From Lytechinus pictus (taxonomy: Eukaryota): DNA of 64,000 bases. Position numbers and translations under genes: made by a program. The notes beneath the pieces were generated by a model. That model did no database searches, was not told where the DNA came from, and was given only the letters and a program-made list of their open reading frames with translations. Location: contig NC_087251.1 of assembly GCF_037042905.1 (NCBI RefSeq), forward strand, positions 48,610,001 to 48,674,000, in the 5' to 3' direction. Numbering within the stretch: position 1 is the first letter of the stretch; every line of letters begins with the position of its first letter. This document shows positions 1-64,000 of this stretch, piece after piece.

Positions 1-74
1 ATGTGTTGTCTTGGCAGCAATTGCTCCATGCTCAAAATTCTTACAAATTAAATAAAATGTATGACATATCACAG

Positions 75-180
75 GTGGGCTGTTAAAGCCTTAGAGAATT
101 GGGGGACGGCTTATGGCAAAGATGGTGACCCCATATTGTCTGGGAACAGTTTCCAAAGGCTTGTCAGGAAATCTCTCAAG
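75..180 (+). CDS. Possible exon of a neighbouring convergent gene
   Basis: CAG|...AAG|GTAAAA; open frame WAVKALENWGTAYGKDGDPILSGNSFQRLVRKSLK; richer in GC than its flanks. Weak acceptor tract and no recognisable motif. Confidence 0.3.
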
Positions 181-1278
181 GTAAAAGAATGTCATTACTC
201 TGAGTTGTACTAAAAAAATGTTTGCATTTTGAAATACAAGGTTTTAACAGTGCACTGACATTACAACTAATAGATGGGCAAAATAAAATTCCTCACCTAA
301 AATGAACTAATATGTATCCTAATCTAATTGTTCCTTGATGAGATTTGTGCAATAGTAAAAAAAAAAGGAAAAAAGACATAAATATACATCCATTCATGAT
401 TGCACCTCGGTTATATTATTACAAAGGTTAAGCAACAAAAAAGTACATGTACCTAGCCCTAATTGTACCAAGGTAAAACATTGTCAAATAATCAGATATG
501 TGTTGCCATAACATTATGCTAGATAAACAAAAGCAGCTCCTAAGTTGGTATACATACATAACTTTTCTTTAGAGTTGTAGTACAACTTGGTAGTAGAAAC
601 TAGAATGGAAACCAGTTGTGATGAGTACAAACAAAAATAAAGAGGACATGTATATCATGTCCACCAAAGTTTGCTGACAGCAACAGTATCACAGGTCTAT
701 CTGAAACTGTAAAGTATCTCATTGATTCTATGATGAATCATCTTTTAATTCCATGGAATTTTTCAAATACATGTACATTGTAGAAACAATGGTTGAAAAT
801 GTTGGCATAAAATAACATTTTCAATGTGATGAAAGTAAAATTCATTTATATTTCATAATAAAAACATTTGAATGCACAGAAATCTACTAATGTTTATTAT
901 TATTATGTCACATCAAAACTATTTTAAAATTAATCAAAAGTTGATGAAATATACGCTGTTGAATAATTGGGGATGGGGTAGGTGTTTCACAAAGATTTAT
1001 ATTTTCATCTGTGTGTGAGGCATCACTGCATTGGTCAATCATGCTAAGAGGATGTATGCTATTGCAGCATGAATCAATAAGATTGCAGGGGGGGGGGGGA
1101 TTTCACAAAGATTTAAGAATGACTTAAGTCGTACTTTATCAATGTTGACGCATACATGATATGCAACGCGCAATCTCATTGATAGATACGCAGTAGTGCG
1201 CGTCATCATGACACGATCTGACCAATGCAGTCAAGCCTTTCAAACCTTACGCACCTCGGTATTTAAGAGTGACTCTAA

Positions 1279-2528
1279 GGCCCGTATTCTGAAGTCGGGT
1301 TTAACTTAAACTCAGGTTTAAAGTTGTGGTTTAAGTATGGGAAGCCAAAAGTATCAAATTTTTTTATCAAGTTGTACGTTTCTTATGTTTACTCTGCTCT
1401 TTCCTGATTCATCGATGGTGAAGACAATCATCTATTTATACTTCCTAGATAATTATGAATGAATTAAGTGCCAAATGAGCTGAAATATGATATCTCTACT
1501 GTTAGTGATTTATGTAACAATTGGCCATCCATACTTAAACCACAACTTTAAACCTGAGTTTAAGGACATTCCACAGTTAAAGTGAAATCCATGTCATTTT
1601 CACCAAACTTTGCCCATAGATACTTTAGAACCTTAATATTCGAAATATGCAAAAATTAACATAGGTCCATGTGCTTGATTTTTTGCTATAGAGCTTCAAA
1701 GTTCACCCAAATTGATGTTCTTAAGAATTGCGCATTCAAAAGAATTTGGCATTTTTAGACCGCCCAAGATTACTACAATGAGTTTAAACCTGTATTACTC
1801 AGTCAAAATACATGAAAAAGTCATCAAATTTCGCAAGAGAGTTAATAATTGTATCGTTAGAATGGAGAATATATTAATAGTGCTAATTGTTTGAAATTTT
1901 AAGTTTAACAGCACTGTCAGTTCTTAAAAATGGCGTAAAAGATAACAAAATCCCAATAAAAAAAATGTAAAATTTCAGTAACAAACTACAAACGTACAAT
2001 AAATGCTGCACTTTATTCAAAATCCATGTCATTTTCACCAAAATTTGCAGAGTTGTAGAGGAAGGTATACCTAAGAGGTACAAACATTAAAAAATAGGGG
2101 TTCATGTGCTTGTTTTTAAACTATCAGCATTTTTATTAGAGCAAATGTGCTTTTTAAAACACCAAAAATGGGCCGAATGCTTAGTATCTATGTGAAGAAA
2201 AAATCAAAACCACTCTACCATTTATTCAAACTCGGGCTAATATTCGTGATTCTTGGCAGCACTGCAGAGTAAAGTATTTTGAAATTGTAGAGAATATTTT
2301 TTTGAATGGTCCATGGAATAATTCATTTTTTTAGCTTCATGAAATAACGCAGCAGATCTGCAGTTAAAGTGCAGAAGATGAGAAAAATCAGCTCATAACC
2401 GCAGCTAATTAATCACCTGTTCATCCATTGTGACGTCAGCGCGCAGTGTTAAATATGCGCAGATCATAATGCGCACAAACATAACTGTGGAACGTCCTTA
2501 ACTTAAACCCGACTTCAGAATACGGGCC
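1279..2528. mobile_element. PIF/Harbinger (Tourist)-like MITE interrupted by the 1564-2497 element
   Basis: TAA|GGCCCGTATTCTGAAGTCGGGTTTAA...TTAAACCCGACTTCAGAATACGGGCC|TAA; 3-bp TAA TSD. Confidence 0.78.
1564..2497. mobile_element. Kolobok-like non-autonomous element (934 bp)
   Basis: TTAA|GGACATTCCACAGTTA...TAACTGTGGAACGTCC|TTAA, inserted in the right TIR of the element at 1279. Confidence 0.78.
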
Positions 2529-2800
2529 TAAGTCATTAAGTCATACTCACATCTTTGTGAAACGCCCCCCTGGTTATATATTATTGATCATAACTCTAAG
2601 TCACACTTAACTCTTTGTGAAACATCGCCCAGGTTATGATAGTGTGTCCAAGTTGACCAAATTTAATTACCTTCTCACTTATGTACTGGATATGAATATT
2701 GCACTAGTTTTCAAGATAATACTTTTTTTTTCTGATTTCAGTCATTTTCAGAGACAACATAGTAGTGGATTCATAATCTAAAGCAAACAATGTCATTTAT

Positions 2801-3095
2801 CAGGGGCCTGTTTCATAAAGACTTAAAACTATGTTATCTTTGCTATTATTGTAACTCCCACAGAAACCTTGATTGTGATTGGCTGCTGAGCCCTGTTACC
2901 ACGGTAAATGGCATATTAATTGCAAAGATACCCTAATTTTAAAGTCTTTATGTGACAGGCCCAAGAACCTGGGGACTATTTCATGAAATTGTGAGCACTG
3001 ACAAGTTGTCTTTCCCCGACAATTACCATAGCCAATCAAAACCAAGGATTTCACTGAAGTTGTCAGTGCTGACAACTTTCATGAAACACCCCCTG
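2801..3095. mobile_element. Two adjacent short MITEs (related short copies at about 3683-3795 and 19459-19617)
   Basis: GGGCCTGTTTCATAAAGACTT / AAGTCTTTATGTGACAGGCCC and GGGGACTATTTCATGAAA / TTTCATGAAACACCCC inverted termini. Confidence 0.55.
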
Positions 3096-3926
3096 AAATT
3101 AACCAATCAAAAATAGTCAACTTTACATTTGATATACCAATGATTTATATTGAAATGAACAATCATAATTGCAAAAGTATGAACACAAAAGTACAAATTA
3201 CAATTTCCAAAAATCTATTTAAACAACACTATACAAGGAATCTATTTTTTTCTGTGAAATCTAATAAATCACCTCTAATTTGGTTTTAAACATATTTATT
3301 CCAATGCTCTCCCAGTATTCATGTTATCTAATAAAAGTCCCGAGACCCCATAGCTAAAATCTACAATAAAGTATATATCAATTTTGCATGGATGCTGGTA
3401 AAGATTTACAAAATTGCAAAGTAAATCAATGATTCAAAGCAATGATAATGCAAAAAGCTTTACCAAAAACTATCAACAAGTTGTTTATCTTGACTAGATT
3501 TTACTGTAGTAATTTTCACTACGCCATACCACTAACCAAATAAAACTTCAAATTTACTCCAAGGTACACTGTTTCACAATTTACAGAAATACAATGTTTT
3601 GATTGGCTATGATGACCGATAAGGCATTGTTCTTGTCAGTGTGAAATATCAAGAATTACACTTCCAGGGTGAATGAAGGATGGGGGGCATTTTATCAATT
3701 TACAAATTTGCTCTCGGAGAATCAGTTGCAAGCATTTCAGTAGCTTGTAACATTCTTTAAAGATCATCGACAAGACACTTGATAAAATGCTCACCAGCAC
3801 TCGACCCATGTATCATTCAAGGTGATTTGTCAAAATAGAAATTCTCTGAAATAAAAAGGAATAATACATGTAGAAGAAAAAAAAAGAAAAAAAAAAACAA
3901 CAAAGAAATGATTTTTTCCTCACGGT

Positions 3927-4061
3927 CTAGCACACACAAGATGAAGTCTCTAGTCTGTAGTCCCATCTATTGCCCCAGAATCCAGCACACTCGTAACCAC
4001 CGGGTCCCTTAGCTCTGAAGTCAGGTCCTGTTATAACATAGTCTGGCACCATGTTGGAAAA
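3927..4061 (-). CDS. hydrolase gene exon 28 (terminal coding exon)
   Basis: FSNMVPDYVITGPDFRAKGPGGYECAGFWGNRWDYRLETSSCVC* (TAG at 3927-3929). Confidence 0.88.
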   Translation of the reverse strand, partial: FSNMVPDYVITGPDFRAKGPGGYECAGFWGNRWDYRLETSSCVC

Positions 4062-7000
4062 CTAGGGTCCGAAGTTGAGAGAAAAAACTTGTTAAATTGA
4101 TTGACAATGAAAGCTTAATATCTTACACATGATTTTATTCAGCCTTTTGGCTGGGACTCATGTTTTAATAAACTTTTTTTTAATCTGAACTGAACTTATA
4201 TAGTTCTTAGATTTCAATATGATGTGTAAACCCAAATATTTCATCTTACTTTCAGGATGTAGAGATGTGCACTTAAAACGAAACTGAGCTATATATTTTC
4301 TCCATACGATACCTTTCTATAATCACAATTTTAGAATTTAATGAATTTTCATGCAAAAAACAAAATAATTTTTACCAAGTACCTACATGCTAAATGTACA
4401 TAAAGGTATATTAAATCAAACAAGAACAAACTAACTTCAGCAGCTAGCTTTATGTTTTAATCACCAAACACCTCTGATTGGAGCTTGATTGATCACCACT
4501 TTGTTTACTTTGATTATTCCTGGACAGGTGATCCACAATTGAATGCTTTAATAGTAATAATAATAATATTCCACATTTATATAGCGCTTAACACATCGGA
4601 ACGACGTCTCTAAGCGCTTTACAGATATATTATTACCCCGGTCATCGGATCCTTGCATGCCCGCATACAATGTATGCACCTTCTCCACTCCCTGGGGAGT
4701 ATTCCAACAAGAGTTCTAAGACTCAATTGCTAGGCATACTACATAGGCTTTCGCATCCTACCTTTTATAGTTCTTTTCAACTTGATTCTTTTGTGCCACT
4801 GGTCTAGATTTCATTGTTAAAGGGTTGGTCCGGGCTGAAAGTATTTATAGCTTAATAAATAGAGTAGAATTCACTGAGCAAAATGCCAAAAATTTCATAA
4901 AAATCGGATAACAAATAACAAAGTTATTGAATTTTAAAGTTTAGCAATATTTTGTGAAAAAAGTCGTCATGAATATTCATTAGGTGGGCTGATGATGTCA
5001 CATCTCCACTTGTTCTTTTGTATTTTATTATATGAAATTAGGTTTATTCAAATTTTGTCCCCCAAGAATTAGAAAAATTGGATTGACAACTCATTTAGTG
5101 CATTAGATATTTAATGCTGCAACTTATTTCATTATAAGGGAGACATATTATTCACACAAGTATGAAATAATAAAAAAATTATGATTTTATGTAATAACAT
5201 AAGAAAACGGAAGGTGGAGATGTGCCATCATCAGCCCACCTAATGAATATTCATGACGACTGTTTTCACAAAATATTGCTAAACTTTAAAATTCAATAAC
5301 TTTATTATTTGTTATCCAATTTTGATGAAATTTTCGGCATTTTGCTCAGTGAATTCTACTCTATGTATTAAGATATAAATATTTTCAGCCCGGACCATCC
5401 CTTTAAGTAGCAGTCAAGAATTCAATCATGTTCTTTTATTCAGCAGAGGAATGCTTAACTTTTTTTCTGCTATTATTATTACTACATGTTTTATCCACCA
5501 AGCACAACAGCAATTAAAGCATTAGAGAGACCTCATTACCAATAAGCATGCTTCACTGCACTCTGTAGAAAGTTTTTACCTCGTGTGCCATTCTACTAGT
5601 CATCGTTGTTTTACCTCAACTCAGCAAGAAGCTGTTAAACACCTTAGGATTATATATTGGATTATCAGCAGTCACCATTGGTACGTGACCTCCATATTCT
5701 TATTTGGAAATATATTATGCATTTTTAATGTTAACAGACATTGCACCATCAGGCTCCAGATGATATTTGAATGTACCTTGATATTATTCAATTCCAGTTA
5801 CATTTAGACATCTCTGCATTGAGCAAGCAAAGGCTGGTGAGTTCATTTATATTTGTCTTTGTAACAGGCCCCAATTTACATTTGGGCATTCCGTAAAATA
5901 ATAAAGAAAATTTGTCCATCCGACCCCCATTTTTTTCTACAGTTTTACTTCACTTCATAAACTGACCAAGTCATGGTCATTTGAGAGCACTGCAGACTGT
6001 CAAAAGAACTAGAAATCAGAGAAAGAAAATTTCATGAAGGTATCACATACATGGTGTCGGATGTACATATTCTATGGAAATGCCCATTTTTTAATTTACT
6101 TTATTTGGTCAATTTTTACAACGATCAACATGTCTGTATAATAAGAAACAGGTTTATATGAAAAAACAAGGCATTTCAAGATTAATTTGATATTTGATTT
6201 GAAATATGGAATGTAAAAAGTATGGTGCCTACATAAAAAAAAAAGCTTGTCGGAAATTAGGTTCCCACTCGTATTTCAAATAATTAAAACTTCAAAATCT
6301 TATTAAGTAATACATTTTTAACTGCATACTACAACATGTTTTGATAATCAACACATTTAAATCAACATTACATGTATGTTGAATAACAGTGCATCTTGAA
6401 AAGTCAGAGAACTAGTCCATGAGTCAAACGTTCATCTGGAAATTTAAAAAAAATGGTAAATGGAAAAGGTGATATAAAATGAGATAAAGGATTATTGGCA
6501 GATTATCTAACAAGTAATACTTACAGGTGATCTTGTCATTGGAGGAATGGTGGGACTGGCTAGTCTCATGATGTCTTCTAAACCTTGTAATGAGTTGCCC
6601 ATTAGTACGAGGGCAAGTAATCCCTTTCGTTGAGGGGCCAGGAAGAGTGCTCCTGTCCGAGGGTCTGAAAACTGGCATCTCCCCAAAGATAGCCCTGAAG
6701 ATAAATTTGAAATGAGAAAGAACTTTATGAGTTTGTGGTTTGGTTGTGATTCGAATCTCTTCATCAGAGGGTCATGGGTTTGATTGCCAGCCATGGCATC
6801 AATTTCCTTGAACTTGAAAATTTATTCACATTGTACTGCACTCAAACCCCTTAAATTAAACTGGTACTAGTTCAATCAAAGCTCTGCCCGTATTATCATA
6901 AATTGGTAATCTGTATCCTTACCATTTTCACTGATGCGAAGTTGTGGTAGTCGCTCTATAAATTGCTGCGCCCAGGCATTATGTCCTGGCCCACCGATAA

Positions 7001-10000
7001 TAATGAGATTGTGTGAAGCCGCCATCTCAACTGTCACGGATGCATCTTCAATCACCGTGGCAACAGTATCAGAGGTCAAGAAGAATAAGTTGGCCAGGTA
7101 GACAGCTAGATGTAGAAGGGTGGCACTGGATTTATCAGAAGCAGTACCTAGGTATTATCATACAAATATTTCAAAACTTTAAAATCAAACAAATGACATG
7201 GAATTGCAGTTAACCTTAATTTTGAAAGGTCTTTAAAATTATCAACTTTTAGATAAATTTTCATCCATTCATAGATCTAGTTATAGGAAATTCTGATACT
7301 GTTTAAGCAGATCAAACAATGTGACGTAACGACATGCAAAGCGTAAAATATTGAGTAATGAGTATTCATTTGAGAATTTCAAGACTGTATATCAATATCA
7401 AGTATGTTTCGACAAACAAACATCAATTCAATCATTCATTGTTAAATTTTGACCCTGTAATGTTGTTGTTGTAAATTTGCTCTAAAGCTATTCAAATATT
7501 ATCATTATCATTATCCTGTAGGCCTACAGTCAGTACTAAAATATTTGTTCTTCATGAAATAAAAATAGGACACATGTACACATAAGACTGGAAATTTCTG
7601 TATGTTCTGAAACAAAGTATGATAATACTTGTCCCCGGCCCCAGGAGCAGGATATTTTCAAGGGAGTGGTAGGGAGACGGTGGGAGGGGGGGGGGGGGGC
7701 AAGACAAACCAAAGGGGACATTTTATCTCAATTATATCACGGAGATAATATTGAGGTACACAACTCAGATCTCTTTTTTATAACTCTTCTTTCTCCCTGA
7801 ACTTTTTTCTTCTTGTGCTTTTTTTTTTTTTTTTTTTTTTTAACTACCAGGTAATTTAAAAATCATGGAGGGGGGGGGGATGGTTACCCTGTGGTATTGG
7901 AATGGGTAGCAGTAATGCAGACAGGTCTAGTTGATATGGTAGATTATTTGACTAAATCCTGATGAAAACTGTAGAGTGAATGTTCTTCAACTAACAAAAA
8001 TATATTCAAATCAATTAATTGAAACACTTTTGTATTATCATCAATTCATGGAGGAAAAAATATGAAAAAAATGAAGAGAAAACATAAAATAAACATAACA
8101 AATAAGAGTTTACTAACAGACCTGTGACGATCAGAAACTCTCTTTCTGCTACCTTTCTTGCTGGTCCATAAGTAGCATAATCTCTTTCATCATCCTTCAA
8201 TGCATCATCAGTGCAAACAAGCCAGGAACCTGTTGTATTTATGAATAGATATTCACTTGCAATCTATTCGACAGCATTTCAGGGGGGGGGGGGCAAATTT
8301 AATTACAAGTTTAAAAACAAGTGCAAATGCAGTAAAACCTGTCTTTGTGGCCTCCTGTCTGTAACAAAAACCTGCTTGAGTGGCCATAAAAAGTATTTCC
8401 CCATTTCAGAGGATTATGTTTTAAAGAACCAGTCTATAAAGGCAACCTGTCTACTGTGGGCACTTTTTCTATTTCCCTCGGATGGCCAGGTTTGACCACA
8501 TAAAATGCCATTTATCTGTATTATTATTATTATTATTATTACTTATTATTTGTACTGTGCTTTTCCCATTAGGCCCAAAGCACTTACAATGAATTAATTA
8601 AATGTAATATTTTAAAAACTACAAAGTACGAAAGAGATGAGTTTTTAATGACTTTTTGAAAATTGCTAATGTTGGAGACTGTCTAATTATTAGTGGCAGG
8701 TCGTTCCAGGATTTTGAAGCCGACACCGTAAAAGTTCTGTCACCAGCTAATGTACGAGTTAATGAATATGTGAGGCAAAGGTGATCACTGGCCGACCTAA
8801 GTGCTCTTGTTGGTGTATACAGATTCAAGCAGTTACTTAAATACTGTATTGTAAAAAAACATGATTCAATTGTAGAATGGTTTATGATAGTTCATCATAT
8901 TTTGCTTAAGATTATTTAAATACTGTGTTCAATGTTATGTTTCCTTTTTCCTTATCTATAGCTGCATGACTTGTGGATTGTATCAACTTGAATACATGCA
9001 ATAAATACATTCTGTTTTCAAATGCAGTACAGAAAAGGTGTTCAAATTGTAATTTCAAGAAATATTTCATTAAAAAAATTGGATTCTATGCATAAAATGT
9101 TTCCTTCCTTAAAATGGGATGCTTAACTGACTTCCTAATGACCATGCATCACCTGCATCTGTTTTGCAAAAATGGGTAGCATTTTCTTTGACCATCATTC
9201 CGTGCTCCTCATCTGTGTTCAATAAAATACCATCAATCTGGAGAAAACAAACACATGTATAACATTTCTTAGGGGTCTTTTTATCATGATTTTTTTTTAA
9301 AGAAAATAAAAATCAACTTTCAAATATTTTCTATTCTATTATTATGGTTTTTTCATAATTCATTTTTTCTCCTTGGGAGGGGGAAGGGTAAGCTGAAATA
9401 TCAACTATTTAAATGACACTCAATAAATACTTCTACATAAAACAATAAACACTGAATAATGTAATGAATAATAAAATACTTTCAAGATTTCATATTTCAA
9501 AGTCTCTATTTTCTGTCCATTTCTAAATGATGTGCATGAATCAGACCTAGGGGTCTATGAACCAGGCAATTATACAATCTGGACTTGGTCTAGACAACTG
9601 ATTCATATCAATCTCAACTAAAGAAAAGAGGTGAAAATTGATTTCAATCTTTTCCAAAGTTTATGGCCCGAATTCACAAAGGTGGTTTTGAAAACCCATG
9701 GTTTAATCCATGGTTTATGCAGATAACATGTGTAAATTACGCTTAATTTAGCACGTATCGGGCACGTGTTTAAAAATGTCCAATGCTGATGTGCGCTTTT
9801 GTCAAATTGTGCCAAATTGACACCTGTTACAATGGTTAGATACGCTATTTTATTCATGAGTCCACTGTTTGAAGAGTGGACTCATTAATCAAAACAGTGG
9901 ACTCATGAATAAAATAGCGTGGATAACCACGGCAACAGGCGTCAATTCGGCGCACTGCAACAAAAAAACGAGCATCAGGATTGGACATTTGTTAATGTAC

Positions 10001-13000
10001 GCGGTAAAGAAGCGTAATTTATTCAGGAAATCTGCATAAACTATGGGTTCAACTGAGGGTTTTAAAAACAACCTTTTTGAATTCAGGCCAATATGTCAGG
10101 CCCTAGTAATACCCTAATCCTGAAGGAAAGTAATGCTCTAAACCAAATGAGCAAATATCAGTTAATACAGCTGGGTGGTATTTACCATCAAACCTTTCAC
10201 TACTTAAATCTTAGATTTCTACGACAACTCATCTGGTAGGTAATAACATGGTAGTATTTCAGCACCTTATAAAAGTACCTTTTAAAGTTAGACTTGCATA
10301 AGTTGACCTTGGCCCAAGCCAAAGCAATTTTTTTGACATTATTAAGCAATATGCTATAAACCTCTAACGTTGAATTTCTCCTTTGTAGTAGAACAGTTTT
10401 CTGTGTTCCCAAAATATTCAACTAAAGCAGAGTTACATGTATCTAACAATTTATACAAGTATTGTGAAACAAGGCCATTTACTTTTAGTGAACTTATGTT
10501 CCTCCAATTATAAGGAATATGACCAAGAGCTGTGATTGAAAATCTTTCCACATTTCTTGTAGTAAGCTCAGCTTTACCATTTGAAAGAGCCATCTAAAAA
10601 AAGTGAAGATAACAAAAAATAAATTTAACTTATATGGTGATTGGGAGAAAAAAATTAAGGAAAAATGTAAAAAGCATGTGATTGCATTGCCAATATTAAT
10701 GAGCAAAGGATAAACAGTTTTTAAATTCATAAACTTGTACACTGTAAAAGGGGAGGGGGAATCTCAATCATAGACTATTACATCCAACCCCTCTATGCAG
10801 TACTTTCCCAAATGATTGCCTCATGATTTGAATCTGATTTAAGTTCATATGAAAAGATGCATATTCTTGACTTTAGTTCACAGAAAAAATAAAGAGGATA
10901 AAATTTTGACTATTGTACATTATCAATTGTAGATTTATTTAGTGGTTTTGCACCAGCTAAGCTTATTAATTATGATGCTAATCAATGACACTACAAAAGA
11001 TTTTGATACTGAATAAATGCTGAGAGTCAAAAAGATATGCTGGACTTACTGACGAGTGCCATGATGGTGTGGTGTCTCAATGATTTTCTCTGTTCTATCA
11101 GCCCATCCATCCACCAACCTTACTGGTACTGGTTCTAAATGGAACCGACTGCTTTACCAACCTAACTCCTCTAAGACCTCTCCCTAGGGTGGGACTTCAT
11201 TATTTACTTGGTGTATCATCCCCCCCTCACTACCCATCCATCCACCCACCTTACTGGTACTGGTTCTAAATGGAACCGACTGCTGCACCACCCTAACTCC
11301 TCTAAGACCTCTCCCTAGGGTGGGACTTCATAATTTACTTGGTGTATCATCCCCCCCCCCCTCACTACCCATCCATCCACCAACCTTACTGGTACTGCTT
11401 CTAAATGGAACCGACTGCTGCACCACCCTAACTCCTCTAAGACCTCTCCCTAGGGTGGGACTTCATAATTTACTTGGTGTATCATCCCCCCCCCCCTCAC
11501 TACCCATCCATCCACCAACCTTACTGGTACTGCTTCTAAATGGAACCGACTGCTGCACCACCCTAACTCCTCTAAGACCTCTCCCTAGGGTGGGACTTCA
11601 TAATTTACTTGGTGTATCATCCCCCCCCCTCACTACCCATCCATCCACCAACCTTACTGGTACTGGTTCTAAATGGAACCGACTGCTGCACCACCCTAAC
11701 TCCTCTAAGACCTCTCCCTAGGGTGGGACTTCATAATTTACTTGGTGTATCATCCCCCCCCTCACTACCCATCCATCCACCAACCTTACTGGTACTGGTT
11801 CTAAATGGAACCGACTGCTGCACCACCCTAACTCCTCTAAGACCTCTCCCTAGGGTGGGACTTCATAATTTACTTGGTGTATCATCCCCCCCCCCCCTCA
11901 CTACCCATCCATCCACCAACCTTACTGGTACTGGTTCTAAATGGAACCGACTGCTGCACCACCCTAACTCCTCTAAGACCTCTCCCTAGGGTGGGACTTC
12001 ATAATTTACTTGGTGTATCATCCCCCCCCCCCTCACTACCCATCCATCCACCCACCTTACTGGTACTGGTTCTAAATGGAACCGACTGCTGCACCACCCT
12101 AACTCCTCTAAGACCTCTCCCTAGGGTGGGACTTCATAATTTACTTGGTGTATCATTCTCCCCCTCCCTCACTACCCATCCATCCACCAACCTTACTGGT
12201 ACTTGTTCTAAATGGTACCGACTGCTTTACCACCCTAACTCCTCTAAGACCTCTCCCTAGGGTGGGACTTCATTATTTACTTGGTGTATCATTCCCCCCC
12301 CCCCTCACTACCCATCCATCCACCAACCTTACTGGTACTTGTTCTAAATGGTACCGACTGCTTTACCACCCTAACTCCTCTAAGACCTCTCCCTAGGGTG
12401 GGACTTCATAATTTACTTGGTGTATCAATCCCCCCCCCCCTCTCACTACCCATCCATCCACCAACCTTACTGGTACTGGTTCTAAATGGAACCGACTGCT
12501 TTACCACCCTAACTCCTCTAAGACCTCTCCCTAGGGTGGGACTTCATAATTTACTTGGTGTATCATTCCCCCCCCCCCCCCTCACTACCCATCCATCCAC
12601 CAACCTTACTGGTACTGGTTCTAAATGGAACCGACTGCTTTACCACCCTAACTCCTCTAAGACCTCTCCCTAGGGTGGGACTTCATTATTTACTTGGTGT
12701 ATCAATCCCCCCCCCCCCTCTCACTACCCATCCATCCACCAACTTTACTGGTACTGGTTCTAAATGGAACCGACTGCTTTACCACCCTAACTCCTCTAAG
12801 ACCTCTCCCTAGGGTGGGAATTCATTATTTACTTGGTGTATCATTCCCCCCCCCTCACTACCCATCCATCCACCAACCTTACTGGTACTTCTTCTAAATG
12901 GAACCGACTGCTTTACCACCCTAACTCCTCTAAGACCTCTCCCTAGGGTGGGACTTCATAATTTACTTGGGGTATCATCCCCCCCTCACTACCCATCCAT

Positions 13001-16000
13001 CCACCCACCTTTATTGTACTGGTTCTAAATGGGACCAACTGCTGCACCACCCTCACTCCTCTCAGACCTTCCCCTAGGGCGGGGTTCACCACTGTCAGGG
13101 TCACCATCTCTGTCTCATCACCTTCTGATCCACTAGCAGACTGAGAATACTTGTTCTCCGAGGAAGAAGAGGTGCATTTTCCCTCCCCCTCTCCAACGTC
13201 ACATTGTAGATTGGCAGAGCGCAATAGTGATGGTGAGATTTTTGCATGTTCATTGGTAAAATGCCTGAGCTTGGGGTCATTTACAGCTCCTCCGTCATTC
13301 GTCTTCCTGTCAAGAAATTAGAGAAAAAAATAAAAGAGAAATACAACAGTGGTATGCCTGTTTCATGAGACCTTTTATTTTATATTAAATTTCAATAGCA
13401 TCAACCTTAACCAATCAAGTTTCAGTAGCTTGTAAATTGCATCAATTAAGAAGTTCCTAAAATTACTATGGCTAACTTTTCCATTTTAAAAAGACATTAA
13501 TTAGTATTGCAGTGATTTATTTTCAAAAGAAATACTAGTTGAACCATGATGTTTTTGCTGGATAATACTTAAATATGTGTTAATGATGAAAACAATTAAG
13601 ATCAAATTTTTCTGAATATGAAGCCTTAAAATGTTTTGATAAATGCTAATTACAATCTTATAGGAAAGATGAAAATCTCGAAGATCCTACCAAGTATCCC
13701 ACCACCAGTGTTCCTTTCCAGCCAGCTCGGTGTATGTTACATTGATTCCTTGCTCCTTCAATAGACGGTTCATACGCCTACAAAGAGAGAGAGACAGGAA
13801 GACCCATAGAGATAGAGATTGAGAGAAAAGAAAAAGAGAAAGATAAGGAATAAATGCATTGAATACACACAATGTTATAGTATTCATGAAAGAAAGTCGA
13901 TCTGGAGATCTAGTAAGGTATCATAGACAGAAGGATATGGTGTTGCACCTATATAAGGAACAGTCAAAGTTACAAAAAAGATCAATTAAAAGTTATAAAC
14001 GTGTTCCAGACACATAAACATGCATTTCTGCCTTATTCTTTAAATGTTTATGTTATAATAGAAATAAATCAAGAGTAAATGTCAATATAATATCAACATT
14101 CTTCAATGTGTGTGTTAAGGTGAGATGAATGGGAACCCAGCAGGGATAATTCCTTGAATACACAATGCTGGAAATGGCAACTTGAGCTAACTCCAGAGTA
14201 ATGACAAAAGTGCTTAATGACAAAAGTGCGCCTTAGAATAGATAAATGGCGCATTATAAATGCTTATTAATATAATGAATGTGTAACAATTAGAATATTC
14301 AGGGAGCATATATCATGATGAATGTATTAATTCTATTGTTTTTACCTTACAAAGAACGGATGGACAGTTCTGTCTATGGCACCAATCCTGGTCAGGACTG
14401 GTAAACCCTAAAAAAATAATGATAATGAAAAAGAAAATAATAACATTTAGTAACATATATATATAGTGCGAAACCGAGATTTATTGATGATTTATCATAA
14501 CTTAATCACAAACACAATAGACAAATGACCTACCATTGTAAAGCTTAGAACCTCCTCTTTCATCTGATATTACTTAGATTATTTCTCATTCACGCATGAG
14601 TGAGCAAAAACAATTTGAAGAAAGGATTGTCATATCAGGGAGGGAAGCTTAAGAAAATACCCTTCCTGGTATGACTATCACAACAACTCCATCAACAATA
14701 TAAAACAGAAAAGAACGGAAATAGAGACAATAATTCATAAAATTACCTTGACACTTCTTTTATTACGCGAAGGTGCCCCCATGCGCTAACAAGAATCGCA
14801 CATGTTCATGTACATGACATAATACAAAAAACTAATTTGGCGGGGGGTATCTGAATTTAAAAAAGAAAATCACATGCCTAAAAAGTTCAATATTAGCTCT
14901 TTAATTTGATACCTTTATCACAAAAAATGGTCAAGAAGTAAAAAAGTTACGTTCTCTCGAAACAATGCTTGTATTTCCATAGTTTCATCAAATAAACGTG
15001 TTTTCACCGGTTTCCCACAGAAGCTATCGCATGGTTAACAAAAGACTTCATGCATGGCTGATCGTCAACAAAACGGAGTGTCGAGTGAGTTTGAACGCAA
15101 GCCTGTAAAACCTCTTCATTTTATGAAATTATTGAAATTCAAGCCTTATTTCAAATAACCAGAACTTTCTTATTTCTTGACCATTTTCTGTAATTGAGGT
15201 ATCAAATTAAAGAGCAGATATTGAACTTTTTAGAAATGTGGTTTTCTTTTTGAAACCCAGATACAGCCCGCCAAATGACTTTTTGGTATCCCCTCTTCAA
15301 ATTGTTTTTGCTCACTAATGCGTGAATGAGAAATAACCTTAGTAATTTCAGATGAAAGAGGAGATTCTAAGCTTTACAATGGTAGGTCATTTGTCTATTG
15401 TATTTGTGATTAAGTTATGATAAATCATCGATAAATCTCGGTTTCGTTTTTTTTGTGGGACGCACTGTATATCGCTAATACTTTGTTTCTAAACCCTTTA
15501 CATAATTATTATTAGCCTGTTCATCAGTTCCTGGCATGCCCGCAAACAATGTATGCACTTTCTCCACTCCCTAGGGAGCATCCCAACAAGAGTTCCAATA
15601 CTCTATTGCTTGGCTTTGGACCCTTCCAGGTACCCATTTAACATCAATACAAACACTCTAATTCTAAAATTAACAAGGCGCAGATACCATTCAAACATCC
15701 TTGCCATTATTTAGACACATCAAAAAAAAAACACACACACACAAAAAGAAAAAGCTTCTGAGTACAGATGAGTCTTCGAAAATGCTTTAGAATCACCTTA
15801 ATACACTCACATGATGTCTTTGTCAAATGAATTGATAAAGGTACATTAGTGTAATTACCTGAAGGTTAGAAATATGTCTATCTGCATCATTTTCAGCAAT
15901 ACAGGCCTGGATGAGAGGAAATTGGAAAGAAGCAACACAAATATGATAAGGAGAAAAATATTAGTTTGTGATATACATGCAGTCATACATAATATCACTG

Positions 16001-19000
16001 AATTTCACATTACATGATCAACACAATCCTTATTCATGTTCATCAGTGGGGTTACAATTTATATTGCCTTTTTTACAAGCTCTGCTTTTCTTGGCAAGTC
16101 CCTCCGTTCAGATAATTTTATCTTCAATATTTGTTATGAAATGTCATAGAACTGTATGTATTATTTTGAGTATGTATTATTTTGAACATGTATTTACACT
16201 GTACTTGGATTATATCTTTTGTTTGAACGGAAATAAATAAATGAATAAATGAAATGAATATTACAACCATTGGCGAAACTATGACATAATTTTAATTTTC
16301 TCAGAGGGTTGGGGGTGAGGGAAATTTTATCTACATGTATTTTTCATGACAAAGTACAATTCGAATTGAACCTGTGTCAATATGGGTAATCTTTTGCAAT
16401 TATCAAGATCTATGTTGGACATCATAAGTGTAAATCGACTTTTGCCCCGTTTGGAACAAAACATTTTCAGTCAGTTCGTAATTACTTTTTAACCTGTGAG
16501 GTTTTTCATAACAAAAACACAAATAATAATAATAATAGGCATGTATAATAGCACCATCTATCTAAAAATAATCTATTCCAAGGCAAACTTTAATTGTTAC
16601 CCCAACTCTAGCTATAAAAGGAAATATTTCTGCTGGGTACATATCTGCCTCACTTGTGTTGAGTGCATCACAATGTGCTTAAATAAAAGCACACCATGAC
16701 TGGGCTTTGAACCCATGACCCTCTGTTAGGTAGACAAGGGTCCGCCCATCACTTGCCAGTGATCAAAATAATGGATAAATCATTGGACAGCATTGAAATC
16801 ACACAGTATTTACCTCTAATATGTGTTTGGTAGCTGAATCTGTGTGACTGGTACTGATGTCATGTCTACAAAGGAAAAGAACATGAAGTAGCAATGACCG
16901 TAAATCACAAGACACTTTCAATATACCACCATCGCCAATTGGCACCAAAAGTTACACATGAATTCAATAATACTGCAATTTGTATGTCACATTGAACATC
17001 AAATATAACAAAATAGCATGAAAACTGCAAGGATATCATACTGCTTACATACAGAGGCCAAGATCTTTTAAAGAATTCTATGGTTATATGGCGATTTTTT
17101 AATGGGGGGGCTTCAAATATACCTTACAAATTTAGTTTACGCACTGACATAGCAATCCACATAGCTCATTGCATAACACATTTAAAGCAAAATTGCCCCC
17201 CATAACTCAGATTCATCTAAATTTGAAGGAACAGAATAACTGATTGAACTGACCTGAAGAAAACATTGCTATCACCATACTCCTCTTTCTTGATCCATCC
17301 AGCGAGTGAGACCACGGCAAGGGCTCTGTCTGGGTAATGGGTGGCCAGGTGCCATGCCCCATGACCCCCCATGGAATGTCCCGCAAAGATGACCTGATCG
17401 GTCAGAGGCTTGTTGGGCATCCATGCAATCTCGGACATCATCTGGCGACATGACCAGAGAAAATGAAGAAGTGCTAGATAACAAGTACATTAAAATATAG
17501 GGACAGCGTTTTTCTGTTTACCTGTACATCAAAATGGAAAACCTGTTTTGGTTCGTTACTATCTAGTGAAAATCCATTTAATTACCTTTGCAAAACAGAA
17601 TTAATGTTTTTTGTTGTGTTCATTTTCTATGACAAAATGAAATTTCCATATTAGAACAAATTTGAAGGGAATTACAGGTTTTCAGAAAAGGAAAAGACTT
17701 ATTTTTTCAATGGAATACTTAGACACCAGTATGTGATTGTGAGATGACTTTCAATAATGTCTGTTAGTACTTCAAGGATCCCAAATGAATCAAGAACATC
17801 ACTAACAAAATGATGCATGACTCAAATAATCACACATAATTATGAGACAGTCATATGTTCATGAATTTACAGACATTGTTCCTAGTACTGGCTGCTTAAA
17901 CCACAAGAATTAAAACAACCATTACAAACCTGATGTAATCTTTGAAGTGCAGTCATTGATGTCAGGGTACCAGGACCTTCCCAGTTATGAGCCCCATGCC
18001 TGGATAAAAGCGAATCAATGAATAACATTTGACAACACTTACATGTAGGTCATGACAAAACTTTCAATCTTTGTTTCCCACTTTCTTCTTCTCATTCTTT
18101 TGTTTTATGTTTAAATTGTATCCAAGGTGACACATTATCAACTTAGTTTAATTATTATTCCCCTATAATCTTTAACGTGTGTAAATATGTTTTATCTATT
18201 ATTTATTATCATATGTTGTGTATATCAAGTACCATGGTTAGAAATCTGTCAATCTTTATTGTGTTATTGTGTAAACCAATGGCAATAAGACCATACTGAT
18301 AGTAGACTAATATGAGTTAAGCCCATGTGTTTATAATAATAATAAGCATTTATATAGCGCCATCTATCTAGAAATATTCTATTCCGAGGCGCGTTGTTAT
18401 TATTATTATTATTATTACCTTGGCTTTAGCTCAAGTTGCCTTTCAGCGCTCATGCATTCAAGGAATTAATCCTGCCGGGTACCCATTCACCTCACCTGGG
18501 TTGAGTGCAGCACAATGAGGATAAATTTCTTGCTGAAGGAAATTACGCCATGGCTGGGATTCAAACCCACGACCCTCTGTTTCAAAGTCAGAAGACTAAT
18601 CCACTTGGCCACAACGCTCCACAGACTATCTGGTACCAGACTATCTCAGAAAAACAGAAACTGCCTTTAGAATAAGTGAATAAAAACTGGCAGAGATTTA
18701 CTCATGGCTGGTAGGTGCCAAGACCCAAGCCCTCTAAAGACTAAGGGCAATTAGACCAAATTGATAATAGACCAAATTGGTTTTGCCAACTGTGTATGAG
18801 GTATTAGACTATCTGAATCGGAGAAAACTGCTTGTATACTATAAAAGTAATAAATACAAACTGGCAAATATATGCTCATACCTTGTGGGTGCTAAGACCC
18901 AAGCCCTCTCAAGACCAAAGAACCAGCTCTCATCTTCCATTCTCTTGTACCCATCAGCTTGGTTCTGGGCTTCAACACCCGTACCATGCAATGTCAACAA

Positions 19001-22000
19001 TACCTGCAAAAGAGATGGTTGAAAATGTGACAGCATCTCATCATGTTTGCAACAATTTAGAAAGATATTATGATATCATAGTCCCATTAATCTTGCATCA
19101 TAGAATTGGGTCCATTCTTATTGCTATGATTAATAAATAATTTGCTTTGATACGAGTTAATAATTACATCACATTTTTTTCATCATTTTTTTACTTACCG
19201 GACACTGACCAACAGGGCAATCTTCAAGTGGCTCAATAGCAGCTGCATGTTGAACCTATGTATAAGTAAATGCAGTTAAGAAAAAGTTCAGCTCTGCGAT
19301 AAGAAAAAATGTTAACTGCAAAATATTCCTCTAAAAACTCTTTTATTGGAATCTGACCAAATATATGAAGAGCTACACTTTTATTGGATGAACAAAAATT
19401 GGGATCAAAGCGATAATAATATAAATACTAATCTGTATATATCAAAGAGCTTACAGGTGGGGAGCATTTCATCAATATTTTTGTCCAACAAGTTGTCAGA
19501 TCTGACAACTTTTCTTGACTTTGAATGGCTGAAAAGCACTGTTACTATGGTAACTGTGGAATAAAATGGGACTTGTTGGATTACACGTCTGACAAGTCCT
19601 TTCATGAAATGCTCCCCAGGTCATCAGATTCAATCAGTCATTTCCGCATACAATGTATGCACATCCTCCACTCCCTGGGGAGTATATTTTCATACATTCA
19701 AACTTGGTCTGAAATGTGAAAAGATTAACTCATCTACACGTAGCTATTGTGATCCAAGGATTACAAAAGGAAATATTTACTACGCTTCACAATTATTAGA
19801 TAAATCAAATATTAAACTAAAAGTAAATTCTGCTAAAAACTGATTTTGGAAATGTGACAAGATTACACTTACCGAACCATCATGATCCAAGAATGAGAAG
19901 ATGAAGGATTCATGCCTCTTTCTGCATCTGATTTTGACCGGTAATACCTGGGTCTCTTTGACCCCAGTAGCAGATACTTTTAACTTGAAACTGGGCATCA
20001 CAAAAAGACAAGATAAAAGTGTGACATGACCTCTTGAGTTACTTAATATAAATGCAGCTGTACAGATAAACAAAAAACTTGGGCATCAATTTCCCACAGT
20101 ACCACTTCACAATTGCATAGTCCTCGTGAGCTCTAAAAGGATGTTTGAGATATAAAATAAGACGTTTTTCAAATTCACTAACATAAGTATATGGGATTTG
20201 ATATTAGTCATATTCCTTTTTAAAACACATTTTCATCACATCCACTGAAGAGTAACAAAGTGTTTATAATCATTGGCATTTGACAGTAGCCCCCAAAATA
20301 GCCAAGAAATAGGATTGAATTATTTAGAGGCTTGCTATAAAGTACATAACCAAATACTGGCTAAAAAGTTCAAGTGTGACCGTTTGAAAGGGCTTTATTG
20401 CTAGGATTACACTGACTGCACCTGTACAACTCATTCTCCATCCCTCCCACCTTTACCCGTTGTACAGCCTACCTGATGCCACGGCAGGCATCCTCATGGA
20501 TTTCAAGACCATCTTGGTTCCTGTCTAGAGCAAGACGGATGATGATTGGTATAGTTTGTCCTGGGGCTACATTCATCAGACCTCGCTCTCTGAATGCGCC
20601 AATTGTGACTTCAGATGGCTCTGCCAAGCTGACTCTGTGTAAGTAAAACAGAACGATATCCATATGACTAACAATATCATCTTTACAACAAATGATTTTG
20701 TAATCTGTGATGTCAATTACACTACATTAATTTACCCAATTTGATACAGAATTTTGATAAAATTGAATTTATTGTGTCATTGTCATTTGGTACCACTTCT
20801 CTTCTTTACTTTTATCAAGGCTTTAAGTTGTATTTTTTATGGCAAGATCAATTAATGTATCCTATTCACAATACAGTACAATCATGCATGCATCTTAATA
20901 TTGATTCACAATCATTAAGAATGAACCCTTTTGTTCATGAAACCTATTGCCAAAAAATGCATATGAAGTGGCATTCCTGCATCCTAAATAAGGACATTTG
21001 AAAATAAGAATCCTTGAAAATTTGCTTTAGAAATGTCTGACTCACTTAACATTTTTGAGCCATTTATTCCCTTGAAGATTGGTGAGAGGAAAAGTAAACA
21101 CATCTCCCATTAAGGTATCCTCCACAATATCTGGTACATTGGTAGCTGGACGCACTAAGAAAGGATCTCCATCTAAAGATGAAACAAACGGATGAGCAAG
21201 TGGAATAATGTTATTTAATATAATGACCAATTTGATTTGACACTTAACACACAACACCCTTAACTCTTTAAATGCCATTGGCAGCTATGCGTGCCCTTAG
21301 CCCTCAAATGCCATTGGCACGTATACGTGCCCAAATAACTTTTTTTTTTAAACCAATTTTACAGCCAGAAAATCAACACCATATTCTCTGTTTTTTATGT
21401 TGTTATACTAGCAAGGAATTCACGATTTATTTTATCATATAAAAAATCGTGGTTTACATAGACATTTTTTGAGTAAAATTGTATTTTTGCATCGTTATTT
21501 TGAAGAATTGATTTCGGATATTGCCGCGATCTGAATCAAGTTTTCCCCTATAGACACGTGTGATATAACGGTTGTGTGTAGCAATACACGTACTTCTATG
21601 GGCAGAGCAAAGGCGAATGTGCGGAGACATTCAGCTCGGAATCGACCAATGACCGAGCGGTACGATGTTCCCCACCCAACGCTACTCGCCCATTCGCTAT
21701 TGTTACATGAATATTCATGAGCTATCCATCGGGTCTTTTGCAGGCCGGTATGGTAGTATTCTTGAGTCAAGGCTTTTTTCTGCCTGCAAATGTGCATGGT
21801 TTGGGGGAGATTTTTTTTTTTTTTTTTTGGGGGGGGGGTGGGGGCAAAGGTCTTATACATCGTTTTTAGCATTCTCACAAAATTTTTCTTGTTATAAATA
21901 CATGAGTAAAGAAGCCTGTCATTTCCAACACTCGTCTGCGCACTGCAATCATCACACTCATTATTTATTTATTCATTATTATTGTTATTAATATTATTAA

Positions 22001-23753
22001 TATTATCATTATTAGTATTACTATTATCATAATCATTATTTTCATTATTGTTATTATAATTATTATTATCATTATCATTATTCTTCTCCTTCACCTTCTT
22101 CTTAGTATTAAAGGGATGGTCCGGGCTGAAAGTATTTATAGTTTTATAAATAGAGCAGAATTCACTGAGCAAAATACCGAAAATTTCATCAAAATCGGAT
22201 AACAAATAACAAAGTTATAGAATTTTAAATTTTAGCAATATTTTATGAAAACAGTCGTCATGAATATTCATTAGGTGGGCTGATGATGTCACATCTCCAC
22301 TTGTTCCTCTGTATTTTATTATATGAAATTAAGTTTATTCAATTTTTTTCCTTCCAAGCACTAGAAAAATTGAATTGACAACTGATTTAATGCACTAGAT
22401 ATTTATTGCTGCAACTTATTTCATTATAAGGGAGATATATTATTCACACAAGTATGAAATAATGAAATAATTATGATTTTATGTTGCCAGCAAAAAGATG
22501 ATGGGTAAATTCCCCTACACGCTGAGCTCATATGTCAAATCTGATAGCATGTACTACTAAATGAAAAAAACGAATCAAGCAAGTTTGATAACAACACCAA
22601 ATTACGTACCAAGTTTGGTGGAAAAAAAAAAAACATCAAATTTGCATCGGTTACGGAAATAAACCTAAATATTATTTTGATCATCAACAAAATATATGTT
22701 GCCAATGAGACAAGGGTGAAGTAAAAAATATGATGGGTGTAAGTAAGATTTGAAAAAAAAGAAAAAGTAAACACACTTTCCATGATCTTTTATTTACAAA
22801 ATTCTGTGAATGTCATGCATTTTCCGTAATGCGTTTTTTTTTTCATTCTTCCTCATTTGTTTTATTAGCGAGAAATAATTTATATCAATCAATGTATAAT
22901 TTCTTCCGATGATCCGCTTTCTTTTGTTTCTCCCTTTTTGCCAGCAAAAAGATAATGGGTATATTCCCCTACACGCTGAGCTCATATGCCAAATCTGGTA
23001 GCATAAACTGGATAACTACTAAATGAAAAAAAAATTATAAATCAAGCAAATTTGATCATTGGAAATGTAAAATGTACTTACATATCGAGTATGTTGATTG
23101 TGCATAAATCCTACCGCATGAATAAAATATTGACAATGCACGGTATAAAATTTAGTGGTGTCACTTATATATCATTTGAACAGCAAATAATGTTCATTTC
23201 ATTTTTTATTTCAGGGAAGGGGAAGTAAAATTAATCCTTACTTGATTGATATTTTTAATGACGGGGTAATTATAAATATCACAAATAAAAAGGTGTAGAA
23301 AATATAATTTCTGATATTGTCGAAAGCAATATCTTTAATCCATTACAAACATATTATTTGAATAAACAATCGTAAGGTTCAACAAATTATAAAGATCTAA
23401 ATTTCTACAAATTGTTAGTAATTTCTACATTCACACCCCATTGCTTCGTTATTTCTGTTTCCTCTTTTCTCTTTCAATTTCCTGTATTTTTGATTTGTCA
23501 AGGACTATAGCCTATACATTTCTTCAATCTTATATCTCATCTTTATCCTTTATTTCTAAATATGCAAAATAGGCTTCAGCTACAAGTAAATTTAATTATT
23601 TTAAACTATTTGTTTTTCTTTATGCTTTTGATAAGTGGAAATAACGATGCCATTGTTTGTGCTGGTGGTCGTGGTGGCGGAGGTGTGCTGTTTTCCCCGT
23701 GATTACTTGTTATCATTCTCGACATTATCCATGCCATCTTTACCATCATCCCT

Positions 23754-23788
<35 letters not shown>

Positions 23789-26700
23789 TTAGATTAGAAA
23801 ATTTAACGCATATTGTCGATGCTAAATGTCTTAAAGTCGAAACAAATATTTGAATAAAAATTATGTATTTTAATGGCGATAAGTCAATGGAAGGCGTTGG
23901 GGAAAGAGACAGAGGAATTTTAATCTTGATCTCAACGGAGAGAAAAGTTATTGTTCGTATTGGAACCTTTGAATGTATTCAATTGTCAAATCAAAAGACG
24001 CGCACGTGGCCCGATTTCTATGAACATCCTGTGCTAAATTGCTCTCCTCGATAATAGGTCAGGAGGGAGCGCGGATTAGACATTCCTCATGAAAGAGAGT
24101 CTGGGCATCTATTGTTCATGACTTGGTGGCATGAACAATAAAATGTAGTTGCTATCAGACAGGTGGCTACTTTGGTCGAAGATTATTCTTTTTAATACCG
24201 AAGCAGATAATAGGAATATTTCACCCCCATCATGAAATGTCCACATAGTGAATTTTACCTGTTATGTTTATCGTTCTTTCACTGTTCAGCTACGATTTTA
24301 TATCAAGTAGAGATCCCATTGGGCTTGCTGGCGTGTCAACGAAGACAGTTTTTTTTTTTTATATTCAAACCGCTTGCTATGCATGCTCGCTCGCGGAATG
24401 AATGAAGTCAAAAGTTTGAAAATAATCAATTATTCAAAGACATAATATGCAATGAGGCCCCTTTTCTTGTCTAAAATTGTCATTATATTTCCATATTTAT
24501 ATTGCATTATATTTTCCACACGAAAAAGAATATCCGGCATCTATTGTTCATTCTTTGGCATGAACGAGATGCATAGTTGGCCCAGATGTATATCCTTTCA
24601 TAGATGCGGCTACAAAGATCAGATATGATCATATTTCAAATTTTTTTTTGCGACCCTGACAAAATATGACCAAACTTTACACTGATTCATGCTTTAGAAC
24701 GATAGTTGAGTGGGTCGCAAATGTTTGTTGCCGACACTGGATAGAAATCGCCTACATTATCCAAAACAGTATATAGTTGAGTGCATCGCACACCACATAT
24801 CGTATCCAGGTTACGATTTTTCTAAAACATGTTTTGCATTACGACAATATTGACAAGAATTTAAATGACATAAAATTTACTCTGCACTAATAATTTTGTT
24901 TCCCCTATAGCGGTTGTTGCGGAATACCGCACATTCTGAAAATTTACAGGGTCTTATTTTGAAGACTACACGAATGTAAGGGTACGGTTGGCTGCACTGT
25001 GAAGATACATGGCTCTAATATATTATTGTATGTGTTTGCGTGGAGATCGCAGCTGTGCTGTGATTGGTCACTTGATCGACGACAATGCCCTTTTTTGGAA
25101 AAAGGTCGGTTTCAATTGCGTGTGTATAAACCCTCTCGTATTTCAGAGGAAATAACTTGAATAGCAAAATAGTATTTCATTCAAGAGAGCATTATTTTCC
25201 ATATTTCTGTATGTTAAATTTCATCAAAAGATACGTCATTTGAAAGGGTAAACATTGAACTTTCATTTTATCTTCTTAATTTCTTGGTATCTCTACAATT
25301 ACTCAGGTTATTTACTCTTTGAAATGTTCATGAAATCATAATTTTCTAGGTTTTACTTATTGAAAAAAACGATGAAAAATATTTCATCTTTTCTTAATTT
25401 TTCCGATTGCAAATATGAAAGGTCATAACATGATCATAAAGTCCATGAACCATGCATCATTTCATGTGTAGAAGGTTTGATTATACAACGTACGGGTAAA
25501 GAGTTATGACCGTTTAAAAATCAGTCTCTGCTTACGTTTCGGTCAATTTAGGATTCCCTCGAATACCCCTGGCACTAGAGGGGTATTGGGCCTGGCATAG
25601 TAAGAGTTAAAGCACTAAAAGCAAGTTTAATTATTATCATTCCTTACTATTAAAATTCTGCATTAAACATGATTTAAAAACTCTGAAACATCCTAATATC
25701 AATAAATATTAAGCACTAGCTTTTCATTTGTGATTGCGCGGTATTTTAGTTGCTTTTGTTATGTATGTTTTTTTTTTGCAATATCTCATGCTAATTAGTT
25801 GACTATAATAAAACTTACCTGCAGCTCTGATGTTACAACTAAAGACCTACAGGTTTGAAAAAAAGAAATCCTCTTATTAGATCGAGAGGCAGAGTAATGA
25901 TGCCTGAAGTACAATAAACAAAAACAAAGACTCTAAAGAAATAGTGATAAGACATTGCAGTGGTAGCAATTCGATCTTCAGATTCCTCATGCAAAATGTT
26001 GAGGCAGTGGGGGGGGGGCAATATGCCACCCCCTGTGTCTGATAGGGACAACATCCTTGTAGTATGGGTGCAAATCATGGTAAATAAAACATTGATTTCG
26101 TAACTCAAATAATATTCTGTTGATTTTATTGAATTGAGGAAAGAAAAATAGCCTGATATGAATTGGAAAAATATTATCATTTTCCCCTTTCTTTCTAGAC
26201 CGACTCATCTTCAAATGAAACAAAGTCAATGAGAGACCACACACAGTATTGCCAATTTCCTCTCGTTTTAACACTGCTGTATCAACCATTAAATGCTTTA
26301 TGGATTCACTATAAACAACTGCTCTTTTTTTAATAGTCATTTTACTAGACACTTTAGAACTTAATCACGCTATAAATAGGAGAAAACACAAGTCATTTAT
26401 TTACCTGTGAACCTTTAGCTCTCAAGCGAATGAAGATTGTGTGAATACCAACATCTAGAGGGATTGTAAACCTAACAATACAAAAATGCATAGAAAGAAG
26501 ATTGGGATCTAATCATAAGGCTCCCAAGGAAATTAATTAAATGAAAACAATAAAAAAAAAAATTTTATGGTTGAAATTCACTCTTCCTTCCCTATGCCCT
26601 TTTTGCCCTTTGTGTATTCAAAAGTATAATTTTCTTTTAAAAGTAATTATCATAATTCATTTAGGTGTGAAATTAGGCAAAGTAAGTGTACATTATCCTA

Positions 26701-29700
26701 TTTTATCATTTTGATTGTTGAAAAGATTAGGTGTTATATCCGAGTCCTCATTTGCCTCATGTCTGTATTACTGGACTAACTTTGTCGGCTAAGACCCAAA
26801 ATACACCCAAATCGTTCACTTTTTGAAGAAAGCGTGAAACTTTGCACATAATATCTATGATAATTAGGGATCATTAAAAAAAATGGATCCAAAAAAATAG
26901 CGCCCTCTGGCGGCCGCCATTTTGAATTCCAATATGGCCGCCAAAATTTTAACACCAGCGTACAAAATAGCTTATAACTTTCTTGTAAAACATGTTTTAA
27001 ACATGTATGAGGTATGGATTTAAAGAAAATTAAATTCTTAGCATAATGGAACCAATTAAGATTTTTTTAAAATTTTCGTTTCTATTGATAATGGGAGTAA
27101 AACCTATTTGTTTTACATTTTTTCTGAAAATTGCAGATTTACCATGAGATTCAAAATTCTATCAAATGATCATTATTCAACTAAATGTCATCAAATAAAT
27201 TAAAAAAAATATCCTCAAGTATGCTGAATAGATTGTGAAAAGTTGGTGATTATTACACTTTTTACCAAAAAGTTATAACCCTTGAAAGAGAGTAATGACA
27301 AGTTCTTCAGAATCACAAAAGTGAATAAGACATGCGCCCTCTGTTGTGGAGATATGGACAGCTGCTTCATTCTGGTTGGTCAAAAGTTTTGTTCATCTAT
27401 TGACATCTCTTGGCAGGCTACTCTGGTAAGTCTCTGCTAAGTTTAGCATTAACTCATGTAGAAAATGATATTTCAATGCTGTAGTTGTTATGAAACAATA
27501 CATTTTTATCAAGATAAATGCATATATTTCCAATATTTTTCATGTTAAATAGTTGTACTGTTCACCAGTCCCATCCAGTCAAAATCATGTCGGGTTGACA
27601 GAAGTGATGTTTGCACGTATGCCTAGATTTACATCGACCTGTAGGTCTACAAATATAGATCTATGATCATTCAGAAGAGTTTTTAACAGTCAAATGAAGT
27701 TGTATACATGCAGTCTCCACTGGTAATTTTGAAGAGAATTAAAATGTTGAGTCATCATAGATTTTTGTGATCTTTCAATTAGGCCTAAGCCTAAAGCCCT
27801 AAGCCTAAGGTAGTCTAGCCTAGCCTCGAATTCGGGATCATTAGGCCGAAGCCAGGATAGGATCCAGGCATAATATGGTATCATAGATTTCACTGAAATT
27901 GTGAATTCAAGAAAGGATTCACTAGAATACAACTATTATTGTCTCCTTTATAGAATAAATGTGGTGTAAAGTAATCAAAAGCATGTATATCTAAACTTAG
28001 TCTAGACCTACATCATTACCATAATGTTGTCTTGTAGACCTTGACTGAAAAAGCAATGGAGTTAATTCATTAAAGATAATTTAAGATCAATGCACAGCGT
28101 ATTTGAATATCATTCTTTTTGTTTATAAATATAAAAAAGTAGAAAATGTACCTACTCTAATCCATTCAGGACAGGAATGGTGTTGCAGCAGAGGCAATTG
28201 CCATTCCTTCCTCAAGTTGGCAACAATAGAAATTTCAATTCTCTTTCTAGAATACAGTGTAGACTATACCTAGTTCTTGAATGTCCGGACAGGTTGGGTA
28301 TCCAAACAATTTTAGTATTCTAATTTCAACAAGATGGCATTAATTATTTTATGAATTTCTTGAGAATTAATACTAGTATTATTCAAAATGAGATATATTC
28401 ATGATATTTTCTATTATCGGGTGCATCATTTTGGCAAAATTGAAAATAAAAACTAGACAATTTATTTTTGTTAAGCCTCTGGACACCCAACCCACATTCT
28501 TTTAATGCAATGGTACCCAGTTTGGTCTCCATTTCAGAAAAGCTTAAGAAGTTTATGAACATTTTTTTTCTCTCTTTCTGTTCATCAGATAGTGAAGAAG
28601 ACATACACCCTCTCTTCCAAAGACATGGACTTCTGGTTGGACACAATTAGGTAAGTTTAGCATTCATTCATCATAATGGTATCTTAAAGAAGATGCATAA
28701 GAGAAACAAAGAACAGTTGGGTATGATATATTTTCTTGAAATGGGGGGGGGGGGGGGAAGGGGGGAGGGTTTGATTAATCTAATATTGCATTCCATAAAG
28801 ATATTTTTGTATTCTTCGTCGTAATTGTGACAGGGCTTGTGTGAAATACAGCCTGTCATGATACACCACAAGATGGTCACCGTGCATTACACTATGATTA
28901 TATCGTATTTGCAGGGCTGTCAACATGGCGTGAGACATTTGAAGCTTAAGGCAATATTTTAGCTGCTAAGGTAGTACTTCAGCAAATAAATACAGAATAT
29001 AAACAATAGAATAAAGCCAAGAACTTTCCAACCAGCTGTATTAGCTGATACAAATGCCTTTATTCTTTAAAAATAAGCCATCCAAAAAGCTGCAGCAGCT
29101 GAAATAAATGCCTTTGTTATTTAAAAATAAGTTATTTCAAAATAAAACAAAGATCCCTGCCAATACACCCAGTAATAAAGAGAATTATTTTGACACTCAA
29201 ACGAATACTTTTTTAAGCAATAGATATCATTGTCTAATGAACAAAATATTTGATTCAGCTGTTGGAAGTATGCTTCATCTTTTTCATTCAAATCATTGTG
29301 TAAATTTTGTTTTAGTTGCCTGTTTCACCGTGCCAAGTAATATTTAAAATGTCTCACGCAGTGTTGGCAGCACTGCATTTGGCTAAAACCTTCATTGAGA
29401 AGTTTTTAACACTTTTTGCTATATTCTTACAAGTCTTTCACCATGATTATTGCTTATCGCTTTATCATAAGCCATTTCTTTTTTTTTTTTCCAGGATCAA
29501 GAGGAAGATAATCAGGGTTGAGAATAGCAACAGTTAGCAAGTGTGCCGATGTGCAGATGCTACCCACAGTCCAGCAGCACTTGTGTGATGCATGATGTCG
29601 AAGCTGTTCAGACTAGTAAAGCCTGGCGAAATGGCTGAAGTAAAGCGGCCGCCATTGGACTGGACCCTCTGCATTCTCTGTCAAGAGAAATCGTCTGAAT

Positions 29701-32700
29701 ATCTTACCCAGCCTTGGAAGGGTAGGGGGCGAGGGAATCATAAAGCTAAAGGGACAAGTTATCAGTCTTTCGCAACAAATCTGTTAAAATTTAAAGAACT
29801 AGGCAAAGTTCCTTTGAATGTTGTTCCTGAACAATTAGACGATGGGTCTGGCATTGAAGAGACATTACAAACGAACAAAGCAATGTGGCATAAGACTTGC
29901 CGGAATATGTTCAGTGACATGAGATTGGATCGGCAAATAGAAAAGCGTGAACTAGAACCAGACAATGGTATCAGCTGCAGCAGCAGAGTTAAAGTGAGAC
30001 GGACTAGTGTTCAAGACTACCATTCCACTGGACAGAAACAAGCTCTTTGCTTTTTCTGTGATAAAGAAGCTGGAACTGCAGGACTGCATGATGTTACAAC
30101 AACTGGGATAGACCAGACAGTTCGAAAGTATGCCACAGAGCTTCAAGATACAAGACTCCTTGCTAAATTGGCCCCAGGTGATATGATAGCACTGGATGCA
30201 AAGTATCACAAGACTTGCCTGTCGGATCTATACAACAGGTGAGTTGATTTATGAGAAATTGGTGTGAGGGGCGACCTATGATGATGTTTCATTGCAACAT
30301 GACATATAAGTAAAGGATTATGGAGAGTTTTAAATGTTGATAGCTGCCTAGATTGACAAAAAGTAGACACTGCCCACAAATCATGTGCCATGTTTTTATA
30401 TCTCTATGGTTGTAGTATTTTGGTGGGAAGAATAATGATTTCAAATTAACTTTCAAACAGTTAAATATAATAATACAAAGTTTACGATCATAGGAAAAGT
30501 GCATATCAGATTTTTTTTTTTTTTTCACAGACCAAAATGTTCAAATCTACTAACACTAACTGCACTCACATATTTGCAAATAACTAATGGTCAAATAGCA
30601 ACCTTCCAGAAAATTAGTAAAAAGTTTTCCTCAAATCTTTTGTTTCATACCAGGCTTTATATCGTTTGATGCTGATACATGCCGTCGATCGGCTGATAAA
30701 ACCTTGTATCTCAAATTTTTGTGAAAATGATTTTTTTTTTAAATATAAATGGGCATTTTCACCACAGATGGACACAGAGGCAAAAAAATCAAGTTGATAT
30801 TCATGTCAAATGCTTTATGTTTTTGACCTGAAGTTTCTGAGACAAATTTTTTTTCCAACTCTGGCAGCCATTTTTTATTTCAAAATGGCTGCCAAAGTAT
30901 GGATACAAATTAGTGTTGAAAATAGTATATTGATACATATTTTGTTTTGACAGATTTTTAAAGAACAGGTTTGATCATGATGTTTTGGCCTGTGATTTAG
31001 CTTGCTATTATAACAATTTTTAAAATCACACAGAAAGAAACACCAGTAATTCATTCATCTGATAAAAAAACATTGATGAAGTATGTGATATGGTATGTAA
31101 TGTCAGTTACCGAAAACATGAACTTTTTTTTCTCATTTCCTGGAAAAGAGGATATATTATAGGAAACTTGGTAGATTTCCTCTCTAGGTAACACCCCTCC
31201 CTTCTACACCAAAATTAAAGATTACCAATTAACAATGAAGCCATAGGGTACCATTAAATATATGTAATGTCAGTTACCAAGTGGAAAATGTAATGTCAGT
31301 TACCGAGATGTAATGTCAGTTACCATGATAAAACGTTGGTTACCAATATTGAAATGCAAATATGTGGCCAATTTTATGGTGAAGAAATATTGTATACTTG
31401 TTATTTAAGTCTTTCACTTTAAAAGTCACACCAGAAGGAGCTTGCTATTGACTTTTAAAAGGTATAGTTCACAAGGAATACTATATGAAATTATGAAGGA
31501 AGTTGCATTCCCATCGTGCAAAAAAAAATTACTATAAAATTGTTGTGTACATGCACTTACCAAGTACCTAATTGTTTGTATCAGACAATTTTTTGTTTGG
31601 TTTTCGGGGGGGGGGGGGTAGGGGGTACTTTTCCCAACCTATTGCCTAAATCTGCAACATTTTTTAAGCTTAACATTGTGATGAAGGGGATTTCCAGGGT
31701 CCCTTTTTAGTTTCTAGGATTCTTTTGAGCATTGCCTCGCTAAAAGTAAAAGAATTGAAATCCGACAGATATGAACAAGCATTGCTTGCACTGACCAGAA
31801 TAGAAATCAATAAAACTACATGGCTGCATGAGATTCTGGGGAGGGGTACATGTAGCCTAGGGGAGGAGACCCTTATTCATTTTGCCTTTTTTGAGGGGAG
31901 GGGGAGGTTGGAGAAGGAAAAGGTTTAAAAAGTCAATATAAAACTGATGAATATATTATGGGTGTATAGTCAGAAAAATCCATGTGTACAGTCAATGCAA
32001 TATTAAATTACTATAGGAAAACATGTAGCTGCTATGACCCCACCCCCCCCCCCCCCGAGTAAGTAAAACATACATTTCTTATCTTTTGATAACTAAAAAT
32101 GTGAAGTATTATGAAACTTTCATGATTTTAAAAAGCCTTACATATAAGTACCAAGAAAATTATGCCTTTGAAAATCATATAGCACTGGTAAATGTTAATG
32201 TGTATTGTCAGTTACCGACAAGTAATGATAAAAATGTTCAAATCAAAGAAAGGAATTAAGAAAAAGAATTTTTTTTTTCATTGAAATGTTCCTAAAAACT
32301 TGGGTATACTTCCACATCAAGCTCACTTTCATGTGAAGCCCTGCACAGAAGATACAATGCAATGATTCCACACATTTGACTTCCATGTGTTATCTCTATG
32401 GCAAATTGAGTGTAATGTCAGTTACCGTAATGTCAGTTACCAGCATGGTTGTGGAAAAATTATCATAGTCCCCAAAAGACAAAAACAAAATTTTTAATAT
32501 TTTGACACATCTTAAAGGAGAATGAAACCCTTGAAACCAGCTGAATCCATATCAAAGAGAAAAATCAAAGAAACATATTGTTGAAAGTTTGAGGAAGATT
32601 GAATGAATAATAAGAAAGTTATGAGCATTCGAATATTGAGATCACTAGTGCCATGTAGATCCTCCCAACGGCAATGCGACCAAGATCTGTGATATCACAC

Positions 32701-35700
32701 ACGTACAACTCCCTCATTACTTTAGTACTTATTTCACTTATATTCTCACTTTTATAGAGTCTATCACAAGGTGAGGTGTTCTCTTTATGAGAGGACAAGT
32801 ACAGAGGTTTCACAACATTATATCATTGATGAATCGTTTGTCATATGATTAGAATGAGCAAAAAGAGATGTTTTGGGGTATATTTTCAGTGTCCAAATGG
32901 GAGAGTTGTACGTGTGTGACATCACAGATCTTGGTCGCATTGCCAATGGGAGGATCTCCATAGCATTAGTGATCTCGACATTCAAATGCTCATAACTCTT
33001 TTATTACTAGTCCTATTTTACTCAAAGTTTTGTTGATCTTATTCTTTGATTTTTCTGCTTTCACAAAAGCTAACTTGCTCCAAGAGTTTCATTCTCCTTT
33101 AACCTAGTAACGGAGGTATATTTACATATTCAAATTATTACTCTATCTACTCAGGGACATGAGATATTTCAATTTTAATGAACACCCTGAAATTGCATGT
33201 CCTTTTGCGTAATGTCAGTTACCGACACATTTTTGCTTGCTGATGCGTTAAAAAATGTGGTTACATAGGAAAACTTGGTATCAGAGTATACAGCAAGGTT
33301 CACTTTATTAACTCTATCAGAAGCAAACTCCCATTATTTGTTGTTTTAGAGATACACACAATGAAAGGTGTGAAAACATTGTGCCGTGTAATGTCAGTTA
33401 CCGTGAAAATGCCCAAATGTGATGTTTAAGGTATAATTCATCTCCTGAAAACCCCAGGAGTTGTATATCTTTAAAAAAACCTTGTATCTCAACTTTTTAT
33501 TCAAATTTGGCCAAATGCACAGACCTCGTAACTCCATTTCCCGCCTTCTAAATTATATTTAGTGCATTTCAACCACTTCACATAATCGAAATGATTAACA
33601 AACATTGTCTAAGGTTCAAATAACATTGCCTACACACATGGTTTCTTGAAAGGAAGATTATTTTCTTCGTTTTACAAAAAATTTCGGGTTTTTTGAGATA
33701 CGAGGTTTTAACAGCCCATGAACGTTAGGTACGCTGGGTTGATAAAACCTTGTATCTTAATTTTTTGTGAAATCACTCTTTTTCAGGTTAAAATTACTCT
33801 TTTTTGTTCATGAATGTGAAGTGTAAGGTGTAATTTACCTTCTAATAGTCATAACAAAGAATGATGAGTTGCATATTCTTATAAAATATATCAAATTTCA
33901 TAATTTGTACAAAAACCTCCTATCTCATTTTATGATTTTTTTTCTTGTGCCAAAACCTCGTAACTCATTATATCCCCTTCACAATTATATATTGCACGTT
34001 CCAACCATCTCATATTAATTCAATTATCAAACATAGTATTCAGTTCAAATAACATAGAATATTCACATAATTTCTTAAAATAAGAAAGTTTTTTCGCTCT
34101 CCTGAAAATTTTGCTTTTTTGAGATACGAGGTTTTATCAGCCCATCGACGAATTGCGTTATCGTATCAAAGATCTGTGTGGTGGTGATATTAGAATATGA
34201 TATCAAAATTTGCTTTTTTTCAGAGGAATATATAAAAGTATGTACCCTCCCAGCACAAAATTGCAAAATTCCTTTTGGTGCTTAGGCATCGATAAATAAA
34301 TGCATGTAAAATTGTGTGTTTGCTTTTGAATGTCTGTGTTATATTTATGATTTAATATAAATGAAACATTCTAAACTGATCGTGATACAAAATATAATTG
34401 AAAATAAATAAAATTTTATGAAATTCATAAGAATATTTAAATTCTGAACAGATATTTTACAAAATGTTTTGGACTTCAAACTTCCCATTAATTTACGTTT
34501 CACATTCTCTCTACAGGTATAAACGGGTGAGAAACACAAGACTTCAAGGCTCTTCTGACAGTCACGACTCGTCCCATAAAAGTATCGCACTTGCGGAGCT
34601 GATCTCTTACATTGATGAAAGGAGGATGGTTGGGCCTAGTGTTCCTGTCTTCCGTCTTGTCGACCTTGTCTCTGTGTACACAGAGTGCCTGGTGGAACTG
34701 AGTCCGGACAATACAGAGATAAAGGTCAATTCAACCCGTCTGAAAGAGCGGCTCCTATTGCATTGTCCATATCTGAAAGCTGTGAGGCAAGGAAGAGATG
34801 TTCTCCTGACATACGACACTGCAATCGGAGATGCCATCCAAATGACATGCTTTGATGATGATGATTCTGAAGCGCTACAACTGGCAAATGCAGCTTTAAT
34901 TATCAGGAAGCAACTTTTCTCCCAAGGCAGAAAATTCAATGGATCCTTGATAAATGATTCAGCTGAAAACACAGTTCCTAGCAGACAGCTGGCACTGGTC
35001 AATATGATCCTTGATGGTCCGAGTATCAAGTCGCAGACGCGAAAAGATGGTTTGTCGACACGAGCAGCTCGAACCATTAGTGAACTCATAATATTCAATA
35101 GCATACAGGGCAATCGTGTGAAGAAAGATGCAGTTCGACATAACGCTGACAGAGAGGTCCCTGTACCAACTTACATAGGCCTGAAAGTTCATGCGCAGAC
35201 ACGAAATCGTGAATTGATTGACAGCCTCCACAAGCATGGATTGGCAATATCATATGATCGGGTTCTCAAAATATCATCATCTATCGCAAATGGCATCATC
35301 AATCGCTTTGAGGAGAATGGAGTAGTCTGCCCGCCTCAGTTGAAGAAAGATCTTTTCACGACAGGACAGGTTGACAACATTGATCATAATCCCAGCGCAA
35401 CGACAGCAGTTGGCTCTTTTCATGGAACTGCCCATTCCTTGTGTCAGCACCCCACTGAGAACAATCAAGGAACAGATGCTGACCCGATAGGTCTCGTTGA
35501 CATGGAGACAGGCAAGCGAATCCATCCTCTTCCTCTGGCATACACAAACATCTTGCCTGCACCATCAATGCCGAAGGAATACAAAGCACCAGTGACGTAC
35601 GGACCAATGCGACCAGATAGGGACAAGTTTGATGAAGACCGCATTAATGAGAAAAAATGGCTTGAGAAGCAGTTATCTTTGATGGAAGAAGGAGACCTTT

Positions 35701-38700
35701 CGGTTGGTGATTTTGTGTCATGGGCTGCATACCATGCAAATATGCAGATGCAACATACATGTAAGCTGCCGACTACAATTGCACTGATGCCATTATTTCG
35801 TGAAGTATCACACTCATTTGCAACAATAATGCATTGCATGTATACCAACCAACAAGCAACACACTTGTTAAACCCAGGACAAACACCAGTATTGACGATG
35901 GACCAACCTTTGTATGCCCTTGGGAAACAGATCCAGTGGCGATTCCCAGAGCGCTATGGTGAAGACAAGTATGTGATGATGTTAGGCCCTCTTCATATCG
36001 AAATGGCTGTCTTGAAAATGCTTGGTGATTTGCTGGATATGACTGGTTGGAGTAATGCTATCGCCCAAGCAGGAGTTGCTACACAAGGGACAAGGGATAG
36101 TTTCATTCATGCATCACATGTAGCACGGACAAGGAGAGCCCATCAAATTACTGCTTCTTCACTGTACATTCTCCAAAGGCAATCTTTCAGGAAGGAAAAA
36201 GAATCAGCCATCCATCAGTATCCTGTTGCCGAGGAGAGCTTCACAGAATGGTGTGAGCAGCGAAGCAAGTTCTACCCTATGTTTCGATTTTGGAGCACAG
36301 TGCTTGATCTAGAACTGACTTTGTTGGCATTTGTGCGATCGATTCGGACATCAAATTTTGAGTTGTACGCGCAGACATTGTCTCAACTAGCTCCATGGTT
36401 CTTTGCGCTAGACCATATCCACTATGCCCGTTGGATCCCTGTACACATTAAGGACATGGCAAGACTTGCCAAGCAGTGCCCAGATGTACATGAACACTTC
36501 ATGCGTGGTGCATTCACATCAAACAAAACTGGGAATCTATACTCTGCAATTGGTTTGGATCACGCGCATGAGCAGGTGAATGCTCAAGTCAAGGGTAACG
36601 GAGGAGCCATCGGTCTGACAGAAGATCCAGGTGCCCTACGACGATGGATGGTGGCAGGGCCGCATCTAGCCATGGTCATTGAAGAGTATGAGAGCAGTGC
36701 TGACAAGTCACCTGTGGATACTAATCCAAAGCATCATGAACAGAGTCCATCGGCGCAAAAATCCTTTGCTGATGATGTGCGATCCCTTGTTGCTGTAATG
36801 GATGAGTTGGGGAATCCATTCATGGATCGTTCAAAGGAATTGGTAACAATAGATTCACAAGAAGTCATGCCGCAGAAAGTTGTGGAGGGTATGGAGCAAG
36901 TTCACACCCTGGGAGAGAAGAAGTATGAAACCTTCATCGAGGAACGCCTCTTGAAAAACGAAACACCCATCAGTGCACCCATCAAACGAAATTCACTTCC
37001 ACTTTTCCGCAATCGAAAGCATGTGGGTCCATCCAAGGAAAAGCAGACAATAATAGATCTGAAGAGCGACTGCGCATTGTTCTCACGACTATACATTGCC
37101 AGTCAGACAAGAGGAGGTGACATCAAAGAGTTCTTCAAGCATGAAAACCAAAAATATCCCCCATCACTTTCTTCGTCTGGAACACTTAAACAAGGAACCA
37201 AATCAGATCTGGTTAGATTGCTAGAGACTCTCCTCAATACTCCGTCAGCTGTCACAAACACTCCATCTACAGATGTGACAATCCTTGATGGTGCGGCGCT
37301 TGTGCATCTGATTCCAGTAAAGGAATAAAAACCTTTGCTGAATATGCACAGGAAGTATTCATCCCGCACATCTTGTTTGAACTTGGAAAGGTCAAGCGGG
37401 TTGATCTTGTTTGGGACGTGTATCTCAAGAACAGTTTAAAGCTTTCAACAAGAGCAAACAGAGGTACAGGCACAAGGAAGAGGGTGTCTGGTAATGTGAA
37501 GCTTCCAGGGAACTGGAAAAACTTCTTGCGGAATGATAACAATAAGGATGAACTCTTCCAATTCCTAGGACAACAATGTGTTTCCAAGGACACAGGTGAC
37601 AAGGTCATCATTTCCACCCTACTGGACTCTGTTGTCACCTCTAGAGAGGATTACACCACAGATGGACTTCAACCATGCTCGCATGAAGAAGCAGATACGC
37701 GTATCCTTCTTCATGTCAAAGATGCTATGAACTGCGGGTTCAAGAGAGCAATGATACGAACTGTTGATACTGATGTTGTTGTGCTCGCTCTTGCCCATTT
37801 CCAGGACTTGCCAGACATCGAGCAACTCTGGATAGCTTTTGGAACTGGCAAGGATTTCAGGTACATTCCAATCCATGAGATTGCCCATGCAATATCCCCA
37901 GAGATGGCCAAAGGATTGCTTTTCTTTCACGCATTCACTGGATGTGATGTAACATCCTACTTCGCCAACCACGGGAAGAAATCTGCATGGAAAACTTTGC
38001 TTGCATGGCCAGATATCACCAACACGTTTGTTGCACTGTCACGGCCGTGTACAGCACAACTACCAGATGAAGTTGTTCTAGAACTTGAACGATTCGTTGT
38101 CCTGATGTACTGCCGGACCAGTGATGAGACTCGTGTCAATGAAGCCAGAATGGAACTTTTCGCAAAAATGAAAAGAAACATTGAGAACATCCCTCCCACA
38201 AGAGCTGTCTTAGAACAACACATCAAGCGATCAGCTTACCAGTCAGGCCATGTGTGGGGACAATCACTTGAAATACAACCTCAAATTCCTGATGTCACTG
38301 AATGGGGGTGGGAATCGACCGAATCAGATGGTTTTGTTCCTAAGTGGTCCACCTTGCCCATCGCCGAAGCAGCTTGTCTTGAATTAATTTCCTGTAACTG
38401 CATCAAATCTTGCAAGGGAAACTGCAAGTGCTTCAAGACAAAGCTGGAATGTACTGCACTTTGCAAATGTGGAGGGGTATGTTATAAGTAGGAGATCAGA
38501 ATAGATAAATGTGGACAGGACATCCTTATCCCTTATTTTTCATCTATACCACAAAAATCTCGACAAACATCTCATCAACAGTGCAGTTAATTGTTCGCTG
38601 ATTATTGGATCCTCTGCAAGACACTCCAAGGTTAGCCAACATCCTTACCTGGGAATCCAACTGTCTAACACTCTTATTTTGGGTATGTCAATGCCTAATG

Positions 38701-41700
38701 GTTGCACTAGCGCGGACTACATGGTGGCCATCTGAGAATCCTCTGATTTTGACACAACCAACATTTTTCAAATCACCAAAATTGATATATAAGTTTGAAC
38801 TGTGTGCTTGTCTTCGTGCAAATATAGGTATTAACAGGTTTGCAAAAAGACTATATTGTGGCTATATGGTGAAATGAGCTCATTTGAAATATGTTCAAAG
38901 GTATCATGATCATTGGCATATCGTATATTGTCACATATATTGTGTAATAGCAAGGCGGCCATCTTGAAATCAAATACCGCAGATGCAAGTTCTGACATTG
39001 GCAATGTTTTTTTAGACATCGAAAACACTTGAACTCCTAAATATGGACAGAGGGTATGTTGATTTCTGCAGCCATATTTGAATTCAAAATGGCGGCCCCA
39101 GAGGGTGTTATTTCTTAATTTCAATTTTGCAGACTTCTGATATAGATTATGATAATAAGTAATAACTTTCTGGACAAAAAAACACAGGAATAGTCGTTTA
39201 GATTTAACTCCAAGGTGAAATAGCAAAAAAAAAAAAAACCTGCACAAAACGAGCGCAAAAGTAATTTTATTTTGTCGGCCATCTTGGAATTCAATATGGC
39301 GGACCTCTGACATAGATTTTAACACTGCCATCATGTTCCTAGACACTGAAAACATGGGTAAAGACGTTTGAATCTCAGTCCTAGGTGCAATAGAACAGGA
39401 GATATGGCCAAAAGTATTATGATTTTGGCGGCCATATTGGAATTCAAAATGGCGGCCCCCAGAGGGCGCTTTTTTTTTTTTGATCCATTTTTTTTTACAA
39501 TCCTCATGTATCATAGATACCATGTGCAAAATGTCATGCTTTCTTCAAAAAGTGAACGATTTTGGTGCTTAGCCGCTCTAGGGGGGTTTATGCATTTGCA
39601 GTTTTTATCAATTATCATATTTCACACTCACCAGAATTCATCCCTTCTATATACATCAGCTGCAATAAATACTCCATCCAAAAAGAAGGTATGCACACCT
39701 GTTAATCAAGAAGGAAGAGGAAGAAAATAACCTTTTTAATTATCAACCTTCTAATACACTGTATATATCAAAATATTGCTTAAACATCAACCACAACAAC
39801 AATAATGCTTAAACAGCAAAATATTGCTTAAACAACAATAATGCTTAAACAACAAAATATTGCTTAAACAGCAACCACAACAACAATAATGATAACGATA
39901 AAGCAGAAGGCTGTTTTTGTCATGTTTATTTTTTTTTATAGGCCAAGTGCCTGAATTTTTTTGTTGTTGTAAACAAACATACATGTATATGTTTTCTTAT
40001 CTTACACTATTTTGTATGTTAGACATGTTATTTTATATGCCAACGTCATCTGAACTTTTATATGTGATCCATTATATCATGAATGTTTTGTTATGTATAT
40101 TTTCAATTCAATTCAAATTCAATTTATTCTTGATAATAATAAAAACATCATCAAATTGTACATTCGTATATAGAAATGTCATTACAAGAAAAGGAGGGCA
40201 ACAAAAAGTTTACACTTGAAAATAAGAAGCCTCCAAAGAATACAGTAATTAATATATGTACACATCAGATGAAGAGTGGGGGGGAAACGAAACATGCTCA
40301 TTCACACACAGACACATCCACCGAGAAACATCGTCATCATCACACACAAAAGCACACCCGAACATCCATCATCTTGGTTCATTCATTAACAAAAATAATA
40401 CATATATAAATGAGGTGAGTTTGAATTCAAATTAGGAATAGGTACTAATAATGATCTTTTTGAGTTTGCATTTAAACGAAGAAACAGTTGAACATGAAAA
40501 AAGGCATACATTGAGATTATTCCAGATTCGTGGTCCGGTAAACTTAAAAGAGTTCAGAATTAAGGTTGAAGCTGTTTTAGGGTAATGAAAGCTATTAGCA
40601 GAGCGAGTATTGTATCGGTGAAAGTCGTAGTTATATTGAAAAAGATTGATGATATTAATAGGAGCATATCTATATATATCTAACTGCCTGCATAAGTGTA
40701 GCAATCTTAAATTTATGAATATCGTAGACTGTCATTGTTTTTAATCTAAAAAATAATGGCCCTGATGGTGTCAGATATGGAGAATTGGTGCAAATGCGTA
40801 GTGCTTTTTTCTGGAGTTTGTGGATACAATCCAATTTAGTTATTCCAACACTGGCCCATGTTATGTTGCAATATTGAATATAAGGTAGAATCAAAGAGTT
40901 ATATAGCATAATTAACTTCTTTTCAGGTAATATGGATTTCAATTTACACAGTATTCCTACACTTTTGGATATTTTGTTACAAATATGTATACGATGATTA
41001 GTAAAAGTTAATTTATCATCTAAAATTATACCTAGAAATTTGACTTTTTTAGTTACATTCAGAATTGTCGAACCTAGTTTTAATTTAACAGCAGATATAT
41101 CATACGAAATGTTTGGTTTACAAAAATACATAACATTGGTTTTATCATAATTTATTATTAATTTATTGGCTCCAAACCAGTCTGTCACTTTGCATAACTC
41201 TTTCATAGTTTCATTTAAAAGTTCATTAAAATTACTATGTGAAGAAATTATATTAGTGTCATCTGCGAAAAGTATAAAGCGAAAAAAAGAAGATACATAA
41301 CATAAATCATTGACATACAAAATGAATAAAAGTGGCCCCAATATTGAACCTTGCGGTACTCCGCATTGAACTTTAGAATAAGAAGATTGACAGTTATTAA
41401 AAAAGGTGAATTGATATCTATTGTTTAAGTAACTAAAGAACCAATCCCATGCTATGCCCCGAATACCAAAATGTTTTAATTTATACAGAAGAATTTTATG
41501 ATCAATAACGTCGAATGCTTTGCTGAAATCAAGGAAAATGCCAAAAGAGTGTAGATTATTTTCAAAGGAGTTAATAAGTACATTATGTAAATCAATATTA
41601 AAGAGCATGTTCACATGAGTGTCCTGGTCTGAAACCATATTGGGCATTATTTAGTAATTTGTTTTTGTTTAAATAACAAAGTGTTCTATTGTATACAATC

Positions 41701-44700
41701 TTTTCCAATATTTTCGAAAAACAAGGTAGTAAAGTTATTGGTCTGTAATTCGAAAAGAGATGTTTATCACCTTTTTTGTGTACAGGGATTTTTTACCTAT
41801 CTTCATTTTGTTAGGGACTTTACCGGAACAAAAAGACAAGTTTATGACATGAACTAGTGGATCAGCTATAAGTTGGATAACCTTTTTGACTAAATTAGTA
41901 CAAACATCATCAAAACCTGTACTATCAGTACTTTTGAGCTTAGTTACAATATTTATTATTTCATTAGCATTTGTTGGATTTAAATATAACGATTTACTAC
42001 AAGGATTCTTTAAATATGAAGTAAATTTAGAAATGACTGATTTGTCCAACTTTGAACGAGCTAATAAAGCAATATTAGAAAAATATATTAAACTCTTCAA
42101 CAATGTCTTCATCTCTATCTATTTTATTACCATCTTTTATGAAAAATGAGGGGAAATCAGACTTTTTGCCTTTGCCAATTAAGTTGTTTAAAATTTTCCA
42201 TACCTTAGAAAGATTATTTTTATTTGCTTGTAATAATTCGCAATAATATTGCTTACGGGCAAGCTTTAGTGTATTATTTAATATATTACGATATCTTTTT
42301 AATTTAGTATGCGATTGAACATCACATTTAATACAAAATATCTTATAGAGTCTATTTTTCTTATTAATACATCTTAGAATAGAAGGAGATACCCAAGGTT
42401 TCCTTGGAACATATTCTTTTTACGACATTTCTTTTGACACTTTTTATCTACAGCTTCATTGAATTTATACAAGAATCGTTCATAAGCAAAGTCAACATTG
42501 TCAAATAATAATACATCAGTCAAACTAATCTCAGAGAGATCTTTTTTCAAAGCATTGATAGTTGTAGAGTTTATACATTTCATAGTATAATTTGACTGAT
42601 GTGATCTAAAAGCATTCTCAATGCGTTTATTTTCAGTCATAGAAAAAACGGGTAAATGGTCAGTGATGTCATTATATAGGATACCAGCTTTAACATTTTT
42701 ATCACACACATTTGTAAAAATATTATCAATGAGAGTCATCGATGAGTTATTGATTCGAGTGGGTCTATTGATTAGGGGGCGAAAAGAGTTATCGTAAACA
42801 ATATTTACAAAGTCATTTATATAATTTACAGTTAAAGAATTCATTAAATTAATGTTAAAGTCTCCCATTATATAGGTTTCTTTACTTTCATTTGTTATTG
42901 TACGTAAACATTCGTTCAGAGCTATATTGAAATCATAAATGTTTATATGTGGGTCTCTATATACGACAGCAACTATGATATTTTTATGTTTAGGTATACT
43001 TATCTCAATAAAGAGAGATTCACAAAGGTTGAGAGATAAATGAAGATCTTGTCTCTCAATAACATTGAAAGTATTTATATGTATAAACATCGCAACACCG
43101 CCACCTTTGCTTTTCAATCTATCACTATGAAAAAGAGTATAATTATTAATATGAAATAACGATAAGGGTGTTCGCTCATGTATCCAAGTCTCGCTAAATC
43201 CGTACACAGAAAATTGACAATTTAGTTCGCATATGAAATCATGAATTGTATCAAAATTCTTATACATGCTTCTTGAATTGAAATGGATTAAACTAAGATC
43301 AAATTCAGTTGTCAATCTCGTTTCTTGACTTGCTTTAAATTCTTCAGGTAGCCAATACTTATTATTGACATCAAATATATCGGCATTCCGGTCAGGATCG
43401 ATAGTATCAATTAGATCATCAAAATCACTGTTTTCATCATACAAAATACTATCATCAATCAAGGTATTTTCATTGTGGAATAGATTACCAAACTCACAAT
43501 CAGAGATATTACTATAGAAACAGGAAATCACACACTTTCATCACCACTCACTAAAATGTAAAAATAACAAAAACAATATAGCCTAGGTTACTACTCGTTA
43601 TAAAAAAGGAAACATCTAAGATTATATAGAAATCGAAATATCATTAAAAAGCAAATGCCAGAGGGAAATATGGTGTGTAGTTATTTATGGTTTATACTTT
43701 TCATTGATTGTTTATAATTTGTCCAGATTATAAACAATCAATGAAAAGTATGATGAAAAGGATCAATAAAACATGAATTACAAAAAAAAAACAATAATGA
43801 TAGCATTGAAATTATGAATTAAATGTGCATTTCCTGCATGGAAATTCTTTTGAAGTGAAATAAGGATTTTTTTCATATTTTCATCAAATGTGGGGGTATT
43901 ATGGTCTAATGGTCAAGACTCTCATCTTTCAATCTGAAGGACGTGGGATTGATTCAAAGCCATGGCGTGTTTTCCTTCAGCAAAAAATTTACCCACATTG
44001 TGCTGCACTCAACCCAGGTGAGGTAAATGGGTACTGGCAGGAAGTAATCCCTAAAAAAGCTGTGTTCACCAGAATTGGTAGACTAGCTTAGCCGGGGTAA
44101 CGTAGGAGTGCCTTGAGCACCTAGCTAGATGGATACATGCGCAATATAATGTAAATGCTATATTATATTATCAAATCCAGCTTTACTTGTCGATGCTAAT
44201 GATAAATTCAATAGCTTCCTCTTTCTCCTACTTTCTAAGAACACAGATAAAAAATGATAAAGTTATTATCACAATTACTGAGGTGTATCATAATGATAAA
44301 TACTTGATATGAAAATGTGTTTTGCGCCTGGGGGGGGGGGACCACTTCCATTGACAAATGGATACCATGCATGACCAAAAAAACACGTAAAAAGGATCTC
44401 TTTTTCAAGATAGGGCACGTTACGTACGTAACATAATATGGGTGTCAAAAACACTAAAATAATAAAATAAGGGTATATATTTCGCTAGGAAACTACATGT
44501 ATACGGTCCAATTTGCGAGGGTATAAAGACTAAAATATCTTTTTGCCCCAACACTATGTGTTTAAGGTCCGATTTGAGCGAGGTGTTTGGGTGGTACTAG
44601 AACCAACGAAAGTCAAGGTAAAGCTGACGTCCGTGATCACGATCGTGATTTGTACTTGTTTATGGGGTCAGTTCAGGGAATACTTGTCAAGGGTACTGTT

Positions 44701-47700
44701 TTGTTTCCAATACTTGTTAAGGGTAGGGTTTCACACGCCAATACTTGTTAAGGAGTGCATTTTCAGAACATGGAAAATACTTGTTTAGGGTGCATTTCAA
44801 AACCCCATGGTCATGCATGTTATCCACTTGTCAATGGAATTGACCCCCAGGGTTTTGCGTAATGACAATTAATCCACTTTTATCATGGTTTGGTGGTAAG
44901 AAAACTTGAATTATTATCAAGAGAAGTAAAACATACTTACCTAAACACTGAACTGAAACATCACCTTTAGAATTGACAGCAAATTCTCCAACAACCCAGC
45001 CCTGCAAGATATGAGTGATAAAAAAACAATATTTCTCATAAAATAGGTTAAAATTTGTTAATGGCAGTTTCATTAAATGTAGCTGAAAACAGAAGAATCA
45101 TTTTCTTTTTAGTGTACATGTATCAATAATGGAAACCAATAAAAGAATACCGTACATACCAGTATCTGAAAATTTTAAACTGAAATATTTTTTAACTCTT
45201 ACTTGGCTGGGCTGAATGACAAGAAAAAAAAAATACCATGTTTTTACCTCCAAAAAATCTTCTTCATTGAAGTAAAGTGATAAAGTCAGCTTTAATTTGT
45301 ACAAAACAAGTAGTTAATCTTACTTGTTTCTTTACAAACGTTAAGTCCATTGACATTGCATTACCCCATACATTTTTCCCATCATATATTGTAAGGGAAA
45401 CTTGGAAGGAAAAAGAGATTATTCAATGACGATTCCTTCCTGCGAATCAAAATCCAACTCTAGAATCTATCATTATGAAATTATTAATGATCTGATGCGA
45501 AAAATCTTTTAGGGACTATAAACAGAGGAGATTTTTTCATTGACTGTTAGTCTTAACATGGATGAAAATTAATATATAGATGAATACCGTGATGAAGTGG
45601 TTCTGACTCTCGCCTTGTAAACAGAGGGTCGTGTGTTCGAATCCCACCGCGGTCTAGCGTCCTTTGGCAAGGCGTTAATCCACACTTTGCCACTCTCGAC
45701 CCAGGTGCTAAGTGGGTACCCGGTAGGATGCAAAAGATATTGTATGTTTGAATTTGCCAGCACCATAATGAGGCTGCAATGAATGCAAGGAATGCTCCCC
45801 AGGGAGTGGAAATTATGCACTTTTTGTGCGGGATTGAAATGAATCCAATGACCGGGGTAATAATATGCTGTAACGCGCTTTGAGCCATTCTGGGAAAAGC
45901 GCTTATATAAAATTTGGCTATTATTATTATTATTATCATGGAAACTAAGACATCCTTTCATGACAATTGTCAGCACTGACAAGTTGTCATGAAAGAATAG
46001 TAATGATATATTATTTATTTATATTTACCTGCCATTCAGTAATAGCTAATGATCCTAAAGATGATATCAAGTCATTCCAGTTGATATCGGGTGCTATTTG
46101 AACCCTCTCACCAGCTTTCTGTGTTAATGACCGTGAAAAGGAAATGAATATTTGCTCAAATTCTATTCACACACAATAATTATAAATAATTTAGTATTCA
46201 ATTCTCAAATTAATAAATCATTCATACAAATAGTATGAATAACACATTGAGCAATATAAATAAAATCATTTCCCAGAAAATTAAATAACCTGAAAAAGGG
46301 ACATGAAATTAAGATCATAAATATACTTGAATACAGTAGTAAAAATATGACAGGCACAAAGCCTACATACAAAATATACAAAATACATATCATCTTCACA
46401 TTTTAATCACATCATCATGTGATTAAATTATAAGTAAATCGTTCATTTGTTGGTAGTTCCAATTATATTTTAAGGGGCATGATCATAAATGGAGCATTGG
46501 AATCTCAAATTCAAATTAATTGTAAGTCCCAAAGCCAAGCGTAAGTCCTTTGATTGAATAAAAATTTGTAATTGTCTTTGTTTTCAATTGTTGTGAGCGG
46601 AAGCGTCGGGTCAGCCGGGTTTCTCTACTCTACAAATTTACTTGGATTTTGCCACTTTTTAACTTTCTTCATTGTATTTTACCTTATATGTGTGTTGCCT
46701 ATTAAAACTGTACATAGTCAACCAAGTGATTCATTTTACTGCTATTATTCATCAACGTGTGATTTTAATCAACGATTGGCAGCGGATATGTAGCAACTAT
46801 TACTACGATCCCACTAACTGACTTTCGTGTTATATTTTTGTATATTTGATTTCCACCGAACTCCACTCATGTACTCGATTCATTTAAATTGGAAATGTCA
46901 GGAAACTATATCAAACCTGTTACCTCAACCAAATTCCTGGGTATTACTATTGACGTAAATTTATCTTGGAAAACTCATATAGCTCAAATTAACAAAACTA
47001 TATCTAGAAATGTTGGTGTCATAGGCAAACTTCGCCATGTCTTGCCTCTATCCGTTTTGCTAATGTTATACAATACTCTTTTTTTACCGTATCTCAATTA
47101 CTGCAATATTGTTTGGGCAAATACTCATCCAACCAAACTCAAATGTTTATACCTCCTGCAAAAGAGGGTTGTCAAATAATTACACTTTCTTATTATCAAG
47201 CCCATTCTAGCCCACTATTTAAACAACTCAATATATTGGATGTATACCAGTTAAATGACTATATGTGTGCAATTCTCATATTTAAACATGTAAACACTGA
47301 ACTTCCTAAATACATATCGGATATGTTTGTAAAGAACAGTTTAATTCATTCTTATAATACTAAAAAACAGGAATCAATACCACAGATGGAATGTGAATAC
47401 AGAATTTGCTTTTTATTCATGTAGGCATCATGCTCCTGCAATCTGGAATTCACTCCCTGCATGTACAACCTCAATTTCATTTTATAACAGATTTAAGCAC
47501 AATGTAAATCTATATTTGATCAAACGTGACTCTCGTTGAATATTAAATGATTTTTGTCGTCTTTCTACTCTCAACCCCCCCCCCCCTCTGCTTTTGATTC
47601 TCTCCTACCCTTTACATGTATGTTTGTTCTGGGTTTGTCTTGGTGCAAGACGCAATTCATTTTTATTAACTGAATATTTACTGAATTTGTTCTCCGCTTT

Positions 47701-50700
47701 CATTAACTGATCAAATCTTATGTTATTAAGGGAGCTGTCTTGACAAGACCTTTATGCTTTTTTTACAGCTTTACCTTATTTCAATACTTTTTCTATTTAA
47801 TATGCATGCACACTATTGAATTACTTTATACTATCTTGAATTGCATGTTTTTATCCAATGTGTTGTAAAATGTTTTTAATATTGGAATTGAATAGAGTTG
47901 AACTGAACTGAACTAAACTTTCATGCTACACCCTACCACACTTGCTTGTTGGATATACTCTTAATTTGCAATAGAAAATCAGTTTCTTGCAACACCCCAA
48001 AATATGATTTTTATAATAATACTGAGTTATATAGCGCAGAAACTATATGCGTATATTCTACTGCGCTGTAATTAAATCGAGCTTATGAAATGCTTGAAAA
48101 ACAAGTTTAGAAAAGGGGGGAAAAATAATGTATGGGAATTAATTGCAAAGGTGTTAAGTCAATGCACTTTGAACGTTTCTACTAATAAAAGGGTCTATTA
48201 TTGCAAACCATTCCATAAATTTGGGGCTGCACAGTTGAAAGCATGATCTCCCAAAGTAAGCTTTGAATTATGAGTGGGGATGTGAAGGAGCAAATTATTG
48301 TGAGAACTGCGCAGGTTGTGACAGTGTCTGTGAACTTTTCTTTGTAAAAGCTCAGAAATGTAGCTGGGGCTTGGACAAAGTTTAGGACAAAGTAAACATC
48401 ATAAATGCACAAGTACAGTATAGATAAAATATGTTTGTTTAAACTTTATTTACTACTATGTCAACTGTACGAGACTGACTTACTGTTTGAGAATATGTTT
48501 TCCATTTTATCACCCCACCAGCCGCAAGTTCAGAATAAAATGCAGCTTTCCTATCATGCCTATGCCTTGAAACACTCCCAATGCCTCCCAAGAACTCAAG
48601 GGGATCCCCATCAACTTCAGACTTTCCAATCACAAAGGGACCTGAAAAACAAAATGTAATAACAAATGTTCAGAACTTCTTTATACATTTGAAATTACTT
48701 GATCAGAGCAATAATAGTTGTCATAAACAATGTATTATGCAAAAAATTGTAAGGTTTTTAGAAAAGGCAGAATTTGAATATAACTTTGAAGGGTTCAAAA
48801 CGACCTACTTGCAAATAACATTCAGCTTTGAAAATTGTGAGTGAAATGATTTACCAATGAAATGCCAATGGTTAACAAATTGGCTAACTTTCCCAATGAG
48901 CTTTGTTGCTTGCTTGAAACATGTTGTGGCTTTTGCTTTCTCTCCTCTCTCTAAATAAAGGCTTCCAAGATATGACCTGCAAAGAAATGTGAACATGAGA
49001 AACCAAATTGATATCATATTTGTTTGTTCTGCGATATTCTTCTTTTTTTTATTTACTGCTTCAGAAAGAGACATTGCATCACAAAAAAAAAAAGAATTAC
49101 ACATTTGCAGAAAAGGTCATTTTGAAAGGATTTGAATCCGATGTTCACACATCTTAATGTTATTGACATCACAATGAATAAGACTATCATTTCATACACC
49201 AACGTCGAAGTGGTAGAATATTAATAAAATAAACAAAAATGCCAAGGAACTAGATAATCAAGAACCAAATACAGCATTGCTTCATATTGCCTTGATTTCA
49301 GATCATTATGTACACATATTATATTGTCGTTATTGATATCACAATGTTAAGATTATCATCTTATACACCAATAAAGCAGTAGAATATCAAAGAAATAAAC
49401 CAGCTACCAGAAAAAAAATCAAGAAACAAATACTTTCAAATCCAGCATTGCTTTATATTGCTTGTATTTCACTAAATTTAATGTCAACAAATGTTCAAAT
49501 TAATCTACTACATTTTTGCAATGTCATACTCACCAATTCCACCCATTTAAATTCGTAGCTGACAAAGATTTTAGAAGGCACACAATAGCTTGATCAACCT
49601 AAGACATAAGTTGAAAATGAATGCATAAATAATTGAGGGTATCTCATTTAAACGTGCAAGAGATAATTGTAAATATGTGCAGTGGGCATAACTTTCACAG
49701 TAGACGAAGCTATGCAATAACAAATGTTATTGAAATATTGCATATTTTAAAGATAAAAAGAGGCCATAATCACAAAAATCTTAGATAAATGTGCAACATA
49801 GAACATTGTATTATTTCAATATTCTATACCTGACAAAGCTTTTTGACCTTGCCTCATGTAAAGTACAAAATCAATCTTTACCATAACCCACCAAGGTGAA
49901 GTAAAATGGAGGAGGGGGGGGGACTCCTCAATCCTACAAGTACATGCAGGAAAACGTATTTTCAATTTCTACTTTAGAAAACAATACATAGGATTTTTTT
50001 TCATATTCATCACAATTGATAATCATTGATATAATATTAGTGACCACACGTTTTCAAGATTTTTTTTTTGGAGGGGGAGGGGTGATATCGATTTCAAACT
50101 ATATCAGCCATTCAAGGCTTTATGCAACATTTCATAACACTCCTTCAAATATCCCACAAGGGTCACAGAGTGATTTTGGAAGGGGAGGGGCTGACATTGT
50201 TAAAAAATCACAATCAGATGGTGATTTATTTTTTACACGTTTACTTTAAAAGGTGGGGGGGTGTAACTCCCCACATTCTGCAGCCCCTGGCTTACTTCAC
50301 TGAAGGTCAAGTCCACCCCAGAGAAATATTGATTTGAATGAATAGAGAAAAATAAAACTAGCAAAACGCTGAAAATTTCATCGAAATTGGATGTAAAATA
50401 GGAAAGTTATGACATTTTAAAGTTTCATTTATTAAAAAAAAAAACAGTTATAATATGTATTACACAATTCAGTGACATGCAAATGAGTTAGTCAATGATG
50501 TCCCTCACTCACTATGTCTTTTGTTTTTTACTGTTTAAAGTATACACTATTTCATTTTTTCTTACAGATTTGACAATAAAGACCAACTTGACTGAACCAT
50601 AAAACAAGGCTAATTCCACATGTTCAGGGAGGAATTAATTGTTGTTTCACTTGAAAACGAGGAGAAAATTAGAATATTTCAAATAATAAAATACAAAAGA

Positions 50701-53700
50701 AATAGGGTTGGATGATGTCATCAGTCTCCTCATTTGCTTACCAGGATGTGCATATAACTGTTTTTGTGAAATTAAAGGGATGGTCCGGGCTGAAAGTATT
50801 TATAGCTTAATAAATAGAGTAGAATTCACTGAGCAAACAAAATTATTGAATTTTAAACTTTAGCAATATTTGTGAAAACAGTCGTCATGAATATTCATTA
50901 GGTGGGCTGATGATGTCACATCCCCACTTGTTCTTTTTTTTGGTGGTGATTTTTTACCTGATTGCTAAGAAAGCATTAATACTTGTAAGCAAGCAACCAG
51001 AGGACCGATGGCTTAAGGTCCTCTCCGAAGCACCTGGTACTGAGGATTAATGTCTATACCAAAGGGCACTAGCGCACCAAGTGGGAATCGAACCCGGGTC
51101 ACCGAAATACGAATCCCCCGCTCTACCGACTGAGCTAGAGCTATTATATGAAATTACGTTAATTCAATTTTTTCCTCCAAGAACTAGAAAAATTGGATTG
51201 ACAACTGATTTAGTGCAATAAGATATTTACTGCTGCAACTTATTTCATTATAAGGGAGACATATTATTCACACAAGTATGAAATAATGAAAAAATTATGA
51301 TACTAATATTATGTAATAACATAAGAAAACGGAAAGTGGAGATGTCACATCATCAGCCCACCTAATGATTATTCATGACGACTGTTTTCACAAAATATTG
51401 CCAAACTTTAAACTTCAATAACTTTATTATTTGTTATCCAATTTTGATGAAATTTTCGGCATTTTGCTCAGTGAATTTTACTCTATGTATTAAAGGAGAA
51501 TGAAACTCTTGGAGCAAGTTAGCTTTTGTGAAAGCAGAAAAATCAAAGAATAAGATCAACAAAATTTTGAGTAGAATAGGACTAGCAATAGAAGAGTTAT
51601 GAGCATTTGAATGTCGAGATCACTAATGCTATGGAGATCCTCCAGTTGGCAATGCGACCAAGATCTATGATGTCACAGATGAACAACTCTCCCCTTTTGG
51701 ACACTGAAAATATACCCCAAAACATCTCTTTTTGCTCATTCTAATCATATGACAAACGATTCATCAATGATATAATGTTGTGAAACCTCTGTACTTGTCA
51801 TCTCATAAAGAGAACACCTCACCTTGTGATAGACTCTATAAAAGTGAGAATATAAGTGAAATAAGTACTAAAGTAATGAGGGAGTTGTACGTGTGTGACA
51901 TCACAGATCTTGGTCGCATTGCCAATGGGAGGATCTACATGGCATTAGTGATCTCAATATTCAAATGCTCATAACTTTCTTATTATTCATTCAATCTTCC
52001 TCAAACTTTCAACAATATGTTTCTTTGATTTTTCTCTTTGATATGGATTCAGCTGGTTTCAAGGGTTTCATTCTCCTTTAAGATATAAACATTTTCAGCC
52101 CGGACCATCCCTTTAACTTTTGGTTTGGGTGGACTTGTCCTTTAATAATCTAAGTGCAGCTTCCTGTATGAGAAACAAAATGGATTATCATGTATCAAAT
52201 CTTTTCTCCTTAAAAGAAATTAAACATTAAAGAGATTTCAGAGCAGTAACATAACTGTGGAGCGCCGTGGCCCAGTGGATTAGTCTTCGGACTTTGAAAC
52301 AGAGGGTCGTGGGTTCGAATCCCAGCCATGGCGTAATTTCCTTCGGCAAGAAATTTATCCACATTGTGCTGCACTCGACCCAGGTGAGGTGAATGGGTAC
52401 CCAGTAGGATTTATTCCTTGAATGCTTTAGCGCCTATATGGCCGCTCAGCTACAGCCGGGGTAATAATAATATACCAAGTATATTTCAGCGCCTTGAGCA
52501 CATAATCAATGTGGATTTGGCGCTTTATAAATACTCTATATTATTATCATTATTTACCTTATTGGAATAGTGCAACTGTTGAATGCTTGGAAAGTTTGTT
52601 GACTTGCAGGTTGCCCCATTAATCTTCTGTACTTCTTTTTCAAGGAGCTGGGATGCTCCTTTCTGGTAAAGAAGAAAATAGATTGGAATTTCCCTAAATC
52701 TATGATTATGGTATGATGATTTTCATCATCATCATAACATCAATTGGCAAACTCAATCATTTCAAGTAGGACTGATTGATTTTGCACTATCAAATACTGA
52801 AATATGAAAAATTTAATGTGGTCTATTATTCTAGATTAGCATTGTCTTCAACAAATATTTTCAATAACAAAATAGGAGAGGATGTTTTTATTCTATAATT
52901 TTTTTTCACTAAAGAGTAGATCCAGATCTAAAATAACATAGATCTCATAACAGTTGTTGCATGATCTCCTGCCCAAATTAAATATTGGCTTCGATTGACT
53001 CTATTTATAAACTTTGACTAGGCAAAATAATGAAAACACACTTTTTCCAAATATTAAAAGCCCAAGCTTTCTTTGGCATCAGATCCATTCAATGTATCAA
53101 TGGCAATGTCAATGCCATAGACATGACAATGGCAACCAAAGAACGTTTCACACAGAAAAATTGGAGGTGCTTACATATGGCAATGGCATTGTAGTCTAGA
53201 ATTGTTTATAAATGAAAGTATTCACAAGGTATTATTTTAGCAGTAACTTTCTTAGTTTTTAACACTGAAAGGGCGACATCATCTAATTGTCATTAACTTA
53301 TCATTTGTGTAGAGATTAACATGATCTAAGCCAAACAGCTCATAATCATTAAAGTACATGTAAGTTAGACTTGTCGTTATCATCATTAAACTAATCATTT
53401 TCCAATTCATGGCAGTGATTGGAAATAATCTATCAGGATGCCACCTGCCCGACACAAAATGGCATCCATGAAGAAATTTGTATAAATTCCTGACATGACT
53501 CGCCCCTCAAATGAAAGAGCAAAATCTTCACAGCAGACTGCTTGCTGCATCCCAGTTTAGCTTTTAGAATGCAATGCAAGTTGATTATTCTCTGTTGGAA
53601 CCATTGAGGTTATGATATAAGTTCCTTGTCCTCTGTTGGGACTGTGTGGTGTAATAAGGTTGGTAATGTTTGCTTATTTTCTCTCGTTCTTCAGGATAAA

Positions 53701-56700
53701 TGCTTGATTTTTTGACACTCACTGTCAGTTTCTATTGCTGATATTCATCATCATGATCATATAGGTCTAACTTGTCTCTAAAGTAAAATTAAATTCGTTT
53801 TTCTAAATTAGAAAGAGAGATTGTTAGGTGACAATTCAGACCAACTTTGGTATACAAAAATCAAAATCTTTAATTTTGAGCATATTTTTGTGTTGGCCCT
53901 GTATTGGTGGAAAGTTAAAGGAGAATGAAACTCTTGGAGCAAGTTAGCTTTTGTGAAAGCAGAAAAATAAAAAAATAAGATCAACAAAAGTTTGAGTAAA
54001 ATAGGACTAGCAATAAAAGAGTTATGAGCATTTGAATGTCGAGATCACTAATGCTATGGAGATCCTCCCATTGGCAATGCGACCAAGATCTGTGATGTCA
54101 CACACGTACAACTCTCCCATTTGGACACTGAAAATATACCCCAAAACATTTCTTTTTGCTCATTCTAATCATATGACAAACGATTCATCAATGATATAAT
54201 GTTGTGAAACCTCTGTACTTGTCATCTCATAAAGAGAACACCTCACCTTGTGATAGACTCTTTAAAAGTGAGAATATAAGTGAAATAAGTACTAAAGTAA
54301 TGAGGGAGTTGTATGTGTGTGATATCACAGATCTTGGTTGCATTGCCGATGGGAGGATCTACATGGCACTAGTGATCTCAATATTCGAATGCTCATAACT
54401 TTCTTATTATTCATTCAATCTTCCTCAAACTTTCAAAAATGTGTTCCTTTGATTTTTCTCTTTGATATGGATTCAGCTGGTTTCAAGGGTTTCATTCTCC
54501 TTTAAGTATTTACTTTCCACAAATACAGCCTTCACTGTACAGGGCCCACACAAATTTTAAAATACTGTATGCTCAAAATTTAAGTTTTTGAGTACTCTGG
54601 TAGTGGTAAAACAAAAATCCCTAAATTAATAGTGATAAAAAATCATAATTGTATGGAACAGAGTATTTTTCATAACAAAATATATATTTCAAAGACTTTT
54701 TAAATATTGCTTGTTGCATGAATCTACCCATCTACAAAAGTACAACACTACTTATATTATAAGTTACAACTCACAACAGTCACTGAAAATAATAACTGGT
54801 GCAGTATACAGTGCGTCCCAGAAAAAACGAAACCGAGACTTAGCGATGATTTATCATAACTTAATCATAAATAAAATAGACAAATGACCTACCAATGTAA
54901 AGCTTAGAATCTCCTCTTTCATCTGGTATTACTTAGATTATTCCTCATTCACGCATGAGTAAGCAAAAACAATTCGAAGAAAGGATGCCAAAAACTCATT
55001 TGGCGGGGGGTATCTGAATTTCAAAAAGAAAATCACATGACTAAAAAGTTCAATATCTGCTCTTTTCTTTGATACCTTAACCACAGAAAATGGTCAAGAA
55101 GTAAAAAAGTTATGATCCCTCGAAACAATGCTTGTTTTTCCATAATTTCATTAAATAAACGTGTTTTCACCGGTTTCCCACAGAAGCTATCGCACGGAAC
55201 AAAAGACTTAATGCATGGTTGATCGTCAACAAAACGGAGTGTCGAGTGAGTTTGGACCCTTGCCTGTAAATCCTCTTCATTTTATGAAATTATTGAAATT
55301 CAAGCCTTATTTCAAATAACCAGAACTTTGTTATTTCTTAACCATTTTTTGTAATTGAGGTATCAAATTAAAGAGCAGATATTGAACTTTTTAAAAATGT
55401 GGTTTTCTTTTGAAAACCCAGATACGGCCCGCTAAGTGACTTTTTGGTATCCCCTTTTCAAATTGTTTTTGCTCACTCATGCGTGAAAGAGAAATAAACT
55501 AAGTAGTTTCAGATGAAAGAGGAGATTCTAAGCTTTAAAATGGTAGGTCATTTGTCTATTGTATTTGTGATTAAGTTATGATAAATCATCAATAAATCTC
55601 GGTTTAGTTTTTTCTGGGACGCACTGTATAACCCTGCCCTTGAAGCACTACAGGTAGAATGTGGTGAAAGACCTTTACAACTAAGAAGAGAACTGTCTGT
55701 TGACAAATACATGTTTTATCTTTTAACAAACAGAGATAGTCATCATCCTACTTTAGAAATTATTGAACCTTCCTGGTATATTGATCAATTTACTTGGAAA
55801 TCAGGTCGTGGACCCTTTGTAGCCGGAGCATGTAAGCCAAATGAAGAGATCCAAATTGAACAACTAAACCAAAGAATATTACGAGAACCTTTTTGGTCAT
55901 ATGGAATACCTAATATATCTTACTATATCCATTTAGATTATCAATAAACAACGTAACTTGGTACAAGATATGAAAAACTGTGTCTCAGAAAGGATACATA
56001 CAAAGATGGAAAGGTTACTTAAAGATCTACACTGATGGATCAAAACAAGAAGACAAGAGAACCGGCTCTGCTTTTTATATACCAGAACTGGATATTAAAA
56101 GATTCAATAGATTAAATTCTGGAAGTATAATGAGAGCCGAATTAACAGCAATGGTAATGGCACTTGATTGGCTAGGAGATAACAGAGGTATGTCCGTGGT
56201 CATTTTTACAGATTTGTTGTCTGCTCTTCAAGCACTTGAAAGCAATCGTATACAAAACAATCTTATTGTTGATATCTTGTATAAAATCAAAGTTTTACAA
56301 TCATCAGATATTTATGTCAATTTTGAATGGATACCATCCCATTGTGGTATTCACGGGAACGATGTGGCAGACCTTTTAGCAAAAAAAGGAGCATCAAAAG
56401 AACAAGTTGAAGTAAACATTCCATATATCAAAGAGGAATGGAAAACCCACATGTCTTTGATTTAGAAAGAAATCTGGCAGGCTCTATGGGTATCCTCATC
56501 TAAAGGAAGACATTTATTTAGCATCCAACCCAACGTGGCAGATACAATTAGTTATCAAGGTCTCATTCGGTTTGAAGCGACTATGATACACCGTTTAAGA
56601 CTCGGAATATGTAAATTGAATTATTATCTGTATAAATGTAATCAACATGAAAATGGTCTATGTTCCCATTGTCAGGTTCCTGAGACAATAGAAGATTTTT

Positions 56701-58178
56701 TACTACAATGTAAGAAATATGGAAGAGAAAGAAGAATTATGCAAAGAAGCCTGAAATTAAACAAGCCAATATCAGATCTAGCAACATTATTGGGAAGAAA
56801 TGCAGATTATAAAGTCATCCTGAATTATGTGAAAAAAACAAAGAGATTCAAATAAGAATATTCCACTGATCTCTCTCCATCTCATTCTCTCTCTCTCTCT
56901 TCCTTTTGTTCTGATGATTAGTGATAATTCTTAGACTACTAAAATTGAGCTTCGACCTAGCTTCTATATAAGTTTGCATACTATCAACTATGAAGTACAA
57001 AAACGCACAATTTAATGGTGGTGGTAACTAATCATAATTATATTGCACCTCGCTATATGACAGGTCAGACTAGTCTAACGCCGAGGACATTGATGCGGGA
57101 ATTAAGCAACTAACTCGGAAACGACCTGGCGCAGATAATCTACGAGATTGAAGAGCGCCAACTTAACTCCAACACCAACCAACAACAGATTCACTGTCCA
57201 TCATGTCCACTTGTTCACTGCAACCATCCTGCCTGTGGGGAATCTACAAGTAGGACTATGGCATGCCAATGCTGTACAGAGCACACACTTTCAAAAATCA
57301 TTATATTATCACTTTTGTGACCAAAATTACTAATTTCCATACAGTTGCAATTTATTTTTCATAAGTAACTTGTGAATAATTTTTGTATTCTCTAGAGCGC
57401 TAAAAAACTTGAATTTTGGGCATATTTTTGTGTACGCCCTCTATTGGTGGAAAGTAATATGGCAAGAAATTTTTCATTTTTTATCTCTATTTTTAATTAA
57501 GAAAAAAATTATTATAAAAATCAAATTTACTTAAGGGCCAAGTTGTATGACGAATAGGTGTAATGGAAACTCAGTGTAAAAAAATCAAGCAATTGTCCCA
57601 AAGAAAAAAGAGAAAATAAGCCAAACATTGCCACCCTTATTTTGCCACACATGGAGATATAACTAAGAACAAGGTTATATCATAACCTTGTTCATTGAAT
57701 GAGTGATCATGTCCATGATTCATGAATGATGTTTGTTGCACAGTACGGTTGCAGTGAACATAAGTGGTTATTTATAATAAATCATACTAGTTAGATAGAG
57801 ACATCGTAGTATCATACTCATAGACATTGTAACACCCTCTTCAGAGTTATATTCTAAAAGTAAAGCAGTCGATCGAGCTGCAAAGTATCAACGATCGTTC
57901 AACTTCAAAAAAGCCGCATCTACACGGGTCTTCACTGATCTGCAGCCCGACGCCGTAGGCCTAGTTCGATGAGCGTGTTCCGCTGGTTCAGCCGAGTGGC
58001 GTGATAGATGACTTATTCGTATCAAACCATGTTACAAATCAACTTTAGACACAAGGGACATAAGTTATGAGTCATTCAAATTTACCTGAATTTCTTTTCT
58101 CTTTGCTGCTGCAGAGGCAATAACAAAGGAAACAAAAAGTATGAAAGAAAAAATATTTTTTGCTTTGATGGTCGTCAT
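3927..58178 (-). CDS. 28-exon gene for an uncharacterised secreted alpha/beta hydrolase (peptidase S9/esterase-like) with signal peptide and TPR-like N-terminal segment, about 1026 aa
   Basis: Manual assembly of 28 exons, all GT-AG with matching phases, totalling 3081 nt including the TAG. N-terminus MTTIKAKNIFSFILFVSFVIASAAA is signal-peptide-like. Motifs: LLTLHGTG, nucleophile elbow FAGHSMGGHGAW, Asp in IGAIDRTVHP, His in LAGKEHWWWD; C-terminus ...GFWGNRWDYRLETSSCVC*. From memory it resembles the fungal/invertebrate 'ARB_06907-like' secreted proteins (unverified). Extra exons between exons 1 and 2 cannot be excluded. Confidence 0.88.
4821..5402. mobile_element. Kolobok-like MITE family K1, complete copy
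   Basis: TTAA|AGGGTTGGTCCGGGCTGAAA...TTTCAGCCCGGACCATCCCT|TTAA; long (about 190 bp) imperfect TIRs. Confidence 0.85.
5884..6085. mobile_element. Small Sola1-like MITE
   Basis: ATTT|GGGCATT...AATGCCC|ATTT; same terminal heptamer as the 30751 element. Confidence 0.6.
6525..6694 (-). CDS. hydrolase gene exon 27
   Basis: GLSLGRCQFSDPRTGALFLAP...SPTIPPMTRSP, donor GTAAGT; phase 1-0. Confidence 0.88.
6923..7147 (-). CDS. hydrolase gene exon 26
   Basis: GTASDKSSATLLHLAVYLANLFF...HNLIIIGGPGHNAWA...ISEN; phase 1-1. Confidence 0.88.
8122..8229 (-). CDS. hydrolase gene exon 25
   Basis: GSWLVCTDDALKDDERDYATYGPARKVAEREFLIVT; phase 1-1. Confidence 0.85.
8520..8850 (-). mobile_element. 3' fragment of an L2/CR1-type LINE
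   Basis: YTPTRALRS...GDRTF...WNDLP...FKKSLKTHLF, a typical ORF2 C-terminus, plus a (TAA)n tail. Confidence 0.8.
9153..9237 (-). CDS. hydrolase gene exon 24
   Basis: IDGILLNTDEEHGMMVKENATHFCKTDA; phase 0-1. An alternative in-phase donor 21 nt further downstream is possible. Confidence 0.72.
9665..10089. mobile_element. Harbinger-like palindromic MITE
   Basis: GGCCCGAATTCACAAAGGTGGTTTT...AAAACAACCTTTTTGAATTCAGGCC; near-palindromic interior. Confidence 0.65.
10483..10593 (-). CDS. hydrolase gene exon 23
   Basis: MALSNGKAELTTRNVERFSITALGHIPYNWRNISSLK, donor GTAAAT; phase 0-0. Confidence 0.8.
11101..13080. repeat. Minisatellite of about 135-bp units, 14 copies plus the source copy in exon 22
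   Basis: CCCTAGGG recurs at about 11182, 11313, 11448, 11583, 11716, 11848, 11984, 12119, 12255, 12390, 12529, 12668, 12807, 12941 and 13072; unit length varies with a poly-C tract. Confidence 0.95.
13009..13306 (-). CDS. hydrolase gene exon 22
   Basis: KTNDGGAVNDPKLR...TLTVVNPALGEGLRGVRVVQQLVPFRTSTIK, donor AAG|GTGGGT; phase 2-0. Confidence 0.82.
13691..13777 (-). CDS. hydrolase gene exon 21 (putative catalytic His)
   Basis: RMNRLLKEQGINVTYTELAGKEHWWWDT; phase 2-2. Confidence 0.9.
14346..14407 (-). CDS. hydrolase gene exon 20 (putative catalytic Asp)
   Basis: GLPVLTRIGAIDRTVHPFFV; phase 0-2. Confidence 0.88.
14465..15467. mobile_element. Second copy of the Tc1/mariner-like MITE (left end damaged, carries an insertion)
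   Basis: Collinear with 54809-55626; right end GGGACGCACTG|TA. Confidence 0.82.
14628..14819 (-). mobile_element. Probable solo LTR inserted in the Tc1-like MITE
   Basis: 192 bp absent from the 54809 copy. TGTCAT...ATGACA ends (TG..CA with a short inverted repeat) and AATAAA on the minus strand. No clean TSD. Confidence 0.5.
15859..15906 (-). CDS. hydrolase gene exon 19
   Basis: ACIAENDADRHISNLQ; phase 0-0. Confidence 0.82.
16524..16745 (-). mobile_element. Degenerate SINE copy
   Basis: Matches the 18333 copy in tail and core, with internal deletions. Confidence 0.65.
16814..16865 (-). CDS. hydrolase gene exon 18
   Basis: HDISTSHTDSATKHILE; phase 2-0. Confidence 0.82.
17254..17441 (-). 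CDS. hydrolase gene exon 17 (catalytic Ser)
   Basis: VIFAGHSMGGHGAWHLATHYPDRALAVVSLAGW, a G-x-S-x-G nucleophile elbow; phase 0-2. Confidence 0.92.
17930..17999 (-). CDS. hydrolase gene exon 16
   Basis: HGAHNWEGPGTLTSMTALQRLHQ; phase 2-0. Confidence 0.88.
18333..18622 (-). mobile_element. tRNA-derived SINE (same family as 52257)
   Basis: Reverse-complement match to the 52257 head and core, with a simple-repeat tail. Confidence 0.85.
18882..19003 (-). CDS. hydrolase gene exon 15
   Basis: VLLTLHGTGVEAQNQADGY...AWVLAPTR; phase 0-2. Confidence 0.9.
19199..19255 (-). CDS. hydrolase gene exon 14
   Basis: VQHAAAIEPLEDCPVGQCP, donor GTAAGT; phase 0-0. Confidence 0.85.
19873..19990 (-). CDS. hydrolase gene exon 13
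   Basis: FKLKVSATG...FIFSFLDHDGS, donor GTAAGT; phase 2-0. Confidence 0.87.
20473..20634 (-). CDS. hydrolase gene exon 12
   Basis: VSLAEPSEVTIG...NVAPGQTIPIIIRL...ACRGI; phase 2-2. Confidence 0.85.
21046..21172 (-). CDS. hydrolase gene exon 11
   Basis: DGDPFLVRPATNVPDIVEDTLMGDVFTFPLTNLQGNKWLKNV; phase 1-2. Confidence 0.85.
21960..22085. repeat. Degenerate (ATT)n low-complexity tract
   Basis: Direct reading. Confidence 0.8.
22112..22483. mobile_element. K1 MITE, truncated copy (left arm and middle)
   Basis: TTAA|AGGGATGGTCCGGGCTGAAA..., collinear with about 4821-5190, then similarity stops. Confidence 0.8.
23755..23788. repeat. (CAT)n microsatellite
   Basis: Direct reading. Confidence 0.9.
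25819..25846 (-). CDS. hydrolase gene exon 10 (28-nt micro-exon)
   Basis: VFSCNIRAA, donor CAG|GTAAGT; phase 0-1, needed to keep frame between exons 9 and 11. Confidence 0.75.
26405..26471 (-). CDS. hydrolase gene exon 9
   Basis: FTIPLDVGIHTIFIRLRAKGSQ; phase 2-0, in phase with exon 8 across the 13.2-kb intron. Confidence 0.85.
29592..30238 (+). CDS. Academ transposase coding exon 1 (N-terminal Zn-finger region)
   Basis: DWTLCILCQ...WHKTC and CFFCD...YHKTC motifs. Ends at AACAG|GTGAGT (phase 2), which joins in frame to the acceptor at 34516. The start could be ATG 29592 or 29631. Confidence 0.82.
30751..33414. mobile_element. Sola1-like non-autonomous DNA transposon (2.66 kb)
   Basis: TIR GGGCATTTTCAC...GTGAAAATGCCC flanked by a 4-bp AAAT duplication (AWWT targets are typical of Sola1). 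Nine copies of TAATGTCAGTTACC inside. Confidence 0.7.
32516..33098. mobile_element. Kolobok-like MITE family K2, copy 1
   Basis: TTAA|AGGAGAATGAAAC...GTTTCATTCTCCT|TTAA, 583 bp. TTAA TSD with purine (AG) termini. Near-identical inverted copies at 51494 and 53919. Confidence 0.85.
34517..38491 (+). pseudogene. Academ transposase coding exon 2 (DDE-like domain, XPG/PIN-H3TH nuclease, Cys8 finger) with one 1-bp frameshift at about 37321
   Basis: Acceptor ttctctctacAG|G. Transposase motifs GQVDNIDH, LTMDQPLY, LGPLHIEM, GLDHAHEQVN. Nuclease motifs ILDGAALVH, VDLVWDVY, HEEADTRILLH, TVDTDVVV, FHAFTGCDVTS. C-terminal CNCIKSCKGNCKCFKTKLECTALCKC. ORFs 34464-37328 and 37373-38491 fuse if one base is restored in GTAAAGGA. 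Confidence 0.85.
39632..39698 (-). CDS. hydrolase gene exon 8
   Basis: GVHTFFLDGVFIAADVYRRDEFW, donor GTGAGT; phase 1-2. Confidence 0.85.
40102..43531 (-). mobile_element. CR1/L2-group LINE, ORF2 (APE endonuclease + reverse transcriptase), frameshifted, 5'-truncated
   Basis: APE motifs HFNSRS, FSETW, IMGDFNINL, TLIDNIF, TDHLPV (42374-43531). RT motifs FLDFSKAFD, GVPQGSILGP, LFADDT (40670-41647). 3' AATAAA followed by a (TTGAA)n-like tail at about 40102-40128. Confidence 0.9.
43888..44170 (+). mobile_element. tRNA-derived SINE, diverged copy
   Basis: Degenerate A/B boxes plus CACATTGTGCTGCACTCAACCCAGGTGAGGTAAATGGGTAC core. Confidence 0.75.
44327..44851. mobile_element. TIR-bounded MITE, superfamily unassigned
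   Basis: CCTGGGGG..TTCCATTGACAAATGGATACCATGCATGACCA versus TGGTCATGCATGTTATCCACTTGTCAATGGAA..CCCCCAGG. Confidence 0.65.
44941..45001 (-). CDS. hydrolase gene exon 7
   Basis: GWVVGEFAVNSKGDVSVQCL, donor GTAAGT; phase 0-1. Confidence 0.85.
45585..45937 (+). mobile_element. tRNA-derived SINE, related subfamily (3' fragments also at about 4553-4762 and 15480-15640 on the minus strand)
   Basis: B box GTTCGAATCC, CTCGACCCAGGTG core, GCTCCCCAGGGAGTGGA block, (ATT)n tail. Confidence 0.8.
46029..46118 (-). CDS. hydrolase gene exon 6
   Basis: KAGERVQIAPDINWNDLISSLGSLAITEWQ; phase 0-0. Confidence 0.85.
46870..47920 (+). mobile_element. 3' fragment of a related CR1/L2-group LINE
   Basis: KFLGITIDVNLSWKTHI...LYNTLFLPYLNYCNIVWA, homologous to the C-terminus of the 40670 ORF; (TGAAC)n tail at about 47900. 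Confidence 0.85.
48484..48641 (-). CDS. hydrolase gene exon 5
   Basis: GPFVIGKSEVDGDPLEFLGG...FYSELAAGGVIKWKTYSQT, donor GTAAGT; phase 1-0. Confidence 0.88.
48855..48976 (-). CDS. hydrolase gene exon 4 (TPR-like)
   Basis: SYLGSLYLERGEKAKATTCFKQATKLIGKVSQFVNHWHFI; phase 2-1. Confidence 0.85.
49534..49598 (-). CDS. hydrolase gene exon 3
   Basis: VDQAIVCLLKSLSATNLNGWNW, donor GTGAGT; phase 0-2. Confidence 0.8.
50937..51141 (-). mobile_element. Second tRNA-derived SINE family (about 205 bp) inserted in K1
   Basis: Minus strand: A box TAGCTCAGTCGG, B box GGTTCGATTCC, A-rich tail; absent from the K1 copy at 4821. Confidence 0.78.
51494..52077. mobile_element. Kolobok-like MITE family K2, copy 2 (nested in a K1 copy)
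   Basis: Same TIRs and TTAA TSD; interrupts the right arm of the K1 element. Confidence 0.85.
52257..52555 (+). mobile_element. tRNA-derived SINE, full length
   Basis: A box TGGCCCAGTGG, B box GTTCGAATCC, core CTCGACCCAGGTG..AATGGGTACC, (TAT)n tail. Confidence 0.85.
52558..52662 (-). CDS. hydrolase gene exon 2
   Basis: Acceptor tttaccAG, KGASQLLEKEVQKINGATCKSTNFPSIQQLHYSNK, donor GTAAAT; phase 0-0. Confidence 0.7.
53919..54501. mobile_element. Kolobok-like MITE family K2, copy 3
   Basis: Same TIRs and TTAA TSD. Confidence 0.85.
54809..55626. mobile_element. Tc1/mariner-like MITE (818 bp)
   Basis: TA|CAGTGCGTCCCAGAAAAA...TTTTTCTGGGACGCACTG|TA; long TIRs, TA TSD. Confidence 0.85.
55640..57185 (+). 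mobile_element. 3' fragment of an I-group (Nimb/Ingi-like) LINE with RNase H and CCHC knuckle, degenerate
   Basis: IYTDGSK, RAELTA, IFTD, WIPSHCGIHGNDVADLLAK (55980-56465); RLRLG...CSHCQVPETIEDFLLQC (56535-56855); stop codon between them. Outer boundaries approximate. Confidence 0.85.
58086..58178 (-). CDS. hydrolase gene exon 1 (signal peptide)
   Basis: MTTIKAKNIFSFILFVSFVIASAAAKRKEIQ, donor CAG|GTAAAT, phase 0. Confidence 0.75.
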
Positions 58179-58989
58179 TTTCAGCTCTCCATAAATCTGC
58201 CACATTGAATATACGGAACGCCACCTGTAGTGTTGGTGAAGTTATTAATACACTAGGTATCACAGGCCTAATTCATTTCCCATAGACTCGTGTGTTAAAG
58301 TGGCACTTAAAAAAAATCATAAAAAATAAGGAGGAAATTCGAGGGTTGAATATTCACTACCAGTGGACAGCATATATGTCTGAGATTCCATATCTGACCA
58401 AAAAAGGGTACCTCGACCGGCTCATTTAAAAAATAAATCGGCATTTATGAAGACTACACCTGACAGGATCAAAAAGTTATATAAAAAAATGCCGCAAATC
58501 ATGCTGGTGCAATTATATTCACTAATGAATGATACGCGCCGTATAAGCTAAAACAACAATAACAACAACAAATTCATCACTTGAGAGAGTAAAATGGGGT
58601 AAAATGGCCCTAATTCTTCCGCCAGTAAAAAATAGTTCCAAAGTAGTGATATATCTTTCCAATTTGGAAAAAGGAAGTTCAGTAGGTACCCTCCCTAGAA
58701 TCAGTGTTAGATTGTCAATCATATTCATTCATTTTTGTCAATCAGCAATATCAAATTTCAAATTGAGCAATGGGTTAGCTCGAATGAATATCTTTGGCCT
58801 GCCAGTTGTAGTTAGGCCCGTGTGACCACTAAGTAGTGGTATCATTATTATTGTTATTATTATTATTATTTCCATTGTCTACAACTTGATGTTCTGTTGG
58901 TATATTAAACAGCAACCGGACTTCTTCCAGAAATCTAGGGTTATTGTTCTATATTCTATCAAATGGGTCATCTTCTCATTGTTCACTTA

Positions 58990-59830
58990 AGTTCCCTTTT
59001 CTAATTCAAGACCTGCCGTAGGATATGAGCTGTTCCAAGCAAGCTTGCCTTCTGTATCGTTTCAGGACACCTCGACTCCTAGAACAGCCAGCCAAGCTTC
59101 TGTGTCTTGTTGTCACAGTTCCTAAGGCTCCGATGACTATTGGTACCACCTTCGTCTTCACAGGTCCTTCCATATCCTTCTCAGCTCCCATGCCAGATCG
59201 TTACACTTTTGTATCTTTTCCTCCTCTTTACGCCAAGCTCTGCAGTCTCCTGGAATCGCAATATCTATGATGAGACATTCCCTGTCCTTCTTCTTTAAGA
59301 GAACGATATCTGGTCGTCTAGCTTTAATGACCTTGTCTGTAGTCTCCTGTCTGGATATTAAAATCCCATAAGAGTTTCACATCATCGTTCTCTACTACAG
59401 GCTCTGCCCGATGTTCGTACAATTTTTCTGCATGGGGTAGATGGTACTTCTTGGCCAGACCCCAATGAACTGCAGCTGCTATTCTGTCGTGCCTTCCTTT
59501 GTATTCAGTCTGTGCCATTTTGCTGCATTCACTCACCAGATGAGATACCGTTTCGTCTTTGTCATGACACATTCTACATGAGGGAGATGAATGCTCCTTT
59601 TCAACTTTGGCTCTTCGGTAATTTGTTCTAATTTATTGCTTGGTCCTGAACAGCAACTAGCACACTTTCCGTTTTCTTCTTTAAACTTCCTCGTTTCAGC
59701 CACCGCCAACTCTCTGGTCCATCAAACTCCTCTGTCTGTCTTAAATGCTGTCCGTGCATCACCTTCTCTTTCCATCCTTCCAATCTCATTTTCTTTTGAT
59801 CAGCCTCCAGCTGTTTCGCTGTCATATCAT
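58990..59830 (-). mobile_element. Fragment of an RLE-type (R4/Dong-like) non-LTR retrotransposon
   Basis: WKEKVMHGQ...AVQDQAI; CRMCHDKDETVSHLVSEC..YKGRHD; LLWDFNIQT; RPDIV; VVPIVIGALG; several frameshifts. Confidence 0.82.
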
Positions 59831-61124
59831 TTCCTTTATTATTATTATTACTATTCTTATTATTATTATCATTATCTACAATGATTGTTTTCCCACCGCC
59901 ATGCGCTATGGACAGTTTGTGAGGGAAAAGTTTCACAGGGTAATTTGAATGTTTTTGTTTCATCATCATCCACAGGCATGATCATCCAGTGCCGTAATGA
60001 GCCAACAATTTTAAGGGGGCACGATATGGTGTATACGTAAAAAGTTGCGACGAGCAAGCAAAGCAAGCGAGCAAAAATTCTGACATTTTTATTACAAGAA
60101 TCCAAGTTTGTGATAGATTTTGACATGATATTTAGAAAATATCATATTTCACCCTTATCACTTTCCTTTTCTCTTTTTTTTTTTTTTGGGGGGGGGGGGT
60201 TTTTATCGGGTTCTATTTTTTCACTTTATGATATATTATTATCATCATCATCATTATTATTTTCATTATTATTATCATTATTACTTTTTTTATAATAATT
60301 GTTATCAAAATCACCGCCACCACCACAACTATTGTTTATGATTTAATTTGTTATCATTGCCATAATTATTTACTTTACTGAAGGGTAGATGGGATCCAAG
60401 GGGCTGTAAGCAAACTTGATTTTCAGGCCAAATCTTCTGAGAAGGGACAAAACCTCCTGTAGACCCGGAAGTCGACCCTTGAAGAGCCACAGCACGTCCT
60501 CGCGGAGCATTGTGAACCTCTCGATATAAACTCCTCAAAAAAAGTTTGGAAATTTAAATTTGATCGATAATCCCTCCCCGGTTTTAGTAAATATCAATGT
60601 GTAATTAATATCAATGAATATATCATTTAATTTTCTTTAAAATGATACCCTACATGACATGATTATGGTTCACATGGAGGTGCAGTGCCTTGAAATGTGG
60701 GACAAGGTCAAAATTCAAAAGTTGCAAAATTACACAATATTGAAAGTCACTGTTCTTTTTTTCTGTGGTGATGAGTGAGTTTCTCAGCGGTTTCTTTAGT
60801 TTTCATGCACCTTAACATCAACATTAACCAGTTAACATGGAATCAAACACACCTCTGCACAAGCAAACACATAACAAACAAACAAACATTCATGGGTATT
60901 TTCAAACCATTTTATCTCACAGAACCATCATTACATAAACCACAACAAAACATAAAAAATGAAGAAGCAGGGGCTTGATTTGAATGGATTTTCATCTCTA
61001 TTGACACAGACAAAAGAATCATGTTCTGTATTGACCCTTCATAACTATTTCTGCTCGTTTTGCAGCTTTTCAATTCAGACCTTATCCAAGACTTTTGAAT
61101 CCTGCTCTTTTCGTGATGGCATGA

Positions 61125-61665
61125 TCTTTACAAGCATATATGGTATCATTTTTAAGAAAATTAAACGATATTTTGAATGATATCAAAATATGCCATTTGT
61201 AAAATTGGGAGCTAGGAGAAATTAATGGCCAAACTCAGATTTCCAAACGTTTTTGAGGGCATGATCATAACAAGCATGGTATCATTTAAAAGAGAATTTA
61301 ATGATCTTTTGAATGATGTCAAAAATGCATTGTGTAAAATTGGGAGTAAGGAGAAATTAATGGCCAAACTCAGATTTCCAAACGTTTTTGAGGGCATGAT
61401 CATAACAAGCATGGTATCATTTAAAAGAGAATTTAATGATCTTTTGAATGATGTTAAAAATGCATTGTGTAAAATTGGTAGTAAGGAGAAATTAATGGCC
61501 AAACTCAGATTTCCAAACGTTTTTGAGGGCATGATCATAACAAGCATGGTATCATTTAAAAGAGAATTTAATGATCTTTTGAATGATGTCAAAAATGCAT
61601 TGTGTAAAAATGGGAGTTAGGAGAAATTAATGGCCAAACTCAGATTTCCAAACGTTTTTGAGGGG
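61125..61665. repeat. 135-bp tandem repeat, about 4 copies
   Basis: GGAGAAATTAATGGCCAAACTCAGATTTCC recurs at 135-bp intervals from about 61215 to 61620. Confidence 0.92.
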
Positions 61666-62975
61666 TTTATTACTCTTTATCCATATTTCGATATTATTTA
61701 CATATATAAGATGCATAGACGGCAGAAAGGAGAAATGTAGTATGTAAATTCAAGTTTACAAAAATACAAAAATTTATTCGATTTTCTCAGTACGCCCTCT
61801 TTGCTCGCTTATAATACATTTTTTTACTTTGTAAATAACACACGCAATGTAGATAACACAATCTTACTTCAGAAGAATTTGCTAGTCTGACCCATGTCAG
61901 GTACTATTTCACTTTACTTTCTTTCTCTGTTGAGTATGATGGTTTGTTATTCCTTGTAATTACCATATGGTTTCTCATATTTGTTTTGGTTTTTCTTTAA
62001 TTTGCTATCAATTACCATTGTGTTCGTTCTGTTGCTTATTCTATGATTTGCTCTATTTGTTTTGTTTAGCAAATAAAAACTGAAGAAGGCCAGGGCCGAA
62101 AGCTTTGCAACATAGGGTGTATACTCTACTTCATTCCAAAAAGCATTCCATATAAACCCTAAATAATTTTTAGTTGACTACACAATTTCCCCTTTCATGG
62201 AGTTCTTTATTTTTTCAAAAATATAAAATTACAACACAATTTAATCCTAGAAAAAAAATATATATAAAATCAGTAAGCCACAGTCATGTTTGGTATAATA
62301 TTTCCAACTTTAAAAAGAAAAATCATTTTTCCGAGATTGATGTCGTATACACATTTCCATGCAATATACATGTAGGCCTATAACAAAAATACTCTTTTCC
62401 GTCTTCTTTGTGATCACCAAAATATAATTAAAAGCATTATTGTTGCAGCCTAGAAATTATTTTTGTTCTGAGGTGTGTAAGTGCGATCTATTCATTTTTG
62501 TGTATTTTGAAAAATCAAAAACCCCTTTCTTTAACCAAATTAGCAGTTACATAAGCAAATTGCATGAATAAAAATTTCATCAATTTCAATAGGAAAAGTC
62601 CATTAGATATGGCAACATTTTGATACATTTAACAATTTGTCGTTAACATTCAACTAAGTTTTTATTCCAAAAGGAGCTAAATCCATGACAAATATAATTT
62701 AAAAAAATTCTTAGAAATTGATACTGATTGCTAGATTAAAAAAAAGAATAACATGATTTGATTAATCTAAAATGATAGCACTATCATACCTATCAAAATA
62801 AAACAAGGGAAAGTGGTGAATTAAAAACCTTGATTTACAGAGAAACTAAAAAAGTGGATTTAGCTCCTTTCGGAATAAAACTCTTCATTTATTAATGCAT
62901 CATTTACTCATATCTTCATCGGTGTATAGATTCTATAAAAATGTCTCCGTTGCTAATCATCATATTGTATTTCTT

Positions 62976-62979
<4 letters not shown>

Positions 62980-63016
<37 letters not shown>
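62980..63016. repeat. (TA)n microsatellite
   Basis: Direct reading. Confidence 0.95.
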
Positions 63017-63023
<7 letters not shown>

Positions 63024-63133
63024 CTTTATTTCATAATCTAATAGAGAAGGTACAATAAACCCAGGTCCTCTACCAGTGATGATGGAACAAACTCCCCTTC
63101 ACTGGCAATAGGCATGGTAATGATACATGTATA

Positions 63134-64000
63134 CAGTGCGTATCAAAAAAAAGTTTACACTTTGAAAAAGCCCTGGGAATTAAAAAATATACAACATGTG
63201 GGTAATTTTTTCACATATAATCTTGGGTTTGGGTCTCATCTATCCAATGAAAGTAAAAGTTTTGTCAGAATGTTACACTTGAGTGAGCACTGTCAATTTT
63301 TGTAAAGCTCGCAAAAATCTGTTTGCGCAGATATGCTCGTTTTCACGATGTGTTAAGGGGAAACGGCGAAATCAAACTTACCCTGCGAAACATTTCTCAT
63401 ACATTTCCCTTGCACTTTTAGTCAATTGAAATAAGACGGATACATTCAAGCATTTTGTAACAATTTTGCCACCCAAATCGAAATTTCAGAACTTAGTAAG
63501 CACAACCTTTATCCTTTTTGTGCCAGCTGGATCTGAGGACATAACTGAATCTGAACAAAAATTTAAATCAGACATCTCCAGCATTATTTCACTCAGTTTT
63601 TATAATTGAAAGTGGGTTTACATTTCATTTTTCATTTAATACTTGTTTCTCCACACTTTTCCCAAGCTTGGCAATGATTGACAAAATGAAAATCAAGCTT
63701 AAGCCATTCCATGTAAATCACAGCTCAGTGTAAAGCAAATATCGTCACGATGGCCTCGGTGTGTGGGGGAGAGGGGTGGGGTGAAATGCTCTCTTCGAAG
63801 TGTTTTGGGCAAGGAAACAAGTCAAAAAAGGTAAAAGATATCTTCAAATCAATTTTTAATAGCTAAATTCTACGTGTTCTTCATGATTAAGGTCTACTTT
63901 TATTCGCATAACTATTTCAAAGTTCTGCGCAAATCATTTTTCACTAACTTTTCAAAAGTAAGTGGTGCTCACTCAAGCGGAAATATTTTTCGACAGTTAT
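63134..64000. mobile_element. Left part of another Tc1/mariner-like element running off the window
   Basis: TA|CAGTGCGTATCAAAAAAAAG terminus; partner TIR not in the window. Confidence 0.5.

Follow-up and report, generated by a model that had tools for sequence, protein, structure and literature searches.

An intronic minisatellite that reiterates an exon-intron junction in an alpha/beta-hydrolase gene of the sea urchin Lytechinus pictus

The window that we analyzed, 64,000 nucleotides of Lytechinus pictus DNA (contig NC_087251.1, positions 48,610,001 to 48,674,000), contains a conserved ARB_06907-like alpha/beta-hydrolase gene of Lytechinus. The part of this gene that concerns us consists of two coding exons and the intron between them, all on the minus strand. 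The upstream exon (13009..13306), which is defined by tblastn with residues 660-758 of the orthologue P0001, by our splice model, and by an RNA contig piece covering 13009-13305, has ...TSTIK as its last residues and, after 13009, a donor of phase 0; at its other side, the RNA contig joins 13305 to 13690. The intron (10594..13008, 2415 nt) is removed as one piece according to the splice model, the RNA contig, and the gene models, and is followed by the next coding exon (10483..10593, encoding MALSNGKAEL...SSLK), which is supported by the RNA contig, tblastn, and the splice model and has an acceptor with 17 pyrimidines in 20. Counting the coding exons defined by tblastn makes the upstream exon the 21st of 27, rather than exon 22 as given in an earlier note on this DNA; the counts could differ because the first exon is non-coding or a micro-exon was overlooked. 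Its tail encodes the peptide LGEGLRGV.VVQQLVPFRTSTIK, followed by M, which is kept in L. pictus, L. variegatus, and S. purpuratus and is recognizable in Diadema, a starfish, a hemichordate, and amphioxus. This conservation, which reaches from urchins to amphioxus, means that the exon is the ancestral element and that the array described below is derived. The upstream exons had also been said to complete a catalytic triad. This stands insofar as the protein contains GHSMGG and has Pfam esterase and alpha/beta-hydrolase matches, but the Asp (GAIDRTV) and the His (GKEH) are paired only in a weak alignment with the esterase 3wyd, of which the second aligned stretch alone is not significant; completion of the triad by these exons is therefore best described as plausible from sequence.

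Most of the intron is occupied by a tandem repeat. Tandem Repeats Finder reports one array at 11102-13083, with a period of 135, 14.7 copies, 95% matches, and a score of 3418, which is far beyond chance. When unit boundaries are set by anchoring on CCTAGGG in the minus-strand reading, the array resolves into 15 head-to-tail units: a progenitor unit (unit 0, 12948..13078) and 14 derived units (11102..12947), of which 13 are full (131-139 bp) and one, ending at 11102, is a partial of 87 nt. The derived units account for 1846 of the 2415 intron bases. Unit alignment shows that unit 0 is made of the last 70 nt of the exon and the first 61 nt of the intron. It contains the authentic donor AAG|GTGGGT at 13009|13008—a boundary fixed by orthologue alignment, the RNA contig, and the gene models—and the first unit thus spans the true exon-intron boundary. 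Together, the repeat finder and the unit alignment confirm the earlier note in its proposal that an exon/intron junction has been amplified 14-fold, in units of about 135 bp composed of about 70 nt of exon end and about 63 nt of intron start. Unit length is in the minisatellite range (10 to about 160 bp), every full derived unit has a G run of 7-14, and the derived units fall into a GGTAAAGCAG subfamily (units 1-6 and 14) and a GGTGCAGCAG subfamily (units 7-13). The exon part of the unit is still legible in all 14 copies, in which tblastn with P0001 matches the exon-tail peptide at 64-74% identity and the exon-derived parts remain open in the exon frame, with LGRGLRGVRVVQQSVPFRTSTSK-like readings. 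We also considered that the unit might be a dispersed repeat or a piece of a transposon, and rejected this because a search of the 812-Mb assembly with the unit, in which counts are lower bounds, finds it at this locus and nowhere else.

That the array is derived from the gene, as had been suggested, is borne out by the conservation of the tail peptide and by 10 derived differences that set every one of the 14 copies apart from the exon unit, three of them non-conservative codon changes (E>R, L>S, and I>S). Identity to unit 9 is 98.5-100% for units 7-13, 94.7% for unit 1, 96.6% for the terminal unit 14, and 91.6% for unit 0: the interior units are in concerted evolution, from which the edge units are excluded. 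Between unit 0 and unit 9, 9 of 70 positions differ in the exon part versus 2 of 54-61 in the intron part (Fisher p = 0.06 for 2/61). Although this contrast is not significant, it may indicate ongoing homogenization of the intron part of unit 0 with the array and protection of the exon part by selection. We propose that a tandem duplication across the conserved exon/intron boundary would have placed a second exon tail and donor inside the intron. The duplicated copy would then have drifted and gained the 10 fixed differences, before expanding to 14 copies, presumably via unequal exchange or replication slippage; homogenization of the interior copies is probably ongoing, with the edge copies lagging behind.

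All 14 derived units keep GT at the junction position. Eleven of them read AAG|GTTGGT (+3T), one, at 12744, reads AAA|GTTGGT (-1A and +3T), and two read AAG|GTGGGT, the same 9-mer as the authentic site, with their last "exon" bases at 12056 and 11250. This agrees with the reported majority of GTTGGT copies and the persistence of GTGGGT near 12050 and 11245. The two identical decoys are on the minus strand in unit 7 (12050..12058) and in unit 13 (11244..11252). With the energy of the U1 duplex as a proxy for donor strength, the authentic donor (-11.0 kcal/mol) is the 5th best of the 26 donors of the gene, and the copies score -7.6 (11 copies), -4.1 (one copy), and -11.0 kcal/mol (two copies), which means that the authentic donor pairs better with U1 than 12 of the 14 copies. 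By the same proxy, the 11 copies are mid-range against the real donors of the gene, which itself uses a +3T donor, CAG|GTTTGT at 17930. The decoy donors are therefore not dead, since two are identical to the authentic site and 11 are mid-range. As for acceptors, CCCTAG|GG is found exactly 65 nt upstream of the donor in 14 of 14 derived units. At the level of the motif, this upholds the putative acceptor that had been suggested to define a 65-nt cryptic exon, of which one unit would shift the frame. These candidate acceptors are weak, with 10-11 pyrimidines in 20, compared with 12-18 in 24 of the 26 real acceptors of the gene, and they lie 32-34 nt downstream of a G run. RNA structure masking the decoys was rejected, as z-scores for unit 0 and two derived units (-0.12, +1.29, and +1.60) are no better than those of shuffles, and no known RNA family reaches gathering score in 9000-14000. 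A strict G3+N1-7 G-quadruplex pattern is present on the sense strand in 6 of the 13 full derived units. Because G or C runs of at least 7 are common across the window (29 runs), we see these motifs only as a possible contributor to instability.

The RNA evidence on splicing across the array is concordant, although it is of low power. Record 1 of X1, a run whose RNA nature is a guess and which may come from the sample of the assembly itself, is a contig of 977 nt that contains 9151-9237, 10483-10593, 13009-13305, and 13690-13779 at consecutive record positions with 0 other letters. Since its pieces 10483-10593 and 13009-13305 are consecutive, 13009 is joined to 10593. This joint is seen in one contig in the RNA data and is absent from the 15 of 39 joints listed; the corresponding junction, ...STIK|MALSNG, is present in the public models P0121, P0001, and P0119, of which P0121 is identical to the window inside exons. 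In three raw RNA runs taken by species label (X21-X23), depth in gene orientation is 0 in 11 bins over 11171-13007, save 0.02 in one bin, with 1.4-6.6 in the flanking exon bins; about 6% of each run was read, and power is low. In this shallow sample and among the joints listed, no detectable share of transcripts includes a unit. Another X1 contig matches the genome over 166 nt (12038-12203) that include the unit 6/7 boundary, with 1 other letter, and stays colinear past two decoy donors (one in unit 7) and one candidate acceptor without a joint. Within these limits of power, the X1 contig, the models, and the depth indicate that the normal mRNA is spliced at the authentic, outermost site and that the copies remain part of the intron. 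The proposal in the earlier note that the array modulates splicing—through competing donors, poison exons, nonsense-mediated decay (NMD), or copy-number control—finds no support in these data, in which 13009 joins 10593 directly and array depth is close to 0 in X21-X23. Of the joints listed (15 of 39), none enters or leaves the array.

We consider it likely that the array is an intronic minisatellite that the gene tolerates, of the "mirage" or F7-intron-7 type. In the one RNA contig and the public models, the first, authentic donor at 13009 is used together with the acceptor at 10593; all copies are thus spliced out with the intron, and the mRNA is unaffected. Judging from the sequence and from published cases, the first donor would win because it is the most upstream and adjoins a defined exon, because it has the better U1 pairing, and because the candidate acceptors in the units are weak. 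Minisatellites with a first unit across an exon-intron boundary are a kind already in print, and mostly silent. Canestro et al. 2002 is said to be the original "mirage" paper. Borensztajn et al. 2006 (PMC1557585) describe the human F7 intron 7 minisatellite (37 bp, 5-9 copies) and similar ones in IFI6/6-16 intron 2, CBS intron 13, LMNB2 (100-bp unit, 10-15 copies), and PDGF intron 4 (81-bp unit, 16-18 copies), with the most upstream site alone in mRNA for F7, LMNB2, and PDGF, and use of the first two pseudo-sites for IFI6 and CBS. The urchin array resembles this group in that its first unit spans an exon-intron boundary, reiterating the donor in the intron, and in its copy number (10-25 in comparable cases). 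It shares with F7, LMNB2, and PDGF the sole appearance of the most upstream site in mRNA, and with F7 the core hexamer gugggu of the authentic donor. The differences are that its host is an echinoderm, that its 135-bp unit has 70 nt of exon versus 4 nt in F7, and that 12 of its 14 copies depart from the authentic donor, to which the copies in F7 are identical. The amphioxus "mirage" minisatellites, as described by Ebner et al. 2010 (PMC3087553), have units of 10-72 bp in Adh3 and of 150-160 bp in the globins BflGb6 and BflGb9, use the authentic site only in these genes, and show allelic and somatic length instability. Here too, an exon/intron boundary is tandemly duplicated in an invertebrate deuterostome, with units of similar size, normal splicing undisturbed though the copies retain splice signals, and concerted evolution of interior units that leaves out those at the boundary. 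Unlike in amphioxus, the urchin duplication is donor-side, and it has 14 copies versus 3-6 in BflGb6.

An alternative that we regard as unlikely is that the array acts as a copy-number-dependent splicing dial, whereby decoy donors and 65-nt pseudo-exons are occasionally used, the transcripts are degraded, and longer alleles lower output. The two full-strength and 11 mid-strength donors and the 14 CCCTAG|GG sites, which stand 65 nt before a donor in each unit, are compatible with such a dial, as is the early stop in every alternative tested: one 65-nt cassette shifts the frame and leads to a stop within the following exon, stops come earlier with two cassettes or when the exon is extended to the first decoy donor, and the premature stop precedes later exon junctions, five more coding exons following. 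Decoy sites might be in use while their early-stop products are degraded and hardly show up; this and the low RNA depth leave room for rare decoy use. There are also human parallels, since IFI6 and CBS use their first pseudo-sites (PMC1557585) and splicing-associated intronic tandem repeats have been catalogued (PMC10078293; ABCA7). In F7, however, identical pseudo-sites do not compete with the upstream site (PMC1557585). In the urchin, moreover, the acceptors are weak and follow a G run, gene models have the authentic junction only, one contig passes three candidate sites unspliced, the joints listed (15 of 39) include none in the array, and read depth there is lacking in three RNA runs save for that single bin at 0.02. 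Likewise, the units resemble poison (NMD-coupled) cassette exons in the early stop upon inclusion, but differ in having no visible inclusion and weak acceptors, and in being young and homogenizing instead of conserved elements. We find it quite improbable that the array is a heritable, length-variable brake on the hydrolase gene and that, more broadly, exon-intron borders here are preferred duplication sites. Such a brake would depend on full- and mid-strength donors, each backed by a G run, capturing U1 and now and then splicing; early-stop transcripts would decay, invisible in ordinary RNA-seq, and output would fall with copy number. Regarding the borders, a second, older echo of a junction is visible at the donor of the 14th coding exon of the gene, and an unbiased self-comparison of the window finds 8 local direct duplications, 7 within the gene, with a donor junction in 2 of these 7. 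By our own estimate (52 junctions and copy lengths of 66-250 nt over 54 kb), chance alone would give about one, so no junction preference can be claimed from the window and junction-targeted duplication was discarded.

It is very improbable that the junction duplication is real but the 14-copy length, or the lengths of the G runs, stem from long-read assembly error, collapse, or expansion. G runs of 7-14 are error-prone homopolymers, array length is supported by the assembly itself only, and one amphioxus mirage was mis-assembled in a draft genome (PMC3087553). Nevertheless, the substitutions are ordered and subfamily-specific, which is not noise, the contig across the unit 6/7 boundary repeats the genome (with the reservation that X1 is maybe the same sample), and our search of the assembly found no alternative haplotig with the unit. 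Finally, we see only the slightest chance that the array matters as raw material for gene-structure change, devoid of present function, with a unit later recruited as an exon or a new intron position. A "mirage" model of intron gain has been proposed for amphioxus globins (PMC3087553), and the open exon frame of all 14 exon-derived parts would suit it, but the 65-nt length shifts the frame, reading on hits stops, RNA has no sign of recruitment, and the idea concerns the future rather than a mechanism acting now.

If inert, which the data favor, the array would be a large and clean natural example—70 nt of exon, 14 copies, and two decoys identical to the true site—of the splicing machinery picking the first among many look-alike donors. 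With it, such repeats are represented in echinoderms as well as in humans and amphioxus; a literature search for a sea urchin minisatellite at an exon-intron boundary returned a sole match, which concerns abalone. The array could also be used as a natural system in which to study how 5' splice sites are chosen in an invertebrate whose embryos can be injected. Since 14 of 14 copies score as exon-like in tblastn, it is also a practical warning for gene prediction.

The principal finding of this analysis is that the exon ending at 13009 on the minus strand is followed by a minisatellite built from its own exon-intron junction. Tandem Repeats Finder identified a single strong array at 11102-13083 (period 135, 14.7 copies, 95% matches, 1% indels, score 3418), which by far outranks all other tandem repeats in the window. 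Cutting the minus strand at the recurring CCTAGGG delimited 15 units: unit 0 (13078-12948), which joins the tail of the authentic exon to the first part of its intron; 13 full derived units, each 131-139 bp long, downstream of it; and a terminal partial unit of 87 nt ending at 11102, where unique intron sequence starts. The units differ in length almost solely by a G run of 7-14, which is unremarkable for this genome since G or C homopolymers of 7-15 abound, numbering 29 in the 64-kb window. A strict G-quadruplex pattern fits 6 of the 13 full derived units, and G and C runs are common across the whole window. The junction motif is retained in all 14 derived units—as AAG|GTTGGT in 11, as the authentic 9-mer AAG|GTGGGT in two (last "exon" bases 12056 and 11250), and as AAA|GTTGGT in one (12744)—and in each of them CCCTAG|GG precedes the donor by exactly 65 nt. 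The earlier note, which had described 14 donor motifs, the two authentic-type copies and the possible acceptor at 65 nt, was thus right in all material points. An own-genome search, whose counts are lower bounds, found the unit at no second site in the 812-Mb assembly. An unrelated tandem repeat of identical 135-bp period (61140-61664; 3.9 copies, 95% matches) sits upstream of the gene's first coding exon and is open in one frame per strand.

The host gene encodes a putative hydrolase. Its exon with the catalytic-serine motif GHSMGG matches esterase and alpha/beta-hydrolase Pfam families, and as a query it retrieved 118 proteins, headed by 1,000-residue "uncharacterized secreted protein ARB_06907-like" proteins, such matches coming from sea urchins, starfish, hemichordates, amphioxus and molluscs. 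Using tblastn with the L. pictus protein model P0001, we traced 27 coding exons between 58205 and 3930 on the minus strand; the one that ends at 13009 is number 21 in this count, and a simple splice model gave 26 GT..AG introns with a poor fit at one junction (26413/21172). Of the 2415 nt in the intron after the 21st exon (13008-10594), 1846 nt belong to the derived array.

The copied 70 nt encode a conserved peptide, which in both Lytechinus species is ...LGEGLRGV(R/K)VVQQLVPFRTSTIK followed by M; this tail has a near match in Strongylocentrotus purpuratus and Diadema and is recognisable in a starfish, a hemichordate and amphioxus. All 14 derived units have in common 10 differences from unit 0, including the codon changes E>R, L>S and I>S. 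Together these comparisons indicate that the exon is the ancestral state, in agreement with the gene-derived origin proposed in the earlier note, while the common differences point to an array descended from a single copy that had already drifted before amplification. There are two subfamilies, one with GGTAAAGCAG (units 1-6 and terminal unit 14) and one with GGTGCAGCAG (units 7-13), the latter being the exon's own state. Units 7-13 are 98.5-100% identical to unit 9, and a near-identical interior with more diverged edge units is the pattern that unequal exchange usually leaves. Between units 0 and 9, 9 of 70 positions differ in the exon part but only 2 of 54-61 in the intron part, a contrast that is not significant (p = 0.06); the intron part of unit 0 may still be exchanging with the array, with the exon part held apart by selection.

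Could the copied sites be spliced? Donor strength was taken as duplex energy with the 5' end of U1 snRNA, a crude proxy. By this measure the authentic donor (-11.0 kcal/mol) ranks fifth among the gene's 26 donors, and the copied donors fall at -7.6 (11 copies, mid-range), -11.0 (two) and -4.1 kcal/mol (one). Since these energies are mostly mid-range and the splice model has the gene itself using a +3T donor, CAG|GTTTGT at 17930, the copied donors are weakened rather than dead. The candidate acceptors are poor, with 10-11 pyrimidines, only 4-5 of them T, in the 20 nt before NAG, as against 12-18 pyrimidines in 24 of the gene's 26 real acceptors; a G run lies 32-34 nt upstream of them. Every alternative that we translated—one 65-nt cassette, two cassettes, or exon extension to the first decoy—runs into a premature stop while five coding exons remain, so any decoy use would be unproductive. 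Unit 0 and two derived units showed no unusual RNA structure (z-scores -0.12, +1.29 and +1.60), and no Rfam family was found in 9000-14000.

RNA and annotation speak for the authentic junction. Three raw RNA-seq runs labelled with the same species (X21-X23; about 6% of each read) and a set of contigs guessed to be RNA (X1) were mapped to 9000-14000 at 90% likeness. The first X1 record (977 nt, depth 8.9, 0 other letters) lies on 9151-9237, 10483-10593, 13009-13305 and 13690-13779, and its consecutive record positions join 13009 directly to 10593. The raw reads support the neighbouring joints 9237|10483 (5, 2 and 1 reads in X21, X22 and X23) and 13305|13690 (6, 7 and 3 reads); the 10593|13009 joint was absent among the 15 joints listed out of 39. 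Independently of these data, ...STIK|MALSNG... is present in the public models P0121 and P0001 (L. pictus) and P0119 (L. variegatus). In the roughly 6% of the runs read, array depth in the gene's orientation was 0 in the 11 bins of 11171-13007, save 0.02 in one; one array bin had 0.13 in the opposite orientation, and exon bins had 1.4-6.6. Two short colinear X1 contigs fall within the intron, at 10918-11085 and, with 1 other letter, at 12038-12203. The latter runs unspliced across decoy donor 12192, candidate acceptor 12120 and the full-strength decoy 12056, as pre-mRNA or DNA carry-over would give. A different intronic stretch, 9501-10168, has an RNA depth of 58-97 in its two central bins, in both orientations and all three runs; in X1 its contig depth is very high, and loose ends and opposite-strand joints are numerous. 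Its most likely source is an inverted-repeat element present in high copy number, with transcripts arising at many loci.

The earlier note's proposal that the array modulates splicing through decoy donors and poison exons thus finds no support in the 13009|10593 contig, the near-zero array depth or the gene models, and we consider it quite likely that the array is inert and tolerated. Rare decoy use masked by decay is the alternative to weigh: depth is low, X1 possibly comes from the very sample that was assembled, and unproductive isoforms would be lost from view through decay. A regulatory role would run against most precedents, in which the copied sites are silent. According to Borensztajn et al. 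(PMC1557585), the same architecture occurs in the human genes F7 (37 bp, 5-9 copies), IFI6/6-16 (25 pseudo-sites), CBS (15-20 repeats), LMNB2 (100 bp, 10-15 copies) and PDGF (81 bp, 16-18 copies); the authentic site alone is in use in F7, LMNB2 and PDGF, and the first two pseudo-sites are used as well in IFI6 and CBS. In amphioxus such repeats are called "mirages"; they affect Adh3 as well as two globins, BflGb6 and BflGb9, whose units are 150-160 bp, and show intact regular splicing, concerted unit evolution and allele-to-allele length variation (PMC3087553). These clusters likewise have a near-identical interior and diverged edge units (PMC3087553). The urchin array shows every defining feature tested, i.e., all but length polymorphism; our literature search returned no sea-urchin report of a minisatellite at an exon-intron boundary, its single hit being a paper on abalone, and the array is an echinoderm addition to an already known kind of repeat.

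A blast of all 52 gene junctions against the window revealed a second junction echo, at 18610-18925 (minus strand), which is older than the array. Here the terminal 37 nt of coding exon 14, together with the donor (18882) and the adjoining intron sequence, have a copy some 174 nt further downstream; it is 78-80% identical and has CC in place of the donor GT. An unbiased self-comparison found eight local direct duplications in the window, seven of them in the gene, two of which include a donor junction; by our own estimate about one would do so by chance, and no preference of duplications for junctions is evident from the 64-kb window alone.

Current public annotation of L. pictus divides the gene (3930-58205) between P0120 (263 aa) and P0121 (777 aa). 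These RefSeq models belong to the P0001 cluster and have exon sequence identical to the window, which is therefore from L. pictus or a near-identical source; the older P0001 (1035 aa) and P0119 (1036 aa) are undivided. The break coincides with a 13-kb, transposon-laden intron. This intron lies between 39632 and 26471; its plus strand carries, at 34431-38491, two long open frames (965 and 400 aa) that overlap, have no Pfam match and probably encode a protein of an unclassified mobile element. The gene's introns also hold retroelement remains: a reverse-transcriptase frame (PF00078, E 3.8e-23) at 40670-43537 (minus strand) with a 387-aa frame upstream, and a separate RNase H frame (PF00075, E 9.9e-14) at 55974-56465 (plus strand).

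What the first reader, a model, noticed from the sequence alone, without database searches (positions are those of the whole stretch)
26781..39580. Near-intact Academ transposon: DDE-like transposase fused to an XPG/FEN1-type nuclease and Cys8 finger
Seen: TIRs of about 165 bp bracket a spliced ORF of about 1530 codons with two N-terminal Cys/His fingers, transposase-like acidic motifs (VDNID, MDQP, LHIEM, HEQVN), a PIN/H3TH nuclease motif set (DG, WD, HEEAD, DTD, TGCD) and a terminal Cys8 cluster. Established: this is the AcademX architecture, a superfamily whose mechanism and nuclease role are, to my knowledge, biochemically uncharacterised. Inference: a single-base repair gives a candidate full-length enzyme. 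The insertion expanded an intron of about 360 bp to 13.2 kb and ends 51 bp from the exon 8 donor.
Basis: partly seen in the sequence, partly recalled or inferred. Interest (0 to 1): 0.72.

Follow-up and report, generated by a model that had tools for sequence, protein, structure and literature searches.

The report
Dead AcademX copy with clipped ends
This is a broken copy of a known but little-studied animal jumping gene (Academ) whose single large protein is predicted to join a cut-and-paste enzyme to a second DNA-trimming nuclease; this copy has lost both tips and its reading frame, while two sister copies elsewhere in the genome keep both.

Summary
The element is real and fits AcademX. Five sister copies in the genome (99.2-99.6% identical) have TAG...CTA ends and 3-bp target duplications; two keep an open frame. 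Models from an open sister give a P-element-like DDE core (Z 12.0) and an EXO1/FEN1-family nuclease (Z 15.4) whose nine key residues are kept in 112 of 112 aligned proteins. Two motifs match a published Academ profile by eye. The window copy is not near-intact: besides the one-base frameshift it lacks 8 and 3 terminal bases, has no target duplication, carries a 2.7-kb nested element, a 730-bp deletion and an Ala-to-Arg change at a conserved site. The Cys cluster has nine cysteines in CXC spacing. The left end is 10 bases longer than the right in 6 of 6 copies. Most likely the nuclease cuts the second strand (about 0.4; untested). The scan already reported the intact sister copy and AcademX in several other genomes, so this is a new, dead member of a known kind.

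The parts
26786..26955 (+). Left terminal inverted repeat, lacking the 8 terminal bases of the family
   Evidence: Alignment to right end; six sister left ends begin TAGTGGAG
26794..26803 (+). 10-nt spacer present only in the left end (one helical turn)
   Evidence: 10-nt difference in 6 of 6 two-ended copies
28843..28844 (.). Site of a 730-bp deletion private to this copy
29595..30238 (+). Coding exon 1: two CxxC...HxxC putative zinc fingers
   Evidence: Open frame; homologue alignment; donor AG|GTGAGT in the copies shown (output partly cut)
30239..34516 (+). Intron of the transposase gene (about 1.6 kb in sisters, 4.3 kb here)
   Evidence: homologue P0003 and family L015 are uninterrupted here
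30751..33414 (.). Nested high-copy non-coding DNA transposon, GGGCATTTTCAC inverted ends, AAAT duplication; itself holds a 590-bp foldback element at 32512-33102
   Evidence: (402 candidates, 40 of 40 scored match)
34517..38491 (+). Coding exon 2 (transposase core, nuclease, CXC), broken by a one-base deletion after 37325
35373..36572 (+). Predicted RNase H-like DDE core with large helical insertion: Asp 35373, Asp 35901, His 35994, Asp 36558, Glu 36570
   Evidence: Conservation; model of the C6 sister pLDDT 90.3; VIA Z 12.0 to P element transposase
36093..36095 (+). Arg codon at a position that is Ala in 105 of 116 aligned proteins
37275..38330 (+). Predicted EXO1/XPG/FEN1-family 5' nuclease; first Asp (37287) lies before the frameshift, the other catalytic residues (37415-37948) after it; right boundary approximate
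38393..38482 (+). Nine-cysteine CXC (tesmin/TSO1-like) cluster
   Evidence: Atlas first hit named Tesmin/TSO1-like CXC, score 0.96
39414..39580 (-). Right terminal inverted repeat, lacking the 3 terminal bases; no target duplication follows
39632..39698 (-). Host exon upstream of the insertion; donor 51 bp from the element end
   Evidence: Sequence, exon scan; join not shown by RNA
26406..26471 (-). Host exon downstream of the insertion; gene likely an alpha/beta hydrolase, antisense to the element
   Evidence: Sequence; a same-strand exon at 17283-17441 matches Abhydrolase_1, E 3.9e-6; same-gene assignment inferred

Best explanation
The window holds a dead, end-clipped copy of a recently spread AcademX-type DNA transposon, whose intact sisters encode one protein predicted to join a P-element-like DDE transposase to an EXO1/FEN1-family nuclease that likely cuts the second DNA strand during excision. 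Steps: (1) shown: the family has TAG...CTA ends of unequal length, makes 3-bp duplications and spread in a near-star burst; (2) predicted from folds and conservation: both active sites are intact in the family; (3) inferred: zinc fingers and CXC bind the ends, the DDE core nicks the 3' ends and joins them to a target with a 3-bp stagger; (4) inferred, about 0.4: the fused 5' nuclease frees the 5' ends at the branched junction, the job TnsA does in Tn7; (5) inferred, about 0.6: this copy lost both tips in one end-specific event (excision with trimming and rejoining, or capture at a break) rather than by random decay. Identity as AcademX about 0.93.
For: Five sisters with identical termini and 3-bp duplications TAT, CAA, TTA, ATA, AAA; two other families in the genome also have TAG ends and 3-bp duplications. 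14-27 private substitutions per copy in 8,116 columns, one shared group only. Core model: top VIA rows P element Z 12.0 (rmsd 5.7, 347 aligned), ISCth4 8.4, Hermes 8.3, RAG1 6.8; D-D-E kept in 115 of 116. Nuclease model: EXO1 Z 15.4 (rmsd 3.7, 262 aligned), then XRN1, GEN1, XPG, FEN1 at 12-13; seven acidic residues plus Lys and Arg kept in 112 of 112. Published Academ profile starts qfDNwD and has gffHie at 220-225, against QVDNID and GPLHIE here. AcademX = nuclease, 3-4 bp duplications (passage in PMC10045372). TnsA cleaves transposon 5' ends (passage in PMC9527255). Clipped ends: 0 of 11 sister ends are damaged; the copy has only 4 internal deletions.
Against: No activity was measured. Foldseek gave no core match at E <= 0.001 (best Hermes E 0.033) and ranked XRN1/XRN2 RNA exonucleases first for the nuclease, so the substrate is not fixed by fold. 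Pfam and PDB sequence searches gave no significant match for the element's own protein. The closest cores (P, hAT, RAG) cut both strands without a second nuclease (recalled), so the nuclease may not be needed for this step. AcademH moves with a helicase instead of a nuclease. The Academ profile was compared by eye at two motifs; the third was not read (part 20 of the file held another profile). The empty alleles come from organism B, whose relation to the window's species is not established, and the clipped copy is a single case.
Confidence: 0.75

Rival explanations
1. The nuclease acts after excision: it resects the donor-site break so that the gap is copied back from the sister chromatid, which raises copy number. 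The helicase of AcademH would serve the same pathway.
For: Best structural match is EXO1. Long-range resection is done by EXO1 and BLM-DNA2 (start of abstract PMC7303207). AcademH carries a helicase; that it is RecQ-like is recalled. Loss of flanking host DNA at the window's left end would fit resection.
Against: EXO1, XRN1, GEN1, XPG and FEN1 lie within about 3 Z units. Host cells have their own resection enzymes. The family is low-copy (7 left ends).
Confidence: 0.25
2. The nuclease shortens the target stagger, which sets the 3-4 bp duplication of AcademX against 9-10 bp in AcademH.
For: Suggested as a correlation in PMC10045372 (passage). 7 of 7 two-ended, tip-intact copies examined in three families have 3-bp duplications.
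Against: After strand transfer the target's 5' ends are joined to the element, so a 5' nuclease has no free target end to trim (inference from the chemistry).
Confidence: 0.12
3. The clipped tips of this copy are two ordinary, independent deletions after a normal insertion, or assembly errors, and say nothing about mechanism.
For: The right junction has TA microhomology next to a CTA-CTA repeat. The copy is the most diverged of six (27 private changes). No reads of the same individual were available.
Against: Four deletions totalling 746 nt over about 10.1 kb give at most about 0.07 per end and about 0.005 for both (my arithmetic); 0 of 11 sister ends are hit.
Confidence: 0.35
4. The window copy is one base away from an active autonomous element.
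For: Only one frame-breaking change; all catalytic codons are present.
Against: Both termini lost, Ala-to-Arg at a conserved site, nested insertion, 730-bp deletion.
Confidence: 0.05

Closest known systems
Academ superfamily, AcademX lineage (Kapitonov and Jurka 2010; Kojima 2020; neither held, known here through PMC10045372 and PMC5751038)
   Same: Terminal inverted repeats, 3-bp duplication, one protein with DDE core and nuclease; DNxD and xxxHie motifs of the published profile
Drosophila P element transposase (PDB 6p5a), with Hermes/hAT, ISCth4, RAG1/Transib
   Same: RNase H-like core with a large helical insertion between the second Asp and the Glu; a conserved His 31 residues after the second Asp, possibly the His of the C/DxxH signature (inferred)
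   Different: About 8% identity; GPLH instead of C/DxxH; PMC9587614 does not list Academ among C/DxxH superfamilies; none has a fused 5' nuclease (recalled)
EXO1/XPG/FEN1/GEN1/XRN 5' nucleases
   Same: Fold (Z 12-15.4) and a full acidic set plus a Lys-x6-Arg pair (mapping to FEN1 residues recalled)
   Different: 9-14% identity; fused to a transposase and followed by CXC; substrate unknown
Tn7 TnsA/TnsB
   Same: Functional analogy: a DDE enzyme paired with a second nuclease for the 5' ends
   Different: Two proteins; TnsA has a restriction-enzyme-like fold (recalled; title); no homology claimed

Membership tests
Academ / AcademX | 3-4 bp target site duplication | tested here: met
   3 bp in 5 of 5 two-ended sisters; absent in the window copy itself; criterion from PMC10045372
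Academ / AcademX | Encodes a nuclease rather than a helicase | tested here: met
   EXO1/XPG/FEN1 fold, Z 15.4; catalytic set in 112 of 112
Academ / AcademX | Transposase core similar to the Academ RNase H profile | tested here: inconclusive
   By-eye agreement at profile positions 1-6 and 220-225, spacing 220 against 207; 4 of 94 file parts read; no score computed
Academ / AcademX | Terminal inverted repeats with TAG-type termini (terminus rule recalled) | tested here: met
   11 of 11 sister ends; not met by the clipped window copy
Academ / AcademX | C-terminal cysteine cluster (recalled) | tested here: met
   Nine Cys, each conserved in at least 95% of 112 rows
Academ / AcademX | Match to Repbase or Dfam Academ entries | not testable with these tools
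   Neither library is held
DDE/RNase H-like transposases | RNase H fold with D-D-E triad | tested here: met
   assignment of the catalytic Glu (36570) rather than Asp 36558 is inferred from helix position
AcademH | Helicase and 9-10 bp duplication | tested here: not met
   3-bp duplications; no further ORF of 150 aa or more on the coding strand in the first 9.9 kb of the C6 sister
Autonomous active copy | Intact termini and open frame | tested here: not met
   Window copy fails both; C6 and C7:41.69 Mb sisters pass both

The most novel reading that the evidence does not exclude
AcademX is a single-chain eukaryotic counterpart of Tn7's TnsA/TnsB pair: a P-element-like DDE core on two unequal ends cuts one strand and a captured EXO1/FEN1-type nuclease cuts the other, and this copy, clipped at both tips with flanking DNA lost, is a footprint of that nuclease overshooting in an aborted excision.
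Probability: 0.25. Interest if true: 0.7.

Novelty: new member of a known kind. Interest (0 to 1): 0.3.

Why it matters
No Academ transposition assay was listed by seven searches of the held library, so how a transposase uses a fused 5' nuclease appears open. The genome holds natural copies with intact ends and open frames, which makes the question testable without any repair. The window copy is the wrong reagent, but its clipping at both ends is a clue to end processing. The effect on the host gene is probably small (antisense, intronic) and was not measured. The scan has already flagged the intact sister, which limits what this finding adds.

Tried and rejected
Pfam on the three window ORFs and on the intact sister: nothing significant; weak DUF6589 in two homologues only. 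PDB sequence searches, single and profile: nothing. Foldseek on the core: no match at E <= 0.001. Atlas on exon 1: no usable hit; this region was not folded. Idea that the left flank is the end of another TAG-type element: rejected, the flank is single-copy (at control level, 83). Empty site within the assembly: none, both flanks match once. No RNA holder listed on record. Raw RNA on the element's exon 2: depth about 0.5-2 in X24 (organism B) and near 0 in X21; not used as evidence. No joint across the element among the 15 of 450 joints shown. Shared ancestry of the window and C4 copies: no shared substitution. Kojima 2020 and Yuan and Wessler 2011 not held. PMC7351741 passages gave nothing usable. 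No complex prediction was run.

Full report
Observation. The inverted repeats are real: 26786-26955 aligns with 39414-39575 at about 87%, with a 10-nt insertion on the left. The ORF has two coding exons, 29595-30238 and 34517-38491, about 1,540 codons. The join is GT-AG and in frame, and homologue P0003 runs through it without a break. One base is missing after 37325 relative to all five sisters. The host donor lies 51 bp from the right end on the minus strand, in an intron of 13,160 bp. The exon number and the host join were not verified.

The family. A search with the right end found five more two-ended copies and one left end alone. The copies are 99.15-99.63% identical. All 11 sister ends are TAGTGGAG or CTCTACTA, and 5 of 5 two-ended sisters have 3-bp duplications. 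Private substitutions number 14-27 in 8,116 shared columns, with only one shared group: a recent, near-star burst. Exon 2 changes against the majority are 16 silent and 39 replacing, as expected of neutral decay. Two sisters (C6; C7 at 41.69 Mb) have open frames in both exons; three have stops or frameshifts, and one of these also lacks exon 1. Three further, more distant families with open frames of 1,498-1,689 codons exist; the two whose ends were found have TAG termini and 3-bp duplications.

The window copy is the damaged one. It lacks 8 terminal bases on the left and 3 on the right and has no duplication. It carries a 2,664-bp high-copy nested element and a 730-bp deletion. It has five replacements in exon 2, including Arg where 105 of 116 aligned proteins have Ala. 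Contigs of two runs of organism B lack the element here and show 30 letters before the junction that are not in the window (best match 10 mismatches). This suggests loss of host DNA at the left end, but organism B may be another species: its pieces of the element differ from the window by about 3-6%. With four internal deletions in about 10 kb, two independent hits on both tips would have a chance of about 0.005 at most, so an end-specific event is more likely. It is one case, and assembly error was not excluded.

The protein. The sister's exon 2 found 320 proteins at E <= 1e-20 among 7,989 scored candidates; the 120 listed are 40-78% identical, and the few named ones are mostly marine animals. 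I aligned 112 and 108 of the 120 for conservation and 48 and 46 for folding, leaving out mostly short ones and thinning for size. The core model (pLDDT 90.3) gave only weak Foldseek rows, led by Hermes and P element; the wide search ranked P element transposase first (Z 12.0, rmsd 5.7, 347 aligned), then ISCth4, Hermes and RAG1. The D-D-E triad is kept in 115 of 116 rows. The nuclease model (pLDDT 92.0) matched EXO1 (Z 15.4, rmsd 3.7, 262 aligned), XRN1, GEN1, XPG and FEN1; Foldseek put XRN1/XRN2 first. Seven acidic residues and a Lys/Arg pair are kept in 112 of 112 rows. The tail has nine cysteines in CXC spacing. Pfam and PDB sequence searches gave no significant match.

Mechanism. Shown: ends, duplications, copy history, damage. 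Predicted: two intact active sites. Inferred: the DDE core nicks and transfers the 3' ends with a 3-bp stagger. For the nuclease I favour cutting of the non-transferred strand, as TnsA does in Tn7 (PMC9527255 passages), at about 0.4. Resection of the donor break to promote copying from the sister chromatid follows at 0.25; it would explain why the sister lineage carries a helicase, since EXO1 and BLM-DNA2 are the two long-range resection routes (PMC7303207, start of abstract; RecQ nature of the AcademH helicase recalled). Shortening of the duplication (correlation noted in PMC10045372) seems least likely on geometric grounds. The left end is 10 bases longer than the right in 6 of 6 copies and in family L015, but not in L017; I saw the insertion and took the helical-turn reading from earlier scan notes.

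Comparison with what is known. PMC10045372 (passages) states that AcademX makes 3-4 bp duplications and encodes a nuclease. The Academ profile in the supplement of PMC5751038 (parts 1, 2, 10, 20 of 94 read) begins qfDNwD and has gffHie at 220-225, matching QVDNID and GPLHIE by eye. PMC9587614, PMC4455052 and PMC10799480 were read as passages. Kojima 2020 and Yuan and Wessler 2011 were not held. Searches listed no Academ activity assay; I saw listings only, and most subscription journals are not covered.

Verdict. A real, dead member of a known lineage. The scan's earlier notes report AcademX in at least seven genomes and, by position, the intact sister at C7:41.7 Mb. What this copy adds is the clipping of both tips. 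Interest 0.3.

Noticed in passing
L007/L008 (C4 copy), element position about 2345: The 2.3-kb deletion that removes exon 1 in the C4 copy ends within a few bases of the site where the window copy holds its nested element; the two copies share no substitution.
   Followed up: partly
L015:356-7859, L016:2379-7448, L017:473-9812, L018:2563-7539: Three more Academ-like families with long open frames; L017 has 675-bp symmetric inverted repeats, L015 has unequal ends.
   Followed up: partly
window 26913, 38955, 39081, 39428-39456: Repeated GCCGCCATTTTGAA/AAAATGGCGG words in and near both ends, resembling YY1 sites (consensus recalled).
   Followed up: no
window 27425, 28591-28651, 29497: Candidate splice sites for non-coding upstream exons of the element, present in the sisters shown; part of this region is an old internal duplication.
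   Followed up: no
L009 (C31 copy) and L007 (C4 copy): Other nested insertions of 2,985 and 3,694 bp; three of six two-ended copies carry one.
   Followed up: no
L011:545-3202 (C29): A left end that stops after 2.66 kb with no right end within the 19.8 kb fetched.
   Followed up: partly
window 40670-43537 (-), 55585-56855 (+), 59381-59981 (-): Broken ORFs that look like endonuclease/reverse transcriptase/RNase H pieces of non-LTR retrotransposons (by eye).
   Followed up: no
window 11100-13100 and 61212-61620: Two tandem arrays (about 138-bp units); the first was covered by an earlier scan note.
   Followed up: no
P0084, P0103: Two homologues are labelled as from a bacterial metagenome-assembled genome, probably host-animal contamination (inferred).
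   Followed up: no
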